In this document: in pieces, positions 1 to 38,534 of the stretch
Layout of the letters: each line of letters opens with the position of its first letter
Numbering within the stretch: the first letter of the stretch is position 1
Assembly: GCA_034435815.1 (NCBI GenBank)
Contig: DAOTWK010000239.1
Coordinates: 1-38,534 of the forward strand
Source of the DNA: Anaerolineae bacterium
GTDB lineage: Bacteria; Chloroflexota; Anaerolineae; B4-G1; DUEL01
Reading direction: 5' to 3'
Length of the DNA: 38,534 bases
Position numbers and translations under genes: made by a program
Notes under the pieces: model-generated
What the model saw: only the letters and a program-made list of their open reading frames with translations
The model's database searches: none
What the model was told of the DNA's origin: nothing

Positions 1-23
1 ACTTCCGGAAGTGCCTGGCACGC
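1..23. repeat. Right half of a palindromic hairpin element cut by the window edge; same family as the tyrS terminator at 5341-5376. Probably the terminator of the AOR gene.
   Basis: acttccggaAGTGCCTGGCAC matches acttcggggAGTGCCTGGCAC at 5352-5373 (identical 12-nt arm). It lies just downstream of the minus-strand AOR stop at 29-31. Confidence 0.4.
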
Positions 24-28
24 TCTTC

Positions 29-1846
29 CTATGCCAGCCCCGCTGCGGCCAGCGCGGCCGCCGTCGGCGCGCCGGTCTGCGGGTCCCAACCGTATTCGGC
101 GTACGCTCCCGCCAGCAGGACCGCCAGGTCGGGCACCACGCCCGCCGCCCCGCCCGAATCCAGGGGCTCCAGTAGAGGCGCAGGGAGACGGTCGTCGGCC
201 CGGGTCAGCCCCCGGCGCATGTTCAACACCCGCTTTAGGGTGACGATGCGTTTCCCGGCCTCCAGCAGGTCCTCCAGGGACAAATCCCAGCCGGTGGCCG
301 CGCTCAGCACTGCCCGGACCCGCTCCGCGCCCGGATTCTGGAACTGGCAGAGAATCGCCGAATTGTAAAGGTTGCGCCAGGCCTGCTGACGGGCCGCGAT
401 GCGCCCTTTCTCTTCGGTCATCTCCAAGCGGTCGCCGGGGAGGATGCCCAGTTCCACCGCCGGGCCCTGGCCGGTGTCCACCCCGTACATGTCCCCCTCC
501 ATGTGGCAGGCGCCGCGTGGGGAGAGGGCATAGGTGACGGCCATACCCACAAAGGCGCGCGGGTCGTGCATAGGCACCTCCAGCCGGTTGACGACGATGG
601 CCCGTTCCGGCACGCCGAAGCGCTCGGCCAGGGCGGCGCTCCCCTCCGCCAGAACATCCCCGAAGCCTTCCCGTCGGGCTATCATGGAGATGAGCCGATG
701 AACCGTCTCCGCGTCGCCGAAGCGAAGTTCTATGCCGCCGGTGTCGGCGGGAGTGATCACTCTTTCCTCAAAGAGTTCACAGGCCAGGGCGATGGTGCAG
801 CCGGTGCTGATAGTATCCAGTCCATAGACGTTGCAGAGATGCCCGGCGTAGATGACGGCCTCCAGGTCGGATACCATCACCATCGTCCCCAACGCGCCGA
901 TGGTCTCGTATTCGGGGCCGTCCACTTTCTCCAGGCCGTAGCGGGGCGCGCGGGTCTCCCGGCCACAGGCGATGGGGCAGCGGTAACATGCCATCTGGCG
1001 GTTCAGGTATTCATTGGTCAGCAGGACGCCGGAGAGGTTGCCCGCTTCTTCCCATTCTCCCAGCCGCCAGTTGCGGATGGGGAGGTCGCCGAACATCAGC
1101 GCCATGTCCACATAACTCGCCGTTCCCGCCAGCCGCAGCGCCTCCGCGGCCATGTCTTCGGAGACGGCGGCGTTGATTTCCCGCACCGTCGCCTTGAACC
1201 CCTCCGGGTCGGCCAGAGGGACCTGGGTGGTGCCCCGCAGGGCGACCGCCTTGAGGTTTTTAGCGCCCATAACGGCGCCCATACCGGTCCGCCCGGCGGC
1301 GCGGCCGTGGTCGTTCATCACTGCCGCCATTTTCACCCGGCGCTCTCCGGCGGGGCCGATGCAAAGGACGCGCGCTTTCGGTTCGCCCAGGAGTTCCCGG
1401 ACCTGCTCCTGGGTGGCGTAGGAGTCCAGGCCCCAGAGGTCGGCCGCGTCGTGCAGGCGGGCCTCCCCCTCCACCACGGAGAGCCAGACGGGGCGGTCGG
1501 CCCGTCCGGTGACGATGATACCGTCGTATCCGGCGAAGCGGAGTTCCGGCCCCACGAAGCCGCCGGTGTTGGATTCCCCCCAGATGCCGGTGAGGGGGGA
1601 GAGCGCACAGACGCTCAGTCGTCCCGCCGAGGGCATAGCGGTGCCCACCAGCGGGCCGGTCATGAGGATGAAGGGGTTCTCCGGGCCGAGGGGGTCGGTC
1701 TGGGGGCCGACCATATCCAGCAGGTAGCGGGCGGCCAGGCCGCTCCCGCCGACAAAGAGCCGGGCGTATTCTTCGCTCAGCGGCTCCTCCCAGATTCGGC
1801 CCTCGGAGAGGTCCACGCGCAACAGTTTGCCCATGTAGCCGTTCAT
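29..1846 (-). CDS. Aldehyde:ferredoxin oxidoreductase family (tungstopterin/4Fe-4S) enzyme
   Basis: 605-aa ORF. The N-terminus MNGYMGKLLRVDLSEG...FVGGSGLAARYL is typical of AOR family proteins. There is a Cys cluster, ACYRCPIACGR. RBS AAGGAGG sits upstream (sense strand). Confidence 0.88.
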   Translation of the reverse strand: MNGYMGKLLRVDLSEGRIWEEPLSEEYARLFVGGSGLAARYLLDMVGPQTDPLGPENPFILMTGPLVGTAMPSAGRLSVCALSPLTGIWGESNTGGFVGPELRFAGYDGIIVTGRADRPVWLSVVEGEARLHDAADLWGLDSYATQEQVRELLGEPKARVLCIGPAGERRVKMAAVMNDHGRAAGRTGMGAVMGAKNLKAVALRGTTQVPLADPEGFKATVREINAAVSEDMAAEALRLAGTASYVDMALMFGDLPIRNWRLGEWEEAGNLSGVLLTNEYLNRQMACYRCPIACGRETRAPRYGLEKVDGPEYETIGALGTMVMVSDLEAVIYAGHLCNVYGLDTISTGCTIALACELFEERVITPADTGGIELRFGDAETVHRLISMIARREGFGDVLAEGSAALAERFGVPERAIVVNRLEVPMHDPRAFVGMAVTYALSPRGACHMEGDMYGVDTGQGPAVELGILPGDRLEMTEEKGRIAARQQAWRNLYNSAILCQFQNPGAERVRAVLSAATGWDLSLEDLLEAGKRIVTLKRVLNMRRGLTRADDRLPAPLLEPLDSGGAAGVVPDLAVLLAGAYAEYGWDPQTGAPTAAALAAAGLA

Positions 1847-1860
1847 ATCGCCTCCTTACA

Positions 1861-1917
1861 GGTCGCAGGTCGCACGGCGCAGGTTGCAGGGTCGCAGGTC
1901 GCAAGGCGCAAGGGGCA
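1861..1917. repeat. Tandem heptamer array, 8 units (GGTCGCA and variants, one 1-nt phase slip), directly 5' of the AOR RBS
   Basis: Read directly: ggtcgca ggtcgca cggcgca ggttgca g ggtcgca ggtcgca aggcgca aggggca. Confidence 0.9.
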
Positions 1918-2099
1918 GGGAACCCGCCCAGGGAGTTGAGCGTCCTATTCCATGATGCTACAACTTCGGTGATTTGGCAAACTGGGGGGCTTCGCTCCGC
2001 CGAGAAATGAGAAGATAAAACAATTGCTCGTTTTGACAGTAGACAAACGGTCACCGGTTGTAACATGATAGGGGCAGCGACGATGCTGCAGGGGGCGGG

Positions 2100-2589
2100 A
2101 TGATCCGGTTGCTGGTGGTGGACGATCATCCGGTAGTGCGGGCCGGGATGCGGGCCCTTCTGGAGGCCCAGGGGGATGTATACATCGTGGGTGAGGCGGC
2201 GAAGGGAGAGGCGGCATTACGGCTGGCGGAGATGCTGCGACCCGACGTGGTGCTTCTGGACTGCCGGTTGCCGGGGATAGATGGAGTGACGGTAGCGCGG
2301 GCCCTGCGGGAGCGCTGTCCGGCCGCCCGCACAGTGGCGCTGAGCGCGCATGCGGATGGGTGCCTGGTCTGGGGGATGTTGGAGGCCGGGGCGGCGGGGT
2401 ACGTGCTGAAGGACAAGCCGCCGGAGGCGATTCTGGCGGCGGTGCGGGCGGCGGCAGGGGGAGAGATACTTCAGTCCATCGGTGGCGCTCCGGGTGGCTG
2501 CCTGGGCACGGGGCGAGCGGCCCGGCAGGCTGACAGAGCGGGAGTGGGAAGTTTTGCGGTTGATGGTAGATCTCCTCTCCCGCCGCTGA
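2100..2589 (+). pseudogene. NarL/LuxR-type response regulator, frameshifted and 3'-truncated
   Basis: The receiver domain is intact (MIRLLVVDDHPVVRAG...DVVLLDCRLPGIDG...YVLKD). After the G5 run at 2457-2461 the family-typical continuation ERYFSPSVALRV...RLTEREWEVLRLMV is in the +1 frame. That frame stops at 2587-2589, before the rest of the LuxR HTH. The 305-aa track ORF continues out of frame into antisense hypE. Confidence 0.75.
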
Positions 2590-2609
2590 AAGGCGAGCGG
2601 GAGAGGAGA
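2571..2609. other. Very stable hairpin (13-bp perfect stem plus 3 more pairs) at the point where the response-regulator HTH coding sequence breaks off
   Basis: tctcctctcccgc (2571-2583) pairs with gcgggagaggaga (2597-2609). No U-tract follows on either strand. Confidence 0.8.
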
Positions 2610-2763
2610 GAGGATCGGGTGATGTGGGGGCGAAGCAGCGGATTGCCGGATAATTTTTTGGGTTGTAAAACCGCCGGGCGAAGGAAGTCCGACAAATTTG
2701 GGACCCACCCGGCGGCGGTCGGAGGCCGCCGCCGCAAAACCTCTCATCCCTCTATCGGGTGGA

Positions 2764-3774
2764 TCAACAAATTCGCGGGAGCAACTCCCCCAACGGCATG
2801 TCCACCACCCGTCGCCCGCCGATACCGGTGCGGGCCAGGACCAGGCCGGGATGCTCCGCCGTTGCCCGGCCGATGCGGGCGGCATCCCGGCCCAGCGGGT
2901 GGGCCCGCAGCGCCGCCAGGGCGGCCTCCGCCTCTTCCGGCGGGACGAAGGCGACCAGTTTCCCCTCATTGGCAACCGTCAGCGGGTCAAATCCCAGCAT
3001 TTCGCATGCTGCCATGACGGCCGGACGGACAGGCACGGCGGCTTCATCCAGTTCCACCCCCACGCCGGCCGCGACAGCCAGTTCGTTCAGCGCAGCCGCC
3101 ACTCCGCCCCGCGTCGGGTCTCGGAGGCAGTGGGTGTGGGGGGCCGCCGTCAGCAGTGCCTCCACCAGGCTATGAAGTGGCGCACTGTCGGAGACCAATT
3201 CGGTCTCAAAGCCCAGCCCCTCGCGCTCACTGAGCACGGCGATCCCATGGTCGCCGACGGTGCCGCTGATCAGAATGACATCCCCGGGGCGAATGCGATG
3301 AGGAGCCACATCCACCCCCTCGGGCACCACCCCGACGCCGGTGGTGTTGATGTAGACCCCGTCCCCATGGCCCCGTTCTACCACCTTCGTGTCCCCCGCT
3401 ACGATGAGGACCCCTGCCTCCTGAGCAGCCGTCGCCATAGACCGGGTAATCCGCTGGAGGTCCTCTATCGGCAGGCCTTCTTCCAGAATGAACGCGGCGG
3501 TGAGCCAGAGGGGACGGGCGCCGCGCATGGCCAGGTCGTTCACCGTGCCGTGGACGGCCAGTGAGCCGATGTCTCCGCCCGGAAAGAAGAGCGGTCGCAC
3601 CACAAAGGAATCGGTGGAAATGGCAATTCGGCCGTTCCCGGCCAGGGCCAGGACGGTGGAATCGGCCAGTTGGCGCAGGAGAGGGTTATCCAGATGGCGA
3701 AGGAAGACCTCCTGGATGAGATCCGCCATCATCCTTCCTCCTGCGCCGTGGCTCATGCGAATAGTCGTTTCCAT
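2764..3774 (-). CDS. hypE: Hydrogenase maturation protein HypE (carbamoyl dehydratase, PurM superfamily)
   Basis: 336 aa. Motifs seen: HGAGG, TDSFVV.PLFFPGGDIGSLAVHGTVNDLAM, GDTKVV. The diagnostic C-terminal PRIC is present. Confidence 0.92.
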   Translation of the reverse strand: METTIRMSHGAGGRMMADLIQEVFLRHLDNPLLRQLADSTVLALAGNGRIAISTDSFVVRPLFFPGGDIGSLAVHGTVNDLAMRGARPLWLTAAFILEEGLPIEDLQRITRSMATAAQEAGVLIVAGDTKVVERGHGDGVYINTTGVGVVPEGVDVAPHRIRPGDVILISGTVGDHGIAVLSEREGLGFETELVSDSAPLHSLVEALLTAAPHTHCLRDPTRGGVAAALNELAVAAGVGVELDEAAVPVRPAVMAACEMLGFDPLTVANEGKLVAFVPPEEAEAALAALRAHPLGRDAARIGRATAEHPGLVLARTGIGGRRVVDMPLGELLPRIC

Positions 3775-3865
3775 AAATCAAATACTCCTCAGGGCAGAAT
3801 AGATCGGTTTTTGAAGGATAGTAACCCAGTCTGTACATTTTGTCAACCGCGCGTCTAGCCCCCAC

Positions 3866-3893
3866 TTGCAATCTGGACAAATTCGGGTATCAT
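3866..3893 (+). promoter_or_regulatory. Candidate sigma70-type promoter for tyrS (TTGCAA-N16-TATCAT)
   Basis: Hexamers read at 3866-3871 and 3888-3893. This implies a leader of about 215 nt. Confidence 0.35.
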
Positions 3894-3961
3894 AACTACA
3901 ACTCCATCAGGTCAGATGCAGGACATGAACCGCTGGAGAGCATTCACCTACATCTACGTTA

Positions 3962-4015
3962 GCGGATTGTAGCGCGGCCCTTCGGGCCCGCTGGCCCTTC
4001 CGCGCTACAATCCGC
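3962..4015. other. Large perfect hairpin (16-bp stem, 22-nt loop) inside the tyrS leader / hypE-tyrS divergent spacer
   Basis: gcggattgtagcgcgg (3962-3977) pairs with ccgcgctacaatccgc (4000-4015). The loop holds its own ggccc-ttc-gggcc mini-hairpin. No U-tract follows. Confidence 0.85.
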
Positions 4016-4114
4016 CCTCGCCTGTCCTCACTCAACGCTTGACACTCTTTCCCTTGAGGCCTCCCCTCTCCATCCCACATCCTGTATTCTTGTATCCTTC
4101 CATAGGAGCCGGCT

Positions 4115-5338
4115 ATGAAACCGTTATCCATAGACGACCAGGTCGCCCTGCTGATGCACGGGGCTGAATTTGGTGATGACCAGATCAGAGAGCGTATGGC
4201 TCAGGAACTCCGGGAGCGCTTGAAAGAAGGCCGTCCCCTGCGGGTCTACTGCGGGTACGACCCCACTGCTCCCGACCTTCACCTGGGCCACACCGTCACT
4301 ATGCGCAAACTGCGGCTTTTCCAGGACCTGGGGCATCAGGCCATCTTCGTCATTGGGGACTACACTGCTCTCATCGGCGACCCGTCCGGCCGCGATAGGG
4401 CCCGTCCTCGCCCCACGCGTGAACAGGTCCAGGCCAACGCCCGCACTTATGTCCAGCAGGCCTTCAAAATACTGGACCCGGAACGGACAGAAGTCCGGTA
4501 CAACGGGGAATGGCTCTCCAAACTCTCCTACGAAGAGTTTATCTTTCTGGCTGCGCAGGTGACCGTTCAGCAGTTTCTGACGCGGGAGAATTTCGCCAGG
4601 CGGTACGCGGATGGGGACGCCATCTGGCTGCACGAATTCCTCTATCCTCTGGCCCAGGGATACGACGCGGTGATGCTGCGGGCCGATGTCCAGATTGGCG
4701 GTACGGACCAACTCTTCAACCTGCTGGTGGGCCGGAAAATCCAGGAAGCCTACGGCCTGCCCCCGCAGGTCTGCATCACTTATCCCATCCTGGTCGGCAC
4801 CGACGGCAAAATGCGGATGTCCAAGAGCATGGGCAACTACATCGGCGTGGACGAGCCGCCGGAGGTGATGTACGGCAAGGTCATGTCCATCCCGGACGAG
4901 GCGATGCCCAACTACTTTGACCTGGTGACTCGCTGGTCGCCGGAGGAGATTGCCCGGATTAAAGCAGCCATCGCCGACGGCTCCCTCCACCCGATGGAGG
5001 CCAAGAAGCGGCTGGCCTGGGAAATCGTGGACATCTTTCACGGGCGGGAGGCCGCCGATGCCGCCGCAGAGCACTTCCGTCGCGTTTTCCAGGAACGGCA
5101 ACTCCCGCCGGAGATACCCGTCTGGGAACTGCGGGGGCCGGTTAACATCGTAGACCTTATCTATGCTGCCGGGATGACTCGCTCCAAAAGTGACGCTCGC
5201 CGGTTGATCCAGCAGGGGAGCGTCCTGCTGGACGGGGTGAAGGTCACCAGCGTAGAAACCGTCGTTGAGCCGGAGAAGGAAGCCATCCTGCGAGTCGGTA
5301 ACCGGGGCTTCCTGCGGCTGGTGCCGGCCCGTGAATAG
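4115..5338 (+). CDS. tyrS: Tyrosyl-tRNA synthetase with C-terminal S4-like domain
   Basis: 407 aa. HIGH-type motif (DLHLGH) and KMSKS-type motif (KMRMSKSMGN) are present. The C-terminal RSKSDARRLIQQGSVLLDG is S4-like. RBS is GGAGCC. Confidence 0.92.
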   Translation: MKPLSIDDQVALLMHGAEFGDDQIRERMAQELRERLKEGRPLRVYCGYDPTAPDLHLGHTVTMRKLRLFQDLGHQAIFVIGDYTALIGDPSGRDRARPRPTREQVQANARTYVQQAFKILDPERTEVRYNGEWLSKLSYEEFIFLAAQVTVQQFLTRENFARRYADGDAIWLHEFLYPLAQGYDAVMLRADVQIGGTDQLFNLLVGRKIQEAYGLPPQVCITYPILVGTDGKMRMSKSMGNYIGVDEPPEVMYGKVMSIPDEAMPNYFDLVTRWSPEEIARIKAAIADGSLHPMEAKKRLAWEIVDIFHGREAADAAAEHFRRVFQERQLPPEIPVWELRGPVNIVDLIYAAGMTRSKSDARRLIQQGSVLLDGVKVTSVETVVEPEKEAILRVGNRGFLRLVPARE

Positions 5339-5340
5339 TG

Positions 5341-5380
5341 AAAGTGCCAGGCACTTCGGGGAGTGCCTGGCACTTTTGAT
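5341..5380 (+). terminator. Rho-independent terminator of tyrS
   Basis: Perfect 15-bp stem, aaagtgccaggcact / agtgcctggcacttt, with a 6-nt loop. It runs into TTTT, 3 nt after the TAG stop. Confidence 0.8.
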
Positions 5381-5396
5381 TCTCTGGAGGAGCCGC

Positions 5397-6185
5397 ATGC
5401 CCTACGTCCAGGTGAACGGTCTGCGTCTGCACTACCTGGTCCAGGGGTTCGGACCGGCCATGGTGCTGATTCACGGTCTGGGCTCCTGCGCGGAGGACTG
5501 GTCCCTGCTGCAGGCGCCGGCCCTGAGCCAGCGCTACCGGGTCCTGATGCCGGACCTGCGCGGCCACGGCCGAAGCGACAAGCCCCCCGGCCCTTACACT
5601 GTCCCCCAGATGGCCGACGACATCGCAGGATTCCTGAGCGCCCTGGGGACGGATTCGGCCCACATCATCGGGCTCTCCCTGGGCGGCGCGGTGGCCCAGG
5701 CGCTGGCCGTTCGGCATCCGGAGAGAGTCCGTTCCCTGGTGCTGGTCAATACCTTCGCCTATCTGCGGCCGAAGGGATGGGCGGAGTGGCGGCTGACCCT
5801 GACCCGCTTTGGGGCCCTGCTGGTGAACCTGGCCCTTCATGCTCGGCTGGAGGCGGAGCAACTTTTCCCCCGACCGGGCCAAGCGGGTTTGCGACGAGTG
5901 GCCTATCACCGACTCTGCACCAACGACCCCGCCGCTTACCGGGCGGCAATGATGGCGATGGCCCGCTACGACGGCCGTCGGGACCTGGGGCGCATCCGGG
6001 CCCCCACCCTGATTGTGGCGGGCCGGGAGGATACGGTGGTCCCCCTGCGGGCCAAAGAGGAACTGGCAGCGGGCATCCCCGGCGCCCGTCTGGTGGTCAT
6101 TCCCCGTTCCGGCCATGCCACGCCGACAGACCAGCCGGTGGTATTCAATCGCCTGGTGCTGGAGTTCCTGGGCGAACACCCCTGA
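5397..6185 (+). CDS. Alpha/beta-fold hydrolase
   Basis: ATG at 5397 is preceded by GGAGGA. Motifs seen: HGLG oxyanion region, nucleophile elbow GLSLGG, late GH. About 262 aa. The track ORF start at 5265 lies inside tyrS. Confidence 0.85.
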   Translation: MPYVQVNGLRLHYLVQGFGPAMVLIHGLGSCAEDWSLLQAPALSQRYRVLMPDLRGHGRSDKPPGPYTVPQMADDIAGFLSALGTDSAHIIGLSLGGAVAQALAVRHPERVRSLVLVNTFAYLRPKGWAEWRLTLTRFGALLVNLALHARLEAEQLFPRPGQAGLRRVAYHRLCTNDPAAYRAAMMAMARYDGRRDLGRIRAPTLIVAGREDTVVPLRAKEELAAGIPGARLVVIPRSGHATPTDQPVVFNRLVLEFLGEHP

Positions 6186-6207
6186 ACACTCGGGCCATGC
6201 AATGGTA

Positions 6208-6256
6208 ATGGGGGTTGGGGGGGGGGCGGCAAAGCCGCCCCCCCCAACCCCCATTT
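6208..6256 (+). terminator. Long G/C homopolymer hairpin after the hydrolase gene; probable terminator
   Basis: atgggggtt-G10-cggc aaa gccg-C8-aaccccat, then TT. The G10 versus C8 mismatch gives a 2-nt bulge. Confidence 0.5.
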
Positions 6257-6299
6257 GGCCCGCCTGCTGAGCCGGTAACATTTCCTGCGAACAAAGGGC

Positions 6300-6327
6300 T
6301 TGACAACTGGAATTCTTTCGCTATAAT
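6300..6327 (+). promoter_or_regulatory. Near-consensus sigma70 promoter of the tRNA gene (TTGACA-N16-TATAAT)
   Basis: TTGACA is at 6300-6305 and TATAAT at 6322-6327. The tRNA 5' end is 9 nt downstream. Confidence 0.65.
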
Positions 6328-6335
6328 ATAGCACA

Positions 6336-6407
6336 GGCGACGTAGCTCAAAGGCAGAGCAGGGGACTCATAAGCCCTTGGTTGGGGGTTCAAATCCCTCC
6401 GTCGCCA
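6336..6407 (+). tRNA. tRNA with CAT anticodon (elongator Met, or Ile2 if lysidine-modified); no encoded CCA
   Basis: I folded the cloverleaf by hand. Acceptor stem GGCGACG/CGTCGCC is a perfect 7 bp. D arm is GCTC...GAGC. The anticodon loop CTCATAA has CAT at 6368-6370. T arm is GGGGG TTCAAAT CCCTC. G1-C72 are paired, so this is not an initiator. One A-G mismatch closes the anticodon stem. Confidence 0.85.
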
Positions 6408-6427
6408 CTGGAAGTCTGAATCCAACC

Positions 6428-6467
6428 AAAAAACGCCCCACATCTCCAGTGGGGCGTTTGTGTTTGT
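6428..6467. terminator. Bidirectional rho-independent terminator between the tRNA and convergent trmD
   Basis: A-tract, then stem aaacgcccca / tggggcgttt, then T-rich tgtgtttg. Confidence 0.7.
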
Positions 6468-6503
6468 CTGAACCGATTCGCGCCAGCAGCACCGCGATGG
6501 CCA

Positions 6504-7259
6504 TTATGTAGATTTATCGTCCTCCGGGGTCTTGCGCCAGCCCAAACGGGCCAGGAAGGCCCGATCCTCCTCGGTCAGAGCGGCCCGCTCCAGCAGATCT
6601 GGGCGGCGCTCCAGCGTGCGCCGCAGCGCCTGCTCCCGCCGCCAGCGAGCAATGGCCGCATGGTTGCCCGAAAGAAGCACCTCCGGCACTCCCCACCCCC
6701 GGAAGACCGCCGGCCGGGTGTAGTGGGGGTATTCCAGTAGCCCCCAGGCATAGGAATCCTCAAATGTCGCGCCGGGGTCTCCCAGGACTCCTGGCAGGAG
6801 GCGGGTGACAGCGTCTATAATGACCATCGCCGCCAGTTCACCGCCGCTGAGGACGTAATCCCCAATGGAAATCTCATCGGTCGCCAGATGCTCCCGCACC
6901 CTTTCATCCACCCCCTCGTACCGCCCACAGATCAGCACCAACCGGGGGTGGCGAGATAGTTCCTTTGCCACCTCGTGGGTAAAGAGCCGCCCCTGAGGAG
7001 ATAGAAGGATCACGGGGACTCTCTGCTCGTCTCCCAACACCGCCTCCACAGCGGCGAAAATGGGTTCCGGTTTCATCACCATTCCCCCACCCCCCCCGTA
7101 AGGGGCATCGTCGGTAATGCGGTGACGACCGGCGGCGTAGTCCCGGATGTTGTGAAGGTGAACGGAAATCAGCCCACGCTCCTGAGCCCGCTTGATGATG
7201 CTTTCCTGCAGCGGGCCGGTGAACATCTCTGGGAAAAGGGTCAATACGTCAAATCGCAT
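6504..7259 (-). CDS. trmD: tRNA (guanine37-N1)-methyltransferase TrmD
   Basis: 251 aa. [13 protein letters not shown]..., [11 protein letters not shown] and [11 protein letters not shown] are TrmD hallmarks. Confidence 0.93.
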
Positions 7260-7271
7260 TTCTCCCTATCG

Positions 7272-7305
7272 CCACAGAAACCTACAGAACTACAGAACTA
7301 CGCCG
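7272..7305. repeat. Octamer tandem repeat (CTACAGAA family) between the trmD start and the stop of the TPR gene
   Basis: ccacagaaa c ctacagaa ctacagaa ctacgccg. Confidence 0.85.
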
Positions 7306-7319
7306 TGCTGAGGACTCCC

Positions 7320-9779
7320 CTATGATGGCGTGACAGAAAGGGATGAGGGAAGCAGTACTCGCAGTTCGCTGGGGACCAGGACAACGCGCTGGCCTTCTAC
7401 CGTCCCGTCGCTAAGGAAGCCGTACATCCGGAGGCGGCCCATCACCGTCTTGGGCTTGTGGTAATACCAGTACTGATTCTCTTCTACGTCGCTCCCATGG
7501 CGGGTCGTAAATTCGTCCCAGGGGAGGATGCCCCCGGCACCCAGGACATCCTGCAAGGCTTGCTGCTCTGCGTCGGATAGGCTGGAAATGGCCACCTCCA
7601 GGATGTCCGGGTCGGTCAGCGCTTCCGAAAGACGTTCCACCAGCTGCTCTTTGCGCAATTTTACGTAATACACGGAATGGACCCGAGCCATAGCGATCAG
7701 GGATTCCTTATCCAGTCGCTCCAGGCACTCTTTTAGCGAGGCATCGGGCCGAATAGGGCGAGTACGCTTTCGTTCCATATACTGACGGGAGCGCTCCTTC
7801 AGCACACGCAAATAAGAATCCAGGACGCTCCCTTCCGCCAACCAGGCCAGTTGCAGAAAGCGATCGTCCTCCCTGTTCCATCTCAGCCCGGCATCGGCAT
7901 AGAAGCGAACCAGGGCCAGGTCCTCTTCCTCCAGGCTGACCACTGCCAGCGCGTAGAGGTATTCCGGGAATTCCCATGTCCTGAATTCCTGCCGGTCGCG
8001 CAGAGCGTCCAGTTGCCGACGCGCTTCCGGGATGTCGCCGCGGTCCAGCGCCAGTTGGGCCAGATGGATTCGGGCGCTCACATGCTGGGGGTCCAACTCC
8101 ACTGCCTTCTGCAGGTATTCTTGCGATTTTGCCAGGTCTTTCTGCCAGATACTGGCCGCCAAAGTATAGAGATCCGGGTGATCGGGGACGAGAGAGAGCA
8201 CTTGGGCCATCAGTTCTTGGGCCTGCGGGATGTTATCTGCATTCAGCGCCTGTATGCATTCTCGGAGCATTGTTGACGCTTGAGGGGGATAGAGCGGCCT
8301 CTCGGGCTCTACCACGGTCCAGCGGGGAACCTTCAGCCAGCGCCACTCTTGCCAGACCTCATCCCAGATCTCCACCGGCTGCTCCGGGTCTATCACACCA
8401 ACATCGGCCATTATTTGCAGGACGGCCATCCGCTCTGAGAGGGATTTTTTCTGACCGAAGGCGAAATGGCAGAGCTCCTCTATTGCTTCTGAAGTGCCAA
8501 TCATAGCGAGAAGCTCCGTTGGCAAACCCCGCTCCTCGGTTTCCCGGAACATTTGAATCACCTGCTGGAGGAGAAGGGGGTACCGGGCTACCAAGGCCCG
8601 TAATCGTTTCTGAAAAGTTTTTCGTTCTATCTGGTGGTCCAACAATGCGATGAGTAGTTCACGGAATTCATTGCCTGCTGGTTGAGGAACAAGGGAAACA
8701 AACTGAAAAGTGGGATACCGGTCGGCTATGCCGGGACCTGGGGCCTTCCGGCTGATCGCCGCGAAGAAGGGCTCCAGGTACACCCTCGATGCTCCCCGAT
8801 CGATCGCCTGATACCAAAGCCGCTGGGCCGTCCGAAAATGGCCCAGGTTGGCCGCCGCCGAACCCAGCACGATCAGGACCATCGCATCCTCAATCTCACC
8901 TCCATCCACCAAATCGCGGTGGCGCCGGTACAGGCGGTATATCCCCTCGTCGTCGCTCAGGTAACCCAACGCGCTGATGGCCGTTTCCAGTTCTACCGCA
9001 GAACTGTAGGAGCGCTTCCGCAACGGGCGGGCCACCTCCTCTGCCGCTTCTCGGTTGCCCAGGACAACAAAGGCCTGGACCAGAGTTTCTCGCACGGAAA
9101 CTAAATCCGGATACTCTGCCAGCAGGCGTTCCCCGATCTCCACCGCCTCGCGGAACCGACCAGCCATCATCAGAGTTTTTGCCTCCATTACCCGGGGAAT
9201 AGGCCAACGGGGAGCCATAGAGGCGGCTCGACGGAGGTGACGGAGGGCTGCAGAGAGGTCTCCCGCCTGAGACATCCGGTGGCCCAACTCCAACTGATAC
9301 TCCACCTCGTCCGCTTCCTCTCGGGAAACCCCCAATTGAAGCCCCAAATCGGAAAGATCCTTTTCCAGCGCATTCAGTATGTCTTCTATCTTTGCTTCCT
9401 GAATCGGTCCTTCGGAAAGAAATGCCTGGTACTCCATCAATTCCCGCAGGGCACGTCGGGCATGCGCAGGCATGTCCAGGTCCATATAGAGTAATCCCAG
9501 AAAAAAGTAAATCAGGGGGTTATCAAGGTCACGCCGTTGCGCTTCTTCCAGGTTGGAAAGGGCCTCTTCCTTATGCCCTGCATAGGCCAGAAAGAGGCCG
9601 CGAAGCATCAGGAGTTCCGGCCGGCGCTGGAGATGAGGAGGCGCTTCGTCCAGAAGCTGGATGGCTTCTTGCAGTTTCCCCTCTTCCTCCAAGGCATGGG
9701 CCCGGGAGAGAATCTCTTCCAGCCCAGGCCCCCGGGACAGCGGCGGCTGGGGATGTCGGCGTCTCGGTTTTTTGGCCAT
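7320..9779 (-). CDS. Large TPR-repeat protein with an uncharacterised C-terminal domain
   Basis: 819-aa ORF. Many TPR-like helical pairs (A..L..AL.L.P) occur throughout. GC is visibly lower than in the neighbouring genes. I did not recognise a catalytic motif. Confidence 0.6.
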   Translation of the reverse strand: MAKKPRRRHPQPPLSRGPGLEEILSRAHALEEEGKLQEAIQLLDEAPPHLQRRPELLMLRGLFLAYAGHKEEALSNLEEAQRRDLDNPLIYFFLGLLYMDLDMPAHARRALRELMEYQAFLSEGPIQEAKIEDILNALEKDLSDLGLQLGVSREEADEVEYQLELGHRMSQAGDLSAALRHLRRAASMAPRWPIPRVMEAKTLMMAGRFREAVEIGERLLAEYPDLVSVRETLVQAFVVLGNREAAEEVARPLRKRSYSSAVELETAISALGYLSDDEGIYRLYRRHRDLVDGGEIEDAMVLIVLGSAAANLGHFRTAQRLWYQAIDRGASRVYLEPFFAAISRKAPGPGIADRYPTFQFVSLVPQPAGNEFRELLIALLDHQIERKTFQKRLRALVARYPLLLQQVIQMFRETEERGLPTELLAMIGTSEAIEELCHFAFGQKKSLSERMAVLQIMADVGVIDPEQPVEIWDEVWQEWRWLKVPRWTVVEPERPLYPPQASTMLRECIQALNADNIPQAQELMAQVLSLVPDHPDLYTLAASIWQKDLAKSQEYLQKAVELDPQHVSARIHLAQLALDRGDIPEARRQLDALRDRQEFRTWEFPEYLYALAVVSLEEEDLALVRFYADAGLRWNREDDRFLQLAWLAEGSVLDSYLRVLKERSRQYMERKRTRPIRPDASLKECLERLDKESLIAMARVHSVYYVKLRKEQLVERLSEALTDPDILEVAISSLSDAEQQALQDVLGAGGILPWDEFTTRHGSDVEENQYWYYHKPKTVMGRLRMYGFLSDGTVEGQRVVLVPSELRVLLPSSLSVTPS

Positions 9780-9792
9780 AGTAACCTCACAT

Positions 9793-9808
9793 CTACAGAA
9801 TACAAGAG
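9793..9808. repeat. CTACAGAA-family octamer repeat immediately 5' of the TPR gene start
   Basis: ctacagaa tacaagag, 14 nt from the ATG at 9779. Same word as at 7282-7297. Confidence 0.7.
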
Positions 9809-9856
9809 GACGGAGATGGTCCCCTGTCCCGTTTTAGGCAGCCGCAAGGATTGCCG

Positions 9857-12133
9857 CTATACCTTTCCCGCCGCTGGAGGGGCAGGGCTTGCCCCTGCAA
9901 GATGCCTTGTGCCCCTCCACACCCGCTCGGGGGTCAGCGGAAATTCGTGAAACCAAACGCCCGTCGCGTCGTGAACAGCGGCTATCAGCGCGGAAGCCGC
10001 TGGAATCAGCGGCAGTTCTCCCAACCCGCGCGCCCCCCACGGCCCTCGCGGGTCGGGGGTTTCTACAATGATGGACTCCACCTGGTCCGGAACGTCCAGC
10101 GCCGTGGGGATCAGATAGGTACTGAGACGGTCGGTGAGCACCCGACCCTCCTGGACAATGAAGTTCTCCACTGTGGCCCATCCCAGGCCCATAACCGCGC
10201 CCCCCTCTATCTGCCCCACTGCCGTCTGGGGGTTGATCGCTTTCCCGACATCGTCTGCGCAAATGACCCGCGGTATCCGAACTTGCCCGGTCTCGGTATC
10301 CACCTCCACCTCCACCGCCTCGGCCACATACCCGTAGGCGAAGTTCGGTACACCATACCCCGTCTGGGGATCAAAGGGGGTGGTCTTGGGGGCCAGGTAG
10401 GTATATTCAGCCACCGCGGGCCGTTCTTCCGCCCGCCACTTCTGGAGCGCGGCCGCCGCCGCGCCCCGAATGGCATTGCCGGCCATAAAGGTCGTTCGGG
10501 AGGCGGAGGCAGAGCCGGAACTCTTAGGACTGGTCGCCGTATCCGAAGGGATCAGGCGCACGCGCTTTATGGGAACTCCTAAAGCCTCGGCGGCCATCTG
10601 GACGATGACGGTGTGGGCACCCTGACCGACTTCAGCGCTCCCGATGTAAACAATGGCCTCCTCAATCTCTGCCCCACCGTGCAGTTCTATCTTTGCCCAG
10701 CAGTTCTCCTGATAGCCGAAGGAAAAGCCGACGTTTTTGAAACCAACGGCAAACCCGATACCCCGCCGAATGGGCCCTGGACCTGCGGGGGCTTTGGCCG
10801 GCCGCCGCCATCCCTGTTCCGTCCTGACCCAGCCGGCTGCTTCGGCGCAGCGCTCCGTCACTCGGATCAGGCTCACACCGCCTGGCAGTGGGGTGCCCAT
10901 TGCGGTGAGGCTCTCCTCCCGGAGCAGATTCCGGACGCGCAATTCCACCGGGTCCATTCCCAGCGCTTCGGCCAGTTTATTCATCTGCGTTTCGGCCAGG
11001 AATATCCCCTGGGGCGCGCCGAAACCCCGAAAGGCGGCACTGGGCGGATTGTTGGTGTAGTACCCATCCACATCCACTTTCACATTCGGGATTTCGTAGG
11101 GGCCGGTGCAGGTGACGGTGAGGTTCCCCAGTACCTTGTTCGTGGTGTAACAGTAGGCACCACCGTCGGCGACGACGCGCACTTCGGCAGCCACCAGTTT
11201 CCCCTCGCGCGTCGCGCCCCACTTGCAGCGGGCCCAGATCGGATGCCGCTTGCCGTGCCCGATGATGGACTCCTCCCGCGTCCAGACAATCTTCACCGGA
11301 CGGCGCAATTTCCAGGCCGCCAGGGCCAGGACAATCTGGACGGACATATCTTCCCGTCCGCCGAAGGCGCCGCCGATGGCCGGGTAGATGACGCGAATTT
11401 GCTCCTCGGGGATGTTGAGCGCATGGGCAATCTGATGCTGGTCTTCCCACGTCCATTGTCCGGCGACGATCACCGTGATCCGGCCCTCTTCGTCTATGTA
11501 GGCCAGGCCGGCTTCGGGCTGAAGGTAAGCGTGCTCCTGGGATGGGAGATGGTACTCGCTCTCTACGATGACATCGCACTGAGCCCAGGCGGCGTCCACG
11601 TCCCCTTTGCGAATTTGATGGTGGCTGATCCAGTTCCCTTCTGTCTGCAGTTCCGGATGGATGGGATTGGGCGCGCGGGGCGGATGAATGGGGTAGGCAT
11701 CGGGTCGCATCGCCTCTCGGGGGTCGGTGATGACCGGCAGGTCCTGGTAGTCCACCCGGATGAGGTCCCGGGCGCGGGCGGCGGCCTCCTCCGTCTCGGC
11801 TACCACCAGTGCAACCTGGTCGCCCACAAAACGTACCACGTCGGCGCCGGGTTTATCGGATCCGGGCCCGCAGAGGACGGGCTGGTCGGGGGTCTGGAGG
11901 CCGTACTCGTTGACAGGGACGTCCTTTGCTGTAAAAATGGCAACGACACCGGGGACTTTCTCAGCCTCAGAGGTATCTATGCTCAGGATGCGGGCATGGG
12001 GCCGTCCAGCGAAAAGAATCTTGGCATGGAGCATTCCCGGCATGGAGAAATCGCCGGGGTACATCGCCTCGCCGGTGACTTTGGCGCGGGCGTCTACGCG
12101 CGGGATGGATTTGCCGACCACTTGTTCGGGCAT
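9857..12133 (-). CDS. Xanthine dehydrogenase / aldehyde oxidase family molybdopterin-binding (large) subunit
   Basis: 758 aa. The N-terminal GKSIPRVDARAKVTGEAMYPGD...HAKILFAGRPHARILSIDTSEA is typical of this family. RBS GGAGG is present. No 2Fe-2S or FAD subunit genes are adjacent. Confidence 0.88.
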   Translation of the reverse strand: MPEQVVGKSIPRVDARAKVTGEAMYPGDFSMPGMLHAKILFAGRPHARILSIDTSEAEKVPGVVAIFTAKDVPVNEYGLQTPDQPVLCGPGSDKPGADVVRFVGDQVALVVAETEEAAARARDLIRVDYQDLPVITDPREAMRPDAYPIHPPRAPNPIHPELQTEGNWISHHQIRKGDVDAAWAQCDVIVESEYHLPSQEHAYLQPEAGLAYIDEEGRITVIVAGQWTWEDQHQIAHALNIPEEQIRVIYPAIGGAFGGREDMSVQIVLALAAWKLRRPVKIVWTREESIIGHGKRHPIWARCKWGATREGKLVAAEVRVVADGGAYCYTTNKVLGNLTVTCTGPYEIPNVKVDVDGYYTNNPPSAAFRGFGAPQGIFLAETQMNKLAEALGMDPVELRVRNLLREESLTAMGTPLPGGVSLIRVTERCAEAAGWVRTEQGWRRPAKAPAGPGPIRRGIGFAVGFKNVGFSFGYQENCWAKIELHGGAEIEEAIVYIGSAEVGQGAHTVIVQMAAEALGVPIKRVRLIPSDTATSPKSSGSASASRTTFMAGNAIRGAAAAALQKWRAEERPAVAEYTYLAPKTTPFDPQTGYGVPNFAYGYVAEAVEVEVDTETGQVRIPRVICADDVGKAINPQTAVGQIEGGAVMGLGWATVENFIVQEGRVLTDRLSTYLIPTALDVPDQVESIIVETPDPRGPWGARGLGELPLIPAASALIAAVHDATGVWFHEFPLTPERVWRGTRHLAGASPAPPAAGKV

Positions 12134-12144
12134 AACTGCTACCT

Positions 12145-12172
12145 CCGGATTGCGTATTCCGTGTTCCGTTAG
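12145..12172. repeat. Heptamer repeat (CCGTATT family) filling the spacer between the MTase-1 stop and the XDH start
   Basis: ccggatt gcgtatt ccgtgtt ccgttag. Contains CGTATTCCGTG at 12153-12163. Confidence 0.8.
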
Positions 12173-14340
12173 AACAGGGGCAGTTGGTGAACCGGGAGGG
12201 GGACGGTTGCAGCCAGCGTTTTCCCCATTTCCTGAGCCGCCAGGGACATTTCTTCCAGTAATTCTTTCAGAAGGCCCTCCCCACCGCCCCCTGTTCTCTC
12301 TGCGACGGCCCGGGTGTAATACTCCACCGTCTTGCCCATCACGACGGTAAAGACATCCACCGGATTGACCGGAAGCCCGGAGTTCAGGGTCCGCTCAATC
12401 CAGTAGCGGGCATCGTTCAGAATCCACTCCTTCAGGGCGGATATGCCACCTTCTACCATTTGCTCGGTGTGTCCTGCTTCCTGCATCTTCCGGCAGACCA
12501 GGATGCAGTCGTAGCGGATGTTGCCCGCGCTGGAGTGGAACCCGCTCCGTCCCTCCGAACGCACCACCGGCGCCGCAGAGACGTAGAATCCCGCCCGCAG
12601 AAGGAGACGGGCCACCCCTTCCCAGGCCCAGGTCTGGTTGTGGTGGAACGTGAAGGCCAGCAGGCCGTCGTCCTTCAGCACCCGATGGCATTCGGCGAAG
12701 ACCTGCCCCAGCCGCTCTACGAAGAAGTCCGCCGACTTCCCCCGCCGCTCGTTCTGCACAATCTCCTCCGGCCGCTCAGAGTAGGGCGGCTCAAACCAGG
12801 GGTAATCTGCTTGCAGCCCCAGGCGGAGCCAGACGTAGAAGAAGTCGGCCAGTTCGGAGTACTGGACGTTATCAAAATACGGCGGGTCGGTGATCACGGC
12901 GTCCACGGACCGGTCCGGGACCAACGAGAGGTCTTCGGAGGACTGGCAGCACAGGAGAGCGCCGCGAGGCGTCCGTTCCAGCGCGGAAAAGTCCTCTACC
13001 AGGACCCCTTCCGCGCGCTCCCCCCGAACGGAACGGCGGGCGCCGTCTATCCGTTCGTAGGGGCGCTGGCCGTAGGCTTTCCCCCGCCGGACCTTCTCAA
13101 AGCACCTGAAGAAGGTCCCGCGCCCGAACGCCGTCCCCCAAACGTTGTTTTCGGTCGGGCGCTCAATGGGATGGTAGGCGTGAAGGCCAAAGAAAACCGA
13201 CACCTTGTGCCAGGCCGTCTCATATTTGCAGAACATGTTGTTGGCGTCCAGCGCGTCCGAGAAGGCCAGGAGCATCAGTTCGCGGATGTTCCGGTCGGGA
13301 ATCTCCAGAATCGCCTCCAGGAGGGTGGAGAGGCAGAGCAACTGGCGCTCGTTGAACATGTGCCAGAAATGAGTGTAGCCGTGATTGACCGGGCGGGGGT
13401 CGCTGCGGCCCTCGGTGGGGATGGCCTGCCGGGGGAAGAGGAGGTCGTCCCGACGGCGCTCAAACTCGGCCCGGGCCTCCTCCCAGCGCCGCAGGTCCGC
13501 CTCATCCACCCGCTTGAAGAAGCGGCCGCAGGTCCGGCAGTAGCCCTCCAGGGCGTGGAGTTCGGCCCGCAGGGGCCTGCCCCGGCGCGCGGCCGCGTCC
13601 CCCAGCCGCTGCCGCTTTCCGCAGGCGGTGCATCGGAAAACGCCGCGCCCGGAGTTCCCCCGCCGGGGGTCAAAGACGGTCCCGCAATCCGGGCAGGCCG
13701 TGTGGGGGTCATACCCTGCCGTCTCCACCACCTGAAGGCACTCAGGGCACACCACGACGTGGCGGTGGTCCCGAAGGGAGAGCTCCATATTCGGCCACAG
13801 GCGGACGGCGGCGCCGCATTCCTCGCATTCCGCCACCTTGACCCAGAAGTAGTACATTACGTCGGCCTCGTGCCCGGCGGAGCAGGTAGTCCGATAAAAC
13901 TCCCGGATTTTCTCCCCGGCGGTCGCTTCAAGGAAGCGGAAGGCGCGATCCAGTTCCGCCAGGTCCACCGGCTCTATCTCTTTTTTGGTCACGAACCAGG
14001 CGACGGGATTGATGTCCACGCCGATGACGCGACAGCCCAGCCGAAGGGCCTCCACCACCGTGGTGCCGCCGCCCATAAAAGGGTCCAGGACGATCTTGCC
14101 CTCCAAGTTGGGACGGCATTCCGTTTCGCCTCGGGCCGGGCTCCCCACGAACCAGGACCAGAGAGTGTCTTCCGAGACTTCCGCCGAGGCGAAAGCCGCC
14201 AGCGTAATCATACGGAAGACGCTCCCCAGGCGCCGGGCCCACCATTTGTGCATCTGGTAGATGGGCTTTTTGGAGTTTCCCTCCGCCAGGGCGACAGGGT
14301 TCAGGCGTTCAACGGGGAAATCGCGCTCTATGTACCGCAT
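12169..14340 (-). CDS. Zn-ribbon-containing DNA methyltransferase (COG1743 / DUF1156-like; N6-A or N4-C type)
   Basis: 723 aa. N-terminal PIYQMHKWWARRLGSVFR is present. SAM motif I is VLDPFMGGGTT...GVDINP. Several CxxC pairs occur (CEEC, CPEC, CPDC, CTAC). Catalytic motif IV is VITDPPYFDNVQY, near the C-terminal third. Confidence 0.7.
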   Translation of the reverse strand: MRYIERDFPVERLNPVALAEGNSKKPIYQMHKWWARRLGSVFRMITLAAFASAEVSEDTLWSWFVGSPARGETECRPNLEGKIVLDPFMGGGTTVVEALRLGCRVIGVDINPVAWFVTKKEIEPVDLAELDRAFRFLEATAGEKIREFYRTTCSAGHEADVMYYFWVKVAECEECGAAVRLWPNMELSLRDHRHVVVCPECLQVVETAGYDPHTACPDCGTVFDPRRGNSGRGVFRCTACGKRQRLGDAAARRGRPLRAELHALEGYCRTCGRFFKRVDEADLRRWEEARAEFERRRDDLLFPRQAIPTEGRSDPRPVNHGYTHFWHMFNERQLLCLSTLLEAILEIPDRNIRELMLLAFSDALDANNMFCKYETAWHKVSVFFGLHAYHPIERPTENNVWGTAFGRGTFFRCFEKVRRGKAYGQRPYERIDGARRSVRGERAEGVLVEDFSALERTPRGALLCCQSSEDLSLVPDRSVDAVITDPPYFDNVQYSELADFFYVWLRLGLQADYPWFEPPYSERPEEIVQNERRGKSADFFVERLGQVFAECHRVLKDDGLLAFTFHHNQTWAWEGVARLLLRAGFYVSAAPVVRSEGRSGFHSSAGNIRYDCILVCRKMQEAGHTEQMVEGGISALKEWILNDARYWIERTLNSGLPVNPVDVFTVVMGKTVEYYTRAVAERTGGGGEGLLKELLEEMSLAAQEMGKTLAATVPLPVHQLPLF

Positions 14341-14368
14341 CCGTATTCCGTACTACGTATTCCGTGCC
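14341..14368. repeat. Heptamer repeat (CCGTATT family) spanning the last codons of the endonuclease gene and the spacer before the MTase-1 start
   Basis: ccgtatt ccgtact acgtatt ccgtgcc. Contains CGTATTCCGTG at 14356-14366. Confidence 0.8.
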
Positions 14369-15076
14369 AGAAGGTTACGCCACATTGTCTCTTCGTCGCT
14401 GCCGTAGAGGGCCTGAAACTCCCGTTCCAGTTCGTCCAGTTTGGCTTCCAGAATCTCCGACAGGGTCTGGCCTTCGGGGTCGCGAAAAGTCTCTCCGACT
14501 TCGGCGGCGATGGCGTAAATCTCATCCACGCAGTCCGGGTCTCCGGAGATGAACTCCCAGAACTCCCGCCCAACCAGCCAGTCCACGCCGCCCTCTTCCG
14601 CGACGTACTTGCGGACGATGCTGGAGACCTGGTCCCGATTCCCGTAACACATCCCAAAAAAGGCCACCGAGCCCCGATTCCGCCGCTGGGCAGAGCGCAG
14701 TAAATCGGCGATCCGCTTCGCCTGTTCTTTGGGAATGGGATTGGGGCCGCTCTTGACCTGGATGTAGTAGTGCCGCCCCTCGTGGGTTTTCAGGATGTCT
14801 GCCCCCTCCACCCCCGTCCCCTCAGAAAACACTTTGGCCGCCTTCTGGAGAGCCAGGCCGAAAGAGGTTACGGTTCCTCGCTCCAGCCGCTGGCTCACCA
14901 GCCACCGAACGATGGAACGGGCGTCCTTCAGCCCTAACTCTTTGGAGAGCAGGCGAACCAGGGAACGGGTTGACATCCAGGTCTTCTGTTCGCAGGCGGC
15001 GGATAGTCCGGACCCGCTCCCGCAGGAAGTCCTCAAAAATCTGCCGAATCTGAAGGCGCTTGTCTTCCGGTAGCAT
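14353..15076 (-). pseudogene. Putative type II restriction endonuclease (PD-(D/E)xK-like core), split by a 1-nt insertion
   Basis: The N-terminal ORF (ATG at 15076, RBS GGAG) reads MLPEDKRLQIRQIFEDFLRE...EDLDVNPF and then runs out of frame. Removing one C from the sense CCC (plus-strand GGG 14961-14963) joins it to LVRLLSKELGLKDARSIVRW...GADILKTHEGRHYYIQVKSGPN... An internal ATG at 14976 could still yield an N-truncated product. Confidence 0.6.
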
Positions 15077-15101
15077 CCCGAACTTCTCCAGTTATCGGGT
15101 A

Positions 15102-16199
15102 TCACGGGATCACTTCCCACCGCCCTACCAGTTTCTCCATAACCTGGGGGAGGGTGGTGTACTCCATCTCCTCCATCGGCAGCCGGTGGGGCTCAAAGGG
15201 GCCGTGGCGGCGGAAGTGGTCGGCGATGACGTTGCATAGATGGCGCGCCTCGTCAAAGCCCGGGTCGTCAAACATATCCCGGGGCCCCACCAGCCGTCCC
15301 CCAGCAATCTGGAACCCCAGACAAACGACGCGCGGCGGGCCGTCAAAGCGGCTGGGCGTGGCATGGTAGAGGGGGACCGGCATCAGCGGGCCGTAGTGGG
15401 AGCCCCGCATCCAGCCCTCCACGATGTGGGGCATAGTGAACGGCTCCAGCACCTCGCCGACGGCCGGGAAATCCCCCTGGCTACGGACGATACAGACGGG
15501 GTCGTCCTTGCCCACGTACCGCCCGGCGATGAGGGAGAGGCGTTGGGTAGAGGAGACGGCCGCAATCTCGCCCTTTTTGGTATAAACTGCCTTGACCATA
15601 TAGCGGCCCGGCGCGCCGATGAAGACCAGCAGGTCGTAAAGTTCCTCCGGCGTATCAAAGAAGACTCGCTTGCTCTCCTTCACATCGTGGACCTCAAAGC
15701 GGAAGCCATCATGCATTGCCGGGGAGATGACCAGACCGGCAGTATTGAAGGGGTCGGCGAACATGCGATAGAGGGGGAGGTTCCAGGCCCCAGCGGAGGT
15801 CTTATCAGCCATAAAGATGAGCACGGGCTCAGAAGGCCGCTCGGTGAACTCCATCTCCGCCACGCCGGGGCCCATCCCCTTGACGTTGCCAGAGAAAGCA
15901 TCCGCCAGCAGGTCTTGCCCGGCGCCGTAGAGTTTCAGCCGTCTGGCGACTTCGGTGCAAGCCTCAAGGGTCTCCCAGGCTAGGCGATGAATGTCGGGGT
16001 TATCCACCCCCTTGCGGTGGGTCATAATGAGTTGCAAGTCATCCCCACAGGCCGTCACATAGAAATCCACGATGAGGTCCTCTTTGACTGCCACCTCCAG
16101 CCGGTCTTCCGCTTCTTCTATGAGTTCATCGTGGACGCTGGAGTGGCCCACGAATCCACCGACATCAGCCTTGATGACGCTGAGCGTGATGTGGTCCAT
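15102..16199 (-). CDS. fbp: Fructose-1,6-bisphosphate aldolase/phosphatase (class V FBPase)
   Basis: 365 aa. LSVIKADVGGFVGH, LYGAGQDLLADAFSGNVKGMGPGVAEMEF and MADKTSAGAWNLPLY are family hallmarks. Confidence 0.92.
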   Translation of the reverse strand: MDHITLSVIKADVGGFVGHSSVHDELIEEAEDRLEVAVKEDLIVDFYVTACGDDLQLIMTHRKGVDNPDIHRLAWETLEACTEVARRLKLYGAGQDLLADAFSGNVKGMGPGVAEMEFTERPSEPVLIFMADKTSAGAWNLPLYRMFADPFNTAGLVISPAMHDGFRFEVHDVKESKRVFFDTPEELYDLLVFIGAPGRYMVKAVYTKKGEIAAVSSTQRLSLIAGRYVGKDDPVCIVRSQGDFPAVGEVLEPFTMPHIVEGWMRGSHYGPLMPVPLYHATPSRFDGPPRVVCLGFQIAGGRLVGPRDMFDDPGFDEARHLCNVIADHFRRHGPFEPHRLPMEEMEYTTLPQVMEKLVGRWEVIP

Positions 16200-16310
16200 T
16201 TTCCCCCCCTTTCTAAAATATCAGACCTCAACTTTGTCAAGTCTACGCATATAAAGAAACGGGATAGCCCACCGTTCCCCCTGAAGGGGAGTTAAAAGGG
16301 GGAACATGGG

Positions 16311-16340
16311 TTTTTTGCGGCGGCTTCGCCGCCGCAAAAA
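16311..16340. other. Palindromic hairpin T6-GCGGCGGC-ttc-GCCGCCGC-A5; not a canonical terminator in either direction
   Basis: Read directly. The T-tract is 5' and the A-tract 3' on both strands. Confidence 0.8.
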
Positions 16341-16428
16341 CCCCACCTCTCCCCCTTTTCGCGACACAGAGCCCATAAGAGTTCCTTTTTCAACACGAAA
16401 CTCAATGAGTGAATGTCGTCCGGGCGCT

Positions 16429-17586
16429 CTATTTCAGTTTCTCCTCCCCACCGAAGGGCCGATACGGGCTCAGTTGATCCAGAATCTCCTGGTCTTCCGA
16501 GGTGATGGCATTCTGCACCATGTGGGTCAGGAGGACGCCGACGCCCGGCCCCAACATGTATCCCTGGCCACACATCCCGACGGCGTAGATATACCCCTCC
16601 AGTTCCCGAGCCCAGCCGATGATAGGGAAGCCATCAGGGGTCATCGGGTAGAGGCCCCGCCAGGTACGCCGTACTTTGATGTTGGCCAGTTTCGGCATCA
16701 GGTCCACCATCCGCCGGGCAATCATGGGCAGGAAGACGGAGGTCTCCCGCCGGTCGGTGCCGATGATGGGCGGCTCCGGGGTGATGCAGAAGACAACCGG
16801 GCCGGGTTTGTGCTGGTAGAAGTAGTAGTTCTTGGAGCCCTCCGCGGGGCGGATGTCCACGACCATTGGCTCCAGGAAGCGGGCGACCGGCTCGGTGATG
16901 CCTGCCTCGTGGCAATCCGGCACCACGGGCACATCCAGTCCGGCCATCTGGGCGACGGCGCGCGCCCAGGGGCCTGCGGCGTTGACCACCACTTCGGTGG
17001 CATAGCCGCCCCGGTCGGTGCGGACACCTACCACCCGTCCCCGGCGGCGGATGATGCCGGTGACTCGCTCCCGGAAGTGGAACTCGGCGCCCCGCTCCCG
17101 CGCCCGCATGTAGAAGGCGTGGGCCGTCAGTAACGGAGAAGCGGAGCCATCGCCCGGAGAGTACGTCCCGCCGATTAGCCCGTCCGGATTCAAGTCCGGA
17201 ATGACCTGGAGGAGGTCGTCCCGGTCCAGCCAGCGGATGTTCAACCCGTAGGAGTGCTGGATTTTCAGCAGGTTCTTGAGGACCTGCTCCTCCTGCTCCC
17301 GGTAGGCGACGAAGGAGTACCCACCCTGGTACCATTCAATGTCGTCGCCATAGGTCTCCTTCCAGGTGGAGAAAATCTCAATGGACTTGAGGCAGAGGCG
17401 GATTTTGGCGGGGTCGGAGTGGGTGGCGCGGATGCCGCCAATGGCGGCCTTGTTGGAACCTTGTCCGGGACTGGCGAACTGGTCAATGACCAGGACTTTC
17501 AGACCGGCGTCGGCCATAAAGAAGGCGGCGGGCAGGCCGATGCTCCCGGCACCGATAATCACCACGTCGTAAGTCTGGGTGGTCAT
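16429..17586 (-). CDS. FAD-dependent oxidoreductase (sarcosine oxidase beta / DadA-like)
   Basis: 385 aa. The N-terminal dinucleotide-binding motif is YDVVIIGAGSIGL. RBS AGGAGG is present. Confidence 0.8.
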   Translation of the reverse strand: MTTQTYDVVIIGAGSIGLPAAFFMADAGLKVLVIDQFASPGQGSNKAAIGGIRATHSDPAKIRLCLKSIEIFSTWKETYGDDIEWYQGGYSFVAYREQEEQVLKNLLKIQHSYGLNIRWLDRDDLLQVIPDLNPDGLIGGTYSPGDGSASPLLTAHAFYMRARERGAEFHFRERVTGIIRRRGRVVGVRTDRGGYATEVVVNAAGPWARAVAQMAGLDVPVVPDCHEAGITEPVARFLEPMVVDIRPAEGSKNYYFYQHKPGPVVFCITPEPPIIGTDRRETSVFLPMIARRMVDLMPKLANIKVRRTWRGLYPMTPDGFPIIGWARELEGYIYAVGMCGQGYMLGPGVGVLLTHMVQNAITSEDQEILDQLSPYRPFGGEEKLK

Positions 17587-17606
17587 GGGGCCTCCTGAGG
17601 GTGAGA

Positions 17607-17947
17607 TCAGGACTCCTCCTGGGAGATGAGAGACTCCAGCATCGCAACCAGGTCAGACAGGTCATGCTGGACCGTCTCCCAAACTTTGACCAGGTCTACT
17701 TCAAAATACCCGTGGATCAGCCGATTTCGCATCCCGATAATCTCCGCCCACGGAATCTCCGGATGCATCTCCCTGGCAGTTGCGGAAATCCGACGGGCGG
17801 CCTCACCGATGACTTCCAGCGACTTCATGACCGCGTTCTGATGCAGCCGGCTGTCCCAAAGGCTGCTCTGTCCATTCCTCGGACAAACTCACAGGCCTCC
17901 CGCGCCGCCAGCAGCATATCCAAGAGGTAACCCTCATCGGTCTTCAT
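17607..17947 (-). pseudogene. hepT: HepT (DUF86/HEPN) toxin gene with a 1-nt deletion
   Basis: The N-terminal part [30 protein letters not shown] is in one frame. WDSRLHQNAVMKSLEVIGEAARRIS...RNRLIHGY (RxxxH HEPN motif) is in the next. The break is at the sense TTT run (plus strand 17858-17860). Confidence 0.75.
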
Positions 17948-18246
17948 AAGATGGCCTCCAGCGAGCCGAGAATCGCCTTGCGGCGAATGTAGTTCCGGCT
18001 GCGCTCCACCGCTTCCCATTCTACCAGGTCTACTTCCCGTCCAAAAATCCGAGAGAGTTCCTCTGGATACGGCTCACAGTCAGAAGGCCGTAGTGCGAAT
18101 CCGGGGCGAATTGGACCAAGACGTCTACGTCGCTATCGGGGCGGAAGTCCGAACGCAAAACGGAGCCAAACAATGCCAGGCGGGTAATCTTGTATTCCTG
18201 GCAAAGCCGGACCAGTTCCTAATAATTCACTCGTATGCGTTCCATT
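17944..18246 (-). pseudogene. mntA: MntA-type nucleotidyltransferase antitoxin gene with three lesions
   Basis: My translation of the minus strand gives [24 protein letters not shown] / [39 protein letters not shown] / [39 protein letters not shown]. Lesions: an in-frame TAG at 18220-18222, a +1 insertion at 18179-18181 and a -1 deletion near 18058-18064. The stop overlaps the hepT start (ATGA). Confidence 0.7.
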
Positions 18247-18256
18247 TCGTTCCGCT

Positions 18257-19432
18257 TCACGGCACAACGCCGCCGCAGGAGGCATAGTTGGCGTTGTGTT
18301 CCGCCTCCGTCCGGGCGAAGAGATGGCTCCCGTCGTTCTTGTGGCAGTCGGCGATGAAATAGAAGTAGTCGGTTTGGGCCGGGAAGGCCGAGGCCTGGAT
18401 GGACGCCAGGCCTGGACTGCAGATGGGGCCCGGGGGCAGGCCGGGGTAGCGGTAGGTGTTGTATGGGTGGTCTATTTCGGCAAGGCTGTTCACGCCCAGT
18501 TCGTCAAAGTAGAGCCGACGCCACCACTTCCCGGTCTTTGCGTCGTAGCCCAGGGCGTACTGGACGGTAGGGTCGGCGTTGAGGAGCCAGCCGTTCCGCA
18601 ACCGGTTCAGGAAGACGCCTGCGATAATGGGCCGCTCCTCGGGGATGACGGCCTCCCGCTCCACCAGCGAGGCCAGGGTGACCAGTTGGTGGACGGTCAG
18701 GCCCTGGTTGGCCGCTCCCATGCGCATCTCTTCGGTCACCCGCGCGTCAAAGGTCGCCAGCATACGGGCCACCACGTCATAGGCCGTCACCTCCTCCGGC
18801 AGACGGTAGGTCTCCGGGAAGAGATACCCTTCCAGGCTGGTCCCCGGCGGCAGGTCGGCCAGGAAGGGGTAGTCCTTCAGGTCGGTCTCCCGCCAGCCGG
18901 TGGTCACCAGGGCGATGAAATCCGCCTCGGCGACGCCCGTCTGCGCGGCGACGGCGGCGGCGACCTCTTCCAGCCGGAGTCCCTCACGGATAGTCACCAC
19001 CCGCTCTGGGCGAAGGCCGGTCTGCAGCGCCTCGGCAATTTCGGGAATGGTCATCGTCTGGCGCAGGGTGTAGGTGCCGGCCTCCAGCCCGGCGTCCATA
19101 CCCTTGTATTGCAAGTAGCGCCGGAAGAGTTCGGCGTTGGAGATGAGGCCGGCCTCCTGGAGGCGCTGGGCGACCGACGCCGCCGTCTCCCCGGGCTGGA
19201 CGACGAAGGTGACCGGGGTGTCGTCGGTGCCGGCGGGGCGCTGGAGTTCTTCGGCGTGCATCTGGATGTAGGTCTCCAGGGCGATCTCTTTGGGGGAGCC
19301 TGCCGCGCTAAGGTTGCAGATGGAGATACCCAGTCCGCCGGTCCGGCGGAATGCCCACACACCCCCGCCGACGATAATGGCAACTGAGGCCAGCGCCAGC
19401 AGAAAGGCCACGACACGGGCTGTTTGTTTCAT
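18257..19432 (-). CDS. mltG: Endolytic murein transglycosylase MltG (YceG-like)
   Basis: ATG at 19432 is preceded by GAGGTG. There is an N-terminal TM segment. YLFPETY, LASLVEREA and GVFLNRL motifs are present. Confidence 0.88.
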   Translation of the reverse strand: MKQTARVVAFLLALASVAIIVGGGVWAFRRTGGLGISICNLSAAGSPKEIALETYIQMHAEELQRPAGTDDTPVTFVVQPGETAASVAQRLQEAGLISNAELFRRYLQYKGMDAGLEAGTYTLRQTMTIPEIAEALQTGLRPERVVTIREGLRLEEVAAAVAAQTGVAEADFIALVTTGWRETDLKDYPFLADLPPGTSLEGYLFPETYRLPEEVTAYDVVARMLATFDARVTEEMRMGAANQGLTVHQLVTLASLVEREAVIPEERPIIAGVFLNRLRNGWLLNADPTVQYALGYDAKTGKWWRRLYFDELGVNSLAEIDHPYNTYRYPGLPPGPICSPGLASIQASAFPAQTDYFYFIADCHKNDGSHLFARTEAEHNANYASCGGVVP

Positions 19433-19514
19433 GTTCACCTCTTGCGAAACCACGAAGACGCGAATGGACAATTCGCAATGAACGATTCCTCGTGTCTTCG
19501 TGTCTTTGTAGTTT
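19433..19514. other. Structured ruvX-mltG spacer: octamer repeat (CGTGTCTT x2, 19491-19506) and a long nested hairpin
   Basis: cacgaagacgcg (19451-19462) pairs with cgtgtcttcgtg (19491-19502) with one mismatch. An inner stem gaatgg-acaattcgc region has GCGAAT/ATTCGC complementarity. Confidence 0.65.
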
Positions 19515-19931
19515 TTACTCTTTCTGGGCTTCCAAGAATCCCTGTAGCAGGACGGCAGCGGCGACGGCGTCTACATCGCCGCGCCGGCGGCGTTTTCCGG
19601 GCCGCCGGACAGTCTCCAGAATCTCCTGGGCAGCGACCGTGGTGTAGCGCTCATCCCACAACTCCACCGGCACCGGCAACGCCTCCGCCAGGGCCTGCGC
19701 GTACGCCTCCACCCAGCGGGCCTGGGGGCCCACCTCGCCGCGCAGGGTCAGCGGCCGCCCGATAATCACCTGCTCCGCGCCGTGCTCAGCGACCAGTCGG
19801 GCAATGGCGGCGAAGTCCTCGGCTCGGGACTTCCGCTCCACCACCCCCACCGGTCGGGCCACCGTCCCGGTAGGGTCGCTGACCGCCACGCCGATCCGTC
19901 GTTCTCCCAGGTCCAGTGCCAGCACGCGCAT
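19515..19931 (-). CDS. ruvX: Holliday-junction-resolvase-like / pre-16S processing nuclease RuvX (YqgF)
   Basis: MRVLALDLGERRIGVAVSD...VIIGRPL...DERYTTV. I chose the ATG at 19931; GTG at 19946 is also possible. Confidence 0.88.
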   Translation of the reverse strand: MRVLALDLGERRIGVAVSDPTGTVARPVGVVERKSRAEDFAAIARLVAEHGAEQVIIGRPLTLRGEVGPQARWVEAYAQALAEALPVPVELWDERYTTVAAQEILETVRRPGKRRRRGDVDAVAAAVLLQGFLEAQKE

Positions 19932-19942
19932 CGTGAAGGGAA

Positions 19943-20361
19943 TCACAATTTCCCCTGGTTTGCTAAACCAATAAACTCTTCCAGTGTGACCACTTTAACC
20001 GCTTCGGCTTTCTGAATATACTCTCGCCACTTATCGCCGATGAAATAATTGCGCTTGCTCCAGCCCCTTCCCCCTAATACCACATAGGCCCGACTGATTC
20101 CCCTGTCCGGATCGCCTCAGCCAAACACATAATTTCGTAAGGGACTTTCTGCTCCGCAGTGCCAGACACCTGTTGCCATTTTAAAGAAATGATGATTTTC
20201 TCACCCAGAGCATTCGTCGCAACAATGTCAGCCTTGTGAGCGCCACCACCCAGCCGCTGGCCTACGACAACCTGCTCTTCATAACTGTAATGACCATACT
20301 TCAGAGCGGGCAGCACCATTTGCTCCAGGACGGCTCCGGTGGTGGTCTTTCTGGGATTCAT
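19943..20361 (-). pseudogene. Small PD-(D/E)xK-type restriction endonuclease of R-M module 2, frameshifted
   Basis: The 95-aa ORF (…HKADIVATNALGEKIIISLKWQQVSGTAEQK…) stops at 20074. The next frame continues without stops as …AYVVLGGRGWSKRNYFIGDKWREYIQKAEAVKVVTLEEFIGLANQGKL to the TGA at 19943-19945. The shift lies near the C4/G4 run at 20100-20103. The start overlaps the MTase stop (ATGA). Confidence 0.6.
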
Positions 20362-21947
20362 ACGACTTCCTCTCGGCGAAAGATCAGCAGATAATGATGA
20401 ACAATTTTAAGAAACTCTCGGGAATCTGAAGGCATAGAAGAAGAGTTATCCGGGACTACAATCACAATCTCCTTTAGGCGAAGATGGTGGTAGCGGCTCA
20501 AATGCTCCAGTAGCAGAAGTCCTGCTGGCAAAAGATGTTCACCTTCTCGTATGTCTTCCGTTCTCACAGCCAGGAAACCACCAGGCAAGAGAACCCGCTG
20601 ACAATCTTCAGCGATCCGGTCAACGGTTTCCAGAAAACCGTAAAGATACGAGCGGGGAGGAATCTCCCCAGGAGACCCATAAACATAAAGGAGTGAAAAC
20701 GGACCATCCAACGAGGATTCCTCACCTTCCAATTTCGTCGCTTGATGAGGGAAAAGGCAGATTTCTGCCACTTGCGTTCCGCCAGCCCCAAAGCGGTTTG
20801 CCAGATTGCGAACGATTTCCAATTCCCACCGATGGGCCGGAAGAATCCACACGGAAGTAGTCTCCAAGTTCTTATCCCTCGCCTCTCCTTCCTGGATTAT
20901 CTCCCGGTGGAGTTTCCAAGAAAAAGCGCATGGAAGGAAAGTCCCCTCCTCTTGTTGTTTTTCCTCAACCGGTTTTTCAAAAATCGGCAGATACTCATGA
21001 GCCAGTAGCAGAAAGTTATACTGAAGACTACGCGCATACCAAAAACCGGTCGTCTTACAATTGTGCTGCCGCTTGATCACCAATTCTCTTAAGCGGAACC
21101 CTGCGTTGAGGAATAATCGGATCGTCCAGAATCCAATGGGCAAGACATGACGGGATTGTCGGGTATCTCCAATGAGAAGCGCGCATTTTCCCCCCGGTTT
21201 CAGGACACGCCAACTTTCTTGAGCCACCTTTCCCATTTCTTCAAGAAACCGGGGGATAGGAAGAGACGAAAGGTCGCCCTCTACCTGCGCGCTATAGTGT
21301 ACAATTCCGGCATAGGGGGGATGAGCACAGATTAAGTCTACGCTTTCCGCCTCAACAAAGGAGAGTGTCCGAGCATCTCCAACGCGGGTTTCCGGTTCGT
21401 AGACCGGCCCGACCTCTACCAATGGCGGTACCTGAAAGGACAGGTTCTCTCGTGTGAGTTGAATAGCCTGGGGGTTGATGTCTATAGCGATACAGCGTCG
21501 TCCTAAAAGCTTGGCCTCCACCGCCGTCGTGCCACCACCGACGAAGTAATCCAGCACCACGTCCCCCGGACGGGAGTACTTCAGAATCACATTACGGGGA
21601 ATATATGGAGACCAGTTCCCGCGATACCGTCCATCATGAGTCGCCCAATCACCCCGTTTCTTAAAACTCCAGACGGTGGTTGTTTCCTCCCGGAAATCGC
21701 TGGGTGTGCAGGCCCGAATCCGCTTTTGACGCGCCAGCGAAGAGATATTCACGCCATAAGCTTCCGTGATGATCTGTTCTAATTGACGAAACGAGATGCC
21801 AAACGTAACCCCGATTTCTGCATCCGGCATTCCTCCCGCCTTGGCCTCCAGCACGGCAGAGCGGAAAGCATCTTCTCCGTGCTCCTGGCGGAGGTGATTT
21901 CCCAGAGGCTGAGAAATACGTTCTCCACAAATCAGGCAGGTCTTCAT
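20358..21947 (-). CDS. DNA methyltransferase with N-terminal Zn-finger/HTH region and a degenerate second methyltransferase-like half
   Basis: 529 aa. The N-terminus has CLICGE...HLRQEH plus an HTH-like GMPDAEIGVTFGISFRQLEQI. Motif I is VLDYFVGGGTT...AIDINP and motif IV is LICAHPPY, then RVLKPGG...HEYLPIFEK. Residues about 360-529 repeat this pattern in degenerate form. GC is about 40-50%. Confidence 0.7.
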   Translation of the reverse strand: MKTCLICGERISQPLGNHLRQEHGEDAFRSAVLEAKAGGMPDAEIGVTFGISFRQLEQIITEAYGVNISSLARQKRIRACTPSDFREETTTVWSFKKRGDWATHDGRYRGNWSPYIPRNVILKYSRPGDVVLDYFVGGGTTAVEAKLLGRRCIAIDINPQAIQLTRENLSFQVPPLVEVGPVYEPETRVGDARTLSFVEAESVDLICAHPPYAGIVHYSAQVEGDLSSLPIPRFLEEMGKVAQESWRVLKPGGKCALLIGDTRQSRHVLPIGFWTIRLFLNAGFRLRELVIKRQHNCKTTGFWYARSLQYNFLLLAHEYLPIFEKPVEEKQQEEGTFLPCAFSWKLHREIIQEGEARDKNLETTSVWILPAHRWELEIVRNLANRFGAGGTQVAEICLFPHQATKLEGEESSLDGPFSLLYVYGSPGEIPPRSYLYGFLETVDRIAEDCQRVLLPGGFLAVRTEDIREGEHLLPAGLLLLEHLSRYHHLRLKEIVIVVPDNSSSMPSDSREFLKIVHHYLLIFRREEVV

Positions 21948-22008
21948 TTTCAGCGGTACCCAAGTTGCTCTGAACCCTGGTCTGGCTATTTGATCGTTTT
22001 CACCGAAT

Positions 22009-23547
22009 CTATCTTCCAGGGTTAACGTCTATCCGGATTCGCATCGGCAGCAGGGGCATCCGCATCAGCCACTGGGGCCAGACCTGTATCTGGGGTGGCT
22101 GAGCCAGCGGCCACTGAGCGGCAAGGAGGTCGGCGGCTTGAGCGACGCTCTTCCCGCGCACCGTCTGCCGGACGACCTCCGGGTCCACTTCCGCCGCTGC
22201 GTAGCCCACCGCCGAGACGGTGAACTGAATGACACCGTTCTCGGGGCCCGCCGTCGGCTCCCGAATCTGGAAGTCGGTATCTATCAGCACATGTTCAGGC
22301 GGCAGACGGCGCACCAGGGCGGCGTAGCCCACTGCCTCAGCGTTATCCCGGTCCACCGCCATACCGGTGACCAGCAATTTCATATAGACTTGCAGTTTAT
22401 CCGCCTGTTCGTAGAGGAACCGGTCGTACGAGACTTCGCTGGCCTGAATCTCCAGCGATTGCCGGAAGAGCACTTCGGTCGGTTCCAGGTACGTCTGCAG
22501 GCCCTGGTAGGCCTCCTCCAGCAACCGGGCCGTCAACTCCTTCCGGGCCCGGTCCATATCTTCCTGGGAGACGGCGCGGACTTCCTTGAGGCCGCCGCCT
22601 CGCGTCGGCTCGGGGTTGATGACCCGCAGGGCCAGGGCACTAACGCCTTCCACCTGGTTGATGAGTCCGGCGTCCACGTTGCCGGCCGGACCCTCCTCCA
22701 GGGCCTCTATAGGGGCCGGGGCCTGGCCGAAGGGAGACACCGTCACATCGCGGGTGGTAGCGAAGCGGACCGGGAAGGCGCCAGCGGACGTGCGGACAAT
22801 GGTGCGGGCGGGGACGGTAATCTCCTGGCCCAGCATGTTGGTGAAGAGGACAGTTCCGGTAGCCCGGCCCGACTCATAGGCGGCGGTGCCGGTGGTCTCC
22901 ACTTCCAGACTGCCCGCGAAGTAATCGCCCACCCGACGGGCGGGAATCTGTCCGCTGGCGGCGTCCACCGCCTGCGTTTCCAGCCCGGCCCAGACAGGGA
23001 CGGCCGCCCGGACGGTCTCCACGGTGGGGGCCAGGGTGACGGTAGCCTGGGGGACGACCGCATAGGCGAAGGCGATGATGACCAGCATGGTGGCGACGAA
23101 AACGGTCAGCCGGGCACCCAGGCGGACGTTCTGGGCCCAGGGCGGGAGCGGGCGGGCCGGCGGCGGTCGGAGCGGGACTTCCTCCTCCCACCAGGCGCGG
23201 GGCGGTGGCTTCAGGGGCTCCCGCTCCGGGCGGGGCCAGATTTGGGCCGCCTCCGCCTCGGCGATGGACGCGAAGGCCGGCAGCCCGATCCAGCGGACAT
23301 AGGCCCGCCGGTCCGGGTCCTCGGAGACGACGGCGACTTCGGCGCCCAGCCGCTCTGCCTCTCGGCGCACCCGTTCGCCGTCCAGCGGATTGGAGAAGAG
23401 ACGGGTCTCCCAGGGAAGGACAATGATGACCCGGCCGTCGGTGCCGGCACTCCGCTGTGCTCCGTGCCTGACTACGAGCGCCTGGCGTAAGCGGTGGCGC
23501 AGGACGGTCAGGTCATCGTCGGGGTGAAGGGAGATGATGTGCGGCAT
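22009..23547 (-). CDS. Hypothetical single-pass membrane protein (cytoplasmic N-domain, Pro-rich linker, TM, large extracytoplasmic domain)
   Basis: 512-aa ORF at native high GC. The TM segment is LTVFVATMLVIIAFAYAVV. I did not recognise a catalytic motif. Confidence 0.5.
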   Translation of the reverse strand: MPHIISLHPDDDLTVLRHRLRQALVVRHGAQRSAGTDGRVIIVLPWETRLFSNPLDGERVRREAERLGAEVAVVSEDPDRRAYVRWIGLPAFASIAEAEAAQIWPRPEREPLKPPPRAWWEEEVPLRPPPARPLPPWAQNVRLGARLTVFVATMLVIIAFAYAVVPQATVTLAPTVETVRAAVPVWAGLETQAVDAASGQIPARRVGDYFAGSLEVETTGTAAYESGRATGTVLFTNMLGQEITVPARTIVRTSAGAFPVRFATTRDVTVSPFGQAPAPIEALEEGPAGNVDAGLINQVEGVSALALRVINPEPTRGGGLKEVRAVSQEDMDRARKELTARLLEEAYQGLQTYLEPTEVLFRQSLEIQASEVSYDRFLYEQADKLQVYMKLLVTGMAVDRDNAEAVGYAALVRRLPPEHVLIDTDFQIREPTAGPENGVIQFTVSAVGYAAAEVDPEVVRQTVRGKSVAQAADLLAAQWPLAQPPQIQVWPQWLMRMPLLPMRIRIDVNPGR

Positions 23548-23621
23548 GCTCTAAAAACCACGAAATCGCACACTGCTCTTCTACTATTTCTCCGCGCTCT
23601 CCCCACTCTCTACGGTGGGAA

Positions 23622-26384
<2,763 letters not shown>

Positions 26385-26415
26385 AGGCGCTCCTCGTCAA
26401 CACTTTGTGACGCGT

Positions 26416-26444
26416 ATTGTAGTCTAAAGGGGGGAAACTGTCAA
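26416..26444 (-). promoter_or_regulatory. Near-consensus sigma70 promoter for alaS (TTGACA-N17-TACAAT on the minus strand)
   Basis: tgtcaa is at 26439-26444 and attgta at 26416-26421 on the plus strand. This implies a leader of about 30 nt with GAGGAG. Confidence 0.55.
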
Positions 26445-26555
26445 CTTTCTGCGCTAAGGGCTGCGGTTCGGACATCAGTTGGGACATCTGCGTTCTTCCC
26501 TCTCCCCTGGCCGCGGGGCCACGGCCCGAGGGGCCTCGTCCCGTGGGGCTTCGTA

Positions 26556-26589
26556 TTTTGAGCCCGGACGTTTATGTCCGGGCCCAAAA
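26556..26589. other. Palindromic hairpin TTTTG-AGCCCGGAC-gtttat-GTCCGGGCC-CAAAA in the alaS/A2M divergent spacer
   Basis: Read directly. Same T-tract-5'/A-tract-3' architecture as 16311-16340. Confidence 0.75.
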
Positions 26590-26747
26590 CCGTTTCCGAC
26601 GAAATTGGGACACACTCTTCCCCTTTCTGCGGAACTACGGAGCCCGCTTCATCGTCTAAAGAAAATAGAGACGCGCGGAGTTTATCCTCTCCTCAACCCG
26701 AAGGGATATGGGTGGAGTGAGGAACACCGCACTGTAGATTTTACCAG

Positions 26748-26776
26748 TAGACAACCCACCCTATTCGTGGTATACT
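26748..26776 (+). promoter_or_regulatory. Candidate promoter for the A2M gene (TAGACA-N17-TATACT with TGn extended -10)
   Basis: TAGACA is at 26748-26753, and gTGgTATACT ends at 26776. Confidence 0.5.
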
Positions 26777-26836
26777 GGGGTTGCCGCACTGTTCCGTATG
26801 CCGCACTCTGTATTGCGTCCTGCGAAAGGAGCCGCC

Positions 26837-29800
26837 ATGAGCCGTAACCGCTTCTGGACCCTGCCGATCTTGCTGACGCTGCTGGTCAGCATGGTGCTTT
26901 CCTGCGCTCCTCCCTTCCTGCGCCGCGCCACGCCCACCCCGACCACCCCGCCCCTTCCTGCCACCAACCCTCTGCTGATGGTGCGCTCCCCCGCGCGGGG
27001 CGAGGAGACGCCGCTGGACCGGCCCCTCCGTCTGGTCTTTGACCAGCCCATGGACCGGGCATCTGTGGAGGCCGCGTTCCGCATTGAGCCGAAGGTGGAG
27101 GGCACCTTCTCCTGGACCGACCCGGTCACCCTGGTCTTCACTCCCAAGAAAGAGTGGCAACGGGCTACCCGCTACCGGGTCAAACTGGACACCACTGCCA
27201 AATCCGCCGAAGGCCTCCCCCTGAAGGAGGAGGTGGAGTTCACCTTCGCCACCGTCGGCTACCTGGAGGTGGCCCAGGTCCTGCCCGAACCCGGCGCGCG
27301 CGACATCCCGCCGGATACCCCCGTCACCATTATGTTCAACCGGCCCGTCGTCCCCCTGCAACTGGTCAGCGCGCCGGTGGTGGATATGCCCGTCCCCGTC
27401 GTCTTTGACCCGCCCGTGGAGGGGGCCGGCGAGTGGGTCAACACGTCCATCTACGTTTTCCGGCCCAAAACGGGCTTCGTCCCCGGCAAGACTTACCAGG
27501 CCACCGTCCCCGCGGGCCTCTCCGACACCACCGGCGGCGTCTTGGAAGAGGACTTCACCTGGCAGTTCACCATTGAGGCCCCCTATGTTCTCTTTGTAGA
27601 GCCCGCCACCGGCTCCACCCTCGTCCCCCTCACCCAGACCGTCAAAATCACCTTCAGCCAGCCAATGGACCGGGCCTCTACCCAGGCCGCCTTCTCCCTG
27701 AAACCCCTGCGGAGCGAATCTCGCGTCCCCGGCCGCTTCATCTGGAGCGAGAACGACACGGTGATGTCCTTCATCCCAGAGGGACGGCTGGAACTGGATA
27801 CGGAGTATCTCATCACCCTGGAAGAGACGGCCCTCTCCGCCCAGGGCGCGGCTCCGTTGAAGGCTCCGTACAAGTGGTCCTTCCGCACCGTCCCCTACCC
27901 CCGCATTGTCAGCACCTACCCCTCCGACGGGACGAAGGACGCCTACCCGGGCACCGAGTTCCACATCAAATTCTCCGCGCCCATGGACATCTCTACCCTG
28001 ATGCCCAACATCACCATCATCCCCGAACCGACCCGCGTCTACACCTACTGGGACCCGTGGGAGAACGCCTTCGTCCTCAACTGGAGCCCGCCCGCGTCCA
28101 CATCCTGGGAGGTCCGCCTGGGCGGCCGCATGGCCGACCCCTACGGCAACACCATCGGCCGGGACACTGTGGTCCGCTTCTCCACCCGCCCGCTGGACCC
28201 CGCCGTCTACCTTCAGGTGCCGGGCAACATCGGCCTCTACAATGCCTACACGTCCACCTACGTCTATGCTTCCTACCTCAACGTCACCCAGATAGATGTC
28301 TCCCTCTCCCGCCTGACCTGGGAGCAGTTCCAGCGTCTGACCACCGGCGACTGGTGGCAGGTCTGGGAGAGTTTCCGCCCGGCGGAGGAGCAGATTATCC
28401 GCCAGTGGACGATTCCAGTGGAGGCGCCGCTGAACGAGGCTCGCTATAAGCGGATTAACCTGGCTGAGGACGGTGGCTCCTTGCCACCCGGCCTCTACTT
28501 CCTGGAAATCTCCGCCCCGGAGACCCGCCGACAGGGTTGGAGTCCCACCCGTCATCTTTTCGTCGTCTCCCGCATCCACATGACCCTCAAACAGGCCTCG
28601 CGGGAGGCACTGGTCTGGGCTACCGACCTGGCCACCGGCAAGCCCGTCCCCAACCTGCCGGTTACCGTCTACGGGAAGTCCGGCACCATCACCGCGCGCG
28701 GCACCACCGACGCCGACGGCGTCTTCCGCACCGGCTTCCCTCCCCTGGAGGACCTCTGGACAACTTTTCTGGCCTACTCCGGCGCGCCCGGAGAGCCCAA
28801 TTTCTCCGTCGTCAGTAGCGACTGGTACAGCGGCATCGGCCCCTGGGACTTCGGCCTCTCCTCGGAGTTCTACATCCGCCCCTACCGCATCCACATCTAC
28901 ACGGACCGGCCCATCTATCGGCCGGGACAGCCCGTCTACTTCCGCGGCGTCGTCCGGGCCGAGGACGACGCCCGCTATACCCTGCCCCCGGTGGGCGAGA
29001 CCGTCTCCGTCATCGTCCGCAACGACCAGGGCGAGGAAATCTACCAAGAAACCTTGCCTCTCTCCGACCTGGGCACCTTCAACGGACAATTCACTCTGGC
29101 CCCGGAGGCCGGCCTGGGCTACTACTGGATTGAGGTCAATTACAAGAAGCAGACCGACGGCGTCGGCTTCCAGGTGGCCATGTACCGCCGCCCGGAGTTC
29201 CAGGTGACCGTCACTCCGGATAAAGACCAAGTCCTGACGGGCGATAAAATCAACGTCTCCGTCCAGGCCACTTACTTCTTCGGCGGCCCCGTTGCCGGCG
29301 CGCAGGTCCGCTGGACCCTGATGACCCAGGATTCCTGGTTCCGGCCCGACGTCCCCGGCTGGTGGGATTGGACCGACACCAGCCGGTGGGACTGGTGGAC
29401 CCCCCAGGAGGTGCCCGGCTACGGCCGTGTCATTGCCGACGGTACCGGCACCACCGACAACCAGGGCCGCTTCGTCTTCACCGTCCCCGCCGACATCAGC
29501 GACGCCCTCTTCAGCCAGCGGTTCACCATTGAGGCCACCGTCACCGACGCCACGGACCAATCCGTCTCCAACCGGGCCCAGGTCCTGGTCCATAAGGGCC
29601 TCTTCTACATCGGCCTGCGGGTCCAGCAGTACGTCGGCGTTGAGGGTGAGGAGCAGCCGGTGGACATCCGCACCGTGGACTGGGAGGGCGCTCCCGTCGC
29701 CCGCGTCCCCTTAACCCTCACCCTCACCCGGCGGGAGTGGCTCAACGTCCAGGAGGAGGACGAGTACGGCAATGTCTACTGGACCTGGACCGTCTCCGAC

Positions 29801-32800
29801 ACCGTCGTCGCCACGGCCACCGTGACGACGAACGACAGGGGCGAGGCGACGGCCAGTTTTATCCCGCCGTCGGGCGGCTCCTACGTCATCAAGGCCGAAG
29901 GGACGGACCAGAAGGGTAACCGCGTCGTCTCGGCGACCTGGCTCTGGGTCTCCGGGCGGGAGTACGTCTCCTGGCGGCAGGAGAACAACGACCGCATTTA
30001 TCTCATCGCCGACAAGCGGGAGTACCGCCCCGGCGAGACGGCGAAAATCCTCATCCCGTCGCCCTTCCAGGGGCCGGTGACGGCGCTGGTCACCGTGGAG
30101 CGCGGCCACATCATCCGCCACTGGGTCCAGACGCTTCCGGGCAACGCGGAGACGATAGACCTGCCCATCACGGCCGAAATGGCCCCCAACGCCTTTGTCT
30201 CCGTCGTCCTGGTCAAGGGCGTGGACGAGACTAACCCCGTCCCTGGCTACCGGCTGGGCTACGTCTCCTTCGGCGTCTCCACCGAGAAGCAGGAGTTGAC
30301 CGTCCGCGTCACCCCGGACCGGGATATCGCGAAGGGCGAACACTACGGCCCGCGCGAGACCGTCAACCTGAACGTTGAGGTGACAGACTCCGAAGGGAAG
30401 CCGGTGGAGGCGGAGGTCGGGCTGGCAGTGGTGGATAAGGCCGTCCTGACGCTGGCCCCGCCCAACGCGCCGTCCATCGTAGAGGCTTTCTACGGCCGGC
30501 GCGGCCTGGGCATCCGCACCGCCGATAACCTTTCCATCTCCGTGGACCGCATCAGCGTCCGCATCGCGAAGGAAGCCAAAGGCGGCGGGGGCGGCGCCGA
30601 AATGGCCGCTATGGGTGTAGAGTTCATCCGCCAGGAGTTCCCCGACACCGCCTTCTGGGCGCCTTCTGTCCGCACCGACGCGCGGGGCCGGGCGACCGTC
30701 TCCTTCAAACTCCCGGACCAACTGACTACCTGGCATATAGAGGCCCGCGCGGTCGCGCAGACCGGATCGCGGGCTGTTAGCCTGCTGTTGGTGGGCCAGA
30801 CCGAACTGGAACTCCTCTCCACGAAAGACCTGCTGGTCCGGCCGGTGACGCCCCGTTTCTTCGTGGTGGGCGACCGGGCCGATTTGGCCGCCGTCGTCCA
30901 CAACAACACCGACCGCTCCCTGGAGGTGGAGGTCTCGCTGGAGGCGCCGGGCCTGCGGATGCTGGGCGAGGCCCGCCAGAAGGTGACGATTCCGGCGAAG
31001 GGCAAGGTGCGGGTGGAGTGGCCGGTGGAGGTGCCGCGCGACTTCGCCGGCGACCGGGTTGACCTGGTCTTCCGGGCCCGGGGCGGCGGCCTCTCTGACG
31101 CGACCAAGCCCCCGGCGGGTCTCCCGCCCGACCAGTACCTGCCCGTTTACCGGTACTCGGCGGTGGAGATTGTCGGCACCGCCGGGCAACTGGCCGAGGC
31201 CGGGAGCACCCTGGAGGCCGTGGTCCTCCCGCCCAGCATAGACACCACCCAGGGCGACCTGACGGTCAAACTGGAGCCGTCCCTGGCCGCCGGGATGACC
31301 GGGGGGCTCAAGTACCTGGAGCACTTCCCCTACGAGTGCACCGAGCAACTGGTCTCCAAGTTTTTGCCCAACGTCCTCACCTACCAAGCGCTGAAGGAAC
31401 TGGGGCTGGAGCGGCCCGAACTGGAGGCCAAACTGCGGGAACTGGTCTCCTACGCAGTCCAGAAACTCTACCAGTACCAGCACCCCGACGGTGGCTGGGG
31501 CTGGTGGAAAAACGATCAGTCCAACCCGCTGACCACCGCCTACGTCGTCTTCGGCCTGGTCAAGGCGAAGGAAGCGGGCTTCGCGGTGGAGGAAAGGGTC
31601 ATCCGGGACGGCGTGAACTATCTGCGGCTGCGGATCAAGCCGGTGGACGAACTGAAGAGCCCCACCCAGGCCAACCGGCAGGCCTTCATCCTCTACGTCC
31701 TGACGGAGGCTGGGCAGGCGCGCGAGGCGGACCTGGCGAACCTCTACGAGGTACGCGGGCGGCTGAGTTACTACGGGCGGGCGTATCTGGGGCTGGCGCT
31801 GGGCATCCTGAATCCGGAGGATCCGCGGATCGGGACCATCATCGCGGACCTGACGAACGCGGCGGTGATGAGCGGGACGAGCGTCCGCTGGCAGGAGGCG
31901 GAGCCGGACCGCTGGAACTGGAACACCAACATCCGGACGACGGCCATTGTCCTGGCCCTGCTGGCCCGCTTTGACCCCCAGAACCGGCTGGCGCCGGGCA
32001 CCGTCCGCTGGCTGATGCGGGCCCGCACTGCCGACCGCTGGGAGACGACGCAGGAGACGGCCTGGGCGCTCATTGCCCTGACGGACTGGCTGGTGGCGAC
32101 CCGGGAACTGGAGGGGAACTACGCCTGGGGCGTGCGGGTGAACGGCCGCGACCTGGGCTCCGGGCAGGTGACGCCCCAGACCGTCCAGGAGGTGACGGAG
32201 TTGCGGTTGGCGGTCAAGGACCTCTTCGTGGATCAGGCGAACCGGGTGGAGATTGCCCGGGGCGAGGGGCCGGGCCGGCTCTACTACACCGTCCACCTGC
32301 GCGGCTACCTGCCGGTGGAGCAAATCCAGGCCCTGAACCGGGGGGTCATCGTAGGCCGGGTCTACGAGCGGGCGGACTGCAAGAAAGACTGTCGGCCGGT
32401 CACCGAGGCCCGCGTGGGCGACCTCATCCGGGTCCGGCTGACCATCATTGCCCCCACCGACCTGAACTACGTGGTGGTGGAGGATCCGTTCCCGGCGGGG
32501 ATGGACCCGGTGGATCGGAGCCTCTTGACGACGAGTGTGGTGGGTGAACGGCCGGAGGTGGTCCGCACCGACTGGGATTGGCGCCGCTGGGGCTGGGGCT
32601 GGTGGTGGTTCGCCGACACCGACCTGCGGGACGAGAAACTGGTGCTCTTTGCCACCGAACTTCCGCGCGGCACCTATGAGTACACCTATCTGTTGCAGGT
32701 GGGGCTGGCGGGAGAGTACAAAGTCCTGCCGACGACGGCCTACGAGATGTACTTCCCCGAGGTCATGGGCCGGACGGACGGGGTGGTGTTCACGGTAGTG

Positions 32801-32806
32801 CGCTGA
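26837..32806 (+). CDS. Bacterial alpha-2-macroglobulin family lipoprotein with intact thioester
   Basis: ATG at 26837 follows AAAGGAG. The signal/lipobox-like sequence is LLVSMVLSC. Four N-terminal repeats of about 100 aa are Ig-like. The CTEQ thioester motif (FPYECTEQL) is at nt 31337-31348. MG-domain-like repeats fill the rest. 1989 aa. Confidence 0.88.
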   Translation: MSRNRFWTLPILLTLLVSMVLSCAPPFLRRATPTPTTPPLPATNPLLMVRSPARGEETPLDRPLRLVFDQPMDRASVEAAFRIEPKVEGTFSWTDPVTLVFTPKKEWQRATRYRVKLDTTAKSAEGLPLKEEVEFTFATVGYLEVAQVLPEPGARDIPPDTPVTIMFNRPVVPLQLVSAPVVDMPVPVVFDPPVEGAGEWVNTSIYVFRPKTGFVPGKTYQATVPAGLSDTTGGVLEEDFTWQFTIEAPYVLFVEPATGSTLVPLTQTVKITFSQPMDRASTQAAFSLKPLRSESRVPGRFIWSENDTVMSFIPEGRLELDTEYLITLEETALSAQGAAPLKAPYKWSFRTVPYPRIVSTYPSDGTKDAYPGTEFHIKFSAPMDISTLMPNITIIPEPTRVYTYWDPWENAFVLNWSPPASTSWEVRLGGRMADPYGNTIGRDTVVRFSTRPLDPAVYLQVPGNIGLYNAYTSTYVYASYLNVTQIDVSLSRLTWEQFQRLTTGDWWQVWESFRPAEEQIIRQWTIPVEAPLNEARYKRINLAEDGGSLPPGLYFLEISAPETRRQGWSPTRHLFVVSRIHMTLKQASREALVWATDLATGKPVPNLPVTVYGKSGTITARGTTDADGVFRTGFPPLEDLWTTFLAYSGAPGEPNFSVVSSDWYSGIGPWDFGLSSEFYIRPYRIHIYTDRPIYRPGQPVYFRGVVRAEDDARYTLPPVGETVSVIVRNDQGEEIYQETLPLSDLGTFNGQFTLAPEAGLGYYWIEVNYKKQTDGVGFQVAMYRRPEFQVTVTPDKDQVLTGDKINVSVQATYFFGGPVAGAQVRWTLMTQDSWFRPDVPGWWDWTDTSRWDWWTPQEVPGYGRVIADGTGTTDNQGRFVFTVPADISDALFSQRFTIEATVTDATDQSVSNRAQVLVHKGLFYIGLRVQQYVGVEGEEQPVDIRTVDWEGAPVARVPLTLTLTRREWLNVQEEDEYGNVYWTWTVSDTVVATATVTTNDRGEATASFIPPSGGSYVIKAEGTDQKGNRVVSATWLWVSGREYVSWRQENNDRIYLIADKREYRPGETAKILIPSPFQGPVTALVTVERGHIIRHWVQTLPGNAETIDLPITAEMAPNAFVSVVLVKGVDETNPVPGYRLGYVSFGVSTEKQELTVRVTPDRDIAKGEHYGPRETVNLNVEVTDSEGKPVEAEVGLAVVDKAVLTLAPPNAPSIVEAFYGRRGLGIRTADNLSISVDRISVRIAKEAKGGGGGAEMAAMGVEFIRQEFPDTAFWAPSVRTDARGRATVSFKLPDQLTTWHIEARAVAQTGSRAVSLLLVGQTELELLSTKDLLVRPVTPRFFVVGDRADLAAVVHNNTDRSLEVEVSLEAPGLRMLGEARQKVTIPAKGKVRVEWPVEVPRDFAGDRVDLVFRARGGGLSDATKPPAGLPPDQYLPVYRYSAVEIVGTAGQLAEAGSTLEAVVLPPSIDTTQGDLTVKLEPSLAAGMTGGLKYLEHFPYECTEQLVSKFLPNVLTYQALKELGLERPELEAKLRELVSYAVQKLYQYQHPDGGWGWWKNDQSNPLTTAYVVFGLVKAKEAGFAVEERVIRDGVNYLRLRIKPVDELKSPTQANRQAFILYVLTEAGQAREADLANLYEVRGRLSYYGRAYLGLALGILNPEDPRIGTIIADLTNAAVMSGTSVRWQEAEPDRWNWNTNIRTTAIVLALLARFDPQNRLAPGTVRWLMRARTADRWETTQETAWALIALTDWLVATRELEGNYAWGVRVNGRDLGSGQVTPQTVQEVTELRLAVKDLFVDQANRVEIARGEGPGRLYYTVHLRGYLPVEQIQALNRGVIVGRVYERADCKKDCRPVTEARVGDLIRVRLTIIAPTDLNYVVVEDPFPAGMDPVDRSLLTTSVVGERPEVVRTDWDWRRWGWGWWWFADTDLRDEKLVLFATELPRGTYEYTYLLQVGLAGEYKVLPTTAYEMYFPEVMGRTDGVVFTVVR

Positions 32807-32929
32807 TTGAAATCAGCCTTCCCTGGGCACGCTGTGCCGGGCGTCGGCCTTCGCCGATGCTGTTCCGGGGGACGGCGCAGGCCGTCCCCCGGCCGAAGGC
32901 CTATGGAGGCTGCCTTCAGTCGGCACATT

Positions 32930-32965
32930 GCGGCGGCGGCCTCTGGCCGCCGCCGCTGTGTTCTC
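32930..32965 (+). terminator. Probable terminator of the A2M gene
   Basis: 12-bp stem gcggcggcggcc tct ggccgccgccgc, followed by tgtgttctct. A second 11-bp hairpin is at 32865-32892. Confidence 0.55.
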
Positions 32966-33750
32966 TACGGCGTCTCCCCCCTGAGGAAGCACAAAATCCC
33001 GTCCACAATCCCCTGAGCAATCAGGTCCTGTCGGTGCAGGAGAATATCCCGGTCGGCCAGGAGAAAACCAATCTCTATGATAGCGCCCGGGGTGAAAGGG
33101 TCAATCTCGTAGAAAGTATGGTATTGGGTCATATCAGGGGTGACGCTTCCCTCATGGAAGGGCAGACCGGTGCGGGCCCCGTAGCGGCTGACCAGGCAGG
33201 CAACCAGATGGTCCTCTACATGGGGGATAGCACTCTCTTCCACGCGGGCCACCTTGAAGCCGGAGGCTTCCGGGTAGAGGCAAGCGTCGGCGTGGATGGA
33301 GACCAGGGCGCGGGCCCGGTAGCCCTCCAGCCGGGGGTCAAACTCCTCCAGCAGGTCGGTGGGATATCCGGCGGCCTCCAGCCCTCTCACAACCCGCCGG
33401 GCGACAGCCAGATTCACGTCCACTTCCCGAAGCCAGCCGTCGCAGATGGCGCCGGTATCGTTCCCCCAGTGGCCGGCGACAATGCCGATGGGCAACACCT
33501 CCGGCGTACCGGCAAGGGGCGTCGGCCTGGGGGAGGGAGTGGGGAAAGGAGTAGAGCTCAGCAGGAAATAGCCAGGCGATGGAGTGACGGGAGGGGGGCC
33601 GGCCACGTGCTCCGCGCCAGCACTCAACCCGATGCGGATGAGAGCCAGAAGGGCGGTTCCCAGGACGACCAGTGCCAGCAGGCGCGGCGCACCGGAGGCG
33701 GCTGGTTGCCTCTCCCGTGACTCCACCGGGCGGGCCATCTGGCGAGACAT
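32965..33750 (-). CDS. N-acetylmuramoyl-L-alanine amidase (Amidase_3 family) with N-terminal TM anchor
   Basis: IVAGHWGND, VSIHADA and IIEIGFL motifs are present. I chose the ATG at 33750; the track ORF begins at TTG 33762. Confidence 0.82.
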   Translation of the reverse strand: MSRQMARPVESRERQPAASGAPRLLALVVLGTALLALIRIGLSAGAEHVAGPPPVTPSPGYFLLSSTPFPTPSPRPTPLAGTPEVLPIGIVAGHWGNDTGAICDGWLREVDVNLAVARRVVRGLEAAGYPTDLLEEFDPRLEGYRARALVSIHADACLYPEASGFKVARVEESAIPHVEDHLVACLVSRYGARTGLPFHEGSVTPDMTQYHTFYEIDPFTPGAIIEIGFLLADRDILLHRQDLIAQGIVDGILCFLRGETP

Positions 33751-33817
33751 GGCAGGTCGCAAGTCACAGATACGGGCCAGGCGTCACCCGTACTGCAGGG
33801 CACAGGTCACAAACGGC

Positions 33818-33901
33818 GATACGCGATAAACGATACGCGATGAGCGATAAACGATACGCGATGAGCGATATGCGATACGCGATGAGCGATATGCGATACG
33901 C
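33818..33901. repeat. Twelve consecutive heptamers GAT-NNN-C (21-nt super-repeat)
   Basis: gatacgc gataaac gatacgc gatgagc gataaac gatacgc gatgagc gatatgc gatacgc gatgagc gatatgc gatacgc. Confidence 0.95.
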
Positions 33902-33903
33902 GC

Positions 33904-34428
33904 TTACCGGCTCTCTTCCACACAAAACGCGCCGATGTGGTGTTTGTTGACCAGAATGCCGCCGGCATTGAAGACGATATCAGGCCGAATAGAACCGCGC
34001 ACCCGTCCGTCCAGGACAACCAGGAAATCCTCCGTGTCCGTTACCAGCAGCCGCCGCAGGTCCACCCGGGCGGAGAGGCGCAGGTAGCCACTGACTTCAA
34101 ACGTGGGGACGGTCAGAAAGATATTGTAGAGATACGCGCCCGTGTAACTGCCATAGGTCTGCTTACGGGGCAGCGCGTCCTCCTGACGGGCCACCAGAGC
34201 CAGCGTCAGGTTCGCTTTGGCCAAAGTGGAGGCGGGATAGGAAGCGAGAATCTCGCCAGGCCGGTCAATCGGGGAGATATAGGCATCCTCCAGGAGAAGG
34301 AACCCCGTCGTCCGGTCGTTCAACATCTCAAAGAGGCCATAACGGCGCACATCCAGGTGCCCGGAGATACGGTAACTTTGGGTGAAAAAGTCCACTACCA
34401 GCCAGCCGACCTGTCGGATTTCTTCCAT
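33904..34428 (-). CDS. Hypothetical protein (174 aa)
   Basis: The ORF is tightly packed (9-nt gap) behind the DeoC-like gene. I did not recognise any motif. Confidence 0.5.
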   Translation of the reverse strand: MEEIRQVGWLVVDFFTQSYRISGHLDVRRYGLFEMLNDRTTGFLLLEDAYISPIDRPGEILASYPASTLAKANLTLALVARQEDALPRKQTYGSYTGAYLYNIFLTVPTFEVSGYLRLSARVDLRRLLVTDTEDFLVVLDGRVRGSIRPDIVFNAGGILVNKHHIGAFCVEESR

Positions 34429-34437
34429 GGCGACTCC

Positions 34438-35388
34438 TCACATTGATGGTGGACGGTACAGCATAGAGAGCCACTCCTGCCGTCGATGCTGGTGGGGACA
34501 GCGGGGGCAGAAGGTCAGGGCCGCGCTCCGCAGTTCCGGCGTCTGCTTCTCCGCGTAACCGGAGGGACAGTACGAGCAGGGGATGGCATCGCTCAGGTCT
34601 TCCCGCACCCGCTCCAACGTGGAGAGGAGGCCTGCAGGGCTGGAGGTGCCCAGTCGGAATCGCTCCGGCACTCGCAGTTCGGGTGTGGGCGCGCCAGCAA
34701 AGACGAGCCGCACTGCATCGGCGGCGGTCCGAATGCCCCCGGCGGCTTTCACCCCCATCCCGGGCCCCACTGCCTCCCGCATCCGGCGGATATGCTCCGG
34801 CGTAGCGCCGAAGGCTTCCATGCCAGTGGAGTTCTTCACAAAGTGGGCTCCCGCCTCCTGCGCGATCCGGCAGGCCAGTGTGATCTCCTCGTTGCGGAGT
34901 TCGGAGGATCGGATGATGACTTTGACGACCTCCCCGTCGGCTGCATCCACCACGGCGGCGACCTCCCGCCAGGTGTGCTCTGGGTCACTCCGGAGACGGC
35001 CTACATTGATGACCATATCCAGTTCCACCCACCCCGGCCCCTCCTGGCGAAGGGCGCGACTTTCGGCCACGATGCGGGCGGCCTGATGGGCTTTCATTGC
35101 GATGGTGGATTTGCCCAAGGGGAAATCCACCACGTAGCATTCTTTCACCCCGGTCCCCGCCAGCAACCGGGGCAGGAAGTCCACCTCCGCGGGATTTACG
35201 CAGACAGAGGCGCAGCGGAGGCGGACGGCGGTTTCGGCCAGGGCGCGGATTTTCGCCTCCGGCGTGTCGGCCCGCAGGTCAGTGGCGTCTATCAGCGCGG
35301 CCAGGCGCTGGGGGGTGAGCCAGCGGATAATCTCCTCCAGCGCATCGGGCGGAAAATCTACCAGTGGCATTGGCGGCAGCTCGTCCAT
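34438..35388 (-). CDS. DeoC/class I aldolase family protein with a C-terminal CxxC...CxxC tail
   Basis: VCVNP, VVDFPLG, ELDMVIN, VKVII and FVKNSTG (Schiff-base Lys context) are present. The tail reads CSYCPSGY...FCPRCPHQH. Confidence 0.72.
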   Translation of the reverse strand: MDELPPMPLVDFPPDALEEIIRWLTPQRLAALIDATDLRADTPEAKIRALAETAVRLRCASVCVNPAEVDFLPRLLAGTGVKECYVVDFPLGKSTIAMKAHQAARIVAESRALRQEGPGWVELDMVINVGRLRSDPEHTWREVAAVVDAADGEVVKVIIRSSELRNEEITLACRIAQEAGAHFVKNSTGMEAFGATPEHIRRMREAVGPGMGVKAAGGIRTAADAVRLVFAGAPTPELRVPERFRLGTSSPAGLLSTLERVREDLSDAIPCSYCPSGYAEKQTPELRSAALTFCPRCPHQHRRQEWLSMLYRPPSM

Positions 35389-35397
35389 AGGTGCCTC

Positions 35398-35994
35398 CTA
35401 TTCCTCGCCTGGAGACGGGAAGGAATGATGGGTCACCAGCCCCCAGTACTGCGGGGGCCAGTAGCAGAGCCAGGCTTTGCCAATGATGTTCTTTCTCGGC
35501 AGCGGCCCCCAGGTGTGGGAGTCGCTGGAGTTGGCGCGATTATCGCCCAGGACAAAATATTCGTCCGGCCCCAATTTCCAGACGCCGGTATACGGGATGC
35601 CGGAGTTCAGATACGGCTCATCCAGCCGGTACCCGTTGATCCAGACCGCGCCGTCCCGAACCTCCACCCGTTCTCCGGGCAGGCCGATGACGCGTTTAAT
35701 GTAATCCTCCCCTGTCCCGTTGAGGGAGACGAAGACCACAATATCCCCTCGTTGGGGTTCATTGAAGAGATAACTGATTTTGCTGACGACCAGATACTGG
35801 CCGTTGTGGAGCGTGGGCTCCATACTGGAGCCCCGGACGTAGAAGCGGCCCGTCAAAGCATTGATGACCAGATAGATGAGCAGCGCCAGGACGAAGGTCT
35901 CCACCACCTCCCGCAGGAAAGAGCGGGCAGGCGATGGTCGCTCCGGGGCCGGAGTCGGCTCGGGTATTTCCAGTTCGGTGGGTCGGGAATCCAA
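35398..35994 (-). CDS. lepB: Signal peptidase I (start uncertain)
   Basis: GSSMEPTL (catalytic Ser), YIKRVIGLPGE (catalytic Lys) and GDNRANSSDSH are present. A TTG at 35994 is preceded by AGGAGG. The ORF stays open to 36159, but that region overlaps the FkbM gene. Confidence 0.8.
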   Translation of the reverse strand: MDSRPTELEIPEPTPAPERPSPARSFLREVVETFVLALLIYLVINALTGRFYVRGSSMEPTLHNGQYLVVSKISYLFNEPQRGDIVVFVSLNGTGEDYIKRVIGLPGERVEVRDGAVWINGYRLDEPYLNSGIPYTGVWKLGPDEYFVLGDNRANSSDSHTWGPLPRKNIIGKAWLCYWPPQYWGLVTHHSFPSPGEE

Positions 35995-36017
35995 CGATGC
36001 CTCCTGGGTCGGTTTTT

Positions 36018-36821
36018 TTACAGGCGATGGGCGTAGAGGAAACCCAGATACGGATAGACGGGATTCGGTGTCACCCGCGTCTGGAATCCATGCCGGTGCA
36101 GGTAACCGATCAGGTCGGTATGGGTGAATCGGGTAAAACCGTCGTGATACTCCAGGCACAGTCGGGAAATCCTCTCCAGGGTGGCCAGGGAAGCCCCAAA
36201 GAGCACATCAAACTCGCATCCTTCGCAATCCATTTTCAGAAAGTCACATTGCTCTATTCCGTTGGTCTCAAGGACGTCTTCTAGGGTCAACGATTGCACT
36301 TCTACGGAAGGGATTGAGCCATCGGACGGCCGATTGGCTACAGTGGTATGCTGGACGGCTTCCCCTTTGGCGAACAGCCTTGCCGTTTCTCGCCTGGCCC
36401 CAACGGCCATCGGGAATGCCAGGACATTCCGGACGCCGTTCAGAGCGATATTCTCCTGGAGTAAGCGGTACGATTCCGGGAAGGGCTCATAGGCGTAGAT
36501 ACGGCTGTGGGGGTTCTCGCGGGCGATCAGCACCGCGAAATCCCCAAGACCGGCGCCTATATCAACCACTGTCCAACCATCCTCAATTCGCGTGCCATAT
36601 AACTCATACTGACGATCCAGACAGGTTTCCTTGATAATCCAGACATCCATCAGGCTCCGCACCCGGAACCGACAGCCGTTCCTGAGCCGAACGGTGATCT
36701 GTTTGCCCAGCAAAAGGAGGGGCAAAAAAGGCCAGTTCTCAATCTGCCCGAAAAGAGTCGGGATGGAACGGAAATAATAGCCGAGGCGCGAAGCCATCCC
36801 GGTGGCCCGGATCATGGGCAC
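36018..36821 (-). CDS. FkbM-family SAM-dependent methyltransferase
   Basis: VVDIGAGLGDF, YAYEP and DFLKMDCEGCEFDVL are present. Confidence 0.8.
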   Translation of the reverse strand: MPMIRATGMASRLGYYFRSIPTLFGQIENWPFLPLLLLGKQITVRLRNGCRFRVRSLMDVWIIKETCLDRQYELYGTRIEDGWTVVDIGAGLGDFAVLIARENPHSRIYAYEPFPESYRLLQENIALNGVRNVLAFPMAVGARRETARLFAKGEAVQHTTVANRPSDGSIPSVEVQSLTLEDVLETNGIEQCDFLKMDCEGCEFDVLFGASLATLERISRLCLEYHDGFTRFTHTDLIGYLHRHGFQTRVTPNPVYPYLGFLYAHRL

Positions 36822-38362
36822 GCTCCAGAAGGATTTAATGCCAGGGCGGGGTCAACGAAATATTTCCACCAATCGTTGGCTTTCCCGTCGGGCCCGCAAT
36901 CTCTGGCCGAGGGGGTATGCCTGAACCAGTATGCCAGATAGTCAAAATCCATACAATTCCAGGCCGAGCAGTTAACGGGTTTTGCCGTAGCACTCGGGTC
37001 ACCCAAATAGGGATAGTTGAAGAAGTCATCGCAAGTGGAAGGGGTGTACGAGGAGTTGCGATAATCATAATCCCTTTGTCCATTCGGTGGATAATGGATG
37101 TTCCCGCACCCGCTGTAGGAGTAGTCAGGCGAGAGAGCCTTCACTAGAGCAAATCGCTCCCAGTTATGGCTTGTTCGGTTTTGCTGCCAACTCCCGTAGA
37201 CCTTCGTCATGGCGGCTTCCATACGGTGTCCGAAGTTGTGAATAGCGCAATCCAGTCCCCGCTCAGGGCTTGGCCCCATAATCGGGATCAACCGCTGACA
37301 ATTGTGAGGCCCTGAGACCGGAGGGGAATTGTACCAGTACGCCCCAGGGCCAACCAGAGTGGATTCATAGAATCCAAAATAGGGGCCGTTATAAATCCAG
37401 ACCTCGTCTATTTCGCCGCGATTGGCTTTGCCGCAAATATCCAGCGCGGATGAATTGACAATAGCGTTATAATCCACTGTGTCCGGAGAGTGAGGCGGCT
37501 TTTGGCCGGTGATGACGGCAAGATATTCGGCCTCCGTGTAGCGGAATCCATCTATCTTGGCGGGCCAGCCGTCGGTAACGATCGTTGTGTAGATGACGTT
37601 GTATTGGAGCCTGTTGTTGGTGACCTGGCGGAAGAACTCTATCGTCCCCTGAGTCAAGACAGTATGATCGTTCCAGCCAAGATAATCGCTAAGATATTGG
37701 CCGTTGCTCAAGATTGGGTCGTAAACAATTACGTAGACGTTTCTCCGGAGAGCCTCCTGCGGGTAGGAACGGGTGACAAGAGGAAGAAAGGCACGCGGAG
37801 AGAGGGAATCGTCTTGTATGGTCATTGCTTTGGTGTCCGGCGAGATCTCGCGGGTCGCTATTACCTCCGAGAAGGCCGCATCAGGGGCAGGTATCGTGAA
37901 AGTAATGTTTTCTGGCACCAGTGTAATCTGTACATTGCCTACCCGAGGCTTACCCAACTCCGTCAGCACGGAATATGTCCTACTGGTAAGTGATTGCTGA
38001 CGGCCCCCTTCTAATTGCCCATTTTGTACCGTTGCGGAGAAATCAATAGCATAAAGGTAGAAGCTCCCGCAGGAATCTCTCTCCCCGTATTCCCTGGCGT
38101 TGACAATGGCCTGAATCCCTATCTGAGCAAGGGCTTTCTGGGCCTGATTGGCGATTTCTGGCCGTTCTGGTCCGTTCACCCATACCCAGCCGCTACCCGG
38201 AGTGCAGTTGGCCGGCGGCCTGGGTGTAGCCACGAGTTCTGAAGACCGGGCCATTACTATCGCCCGAGTTAGCGTTACTGAAGCGGGGGTAATATTCAAT
38301 AACAACAATAAGATAGACAAAAAGGCGAGTGCGAGCGACGGGGCTTTCAATTCACCTCCCAT
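36812..38362 (-). CDS. Secreted or membrane-anchored Cys-rich hypothetical protein
   Basis: 516-aa ORF with an N-terminal hydrophobic segment LALAFLSILLLLL. It overlaps the FkbM start by 10 nt. It contains AIHNFGHRMEAAM. The start could instead be TTG 38350, after GGGAGGTG. Confidence 0.55.
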   Translation of the reverse strand: MGGELKAPSLALAFLSILLLLLNITPASVTLTRAIVMARSSELVATPRPPANCTPGSGWVWVNGPERPEIANQAQKALAQIGIQAIVNAREYGERDSCGSFYLYAIDFSATVQNGQLEGGRQQSLTSRTYSVLTELGKPRVGNVQITLVPENITFTIPAPDAAFSEVIATREISPDTKAMTIQDDSLSPRAFLPLVTRSYPQEALRRNVYVIVYDPILSNGQYLSDYLGWNDHTVLTQGTIEFFRQVTNNRLQYNVIYTTIVTDGWPAKIDGFRYTEAEYLAVITGQKPPHSPDTVDYNAIVNSSALDICGKANRGEIDEVWIYNGPYFGFYESTLVGPGAYWYNSPPVSGPHNCQRLIPIMGPSPERGLDCAIHNFGHRMEAAMTKVYGSWQQNRTSHNWERFALVKALSPDYSYSGCGNIHYPPNGQRDYDYRNSSYTPSTCDDFFNYPYLGDPSATAKPVNCSAWNCMDFDYLAYWFRHTPSARDCGPDGKANDWWKYFVDPALALNPSGACP

Positions 38363-38381
38363 AATGCAGTGGGTGCCGTCT

Positions 38382-38409
38382 ATTATAATCCAGATTGACC
38401 GAGTAGCAA
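38382..38409 (-). promoter_or_regulatory. Candidate promoter of the 38362-33904 operon (TTGCTA-N16-TATAAT on the minus strand)
   Basis: Plus-strand attata is at 38382-38387 and tagcaa at 38404-38409. Confidence 0.35.
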
Positions 38410-38534
38410 CTCCTCCGAAACCACCCTGACCCCCTCTCGCCGCAGGAGGGCTACCACAACGCCCTCTCCGGCAACCAGCCGTCGGCTATGCGTCCCGTCG
38501 TAGATGCCGGAGGGGCTGCAGGAGGGGCTGCGGG

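Follow-up and report, generated by a model that had tools for sequence, protein, structure and literature searches.

Order-constrained decay probably leaves intact methyltransferases beside broken nucleases in three inherited modules of a hot-spring Chloroflexota

Orphan DNA methyltransferases (MTases) next to degraded restriction endonucleases (REases) have been explained by an R-first model, in which post-segregational killing forces the REase of a restriction-modification (R-M) system to be lost earlier; relics of complete degradation are reported there too (Seshasayee et al. 2012, PMC3424554). In pan-genomes, solitary MTases rarely arise by degradation in situ (Oliveira et al. 2014, PMC4176335). 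Three described families resemble the modules analyzed here: the PmeII/EcoO109I R-M systems (PF14511), the pairs of a PF20472 (PDDEXK_11) nuclease with an N6/N4 MTase, and the HepT/MntA type VII toxin-antitoxin (TA) system, in which an upstream antitoxin gene overlaps that of the toxin, the toxin carries an Rx4HxY motif and the antitoxin a GSx10DxD motif (Yao et al. 2020, PMC7641770).

The window analyzed here (38,534 nucleotides) spans an entire contig from the genome of an uncultured hot-spring Chloroflexota (Anaerolineae/'Thermoflexales'). Interspersed among its housekeeping genes are three small modules of a selfish or defensive kind, R1-M1, mntA-hepT and M2-R2 (Table 1). The syntenic order is AlaS-BaseplateJ-[M2-R2]-RuvX-MltG-[MntA-HepT]-DAO-FBPase-[R1-M1]-XDH, and a synteny comparison showed that the order from AlaS to XDH is kept in eight sister species (dS ~0.3–0.6). 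By alignment with intact orthologues (loci L005, L009, L010 and L001) we identified six lesions across R1, hepT, mntA and R2, and after repair the proteins all matched their own Pfam families across each junction. A first-pass annotation had also counted six lesions and had proposed such an alignment with orthologous loci as a check; the alignment bore out the count and all but one of the positions.

Table 1 Features of the window, with coordinates on the contig
Feature	Position	Strand	Description
Response regulator pseudogene	2100..2589	+	NarL/FixJ-type; fifth pseudogene, outside the defence/TA modules
M1	12169..14340	-	723-aa N6/N4 DNA methyltransferase, DUF1156-like, intact
R1 pseudogene	14353..15076	-	PmeII/EcoO109I-family type II restriction endonuclease, 240 aa if repaired
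hepT pseudogene	17607..17947	-	Type VII HEPN RNase toxin
mntA pseudogene	17944..18245	-	MNT nucleotidyltransferase antitoxin
R2 pseudogene	19943..20361	-	139-aa minimal PD-(D/E)XK nuclease, PF20472 (E=1e-16)
M2	20358..21947	-	529-aa N6/N4 DNA methyltransferase, intact

The first module resembles PmeII/EcoO109I systems in that R1 belongs to this family and a DNA MTase gene lies directly downstream. Repaired R1 matched PF14511 (RE_EcoO109I; E=6e-20, cut-off 22.5 bits) over residues 10–186, spanning the junction, and its homologues, which carry the NCBI name 'PmeII family type II restriction endonuclease', are all ~241 aa long and tightly conserved. Aligned with intact R1 from L005 and L009, the window carries a +1 insertion (CC>CCC) at 14961–14963, exactly where it had first been annotated. 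The insertion falls within an invariant NPFLxRxL motif; the invariant N-terminal residues of the family are F14, F17, L28, L33, N36, P37 and F38. M1 has motif I (FMGGG) at aa 88 and motif IV (DPPY) at aa 485, both common to its orthologues in L005 and L009, where R1 is intact, and it matched Pfam PF01555 and PADLOC MTase_II/DUF1156_MTase. R1-M1 thus joins a recognized REase family to an adjoining MTase with SAM-binding and catalytic motifs, as in a type II R-M system. Unlike PmeII/EcoO109I systems, it has no intact endonuclease frame, R1 being frameshifted, and its partner is a DUF1156-like MTase with zinc ribbons. Translation starting inside R1 would give a 207-aa fragment that might in principle still be functional in part.

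The second module has the traits of a HepT/MntA operon. The antitoxin gene comes first and its stop codon overlaps the hepT start (ATGA), the HEPN toxin carries Rx4HxY and the MNT antitoxin GSx10DxD. Repaired HepT matched PF01934 (E=3e-27) and repaired MntA PF01909 (E=1e-15); NCBIfam models also match both genes, at 39 and 44 bits, which is under the equivalog cut-off of 60. Unlike in the described system, both genes are pseudogenes here and neither frame is intact. Compared with intact hepT from L005, the window has a -1 deletion at ~17856/57, in codon 32 (first placed at 17858–17860), and RNRLIHGY (Rx4HxY) is still encoded downstream of it. Relative to intact L005 mntA there are three lesions: a GAG>TAG change in codon 9 at 18219–18221, one base from the stop first reported at 18220–18222; a -1 deletion at 18060/61, matching the deletion called near 18060; and an extra C (+1) at 17950, near the 3' end. 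The last replaces a +1 insertion that had been called at 18179–18181 and is absent, since the window and the intact orthologue are collinear there. A 73-aa C-terminal fragment of HepT could, again in principle, keep some function.

The third module resembles the PF20472 pairs, R2 being a member of a family of ~1700 proteins with the PD-(D/E)XK fold. The family nuclease follows directly after an M2-like MTase (L001, L010 and L086) or a Dam-like D12 MTase (L088), and in unrelated genomes it adjoins these two different MTase families (L086 and L088). Among the PF20472 members retrieved, none carried a name describing its function and none had a solved structure. An AF2 model of R2 (pLDDT 91.5, with a strand E91-97) matched the fold of PD-(D/E)XK nucleases including EcoO109I, OkrAI and BspD6I. 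Fold and gene neighbourhood together suggest that R2 is a putative type II REase, consistently paired with an MTase. Its frame is not intact in the window: alignment with intact R2 from L001 and L010 revealed a -1 deletion at 20096/97 (TAC>T-C, codon 89; first placed near 20100–20103), outside any homopolymer, which removes core strand beta4 and everything downstream. Three private amino-acid changes lie 3' of the deletion. The window is alone in carrying this frameshift; near-identical strains have an intact gene, and intact alleles (P0001, P0121 and P0122) compare with a 95-aa product of this contig (P0123). M2 has motif I (DYFVGGGTT) and motif IV (HPPY, the native form in the M2 family), identical in orthologues beside intact R2 (L001, L010 and L086), and matched PF01555 (E=6e-27) and PADLOC MTase_II PDLC03376 (E=3e-92). 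Both MTase genes are unbroken, as first annotated, and encode motifs I and IV.

The R1, hepT and mntA lesions were identical in GCA_964498275.1, whose contig ends differ, as well as in the Logan assemblies for ERR1612257 and ERR1612259. The R1 frameshift was also present in L001, L002 and L003, and each of the four assemblies spanning the site has it; the hepT sequence was identical in L001 and Logan contig L085, which share the mntA lesions as well. Sequencing error does not explain the damage to these three genes, since separate assemblies show the same lesions. The R2 deletion was found in no other assembly or metagenome searched and is private to this contig, so an assembly error could account for this one lesion. 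The initial claim that the damage is genuine and not random sequencing error is supported: three of the four broken genes have their lesions reproduced in other assemblies.

It is very improbable that the indels arose as errors in the consensus, at homopolymers for instance, and that the genes are really intact. Points in favor of such an artefact are that the source is a metagenome-assembled genome (MAG), that short runs (CCC, GG and TTTGGG) hold three of the five indels, and that the R2 deletion occurs in this contig alone. The other three genes, however, carry the same lesions in an NCBI MAG with other contig ends and in two Logan runs, and GAG>TAG is a substitution. The R2 deletion itself lies outside a homopolymer, beside a cluster of private substitutions, and over ~30.8 kb compared with other assemblies it is the sole frame-breaking difference; just one other uncompensated indel was found, and that is intergenic. 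Other bacteria do have phase-variable R-M systems, and the R1 lesion lies in a C run, which might suggest that the nuclease genes are reversibly switched or read through by programmed ribosomal frameshifting. We give this hardly any credence: the run is only 3 nt long (CCC), the R1 frameshift is fixed, the R2 site is non-repetitive, and mntA also has a stop codon together with two uncompensated indels. Inspection by eye found no slippery heptamer or long tract at the lesions.

All four nuclease, toxin and antitoxin genes are broken, compared with 1 of the 23 others (Fisher p=0.0003). The one exception is the response regulator. Three-frame translation showed that its REC domain is intact, that the frame changes at ~2462–2467 and that the LuxR-type HTH is truncated after LTEREWEVLRLMV; Pfam found REC only. 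The repaired protein aligned with NarL (1a04) over residues 8–168 of 215, and in L091 and L092 the regulator is in the same broken state with no gene called there. The first-pass annotation had held that every toxic partner is inactivated and that the remaining coding sequence is free of interruptions. The long open reading frames it named are indeed intact and the concentration of lesions is non-random, but the regulator refutes their total absence elsewhere. The emphasis on toxic partners was also overstated: the antitoxin mntA, with its three lesions, is the most damaged gene, and the regulator is a non-toxic one.

At the same three sites, the sister species present a series of stages: some modules are intact, some have a broken R beside a complete M, some survive as remnants and some have been cleanly lost. 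R1 and M1 are intact in L005 and L009, and M2 and R2 in L010 and L001, each a complete R-M pair at the orthologous syntenic site; the TA pair is intact in L005. In L008, an independent lineage, M2 is whole and R2 internally deleted. Only M1 remnants persist in L007 and L011, L010 has remnants of R1 and mntA with M1 gone, and the sites are empty in L004 and L006. Like the lesions, their reproducibility and the intact orthologues, this series was observed directly. The early claim that the nuclease is broken and the MTase whole held in both R-M modules, and L008 repeats the pattern for R2 and M2; three independent events struck R rather than the 3–4x larger M (p ~0.011, assuming uniform hits).

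We favor order-constrained decay of three inherited modules, with the intact MTases as survivors of an intermediate stage, and give this reading a probability of roughly 0.8. On this view a genus-level clade would have inherited the modules at the sites they now occupy, and its species would be losing them separately. Loss of M while R remained, or of the antitoxin while the toxin remained, would kill the cell, so that the viable paths would be R first and toxin first; once R or the toxin was lost, the partner would be free to drift and would eventually be deleted. In the present species the two nucleases, the toxin and the antitoxin are young pseudogenes, each with one to three lesions and otherwise selected-looking. 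The low dN/dS values of R1 (0.10), hepT (0.09) and R2 (0.15–0.18) indicate that the pseudogenes are recent. The picture agrees with the published R-first model (PMC3424554). What we infer is the sequence in which the genes were lost, that the nucleases and the toxin have become inactive, and that the MTases are not under selection.

A different cause would be positive selection for disarmament, the lineage selecting against self-killing modules, for instance because its lifestyle or the pressure from phages had changed. Such selection would explain why three modules were struck within a short time and why all lesions are young; R2, moreover, holds the sole frame-breaking difference between two near-identical strains and its private changes are non-synonymous. 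We nevertheless consider it improbable. The same modules decay in most sister species, so the process is not lineage-specific, an unrelated regulator is also a pseudogene, and neutral decay with an order imposed by viability explains all observations.

The first-pass annotation had suggested that the MTases are kept for an epigenetic or anti-reinvasion role. Under that proposal M1 and M2 have been selected as orphan MTases since the nucleases died, as a 'vaccine' against re-invasion by an R-M system of the same type or as epigenetic regulators. Both are full length with all motifs, L008 also has a full M2 next to a gutted R2, and the anti-reinvasion idea is already in the literature (PMC3424554). 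Between species the MTases have dN/dS of 0.13–0.15, and M1 stays at 0.13 with or without intact R1, the window branch included, which is what continued selection would give. The pseudogenes, however, are too young (R1 itself is at 0.10) for dN/dS to discriminate retention from drift. Within the species, the two MTases together show 5 non-synonymous and 2 synonymous differences, against 6 and 25 in neighbouring housekeeping genes (p=0.014), an excess that amounts to only seven sites. Furthermore, once R1 is gone M1 is a remnant (L007 and L011) or deleted (L010, L004 and L006). MTase loss in sister species and the non-synonymous excess here leave selective retention unsupported, and we regard it as unlikely; on the simpler reading, M survives because losing it before R is lethal.

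Among described cases, the locus is closest to the orphan MTases with degraded REases of PMC3424554, sharing the intact MTase, the decayed neighbouring REase, the intact R-M orthologues in relatives and the proposed cause, killing that makes R go first. It differs from them in that the REases are one frameshift old and not highly diverged, in that a full series of stages exists at one syntenic site across an uncultured Chloroflexota clade, and in that there is no evidence of a host function gained by the orphan MTases. The route of degradation in situ seen here is known, yet it may not be the common one. We see here an ordinary case of a process that is already known and well documented, with no new mechanism or system. 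For annotators, it means that the 207-aa 'RE_EcoO109I' and 73-aa 'HepT-like' calls in public records are pseudogene fragments.

A more far-reaching view, which we hold to be doubtful, is that a conserved 10-kb housekeeping stretch in an uncultured Thermoflexales-like clade carried the three modules vertically through speciation and, in the strongest form, that M1 and M2 continue to be active and under selection here. If true, the stretch would provide a natural time series for the rate and order of R-M and TA gene death, and would test the transient keeping of orphan MTases as protection against re-invasion. As it stands, the clade offers a clean, well-controlled example in which the same modules are intact, freshly broken, reduced to stubs or gone at identical sites in sister species, and this decay series directly illustrates the R-first and toxin-first order that was earlier inferred statistically.

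The four damaged genes of this locus belong to three modules: R1 and R2, the nucleases partnered with the DNA methyltransferases (MTases) M1 and M2, and the toxin-antitoxin pair mntA-hepT. All of these genes are encoded on the minus strand. Three-frame translation divided each of R1, hepT, mntA and R2 between reading frames, and when the pieces were joined the family matches of the resulting proteins spanned every junction.

Coordinates of genes and features in the window
Feature	Position	Strand	Description
Response regulator	2100-2589	+	NarL/FixJ-type, putative pseudogene; receiver domain intact
tRNA-Met (CAT)	6336-6408	+	sole RNA gene by Rfam or ARAGORN
M1	12169-14340	-	723-aa N6/N4 DNA methyltransferase
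R1	14353-15076	-	broken; joined pieces match PF14511 RE_EcoO109I (E=6e-20)
Class V FBP aldolase/phosphatase	15102-16199	-	
FAD oxidoreductase	16429-17586	-	
hepT	17607-17947	-	broken; joined pieces match PF01934 HepT-like (E=3e-27)
mntA	17944-18245	-	broken; joined pieces match PF01909 nucleotidyltransferase (E=1e-15)
MltG	18257-19471	-	
RuvX	19515-19946	-	
R2	19943-20361	-	broken; joined pieces match PF20472 PDDEXK_11 (E=1e-16)
M2	20358-21947	-	529-aa N6/N4 methyltransferase
Baseplate_J-like	22009-23547	-	512 aa; weak match (E=2e-5); between alaS and ruvX
Alpha-2-macroglobulin-like	26798-32806	+	2002 aa, bacterial; Big_5, MG2, A2M, TED, bMG10 domains
Contig tail	36018-38362	-	lower GC (52-56% G+C); FkbM-type methyltransferase and 516-aa protein

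The family of R1, 241 aa long and tightly conserved, bears the NCBI name PmeII family type II restriction endonuclease. The R2 family comprises about 1700 small proteins, for which no source gave a functional name. PDB sequence searches matched neither R1 nor R2, NCBIfam held no model for either, and PADLOC had none for R1, R2 or HepT. The AlphaFold model of R2 (pLDDT 91.5) is predicted to be a minimal PD-(D/E)XK nuclease, resembling AF1548, the Can2 nuclease domain, and the restriction enzymes EcoO109I, BspD6I, OkrAI and PaqCI. In unrelated genomes, members of this family sit immediately after an MTase that is either M2-like or Dam-like (D12). One locus (L086, 2287-4426) pairs the nuclease with an M2-like 542-aa MTase between the genes for V-type ATPase subunits B and D, and another (L088, 3192-4417) pairs it with a 269-aa Dam-like D12 MTase, so one small nuclease family (PF20472) partners two MTase classes. 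HepT and MntA constitute a type VII toxin-antitoxin system; the antitoxin MntA acts by adenylylating HepT (PMC7641770).

To locate the lesions we used syntenic loci of sister species, obtained by a genome-collection scan with the FBPase. The first-pass annotation had counted six lesions; measured against intact orthologues that total stands, with one coordinate wrong and another off by a base. In R1, the sister loci L005 and L009 read ATC AAC CCC TTC CTG and the window GTC AAC CCG TTC C CTG: one additional C at 14961-14963, within an NPFLxRxL motif that is invariant across 30 family members. Relative to L005, hepT has lost a single base at about 17856/57, and mntA carries a GAG>TAG change at 18219-18221, lacks one A at 18060/61 and has gained a C at 17950. 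The +1 insertion earlier placed in mntA at 18179-18181 falls where the window and L005 are collinear. The two mntA indels enclose 110 nt, and the extra C restores the N-terminal frame for the last codons (YEDR*), so the out-of-frame part is the conserved middle of MntA. In R2, GAA TAC AGT/AAT in L010 and in L001, a near-identical assembly of the same species, is GAAT-CAGT in the window. The A lost, at 20096/97, lies in no homopolymer, and its deletion at codon 89 takes away core strand 91-97 and the invariant VLGGxGW segment. Recoding of the mntA TAG was rejected, as the orthologue carries GAG at that codon. Programmed +1 frameshifting at UUC-CCU-G and transcriptional slippage were likewise rejected, no slippery site or long tract being seen by eye; for the same reason, and because the R1 state is fixed, we rejected phase variation.

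Exact-protein look-ups returned a second metagenome-assembled contig in NCBI (GCA_964498275.1; 99.75% identical over 21 kb, with different contig ends) and Logan assemblies of runs ERR1612257, ERR1612259 and SRR7473445; the exact products of window M1, M2, RuvX and the 95-aa R2 fragment found no match. Each of the three further assemblies that span R1 has exactly the window's frameshift, and GCA_964498275.1 and one Logan contig repeat the mntA and hepT lesions unchanged. We therefore rejected sequencing error as the source of these shared lesions, as the first-pass annotation had argued. The R2 deletion was found only in the window, a complete 38,534-bp NCBI contig (95-aa R2 product recorded as P0123); near-identical strains carry three intact R2 alleles, and a metagenome scan around the deletion found neither allele. 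All private amino-acid changes of window R2, three in number (D>N, T>I, N>K), lie shortly downstream of the deletion, which favours a genuine, somewhat older pseudogene over a consensus error. Over about 30.8 kb, the other indels between assemblies were a single intergenic base, at about 6425 just downstream of tRNA-Met, and a compensated +1/-1 pair in ruvX. That pair is among ten differences from GCA_964498275.1 within 21 bp (19821-19841). Almost half of all differences from this assembly in 21 kb fall in 19470-20268, a stretch that possibly arose by recombination at the border of the M2-R2 module.

The rest of the sequence had been described as uninterrupted, and with one exception it is: the other genes match full-length Pfam domains or public gene calls. 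The exception is the response regulator, whose frame switches at about 2462-2467 in a G5/(GA)n stretch and which stops after the first 13 residues of its LuxR-type HTH, following 'LTEREWEVLRLMV'. Once repaired it aligns to NarL (1a04, residues 8-168 of 215), and on this alignment alone it is a putative pseudogene. Its disruption is the same in two other assemblies, and no gene is called in the region by public annotation. No adjoining histidine kinase was noticed, and the sister loci yielded no orthologue, their synteny with the window ending after the AIRS-like gene. The intact 5.97-kb frame reported earlier is the alpha-2-macroglobulin-like gene. The contig tail is identical in a Logan contig, and its 516-aa protein matched nothing in Pfam or NCBIfam. 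Overall the earlier observation is real, apart from small coordinate errors and one overstatement. All four nuclease, toxin and antitoxin genes are broken, against 1 of 23 others (Fisher p=0.0003), a concentration to be expected, since lesions of this kind are tolerated only in dispensable genes.

Eight sister species, which form a star-like pattern with housekeeping dS of about 0.3-0.6, keep the gene order AlaS-BaseplateJ-like-[M2-R2]-RuvX-MltG-[MntA-HepT]-DAO-FBPase-[R1-M1]-XDH-TPR-TrmD. The Baseplate_J-like protein is present in all of them (86-92% identity) and is a conserved resident gene, not part of a prophage.

State of the three module sites in sister-species loci
Locus	R1-M1	MntA-HepT	M2-R2
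L005	intact	intact	absent
L009	intact	outside coverage	outside coverage
L010	last 57 codons of R1 only	43 codons of mntA only	intact
L008	outside coverage	absent	M2 full length; R2 with 8-bp and 137-bp deletions
L007	M1 residues 3-116 only	absent	absent
L011	M1 residues 640-723 only	absent	absent
L004, L006	empty	empty	empty

Every decay state is thus represented at conserved sites, and by this comparison the three modules appear to be old residents undergoing independent loss. Three independent events struck the nuclease and not the 3-4x larger MTase (p about 0.011 under uniform hits). The M2-R2 island (19500-22000) has about 50% G+C against 63-68% in its flanks; the module occupies the same site in species with dS of 0.6-0.8, yet its composition has not ameliorated.

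Are the orphaned MTases still useful? Between species, dN/dS is 0.10 for R1, 0.09 for hepT, 0.15-0.18 for R2, 0.13 for M1 and 0.15 for M2. The pseudogenes still resemble selected genes, so their lesions are recent, and for that reason dN/dS is unable to tell whether M1 and M2 remain selected. A within-species comparison of the window with GCA_964498275.1 gave 25 synonymous and 6 non-synonymous differences in housekeeping neighbours, against 2 and 5 in M1 and M2 together (Fisher p=0.014), which suggests relaxed constraint, with only 7 sites behind it. Both MTases retain motifs I and IV. HPPY is native to M2: it occurs in all relatives, those with a live R2 among them, and we rejected its reading as a decayed DPPY. 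The first-pass annotation had suggested that the retained MTases could serve in epigenetic regulation or against reinvasion. This idea gained no support here, and both the polymorphism pattern and the remnants seen in sister species count mildly against it.

These observations agree with the R-first degradation model from the literature, in which an MTase left after nuclease decay may itself decay later (Seshasayee et al. 2012, PMC3424554). Through post-segregational killing, a cell losing M ahead of R would die, so the nuclease would decay first. By the same logic hepT would have died before mntA, which would then have gathered its three lesions. The phenomenon is ordinary gene decay of an already described kind. 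The in-situ R-first route to solitary MTases is uncommon in pan-genomes (Oliveira et al. 2014, PMC4176335), and the locus, as a clear case of it, therefore has some illustrative value.

Follow-up and report, generated by a model that had tools for sequence, protein, structure and literature searches.

Genetic organization of the locus

The window analysed in this study (the whole 38,534-nt stretch of contig DAOTWK010000239.1) carries, on its minus strand, a conserved cluster composed of (i) alaS (23622..26384; PF01411, E 2e-200), the first gene of the cluster, (ii) g512 (22009..23547), a conserved gene encoding a 512-aa protein with a weak Baseplate_J-like domain, (iii) ruvX (YqgF; 19515..19931; PF03652, E 4e-40; TIGR00250) and (iv) mltG (YceG; 18257..19432; PF02618, E 1e-85), with a probable ATG start at 19432. 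Between g512 (left flank) and ruvX (right flank) lie two further genes: one encoding an intact DNA methyltransferase of 529 aa (20358..21947; PF01555, N6_N4_Mtase, E 6e-27) and one for a PDDEXK_11 nuclease (19943..20361; PF20472) of approximately 138 aa when intact. As the preliminary description of this DNA stated, these genes are oriented in the same direction as their neighbors, 61 nt separate the g512 stop codon from the methyltransferase ATG (21948..22008), and 11 nt separate the nuclease stop codon from the ruvX ATG (19932..19942). All of these genes are on the minus strand, and the nuclease stop codon is located in a second reading frame. Below, the genome under study is designated G000, other carriers and relatives G001-G011, and an independent contig that is 97% identical, L092.

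The G+C content of the interval 19943-22008 is 51.3% (0.513), compared with 0.653 and 0.662 for the flanks. This is 4 SD below the genome mean (63.4 +/- 2.9% in 2066-bp windows), and only 0.18% of the genome windows of this size are as low. The drop reported earlier, from over 60% to about 40-50%, is therefore real, but its depth was overestimated: 300-bp windows over 19850-22100 range from 0.48 to 0.56 and never reach 0.40. The codon usage check that had been recommended together with the sliding-window plot also gave a deviant result, since the GC3 values of the methyltransferase (0.52) and nuclease (0.54-0.56) genes contrast with those of alaS, g512, ruvX and mltG (0.82-0.85). The same site is empty in relatives and the composition is deviant, as in a horizontally acquired island. 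The locus is thus supported as a compositionally foreign restriction-modification (R-M)-type cassette, inserted codirectionally into the conserved alaS-g512-ruvX-mltG cluster. Searches of phage and plasmid collections for a vector of the cassette yielded core-only or weak matches and no full-length homolog.

The sole strong sigma-70-like match on the minus strand in the region 18000-27000 is TTGACA-17-TACAAT (26416..26444; 11 of 12 positions), which is presumed to drive read-through transcription of the cluster. No promoter-like site was found on the minus strand of the 61-nt left spacer and no terminator-like site between g512 and ruvX outside coding sequence; an Rfam scan of 18000-27000 gave 0 matches.

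The methyltransferase

Three parts can be distinguished in the methyltransferase: (i) a head (residues 1-74) with a C-x2-C...H-x4-H zinc finger and an HTH-like segment, (ii) the active core (residues 75-325), in which motif I (FVGGGTT) precedes motif IV (AHPPY), and (iii) a degenerate second methyltransferase-like domain (residues 345-529), whose relationship to the first was detected using hhalign (98.3%, E 1.4e-14). At least 90% of the family share FVGGGTT, and the same holds for AHPPY. An AdoMet-binding motif I and a PPY-type motif IV are therefore present, the latter with H in place of D/N/S, and the predicted catalytic motif, HPPY, is an unusual one. Compared with the beta-class enzyme 2zie, the block order is permuted (motif I, 117-175, before motif IV, 188-267), so that the protein does not fit the linear order of beta-class PF01555 enzymes (motif IV ... 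TRD ... motif I). The gene is under purifying selection, with a dN/dS of 0.14-0.20, a value that covers the period in which the nuclease was present, the break in G000 being perhaps very recent or an error.

The partners encoded downstream of methyltransferase homologs vary in size (138, ~160, 185 and 450 aa). In Fusobacterium vincentii, a 244-aa homolog, 55% identical over the whole catalytic core, is encoded directly after a DpnII-family endonuclease. The atypical HPPY motif (for a DNA amino-methyltransferase), weak matches to the Trm11, RlmKL and PrmA models and the naming of one homolog as TRM11-family by NCBI might suggest that the pair is not an R-M system at all, the methyltransferase modifying RNA or protein and the small nuclease being a toxin-like partner. 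We consider this very unlikely. By far the best matches are to DNA methylase models, namely PF01555 and PADLOC MTase_II (PDLC03376), the latter spanning the protein end to end (E 2.6e-92). The DpnII neighborhood of the Fusobacterium core homolog, the variable partners, as typical of restriction enzymes, and the patchy, low-GC, multi-site distribution of the cassette also argue against it.

The O/E value of GATC in the genome is 0.41. TCGA, AGCT and CTAG are far more depleted, and the genome encodes many methylases, so that palindrome avoidance could not be attributed to this enzyme and was rejected as a means of inferring its target.

The nuclease gene and its frameshift

The nuclease gene is split into two frames on the minus strand: frame A (20074-20361; 95 aa), which begins in the ATGA overlap with the methyltransferase stop codon, and frame B (19943-20116), which ends with the TGA at 19945-19943. 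Alignment of the DNA with G009, G007, G001 and L092, in which intact orthologs of 138-142 aa are present, placed a 1-nt deletion at 20096..20097, where the coding strand lacks an A between T20097 and C20096 (GGGGAAT^CAGTCGG). Frame A alone covers positions 4-87 of the 145-position profile, whereas the read-through product covers positions 4-143 (E 6e-17). The two genes and their ATGA overlap are thus as previously described, but the endonuclease is not intact in G000, being broken after codon ~87. The frameshift had been missed in the preliminary description.

Six residues are invariant in 40 homologs (E13, D45, S59, K61, E70 and E76, including S59-x-K61). The AF2 model of the nuclease (pLDDT 91) matches restriction-endonuclease-like, PD-(D/E)XK structures, although the fold matches, to AF1548, Can2, EcoO109I and NucS, are modest (TM 0.4-0.55). 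By its fold and its acidic/lysine triad the protein belongs to the PD-(D/E)XK superfamily. No solved structure was matched in a PDB sequence search, the nuclease lacks a PADLOC model, and a literature search for PDDEXK_11/PF20472 found nothing; neither for this family nor for that of the methyltransferase was a solved structure or a paper found in the literature searched.

We infer that the lesion in G000 is biological. The competing view, that it is an assembly or consensus error and that the site carries a fully intact, active R-M system, is somewhat less probable but deserves serious weight: the lesion is a single 1-nt change with a clean frame downstream, the gene is intact in the 97%-identical contig L092, and the source is a fragmented MAG of 489 contigs. 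However, the deletion lies outside a homopolymer (AATACAG -> AATCAG), and 0 frameshifts occur in the 8 kb of alaS, g512, ruvX and mltG or in the 1.6-kb methyltransferase gene. Moreover, the nuclease gene has also decayed in two other lineages, by two deletions, with S-x-K among the lost residues, in G003, and by loss of the whole gene in G011. The nuclease has been lost independently three times, and its loss is a recurrent outcome.

Junctions of the cassette

The 11-nt right junction is kept in G009, G007 (in the copy adjoining the nuclease) and G003. The left junction varies in length among carriers, from 0 to ~180 nt; the 61-nt spacer of G000 can be partly aligned with the longer junction of G009, and these two junctions are therefore of shared origin.

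Two similar words near the edges of the cassette had been proposed as a degenerate target duplication. One of these, CCCTGGTCTGGC (21975..21986, plus strand), lies in the left spacer at the position given previously; the other, CCCTGGTTTGCT (plus strand), starts at 19953 rather than 19952 and extends to 19964. The latter lies inside the nuclease coding sequence, where its reverse complement encodes ANQG, part of the family-invariant ...ANQGKL C-terminus. CCCTGGTCTGGC is conserved in G009 alone, being absent from the junctions of G007, G003 and G011, and empty sites contain no copy of the pair. Within the same 2.9 kb, dozens of other chance repeats match at least as well, and the 20 largest of the 45 direct-repeat families do not include this pair. 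A target-site duplication would require a direct repeat that bounds the insert on each side and occurs once in the empty site, with a length of >30 bp for the "long" class. This possibility was consequently rejected, the candidate being just an imperfect 12-13-nt word pair with one copy in coding sequence. Neither flanking inverted repeats nor a long (>30 bp) or short target duplication were found around the cassette.

The ruvX-mltG spacer contains a REP-like hairpin (CACGAAGACGCGA...TCGTGTCTTCGTG; 19451..19502, not assigned to a strand), the family of which fills the g512-ruvX spacer in cassette-free relatives. The word CACGAAGACAC of this family has 13 + 16 copies in the genome, compared with ~0.6 expected per strand. 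The hairpins were rejected as cassette boundaries or recombination sites, as they do not flank the cassette at its other sites.

Distribution and age of the insertion

The ruvX-mltG pair directly follows g512 in more than 20 genomes from the family and order, among them those of six species of the same genus. This synteny confirms the earlier proposal that the cassette was inserted into a conserved cluster. Orthologous cassettes occupy the same site in G009, G007, G003, G010 and G011. The orthologs of the carriers are 70-85% identical at the aa level, and among the crown carriers the dS of the methyltransferase is 0.47-0.86, compared with 0.11-0.60 for the flanks. The insertion is old and common to at least five other species of the genus, being neither private to this genome nor younger than its flanks.

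A recent horizontal acquisition private to G000, as first suggested, would agree with the strongly deviant GC and GC3 of the cassette and with the lack of any sign of amelioration; it is scarcely credible, however, since it is refuted by same-site orthologs in five species whose dS equals or exceeds that of the flanks. The GC3 of the cassette has not shifted towards the genome value, and polarised third-position changes (47 S-to-W and 29 W-to-S) show no AT-to-GC excess, contrary to what a neutral insert would be expected to show after long residence.

In G001 and G004 a related cassette is located on the other side of g512, at a second insertion point 1.5 kb away. The methyltransferases of both sites form one clade (support 100), whose inner branching roughly follows the host trees. 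A paralogous cassette lineage is also found in the genus, and it never co-occurs with the first.

In a tree of the unlinked rpoB gene, G000 adjoins G002, in which the site is empty; monophyly of the crown carriers is rejected (AU p 2.6e-5) and at least four state changes in site occupancy are required. Pure vertical descent from a single gain therefore does not suffice to explain the distribution, which calls for losses, re-gains or allele exchange. The empty sites all have a homologous REP-bearing spacer, which independent precise deletions would not recreate.

These results bear on the possibility of repeated entry into the g512|ruvX spacer, once in the G010/G011 lineage and again in the crown carriers, with the cassette either being drawn to the spacer or moving between species through recombination in the conserved flanks, as opposed to a single ancestral gain followed by losses. 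The rpoB tree and the one homologous spacer kept in the empty sites favor repeated entry, as do the varying left junctions and the cassettes of G001 and G004 across g512, which are nearly identical (dS 0.016) although their flanks differ (dS 0.11-0.24). The G004 copy, however, belongs to a contig of 3 kb, for which mis-binning is possible. The methyltransferase tree of lineage A follows host relationships, the dS between the G000 and G011 methyltransferases, at 2.2, does not fall below the 0.7-1.1 of the flanks, and the right junction is the same in the four crown carriers (G000, G009, G007 and G003). Sliding-window identity along alaS-g512 also gave no clear recombination tract linked to the occupied allele, because all the crown species are ~90% identical. 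On balance, repeated entry appears rather unlikely.

Proposed origin and function of the cassette

It is probable that the locus represents an old, promoter-less, two-gene Type II-like R-M cassette in the g512|ruvX spacer, with a broken nuclease and an intact methyltransferase in G000. The cassette, with the methyltransferase gene first and the nuclease gene translationally coupled to it through ATGA, was inserted in the orientation of its neighbors into the alaS-g512-ruvX-mltG operon, within a Thermoflexales-type Chloroflexota genus. The cassettes have since diverged together with their hosts by vertical inheritance, and the occupied and empty alleles were probably exchanged by homologous recombination. 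Transcription from the alaS promoter may read both cassette genes and run on into ruvX-mltG, and the insertion may therefore be tolerated. The methyltransferase is predicted to modify a short DNA site, possibly GATC, which the 138-aa PD-(D/E)XK nuclease (E13, D45, S59-x-K61, E70/E76) would cut when unmodified. In G000, the single-base deletion would truncate the nuclease after residue ~87 and leave the cassette as a solitary methyltransferase, an outcome reached independently through the deletions in G003 and the complete loss in G011.

A wider reading may also be considered, which, taken as a whole (operon spacers, GC3 retention and a Dam-like methylase), we regard as improbable. In this genus, the spacers of the essential alaS-g512-ruvX-mltG operon would constitute a standing landing pad for promoter-less selfish two-gene modules: the R-M family on either side of g512, and HicAB, VapBC-like, ParE-like and DUF2283 pairs elsewhere. 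Such modules would be expressed by read-through and swapped as alleles between species. A presence/absence allele would escape the recombination-linked force, either GC-biased conversion or codon selection, by which native genes are held at a GC3 of 0.8, and for this reason the cassette would have kept its GC3 of ~0.5 on the time scale of speciation. The methylase would be becoming a domesticated Dam-like GATC methylase.

Insertion of an R-M system into an operon, followed by loss of the nuclease with the methyltransferase kept, is textbook R-M behavior and an already known kind of event. What this one genus provides is a clean natural series: the site occurs both empty and with an intact cassette, the endonuclease has been lost independently in three ways, and there are a second insertion point and a paralogous lineage. 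As a small model, it could be used to ask through what steps solitary methylases evolve, what keeps accessory genes from ameliorating during long residence in a high-GC genome, and how selfish inserts are accommodated in essential operons. Database relatives of the methyltransferase and of the nuclease number more than 1,800 each and span bacteria and archaea; this widespread pair is apparently uncharacterised. Its make-up is notable, combining a methylase that carries a dead twin domain with a 138-aa PDDEXK_11 partner, which, if confirmed, would be among the smallest restriction enzymes.

Comparison with known systems

The methyltransferase shares its AdoMet-binding and PPY catalytic-loop blocks with the PF01555 beta-class N4/N6 enzymes TTHA0409 (2zie), CcrM (6pbd) and M.MboIIA (1g60). 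It differs from these in the permuted block order, in having HPPY instead of D/S-PPY, and in the additional zinc-finger/HTH head and degenerate second methyltransferase-like domain.

Restriction endonucleases of the Cfr10I/NgoMIV type have a displaced acidic residue ("PD...SxK...E") within the PD-(D/E)XK fold. The nuclease likewise combines D45, S59-x-K61 and a downstream E70/E76 on a restriction-endonuclease-like alpha/beta core, but it is merely 138 aa long and its fold matches are modest.

Systems composed of a DpnII endonuclease (PF04556) and a PF01555 methylase such as DpnA have GATC specificity. The cassette resembles these DpnII/MboI-type systems in that the Fusobacterium core homolog adjoins a DpnII endonuclease and in the under-representation of GATC in this genome; its partner, however, is an unrelated 138-aa PDDEXK_11 protein, and GATC specificity is here putative.

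Seshasayee et al. in 2012 reportedly dealt with solitary (orphan) methyltransferases that arose through the decay of R-M systems, and earlier work by Nobusato and by Chinen is said to have concerned R-M cassettes that behave as mobile units. Solitary methyltransferases of such origin are also treated by Fullmer et al. (2019; PMC6471742). The present case likewise has a methyltransferase kept under purifying selection and a nuclease that is frameshifted in G000, carries internal deletions in G003 and is missing from G011; it differs in that the loss in G000 would be very recent, a 97%-identical strain retaining the nuclease, and in that a regulatory role of the methylation is here hypothetical. 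Type II R-M cassettes behaving as mobile units were described by Furuta, Abe and Kobayashi (2010; PMC2853133). The cassette shares with these its small size, as a nuclease-methyltransferase unit without a mobility gene of its own, its deviant GC and GC3, its presence or absence between syntenic neighbors, and the occurrence of related copies at several chromosomal sites. In contrast to those units, it has no target duplication and no flanking inverted repeats, and it represents an old, cross-species insertion rather than a strain polymorphism.

Organization and nucleotide composition of the cassette region

All genes of the region are located on the minus strand, in the order alaS (23622-26384), a conserved gene encoding a 512-aa protein (g512; 22009-23547), a methyltransferase gene (20358-21947), a small nuclease gene (19943-20361), ruvX (19515-19931) and mltG (18257-19432). 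The methyltransferase (529 aa; PF01555, E 6e-27) contains a core (residues 75-325) that matches, end to end, a REBASE-derived PADLOC model of Type II methylases (E 2.6e-92). The nuclease is a PDDEXK_11 protein (PF20472), and the start of its ORF overlaps the methylase stop codon as ATGA. The spacings reported in the preliminary description, 61 nt past g512 and 11 nt ahead of the ATG of ruvX, are correct. The g512 gene is kept at the same place throughout the order (36-92% identity); its product shows only a weak Baseplate_J-like/phage baseplate-wedge match (Pfam E 2e-5; PHROG 6 E 6e-15).

The G+C content of the interval 19943-22008 is 51.3%, compared with 65-66% in both flanks. Windows of the same size across the genome (G000) have a value of 63.4 +/- 2.9%, and just 0.18% of them reach as low as the cassette. 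The drop described previously is therefore real, although the range of 40-50% ascribed to it was overstated, since the lowest 300-bp window is not under 48%. Third codon positions (GC3) show a more marked difference: 0.52 in the methylase gene versus 0.82-0.85 in alaS, g512, ruvX and mltG. Six low-G+C islands of this kind are present in the G000 assembly. The other five (G+C at or below 0.53 in 2-kb windows) are located in contigs C231 (2000-6866; G+C down to 0.42), C140 (5200-9466), C322 (400-3066), C193 (0-2066) and C479 (0-2466).

Occupied and empty sites in related genomes

The gene neighbourhood of ruvX was inspected in 40 relatives. Over 20 genomes from the family and order have ruvX-mltG immediately after g512, and this empty junction, with a spacer of only ~10-240 nt, also occurs in six species of the same genus (G001, G002, G004, G005, G006 and G012). 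This empty arrangement and the deviant G+C and GC3 values confirm the earlier proposal of a foreign R-M-type cassette within a conserved operon. The insertion of R-M cassettes is an ordinary kind of event (Furuta et al. 2010, PMC2853133).

In the same-genus species, REP-like hairpins belonging to the CACGAAGACAC family take up the empty spacer, and a member of this family is also found in the ruvX-mltG spacer of the window (19451-19502). The assembly contains 29 copies of the family, which is based on CACGAAGACAC / GTGTCTTCGTG, versus ~1 expected; its hairpins occur in the g512-ruvX spacer of every cassette-free same-genus genome, in some cases in tandem (G001, G004).

A degenerate target duplication had been suggested for two similar words at 19953 and 21975. 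Both words exist, but this interpretation fails: the first is coding sequence for the ...ANQGKL end of the nuclease, whose A134, N135 and final L are invariant across phyla, the second is kept in G009 alone, being missing at the G007, G003 and G011 junctions, and neither has a copy in the empty sites. Nor is the pair among the 20 largest of the 45 families of direct repeats in this 2.9-kb stretch.

Age and descent of the cassette

Read plainly, the preliminary description suggests an insertion that is recent and confined to this genome, which the comparison with other species contradicts. Full-length methylase orthologues are located exactly in the g512-ruvX spacer (site 1) of G009 and G007 (83% aa identity, with an intact nuclease), G003 (77%) and G011 (70%), and also in G010, with the locus divided between two contigs. 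A related cassette (68%) is carried by G001 between alaS and g512 (site 2), and probably also by G004. In a tree with 119 database homologues, the methylases of both sites form one clade with full support and a long stem, whose inner order roughly matches the host relationships. Between carriers, the methylase gene has a dS no lower than that of the genes on either side (0.60 versus 0.24-0.45 for G000-G009; 0.47 versus 0.11-0.22 for G009-G007), and thus the cassette is older than these species splits. The dN/dS ratio (0.14-0.20), comparable to that of the housekeeping neighbours, indicates purifying selection on the methylase.

An unlinked rpoB tree places G000 as sister to G002, which has an empty site, and rejects a clade of the crown carriers G000, G009, G007 and G003 (AU p 2.6e-5); on this tree, at least four state changes are needed. 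A homologous REP-type spacer is common to all of the empty sites, and independent deletions of the cassette would not recreate such a spacer. We read the distribution as an old occupied/empty polymorphism, in part inherited and in part exchanged by homologous recombination via the conserved flanks. A window-by-window identity scan revealed no recombination tract. The cassettes of G001 (L013, 5700-7693) and G004 (L007, 695-2254) share 99.4% protein identity (dS 0.016, versus 0.11-0.24 in the flanks). This suggests either that the cassette was recently transferred from one species to the other or that a contig was mis-binned, the G004 copy being located on a contig of 3 kb.

The base composition of the cassette has persisted. 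The methylase gene has a GC3 of 0.52-0.57 among the crown carriers and of 0.59-0.61 in both G001 and G011, compared with ~0.8 in native genes. With G003 as outgroup, the third-position changes polarised along the terminal branches leading to G000, G009 and G007 comprise 47 GC-to-AT versus 29 AT-to-GC, and the methylase is therefore not drifting towards the genome value. It is possible that, as an accessory allele, it is less exposed to a force, linked to recombination or codon usage, that holds the G+C content of native genes high.

Related cassettes and other inserts

Each cassette product has over 1,800 database matches, typically with 55-60% identity over the full length; their sources are Chloroflexota, Acidobacteriota, Kryptoniota and Asgard archaea. 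In other settings, small unrelated ORFs (~160, 185 or 450 aa) come after the methylase gene, a pattern typical of methylases whose partner endonucleases are not homologous. Phage and plasmid collections contain no full-length copy.

A second, paralogous methylase lineage (52-58% identity) is located at other sites, in G002 (L014, 5993-8084), G013 (L015), G005 (L017), G008 (L018), G006 (L019) and G017 (L016), with a GC3 of 0.49-0.63. The G002 and G013 copies occupy the interval between a response-regulator/kinase gene and one for a histidine kinase, which are adjacent in contig C276 of G000, and are followed by an unrelated ~160-aa ORF with no Pfam match; in G017, this ORF is present together with a PDDEXK_11 gene. 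No genome carries both lineages (the first, A, in 8 genomes, the second, B, in 5, neither in 1), which suggests equal specificity or incompatibility.

In sister species, other spacers of the operon (alaS-g512 and ruvX-mltG) hold small, co-oriented addiction-type modules: L009 (5393-5930 and 9992-11273), L010 (1136-1500 and 6514-7138), L054 (3391-4164), L058 (3053-4086) and L013 (7693-8935). Among them are HicB/HicA, a PIN (VapC-like) toxin paired with an antitoxin, a ParE-like toxin, UPF0175, and DUF2283 next to a DUF4258-like partner. This operon appears to be a hotspot of selfish two-gene insertions. G007 (L010) carries two ~90% identical copies of ruvX (1493-1885 and 2381-2809), one directly after the nuclease gene and followed by a DUF4258-like/DUF2283 pair, the other ahead of mltG; they may represent a long duplication derived from a block that was recombined in.

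Predicted functioning and target of the methylase

The methylase consists of (i) a head with a conserved C-x2-C...H-x4-H zinc-finger pattern and an HTH-like segment, (ii) a predicted active core, with the motif order permuted relative to beta-class enzymes and an invariant HPPY, and (iii) a C-terminal domain that repeats the core in degenerate form (hhalign 98.3%, E 1.4e-14), with both catalytic motifs missing. Autoregulating HTH heads are known for several Type II methylases. Given the M-then-R order and the ATGA overlap, the methylase would be made first, with translation of the nuclease coupled to it. Within 9 kb of the coding strand, the only strong promoter match lies ahead of alaS; no terminator-like site was detected at the cassette borders and no Rfam element was found. 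Read-through transcription from alaS into ruvX-mltG would thus be the most economical model and would account for the tolerance of the insertion.

A 244-aa homologue from Fusobacterium vincentii, 55% identical over the whole methylase core, is encoded directly after a DpnII-family endonuclease (PF04556, E 5e-109). DpnII-type enzymes cut GATC. This sequence is rarer than expected in G000 (O/E 0.41), although TCGA, AGCT and CTAG are far more depleted; GATC as the methylase target is only a lead. Genome-wide avoidance in G000 is extreme for TCGA (O/E 0.07), AGCT (0.08) and CTAG (0.08), and strong for CCGCGG (0.28). The methylase query gives 11 separate matches in G000, and many other methylases are therefore present.

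Disruption and repeated loss of the endonuclease gene

The nuclease ORF that overlaps the methylase stop codon has 95 codons and covers the first 87 of 145 profile positions; the remainder is located in another frame, down to 19943, and read-through of both frames matches the whole profile. Alignment with the DNA of three same-genus orthologues shows that one base is missing at GGGGAAT^CAGTCGG, between 20097 and 20096. This base, an A, is present in L092, a contig of an independent assembly from another sample (DNA here ~97% identical, methylase 97% identical), which carries a 139-aa nuclease ORF. The deletion is probably a genuine and very recent mutation; a consensus error is less likely.

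AlphaFold (pLDDT 91) models the nuclease with a core like that of restriction endonucleases; the best PDB neighbours of this model are AF1548, the Can2 nuclease domain, EcoO109I and NucS. Apart from the generic methylase core, no relative of either cassette protein has a solved structure, and a literature search found no paper mentioning PDDEXK_11. The residues E13, D45, S59-x-K61, E70 and E76, of the PD-(D/E)XK-site type, are invariant in 40 homologues and all lie ahead of the break. The truncated protein has neither the invariant AY-VLGG-GW core strand nor the C-terminal helices, and most probably would not fold. The window also contains the endonuclease ORF of a putative second R-M module (14353-15120; 255 aa), whose homologues in G007, G006 and G012 are open frames of similar size (232-250 aa), so that a frameshift proposed for this ORF is not evident.

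Besides the 1-nt deletion in G000, the nuclease gene has suffered two internal deletions in G003, one of which takes out the S-x-K motif, and is entirely gone in G011, where the 3′ end of the methylase gene now overlaps the start of ruvX. The methylase is intact in all carriers. The cassette of G000 has decayed, or is now decaying, to a solitary methylase, and the loss of R with retention of M is the classical path by which an R-M system becomes one.

Follow-up and report, generated by a model that had tools for sequence, protein, structure and literature searches.

Among the long simple repeats of many bacteria, those with a unit of 7 nt are over-represented most strongly. The short tandemly repeated repetitive (STRR) heptamers STRR1-3 of cyanobacteria have the units CCCCAGT, TTGGTCA and CAACAGT. 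In Haemophilus influenzae, hmw1A and hmw2A have a phase-variable 7-nt SSR in a defined promoter/5'-UTR, and its copy number sets the expression of the genes. Long bacterial heptanucleotide SSRs were treated by Mrazek et al. (2007; summaries in PMC4679880 and PMC4692102), and the STRR heptamers of heterocystous cyanobacteria (Calothrix/Nostoc) are cited in PMC4692102. The intergenic heptamers GGGAATC of Xanthomonas and GGGGA(C/T)T of Nostoc are found at about 180 intergenic loci per genome, with the same loci occupied in close relatives and with extensive variation in length and sequence (Rehm et al. 2015, PMC4692102). TAACTGA direct repeats occur in marine Beggiatoaceae, some cyanobacteria and Bacteroidetes (MacGregor 2015, PMC4679880). 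Searching the literature turned up no publication describing such repeats in either Thermoflexus or the Chloroflexota; the Thermoflexus genome paper mentions CRISPR repeats only (PMC8129789).

The window, i.e. the whole stretch of 38,534 nt analysed here, is contig C239 of a hot-spring Thermoflexus-like MAG (Thermoflexales, Chloroflexota; 2.98 Mb, 489 contigs, 63.5 % G+C). The nearest public relatives are Thermoflexales, Thermoflexus or Anaerolineae MAGs, also of the Chloroflexota. One spacer in the window, between two minus-strand genes, is built of tandem heptamers, which an earlier note on this DNA had likened to the cyanobacterial STRR. The comparison holds as a resemblance. As with STRR, tandem 7-nt units of several families are present in one genome at dozens of dispersed, mostly intergenic loci, but the host is a thermophilic member of the Chloroflexota with the G+C content given above, and the units are NNATCGC, NNCYTGC, ACGTGAA and others. 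None of the 50 canonical unit classes of this genome equals one of the STRR1-3 units in the form given above. The host not being a heterocystous cyanobacterium and the units being different, the array is not STRR in the strict sense.

With the Xanthomonas and Nostoc repeats, the arrays of this genome share heterogeneous units having both conserved and free positions, variation at the level of the locus and occasional inverted pairs. The Xanthomonas and Nostoc units are, however, G-rich and G-quadruplex-capable, whereas the units at this locus have no G-runs, and the compound array of two families which fills the entire spacer from stop to start is particular to this locus. Like the TAACTGA repeats, the arrays are intergenic, often lie directly upstream of start codons and often coincide with the ends of contigs. 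TAACTGA is a single dominant heptamer, mostly in 2-6 copies and 'forward', whereas here there are many families, with up to 25-39 copies and in both orientations. The likeness to hmw1A/hmw2A consists of a 7-nt SSR upstream of a gene, with copy number varying between strains; the difference is that no promoter was found here and that the genome contains about 100 such arrays. The locus represents a new host (Thermoflexales), not a new kind of element, and no current concept is changed by it.

The features of the spacer and its flanking genes are, by position in the window:

32965..33750, minus strand, downstream gene, N-acetylmuramoyl-L-alanine amidase (Amidase_3) with an N-terminal membrane anchor
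33738..33752, minus strand, amidase start region, with ATG 33750 and, four codons on, ATG 33738
33751..33815, minus strand, block B, a degenerate NNCYTGC array (GACCTGT GCCCTGC ... GACTTGC GACCTGC C) reaching to about 2 nt before ATG 33750
33816..33899, minus strand, block A, 12 tandem NNATCGC heptamers (plus strand GCGATNN, or GATNNNC in the register 33818-33901)
33900..33906, minus strand, proto-unit TAAGCGC, made up of the stop codon TAA of the 174-aa gene and the next four nt, GCGC, in phase with block A as its first unit
33904..34428, minus strand, upstream gene, an ORF of 174 aa, unmatched in Pfam and NCBIfam

On the plus strand, positions 33818-33901 consist of exactly 12 uninterrupted GATNNNC units, in the register described in the earlier note. 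The first six are GATACGC GATAAAC GATACGC GATGAGC GATAAAC GATACGC and the remaining six GATGAGC GATATGC GATACGC GATGAGC GATATGC GATACGC. The lag-7 identity of this stretch was 0.74, compared with 0.26 ± 0.05 in shuffles (z 9.8), and 0 of 10,000 shuffles equalled 0.74. The 12 units are thus head-to-tail 7-nt units in several copies, beyond chance, as in a heptamer SSR. With Tandem Repeats Finder (TRF), 33816-33902 was described by a period of 7 in 12.4 copies (score 90), and better by a period of 21 in 4.1 copies (93 % matches, score 132). The lag-21 identity of 33818-33901 was 0.94, and the 21-nt super-repeats claimed previously were thus recovered by both measures.

Read along the gene (minus) strand, the spacer consists of block A followed by block B. 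Units 1-6 of block A are GTATCGC ATATCGC TCATCGC, GTATCGC ATATCGC TCATCGC, and units 7-12 are GTATCGT TTATCGC TCATCGC, GTATCGT TTATCGC GTATCGC, so that the layout [GT,AT,TC][GT,AT,TC][GT',TT,TC][GT',TT,GT] corresponds to a pair of 21-nt blocks, both of which are present twice. The 174-aa gene's TAA stop and the GCGC after it are in register as a proto-unit, and the array therefore begins at the stop codon. The first unit in the orthologues is always TAAGCGC, TAGGCGC, TAAACGC or TAATCGC, the last of which, found in L026, is a perfect block A unit. The stop codon of the 174-aa gene is thus the fixed 5' boundary of the array.

The periodicity is weaker in the 67 nt up to the amidase ATG (33751-33817), where the lag-7 identity was 0.47 (z 3.5) and was equalled in 8 of 10,000 shuffles. 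A looser 7-nt periodicity continuing to the start codon had been noticed earlier, and in relatives a clean second array is found there, with 3-14 block B units having CCTGC or CTTGC cores. Block B of this genome is interrupted by approximately 28 nt which form a weak local 8-bp hairpin (33786-33807).

The start of the amidase is ambiguous, TTG 33762, ATG 33750 and ATG 33738 being the candidates, and a Shine-Dalgarno (SD) motif is not present upstream of any of the three. ATG 33738 alone begins the M-A-R-P N-terminus, which can be aligned in every orthologue, even where the first ATG is lacking. There is no record of the 257-aa form of the amidase. The spacer length of 141 nt given in the earlier note is correct only when TTG 33762 is counted as the start; the distance is 153 nt to ATG 33750 and 165 nt to ATG 33738. 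The 174-aa ORF is conserved in Thermoflexales and Anaerolineae with 65-99 % amino acid identity.

The promoter/terminator scan found neither a sigma-70-like promoter consensus nor a terminator-like hairpin in the spacer, and co-transcription of the 174-aa gene and the amidase is therefore likely. In a phase-variable contingency locus, an SSR inside an ORF or a promoter/5'-UTR switches expression through its length; the array here varies in length and is located outside any ORF, and no promoter consensus was found. A scan of 33000-35000 with the Rfam 15 covariance models gave nothing relevant, the single match being at chance level (E 0.19) and elsewhere. The predicted RNA fold of the spacer had an ordinary energy (z +0.25 compared with shuffles).

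Orthologous spacers (n = 19) were obtained from GTDB genomes and from JGI/ENA metagenomes. Within the genus-level group the order of stop codon, block A (ATCGC core), block B (CCTGC or CTTGC core) and ATG is constant, and the turnover of the units is rapid. With the conserved ATG as the end, spacers range from 64 to 331 nt among relatives, and the length differences between relatives are multiples of 7. The number of ATCGC cores was 0 (L007), 3, 4, 5, 5, 6, 11, 11, 12, 12, 13, 13, 14, 14, 14 and 39 (L024), the spacer in the window being one of the two with 12; copy number (0-39 units) as well as unit sequence vary at this locus between close relatives. Four strains which are at least 99.2 % identical in a 522-nt flanking gene have 14, 11, 14 and 13 block A units, in agreement with the variation in unit number between strains that had been predicted. 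The spacers of two of these strains, L020 and L021, differ by exactly 21 nt, and L024, with its 39 units, has a flanking gene 97 % identical to that of the four strains.

In L030, a more distant orthologue (83 % amino acid identity), the same spacer contains other units, the octamer GAGTTTGC and the pair AATTTTG/AATCCGC. The spacer of L008 (80 % amino acid identity) is array-free, 58 nt long and has a strong GGAGGAGG SD motif, and every array-bearing orthologue is without an SD motif. Relatives more distant than L008 have a different gene downstream; in L009-L012 a response-regulator-like gene, not the amidase, follows the 174-aa ORF.

Seven independent short-read contigs with identical flanking proteins all end inside the array, and their partial arrays equal the window base for base. 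Since all seven of these same-strain contigs break inside the array, the exact copy number in the MAG rests on one assembly.

A logo of block A (196 units from 15 loci) had entropies of 1.75 and 1.24 bits at positions 1 and 2, and 0.14-0.64 bits at positions 3-7. The variable NN and steady ATCGC core could reflect a sequence-specific constraint. This hint is weak, because when each distinct unit type is counted once, a core position yields new variants about as often as a linker position does, and the core variants are simply amplified less.

Heptamers were found to be a genome-wide class when TRF was run on the whole genome, as the earlier note had proposed: periods 7, 14 and 21 had 101, 77 and 63 rows, compared with 16 and 33 for periods 6 and 8. 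A strict lag-identity detector found 36 arrays (2002 nt) with period 7, compared with 0-11 arrays for each other period from 4 to 12. The curated set contains 94 heptamer arrays, in total 5.0 kb or approximately 1.4 % of the non-coding DNA, with a median length of 48 nt and a maximum of 177 nt; the array at this locus ranks 11th.

The locations of the arrays are approximate, as the underlying gene calls (2553 genes, 88 % coding) come from a home-made finder based on codon usage. Forty-seven arrays were assigned to co-oriented spacers, one to a divergent and one to a convergent spacer, 28 were beside contig ends and 17 were called inside genes. Co-oriented spacers thus held 47 of the 49 intergenic arrays with both neighbours called, compared with 81 % expected (p 0.002). 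Ten of the 17 arrays called in coding sequence were in the outermost 7 % at either end of the called gene and are therefore probably boundary mis-calls. Many arrays span the whole gap from the stop of one gene to the start of the next, and 20 of the 94 were at most 60 nt from a contig end. Both the excess of period 7 and the mainly intergenic placement expected of an SSR class are present in this genome.

The 94 arrays represent about 50 canonical unit classes, few of which are dominant. Sixteen arrays are of the AAACGTG (= GTGAAAC) class, and eight, block A among them, are of the ACGCGAT (= GCGATAC) class. Super-periods of 14 nt are as common genome-wide as those of 21 nt, the 21-nt super-period being found at this locus and in L006. 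Four tandem ACGNNAN units occurred in 43 of 61 relatives and in each of the three families of the order, with as many as 223 hits in one genome. For this pattern the backwards control was at or near 0 in most relatives and substantial in a few, e.g. G008 and G009. In a phylum-wide sample, only 23 of 301 genomes had the four tandem units, and some other Chloroflexota have heptamer arrays of other sequence, seen as high control counts. Being order-wide but rare in the phylum, the ACGNNAN arrays indicate a unit repertoire that is lineage-specific and long-lived.

The load of ACGNNAN arrays varied from 0 to 223 hits within one family (G002, G018 and G020 compared with G001 and G016). G002, assembled in 30 contigs, had none, and heavily fragmented MAGs had many. 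The data suggest that array load differs strongly between species and that the arrays drive assembly fragmentation.

The unit families occur in both orientations relative to genes, with 17 arrays purine-rich and 20 pyrimidine-rich on the sense strand. A polarity of strand with position, in which purine-rich arrays would follow stops and pyrimidine-rich ones precede starts, was not significant (rho -0.22, p 0.18). This neutrality of orientation argues against an RNA-strand-specific element and for an origin at the DNA level. No shared flanks were found around the arrays of the GTGAAAC and GCGAT types, and with unrelated flanks within one class the arrays are not copies of a mobile element. MutS and MutL domains were present in 26 of the 26 genomes searched, so that loss of mismatch repair is not the cause of the arrays.

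We consider it likely that the array is a slippage-driven, STRR-like compound microsatellite of heptanucleotides and that it determines how long the SD-less, weakly structured leader of the amidase is. It would be a member of a lineage-wide, STRR-like intergenic heptamer class in Thermoflexales (Chloroflexota), in which whole 7-nt units or 14/21-nt blocks would be gained and lost at the DNA level by slipped-strand mispairing or unequal exchange. Selection on the stop codon at one end and on the start codon at the other would hold both ends of the array in place. The length of the array would set that of the amidase leader, about 64 to 331 nt in relatives, which is weakly structured and SD-free, and a change in copy number may therefore tune translation of the amidase relative to the 174-aa gene. 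Such an effect on the amidase is more likely a by-product than the reason for the array, which may nevertheless have a regulatory role. Neutral slippage by itself leaves three observations unaccounted for: the preference for 7 nt, the recurrence of the same few unit families at dozens of unlinked loci and their recurrence across all three families of the order.

An alternative, which we regard as rather unlikely, is that selection maintains the array as a cis-acting leader. In the bicistronic mRNA it would serve as a landing pad or spacer, unstructured and SD-free, and its length would tune translation of the amidase in the manner of a contingency locus or uncouple it from the upstream gene. 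When folded in 45-nt windows at 37 °C, arrays had -6.05 kcal mol−1 compared with -11.3 kcal mol−1 for other co-oriented spacers (p 2e-5), i.e. they fold about half as strongly, and at 70 °C the median fold energy of the arrays was 0. The weak folding is, however, a matter of base composition and not of order, since the 40 arrays folded against their own dinucleotide shuffles had no systematic excess or lack of structure, and the z value of this spacer was likewise ordinary. Ten of the 13 arrays abutting a start codon leave no SD motif, compared with 41 % SD-less genes genome-wide, which together with the strong GGAGGAGG motif of the array-free L008 and the enrichment of arrays in co-oriented spacers (p 0.002) would suit a selected leader. 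A translational role has also been proposed for the TAACTGA repeats upstream of start codons in Beggiatoaceae (PMC4679880). Both orientations on the sense strand are, on the other hand, equally common, which is hard to fit to a role that depends on RNA sequence, and the copy number varies from 0 to 39 among relatives while the amidase is intact in all of them.

It is improbable, in our estimate, that the arrays of Thermoflexales are kept by a sequence-specific process, either a protein that reads heptads or an active mechanism that generates heptamers. As each family is found in both orientations in different operons, transcripts with complementary arrays could also pair in trans. Such upkeep would, if real, explain why ACGNNAN, GCGATNN and CCTGCNN persist at hundreds of unlinked loci across the order. 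The (GUAUCGC)12 of this locus could then pair with the 25-copy (GCGAUAC) array at C414:9808-9984, as part of a hidden network of RNA-RNA interactions.

The narrower proposal that the array is a platform for a protein reading a 5-nt core every 7 nt is slightly more improbable still. Candidate readers are cold-shock/OB-fold proteins, which would bind RNA or DNA as single strands, and nucleoid or regulatory proteins, which would bind the DNA duplex, where 21 bp correspond to two helical turns. The conserved ATCGC core and two variable linker positions across 15 orthologous arrays fit such a platform, as do the order-wide persistence of unit families and the 21-nt super-period seen here and in L006, and binding of one CspB protein per heptamer is discussed in PMC4679880. 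Against it, many unrelated unit families coexist (about 50 classes among the 94 arrays), 14-nt super-periods are as common as 21-nt ones, core variants arise about as often per position as linker variants, and no candidate protein was identified.

That the array is an assembly artefact or another known element is scarcely credible: contigs of other assemblies do break inside it and its minus strand is open in all three frames, but the partial arrays on seven independent contig ends match the window base for base and 19 orthologous loci from independent metagenomes have the same two-block arrays, which excludes an artefact; the 7-nt units are contiguous and without spacers, unlike a CRISPR array (repeats of approximately 23-50 nt with unique spacers of similar length); REP/BIME elements and intrinsic terminators are excluded by the lack of a palindrome or U-tract, the fold z of +0.25 and the lack of a terminator-like site; and coding sequence is excluded by length differences which are multiples of 7, not 3. 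The earlier note had also set the array apart from CRISPR, REP and terminators, and the contiguous units, the absence of a hairpin or terminator signal in the spacer and the absence of an Rfam match agree with it.

The locus provides a clean natural series, in which one stop-to-start spacer has 0 to 39 units, and 11, 13 or 14 in near-identical strains. A thermophile of this lineage, Thermoflexus hugenholtzii, is available in culture, and the arrays would be a convenient system for asking whether heptamers affect the translation of SD-less genes. They could also be used as markers for strain typing. Contigs ending in arrays account for much of the fragmentation of Thermoflexales MAGs.

Other heptamer arrays are present in the window. 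An array of CAGGTCG on the plus strand (NNCCTGC on the gene strand, the family of block B) is located at 1859-1920, upstream of the minus-strand gene 29-1846 and 12 nt away from its start, and is followed by a good AAGGAGG SD motif. Arrays of TCCGTAT, with 3.7 copies each, are found at 12144-12169 and 14340-14365, on both sides of the minus-strand gene 12169-14340; they have the same orientation and are therefore direct repeats, not complementary ones.

On contig C414, a small minus-strand gene has an NNATCGC array upstream (C414:10361-10407) and the 25-copy GCGATAC array downstream (C414:9808-9984). The two arrays are reverse complements, so that the transcript could form a long-range duplex enclosing the whole ORF. 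An array and its reverse-complement array were observed within one spacer at C311:1332-1360, C54:730-833, C122:2058-2168, C270:542-586 and C190:4621-4658. Such pairs make long hairpins of heptamers, and at C311 a T-run after the hairpin gives it a terminator-like look.

Block B of one orthologue, L023 (Ga0315298_1010666), contains an inserted MITE-like element of approximately 108 nt, which is a near-perfect long hairpin (-58.8 kcal mol−1). At least six copies of this element, with 80-87 % identity, are present in the genome of the window, including those at C271:2809-2905, C15:8339-8436, C307:531-632 and C101:256-352.

Longer repeats with periods of 49-140 nt were found at C61:3155-3567, C370:27-308, C177:5167-5344, C109:6545-6719, C405:2596-2744 and C368:7613-7759. 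These tandem or dispersed families share words such as GACGCCCGGCGCAGACGCGCCC...GATTTTCAATC and are unrelated to the heptamers. Words of the CACGAAGGACA / TGTCCTTCGTG type form inverted repeats at C127:~6066-6150, C136:~2516-2640 and C376:~4875-4897 and at 19433-19514 of the window; present in several spacers beside heptamer arrays, they may constitute a separate small hairpin family.
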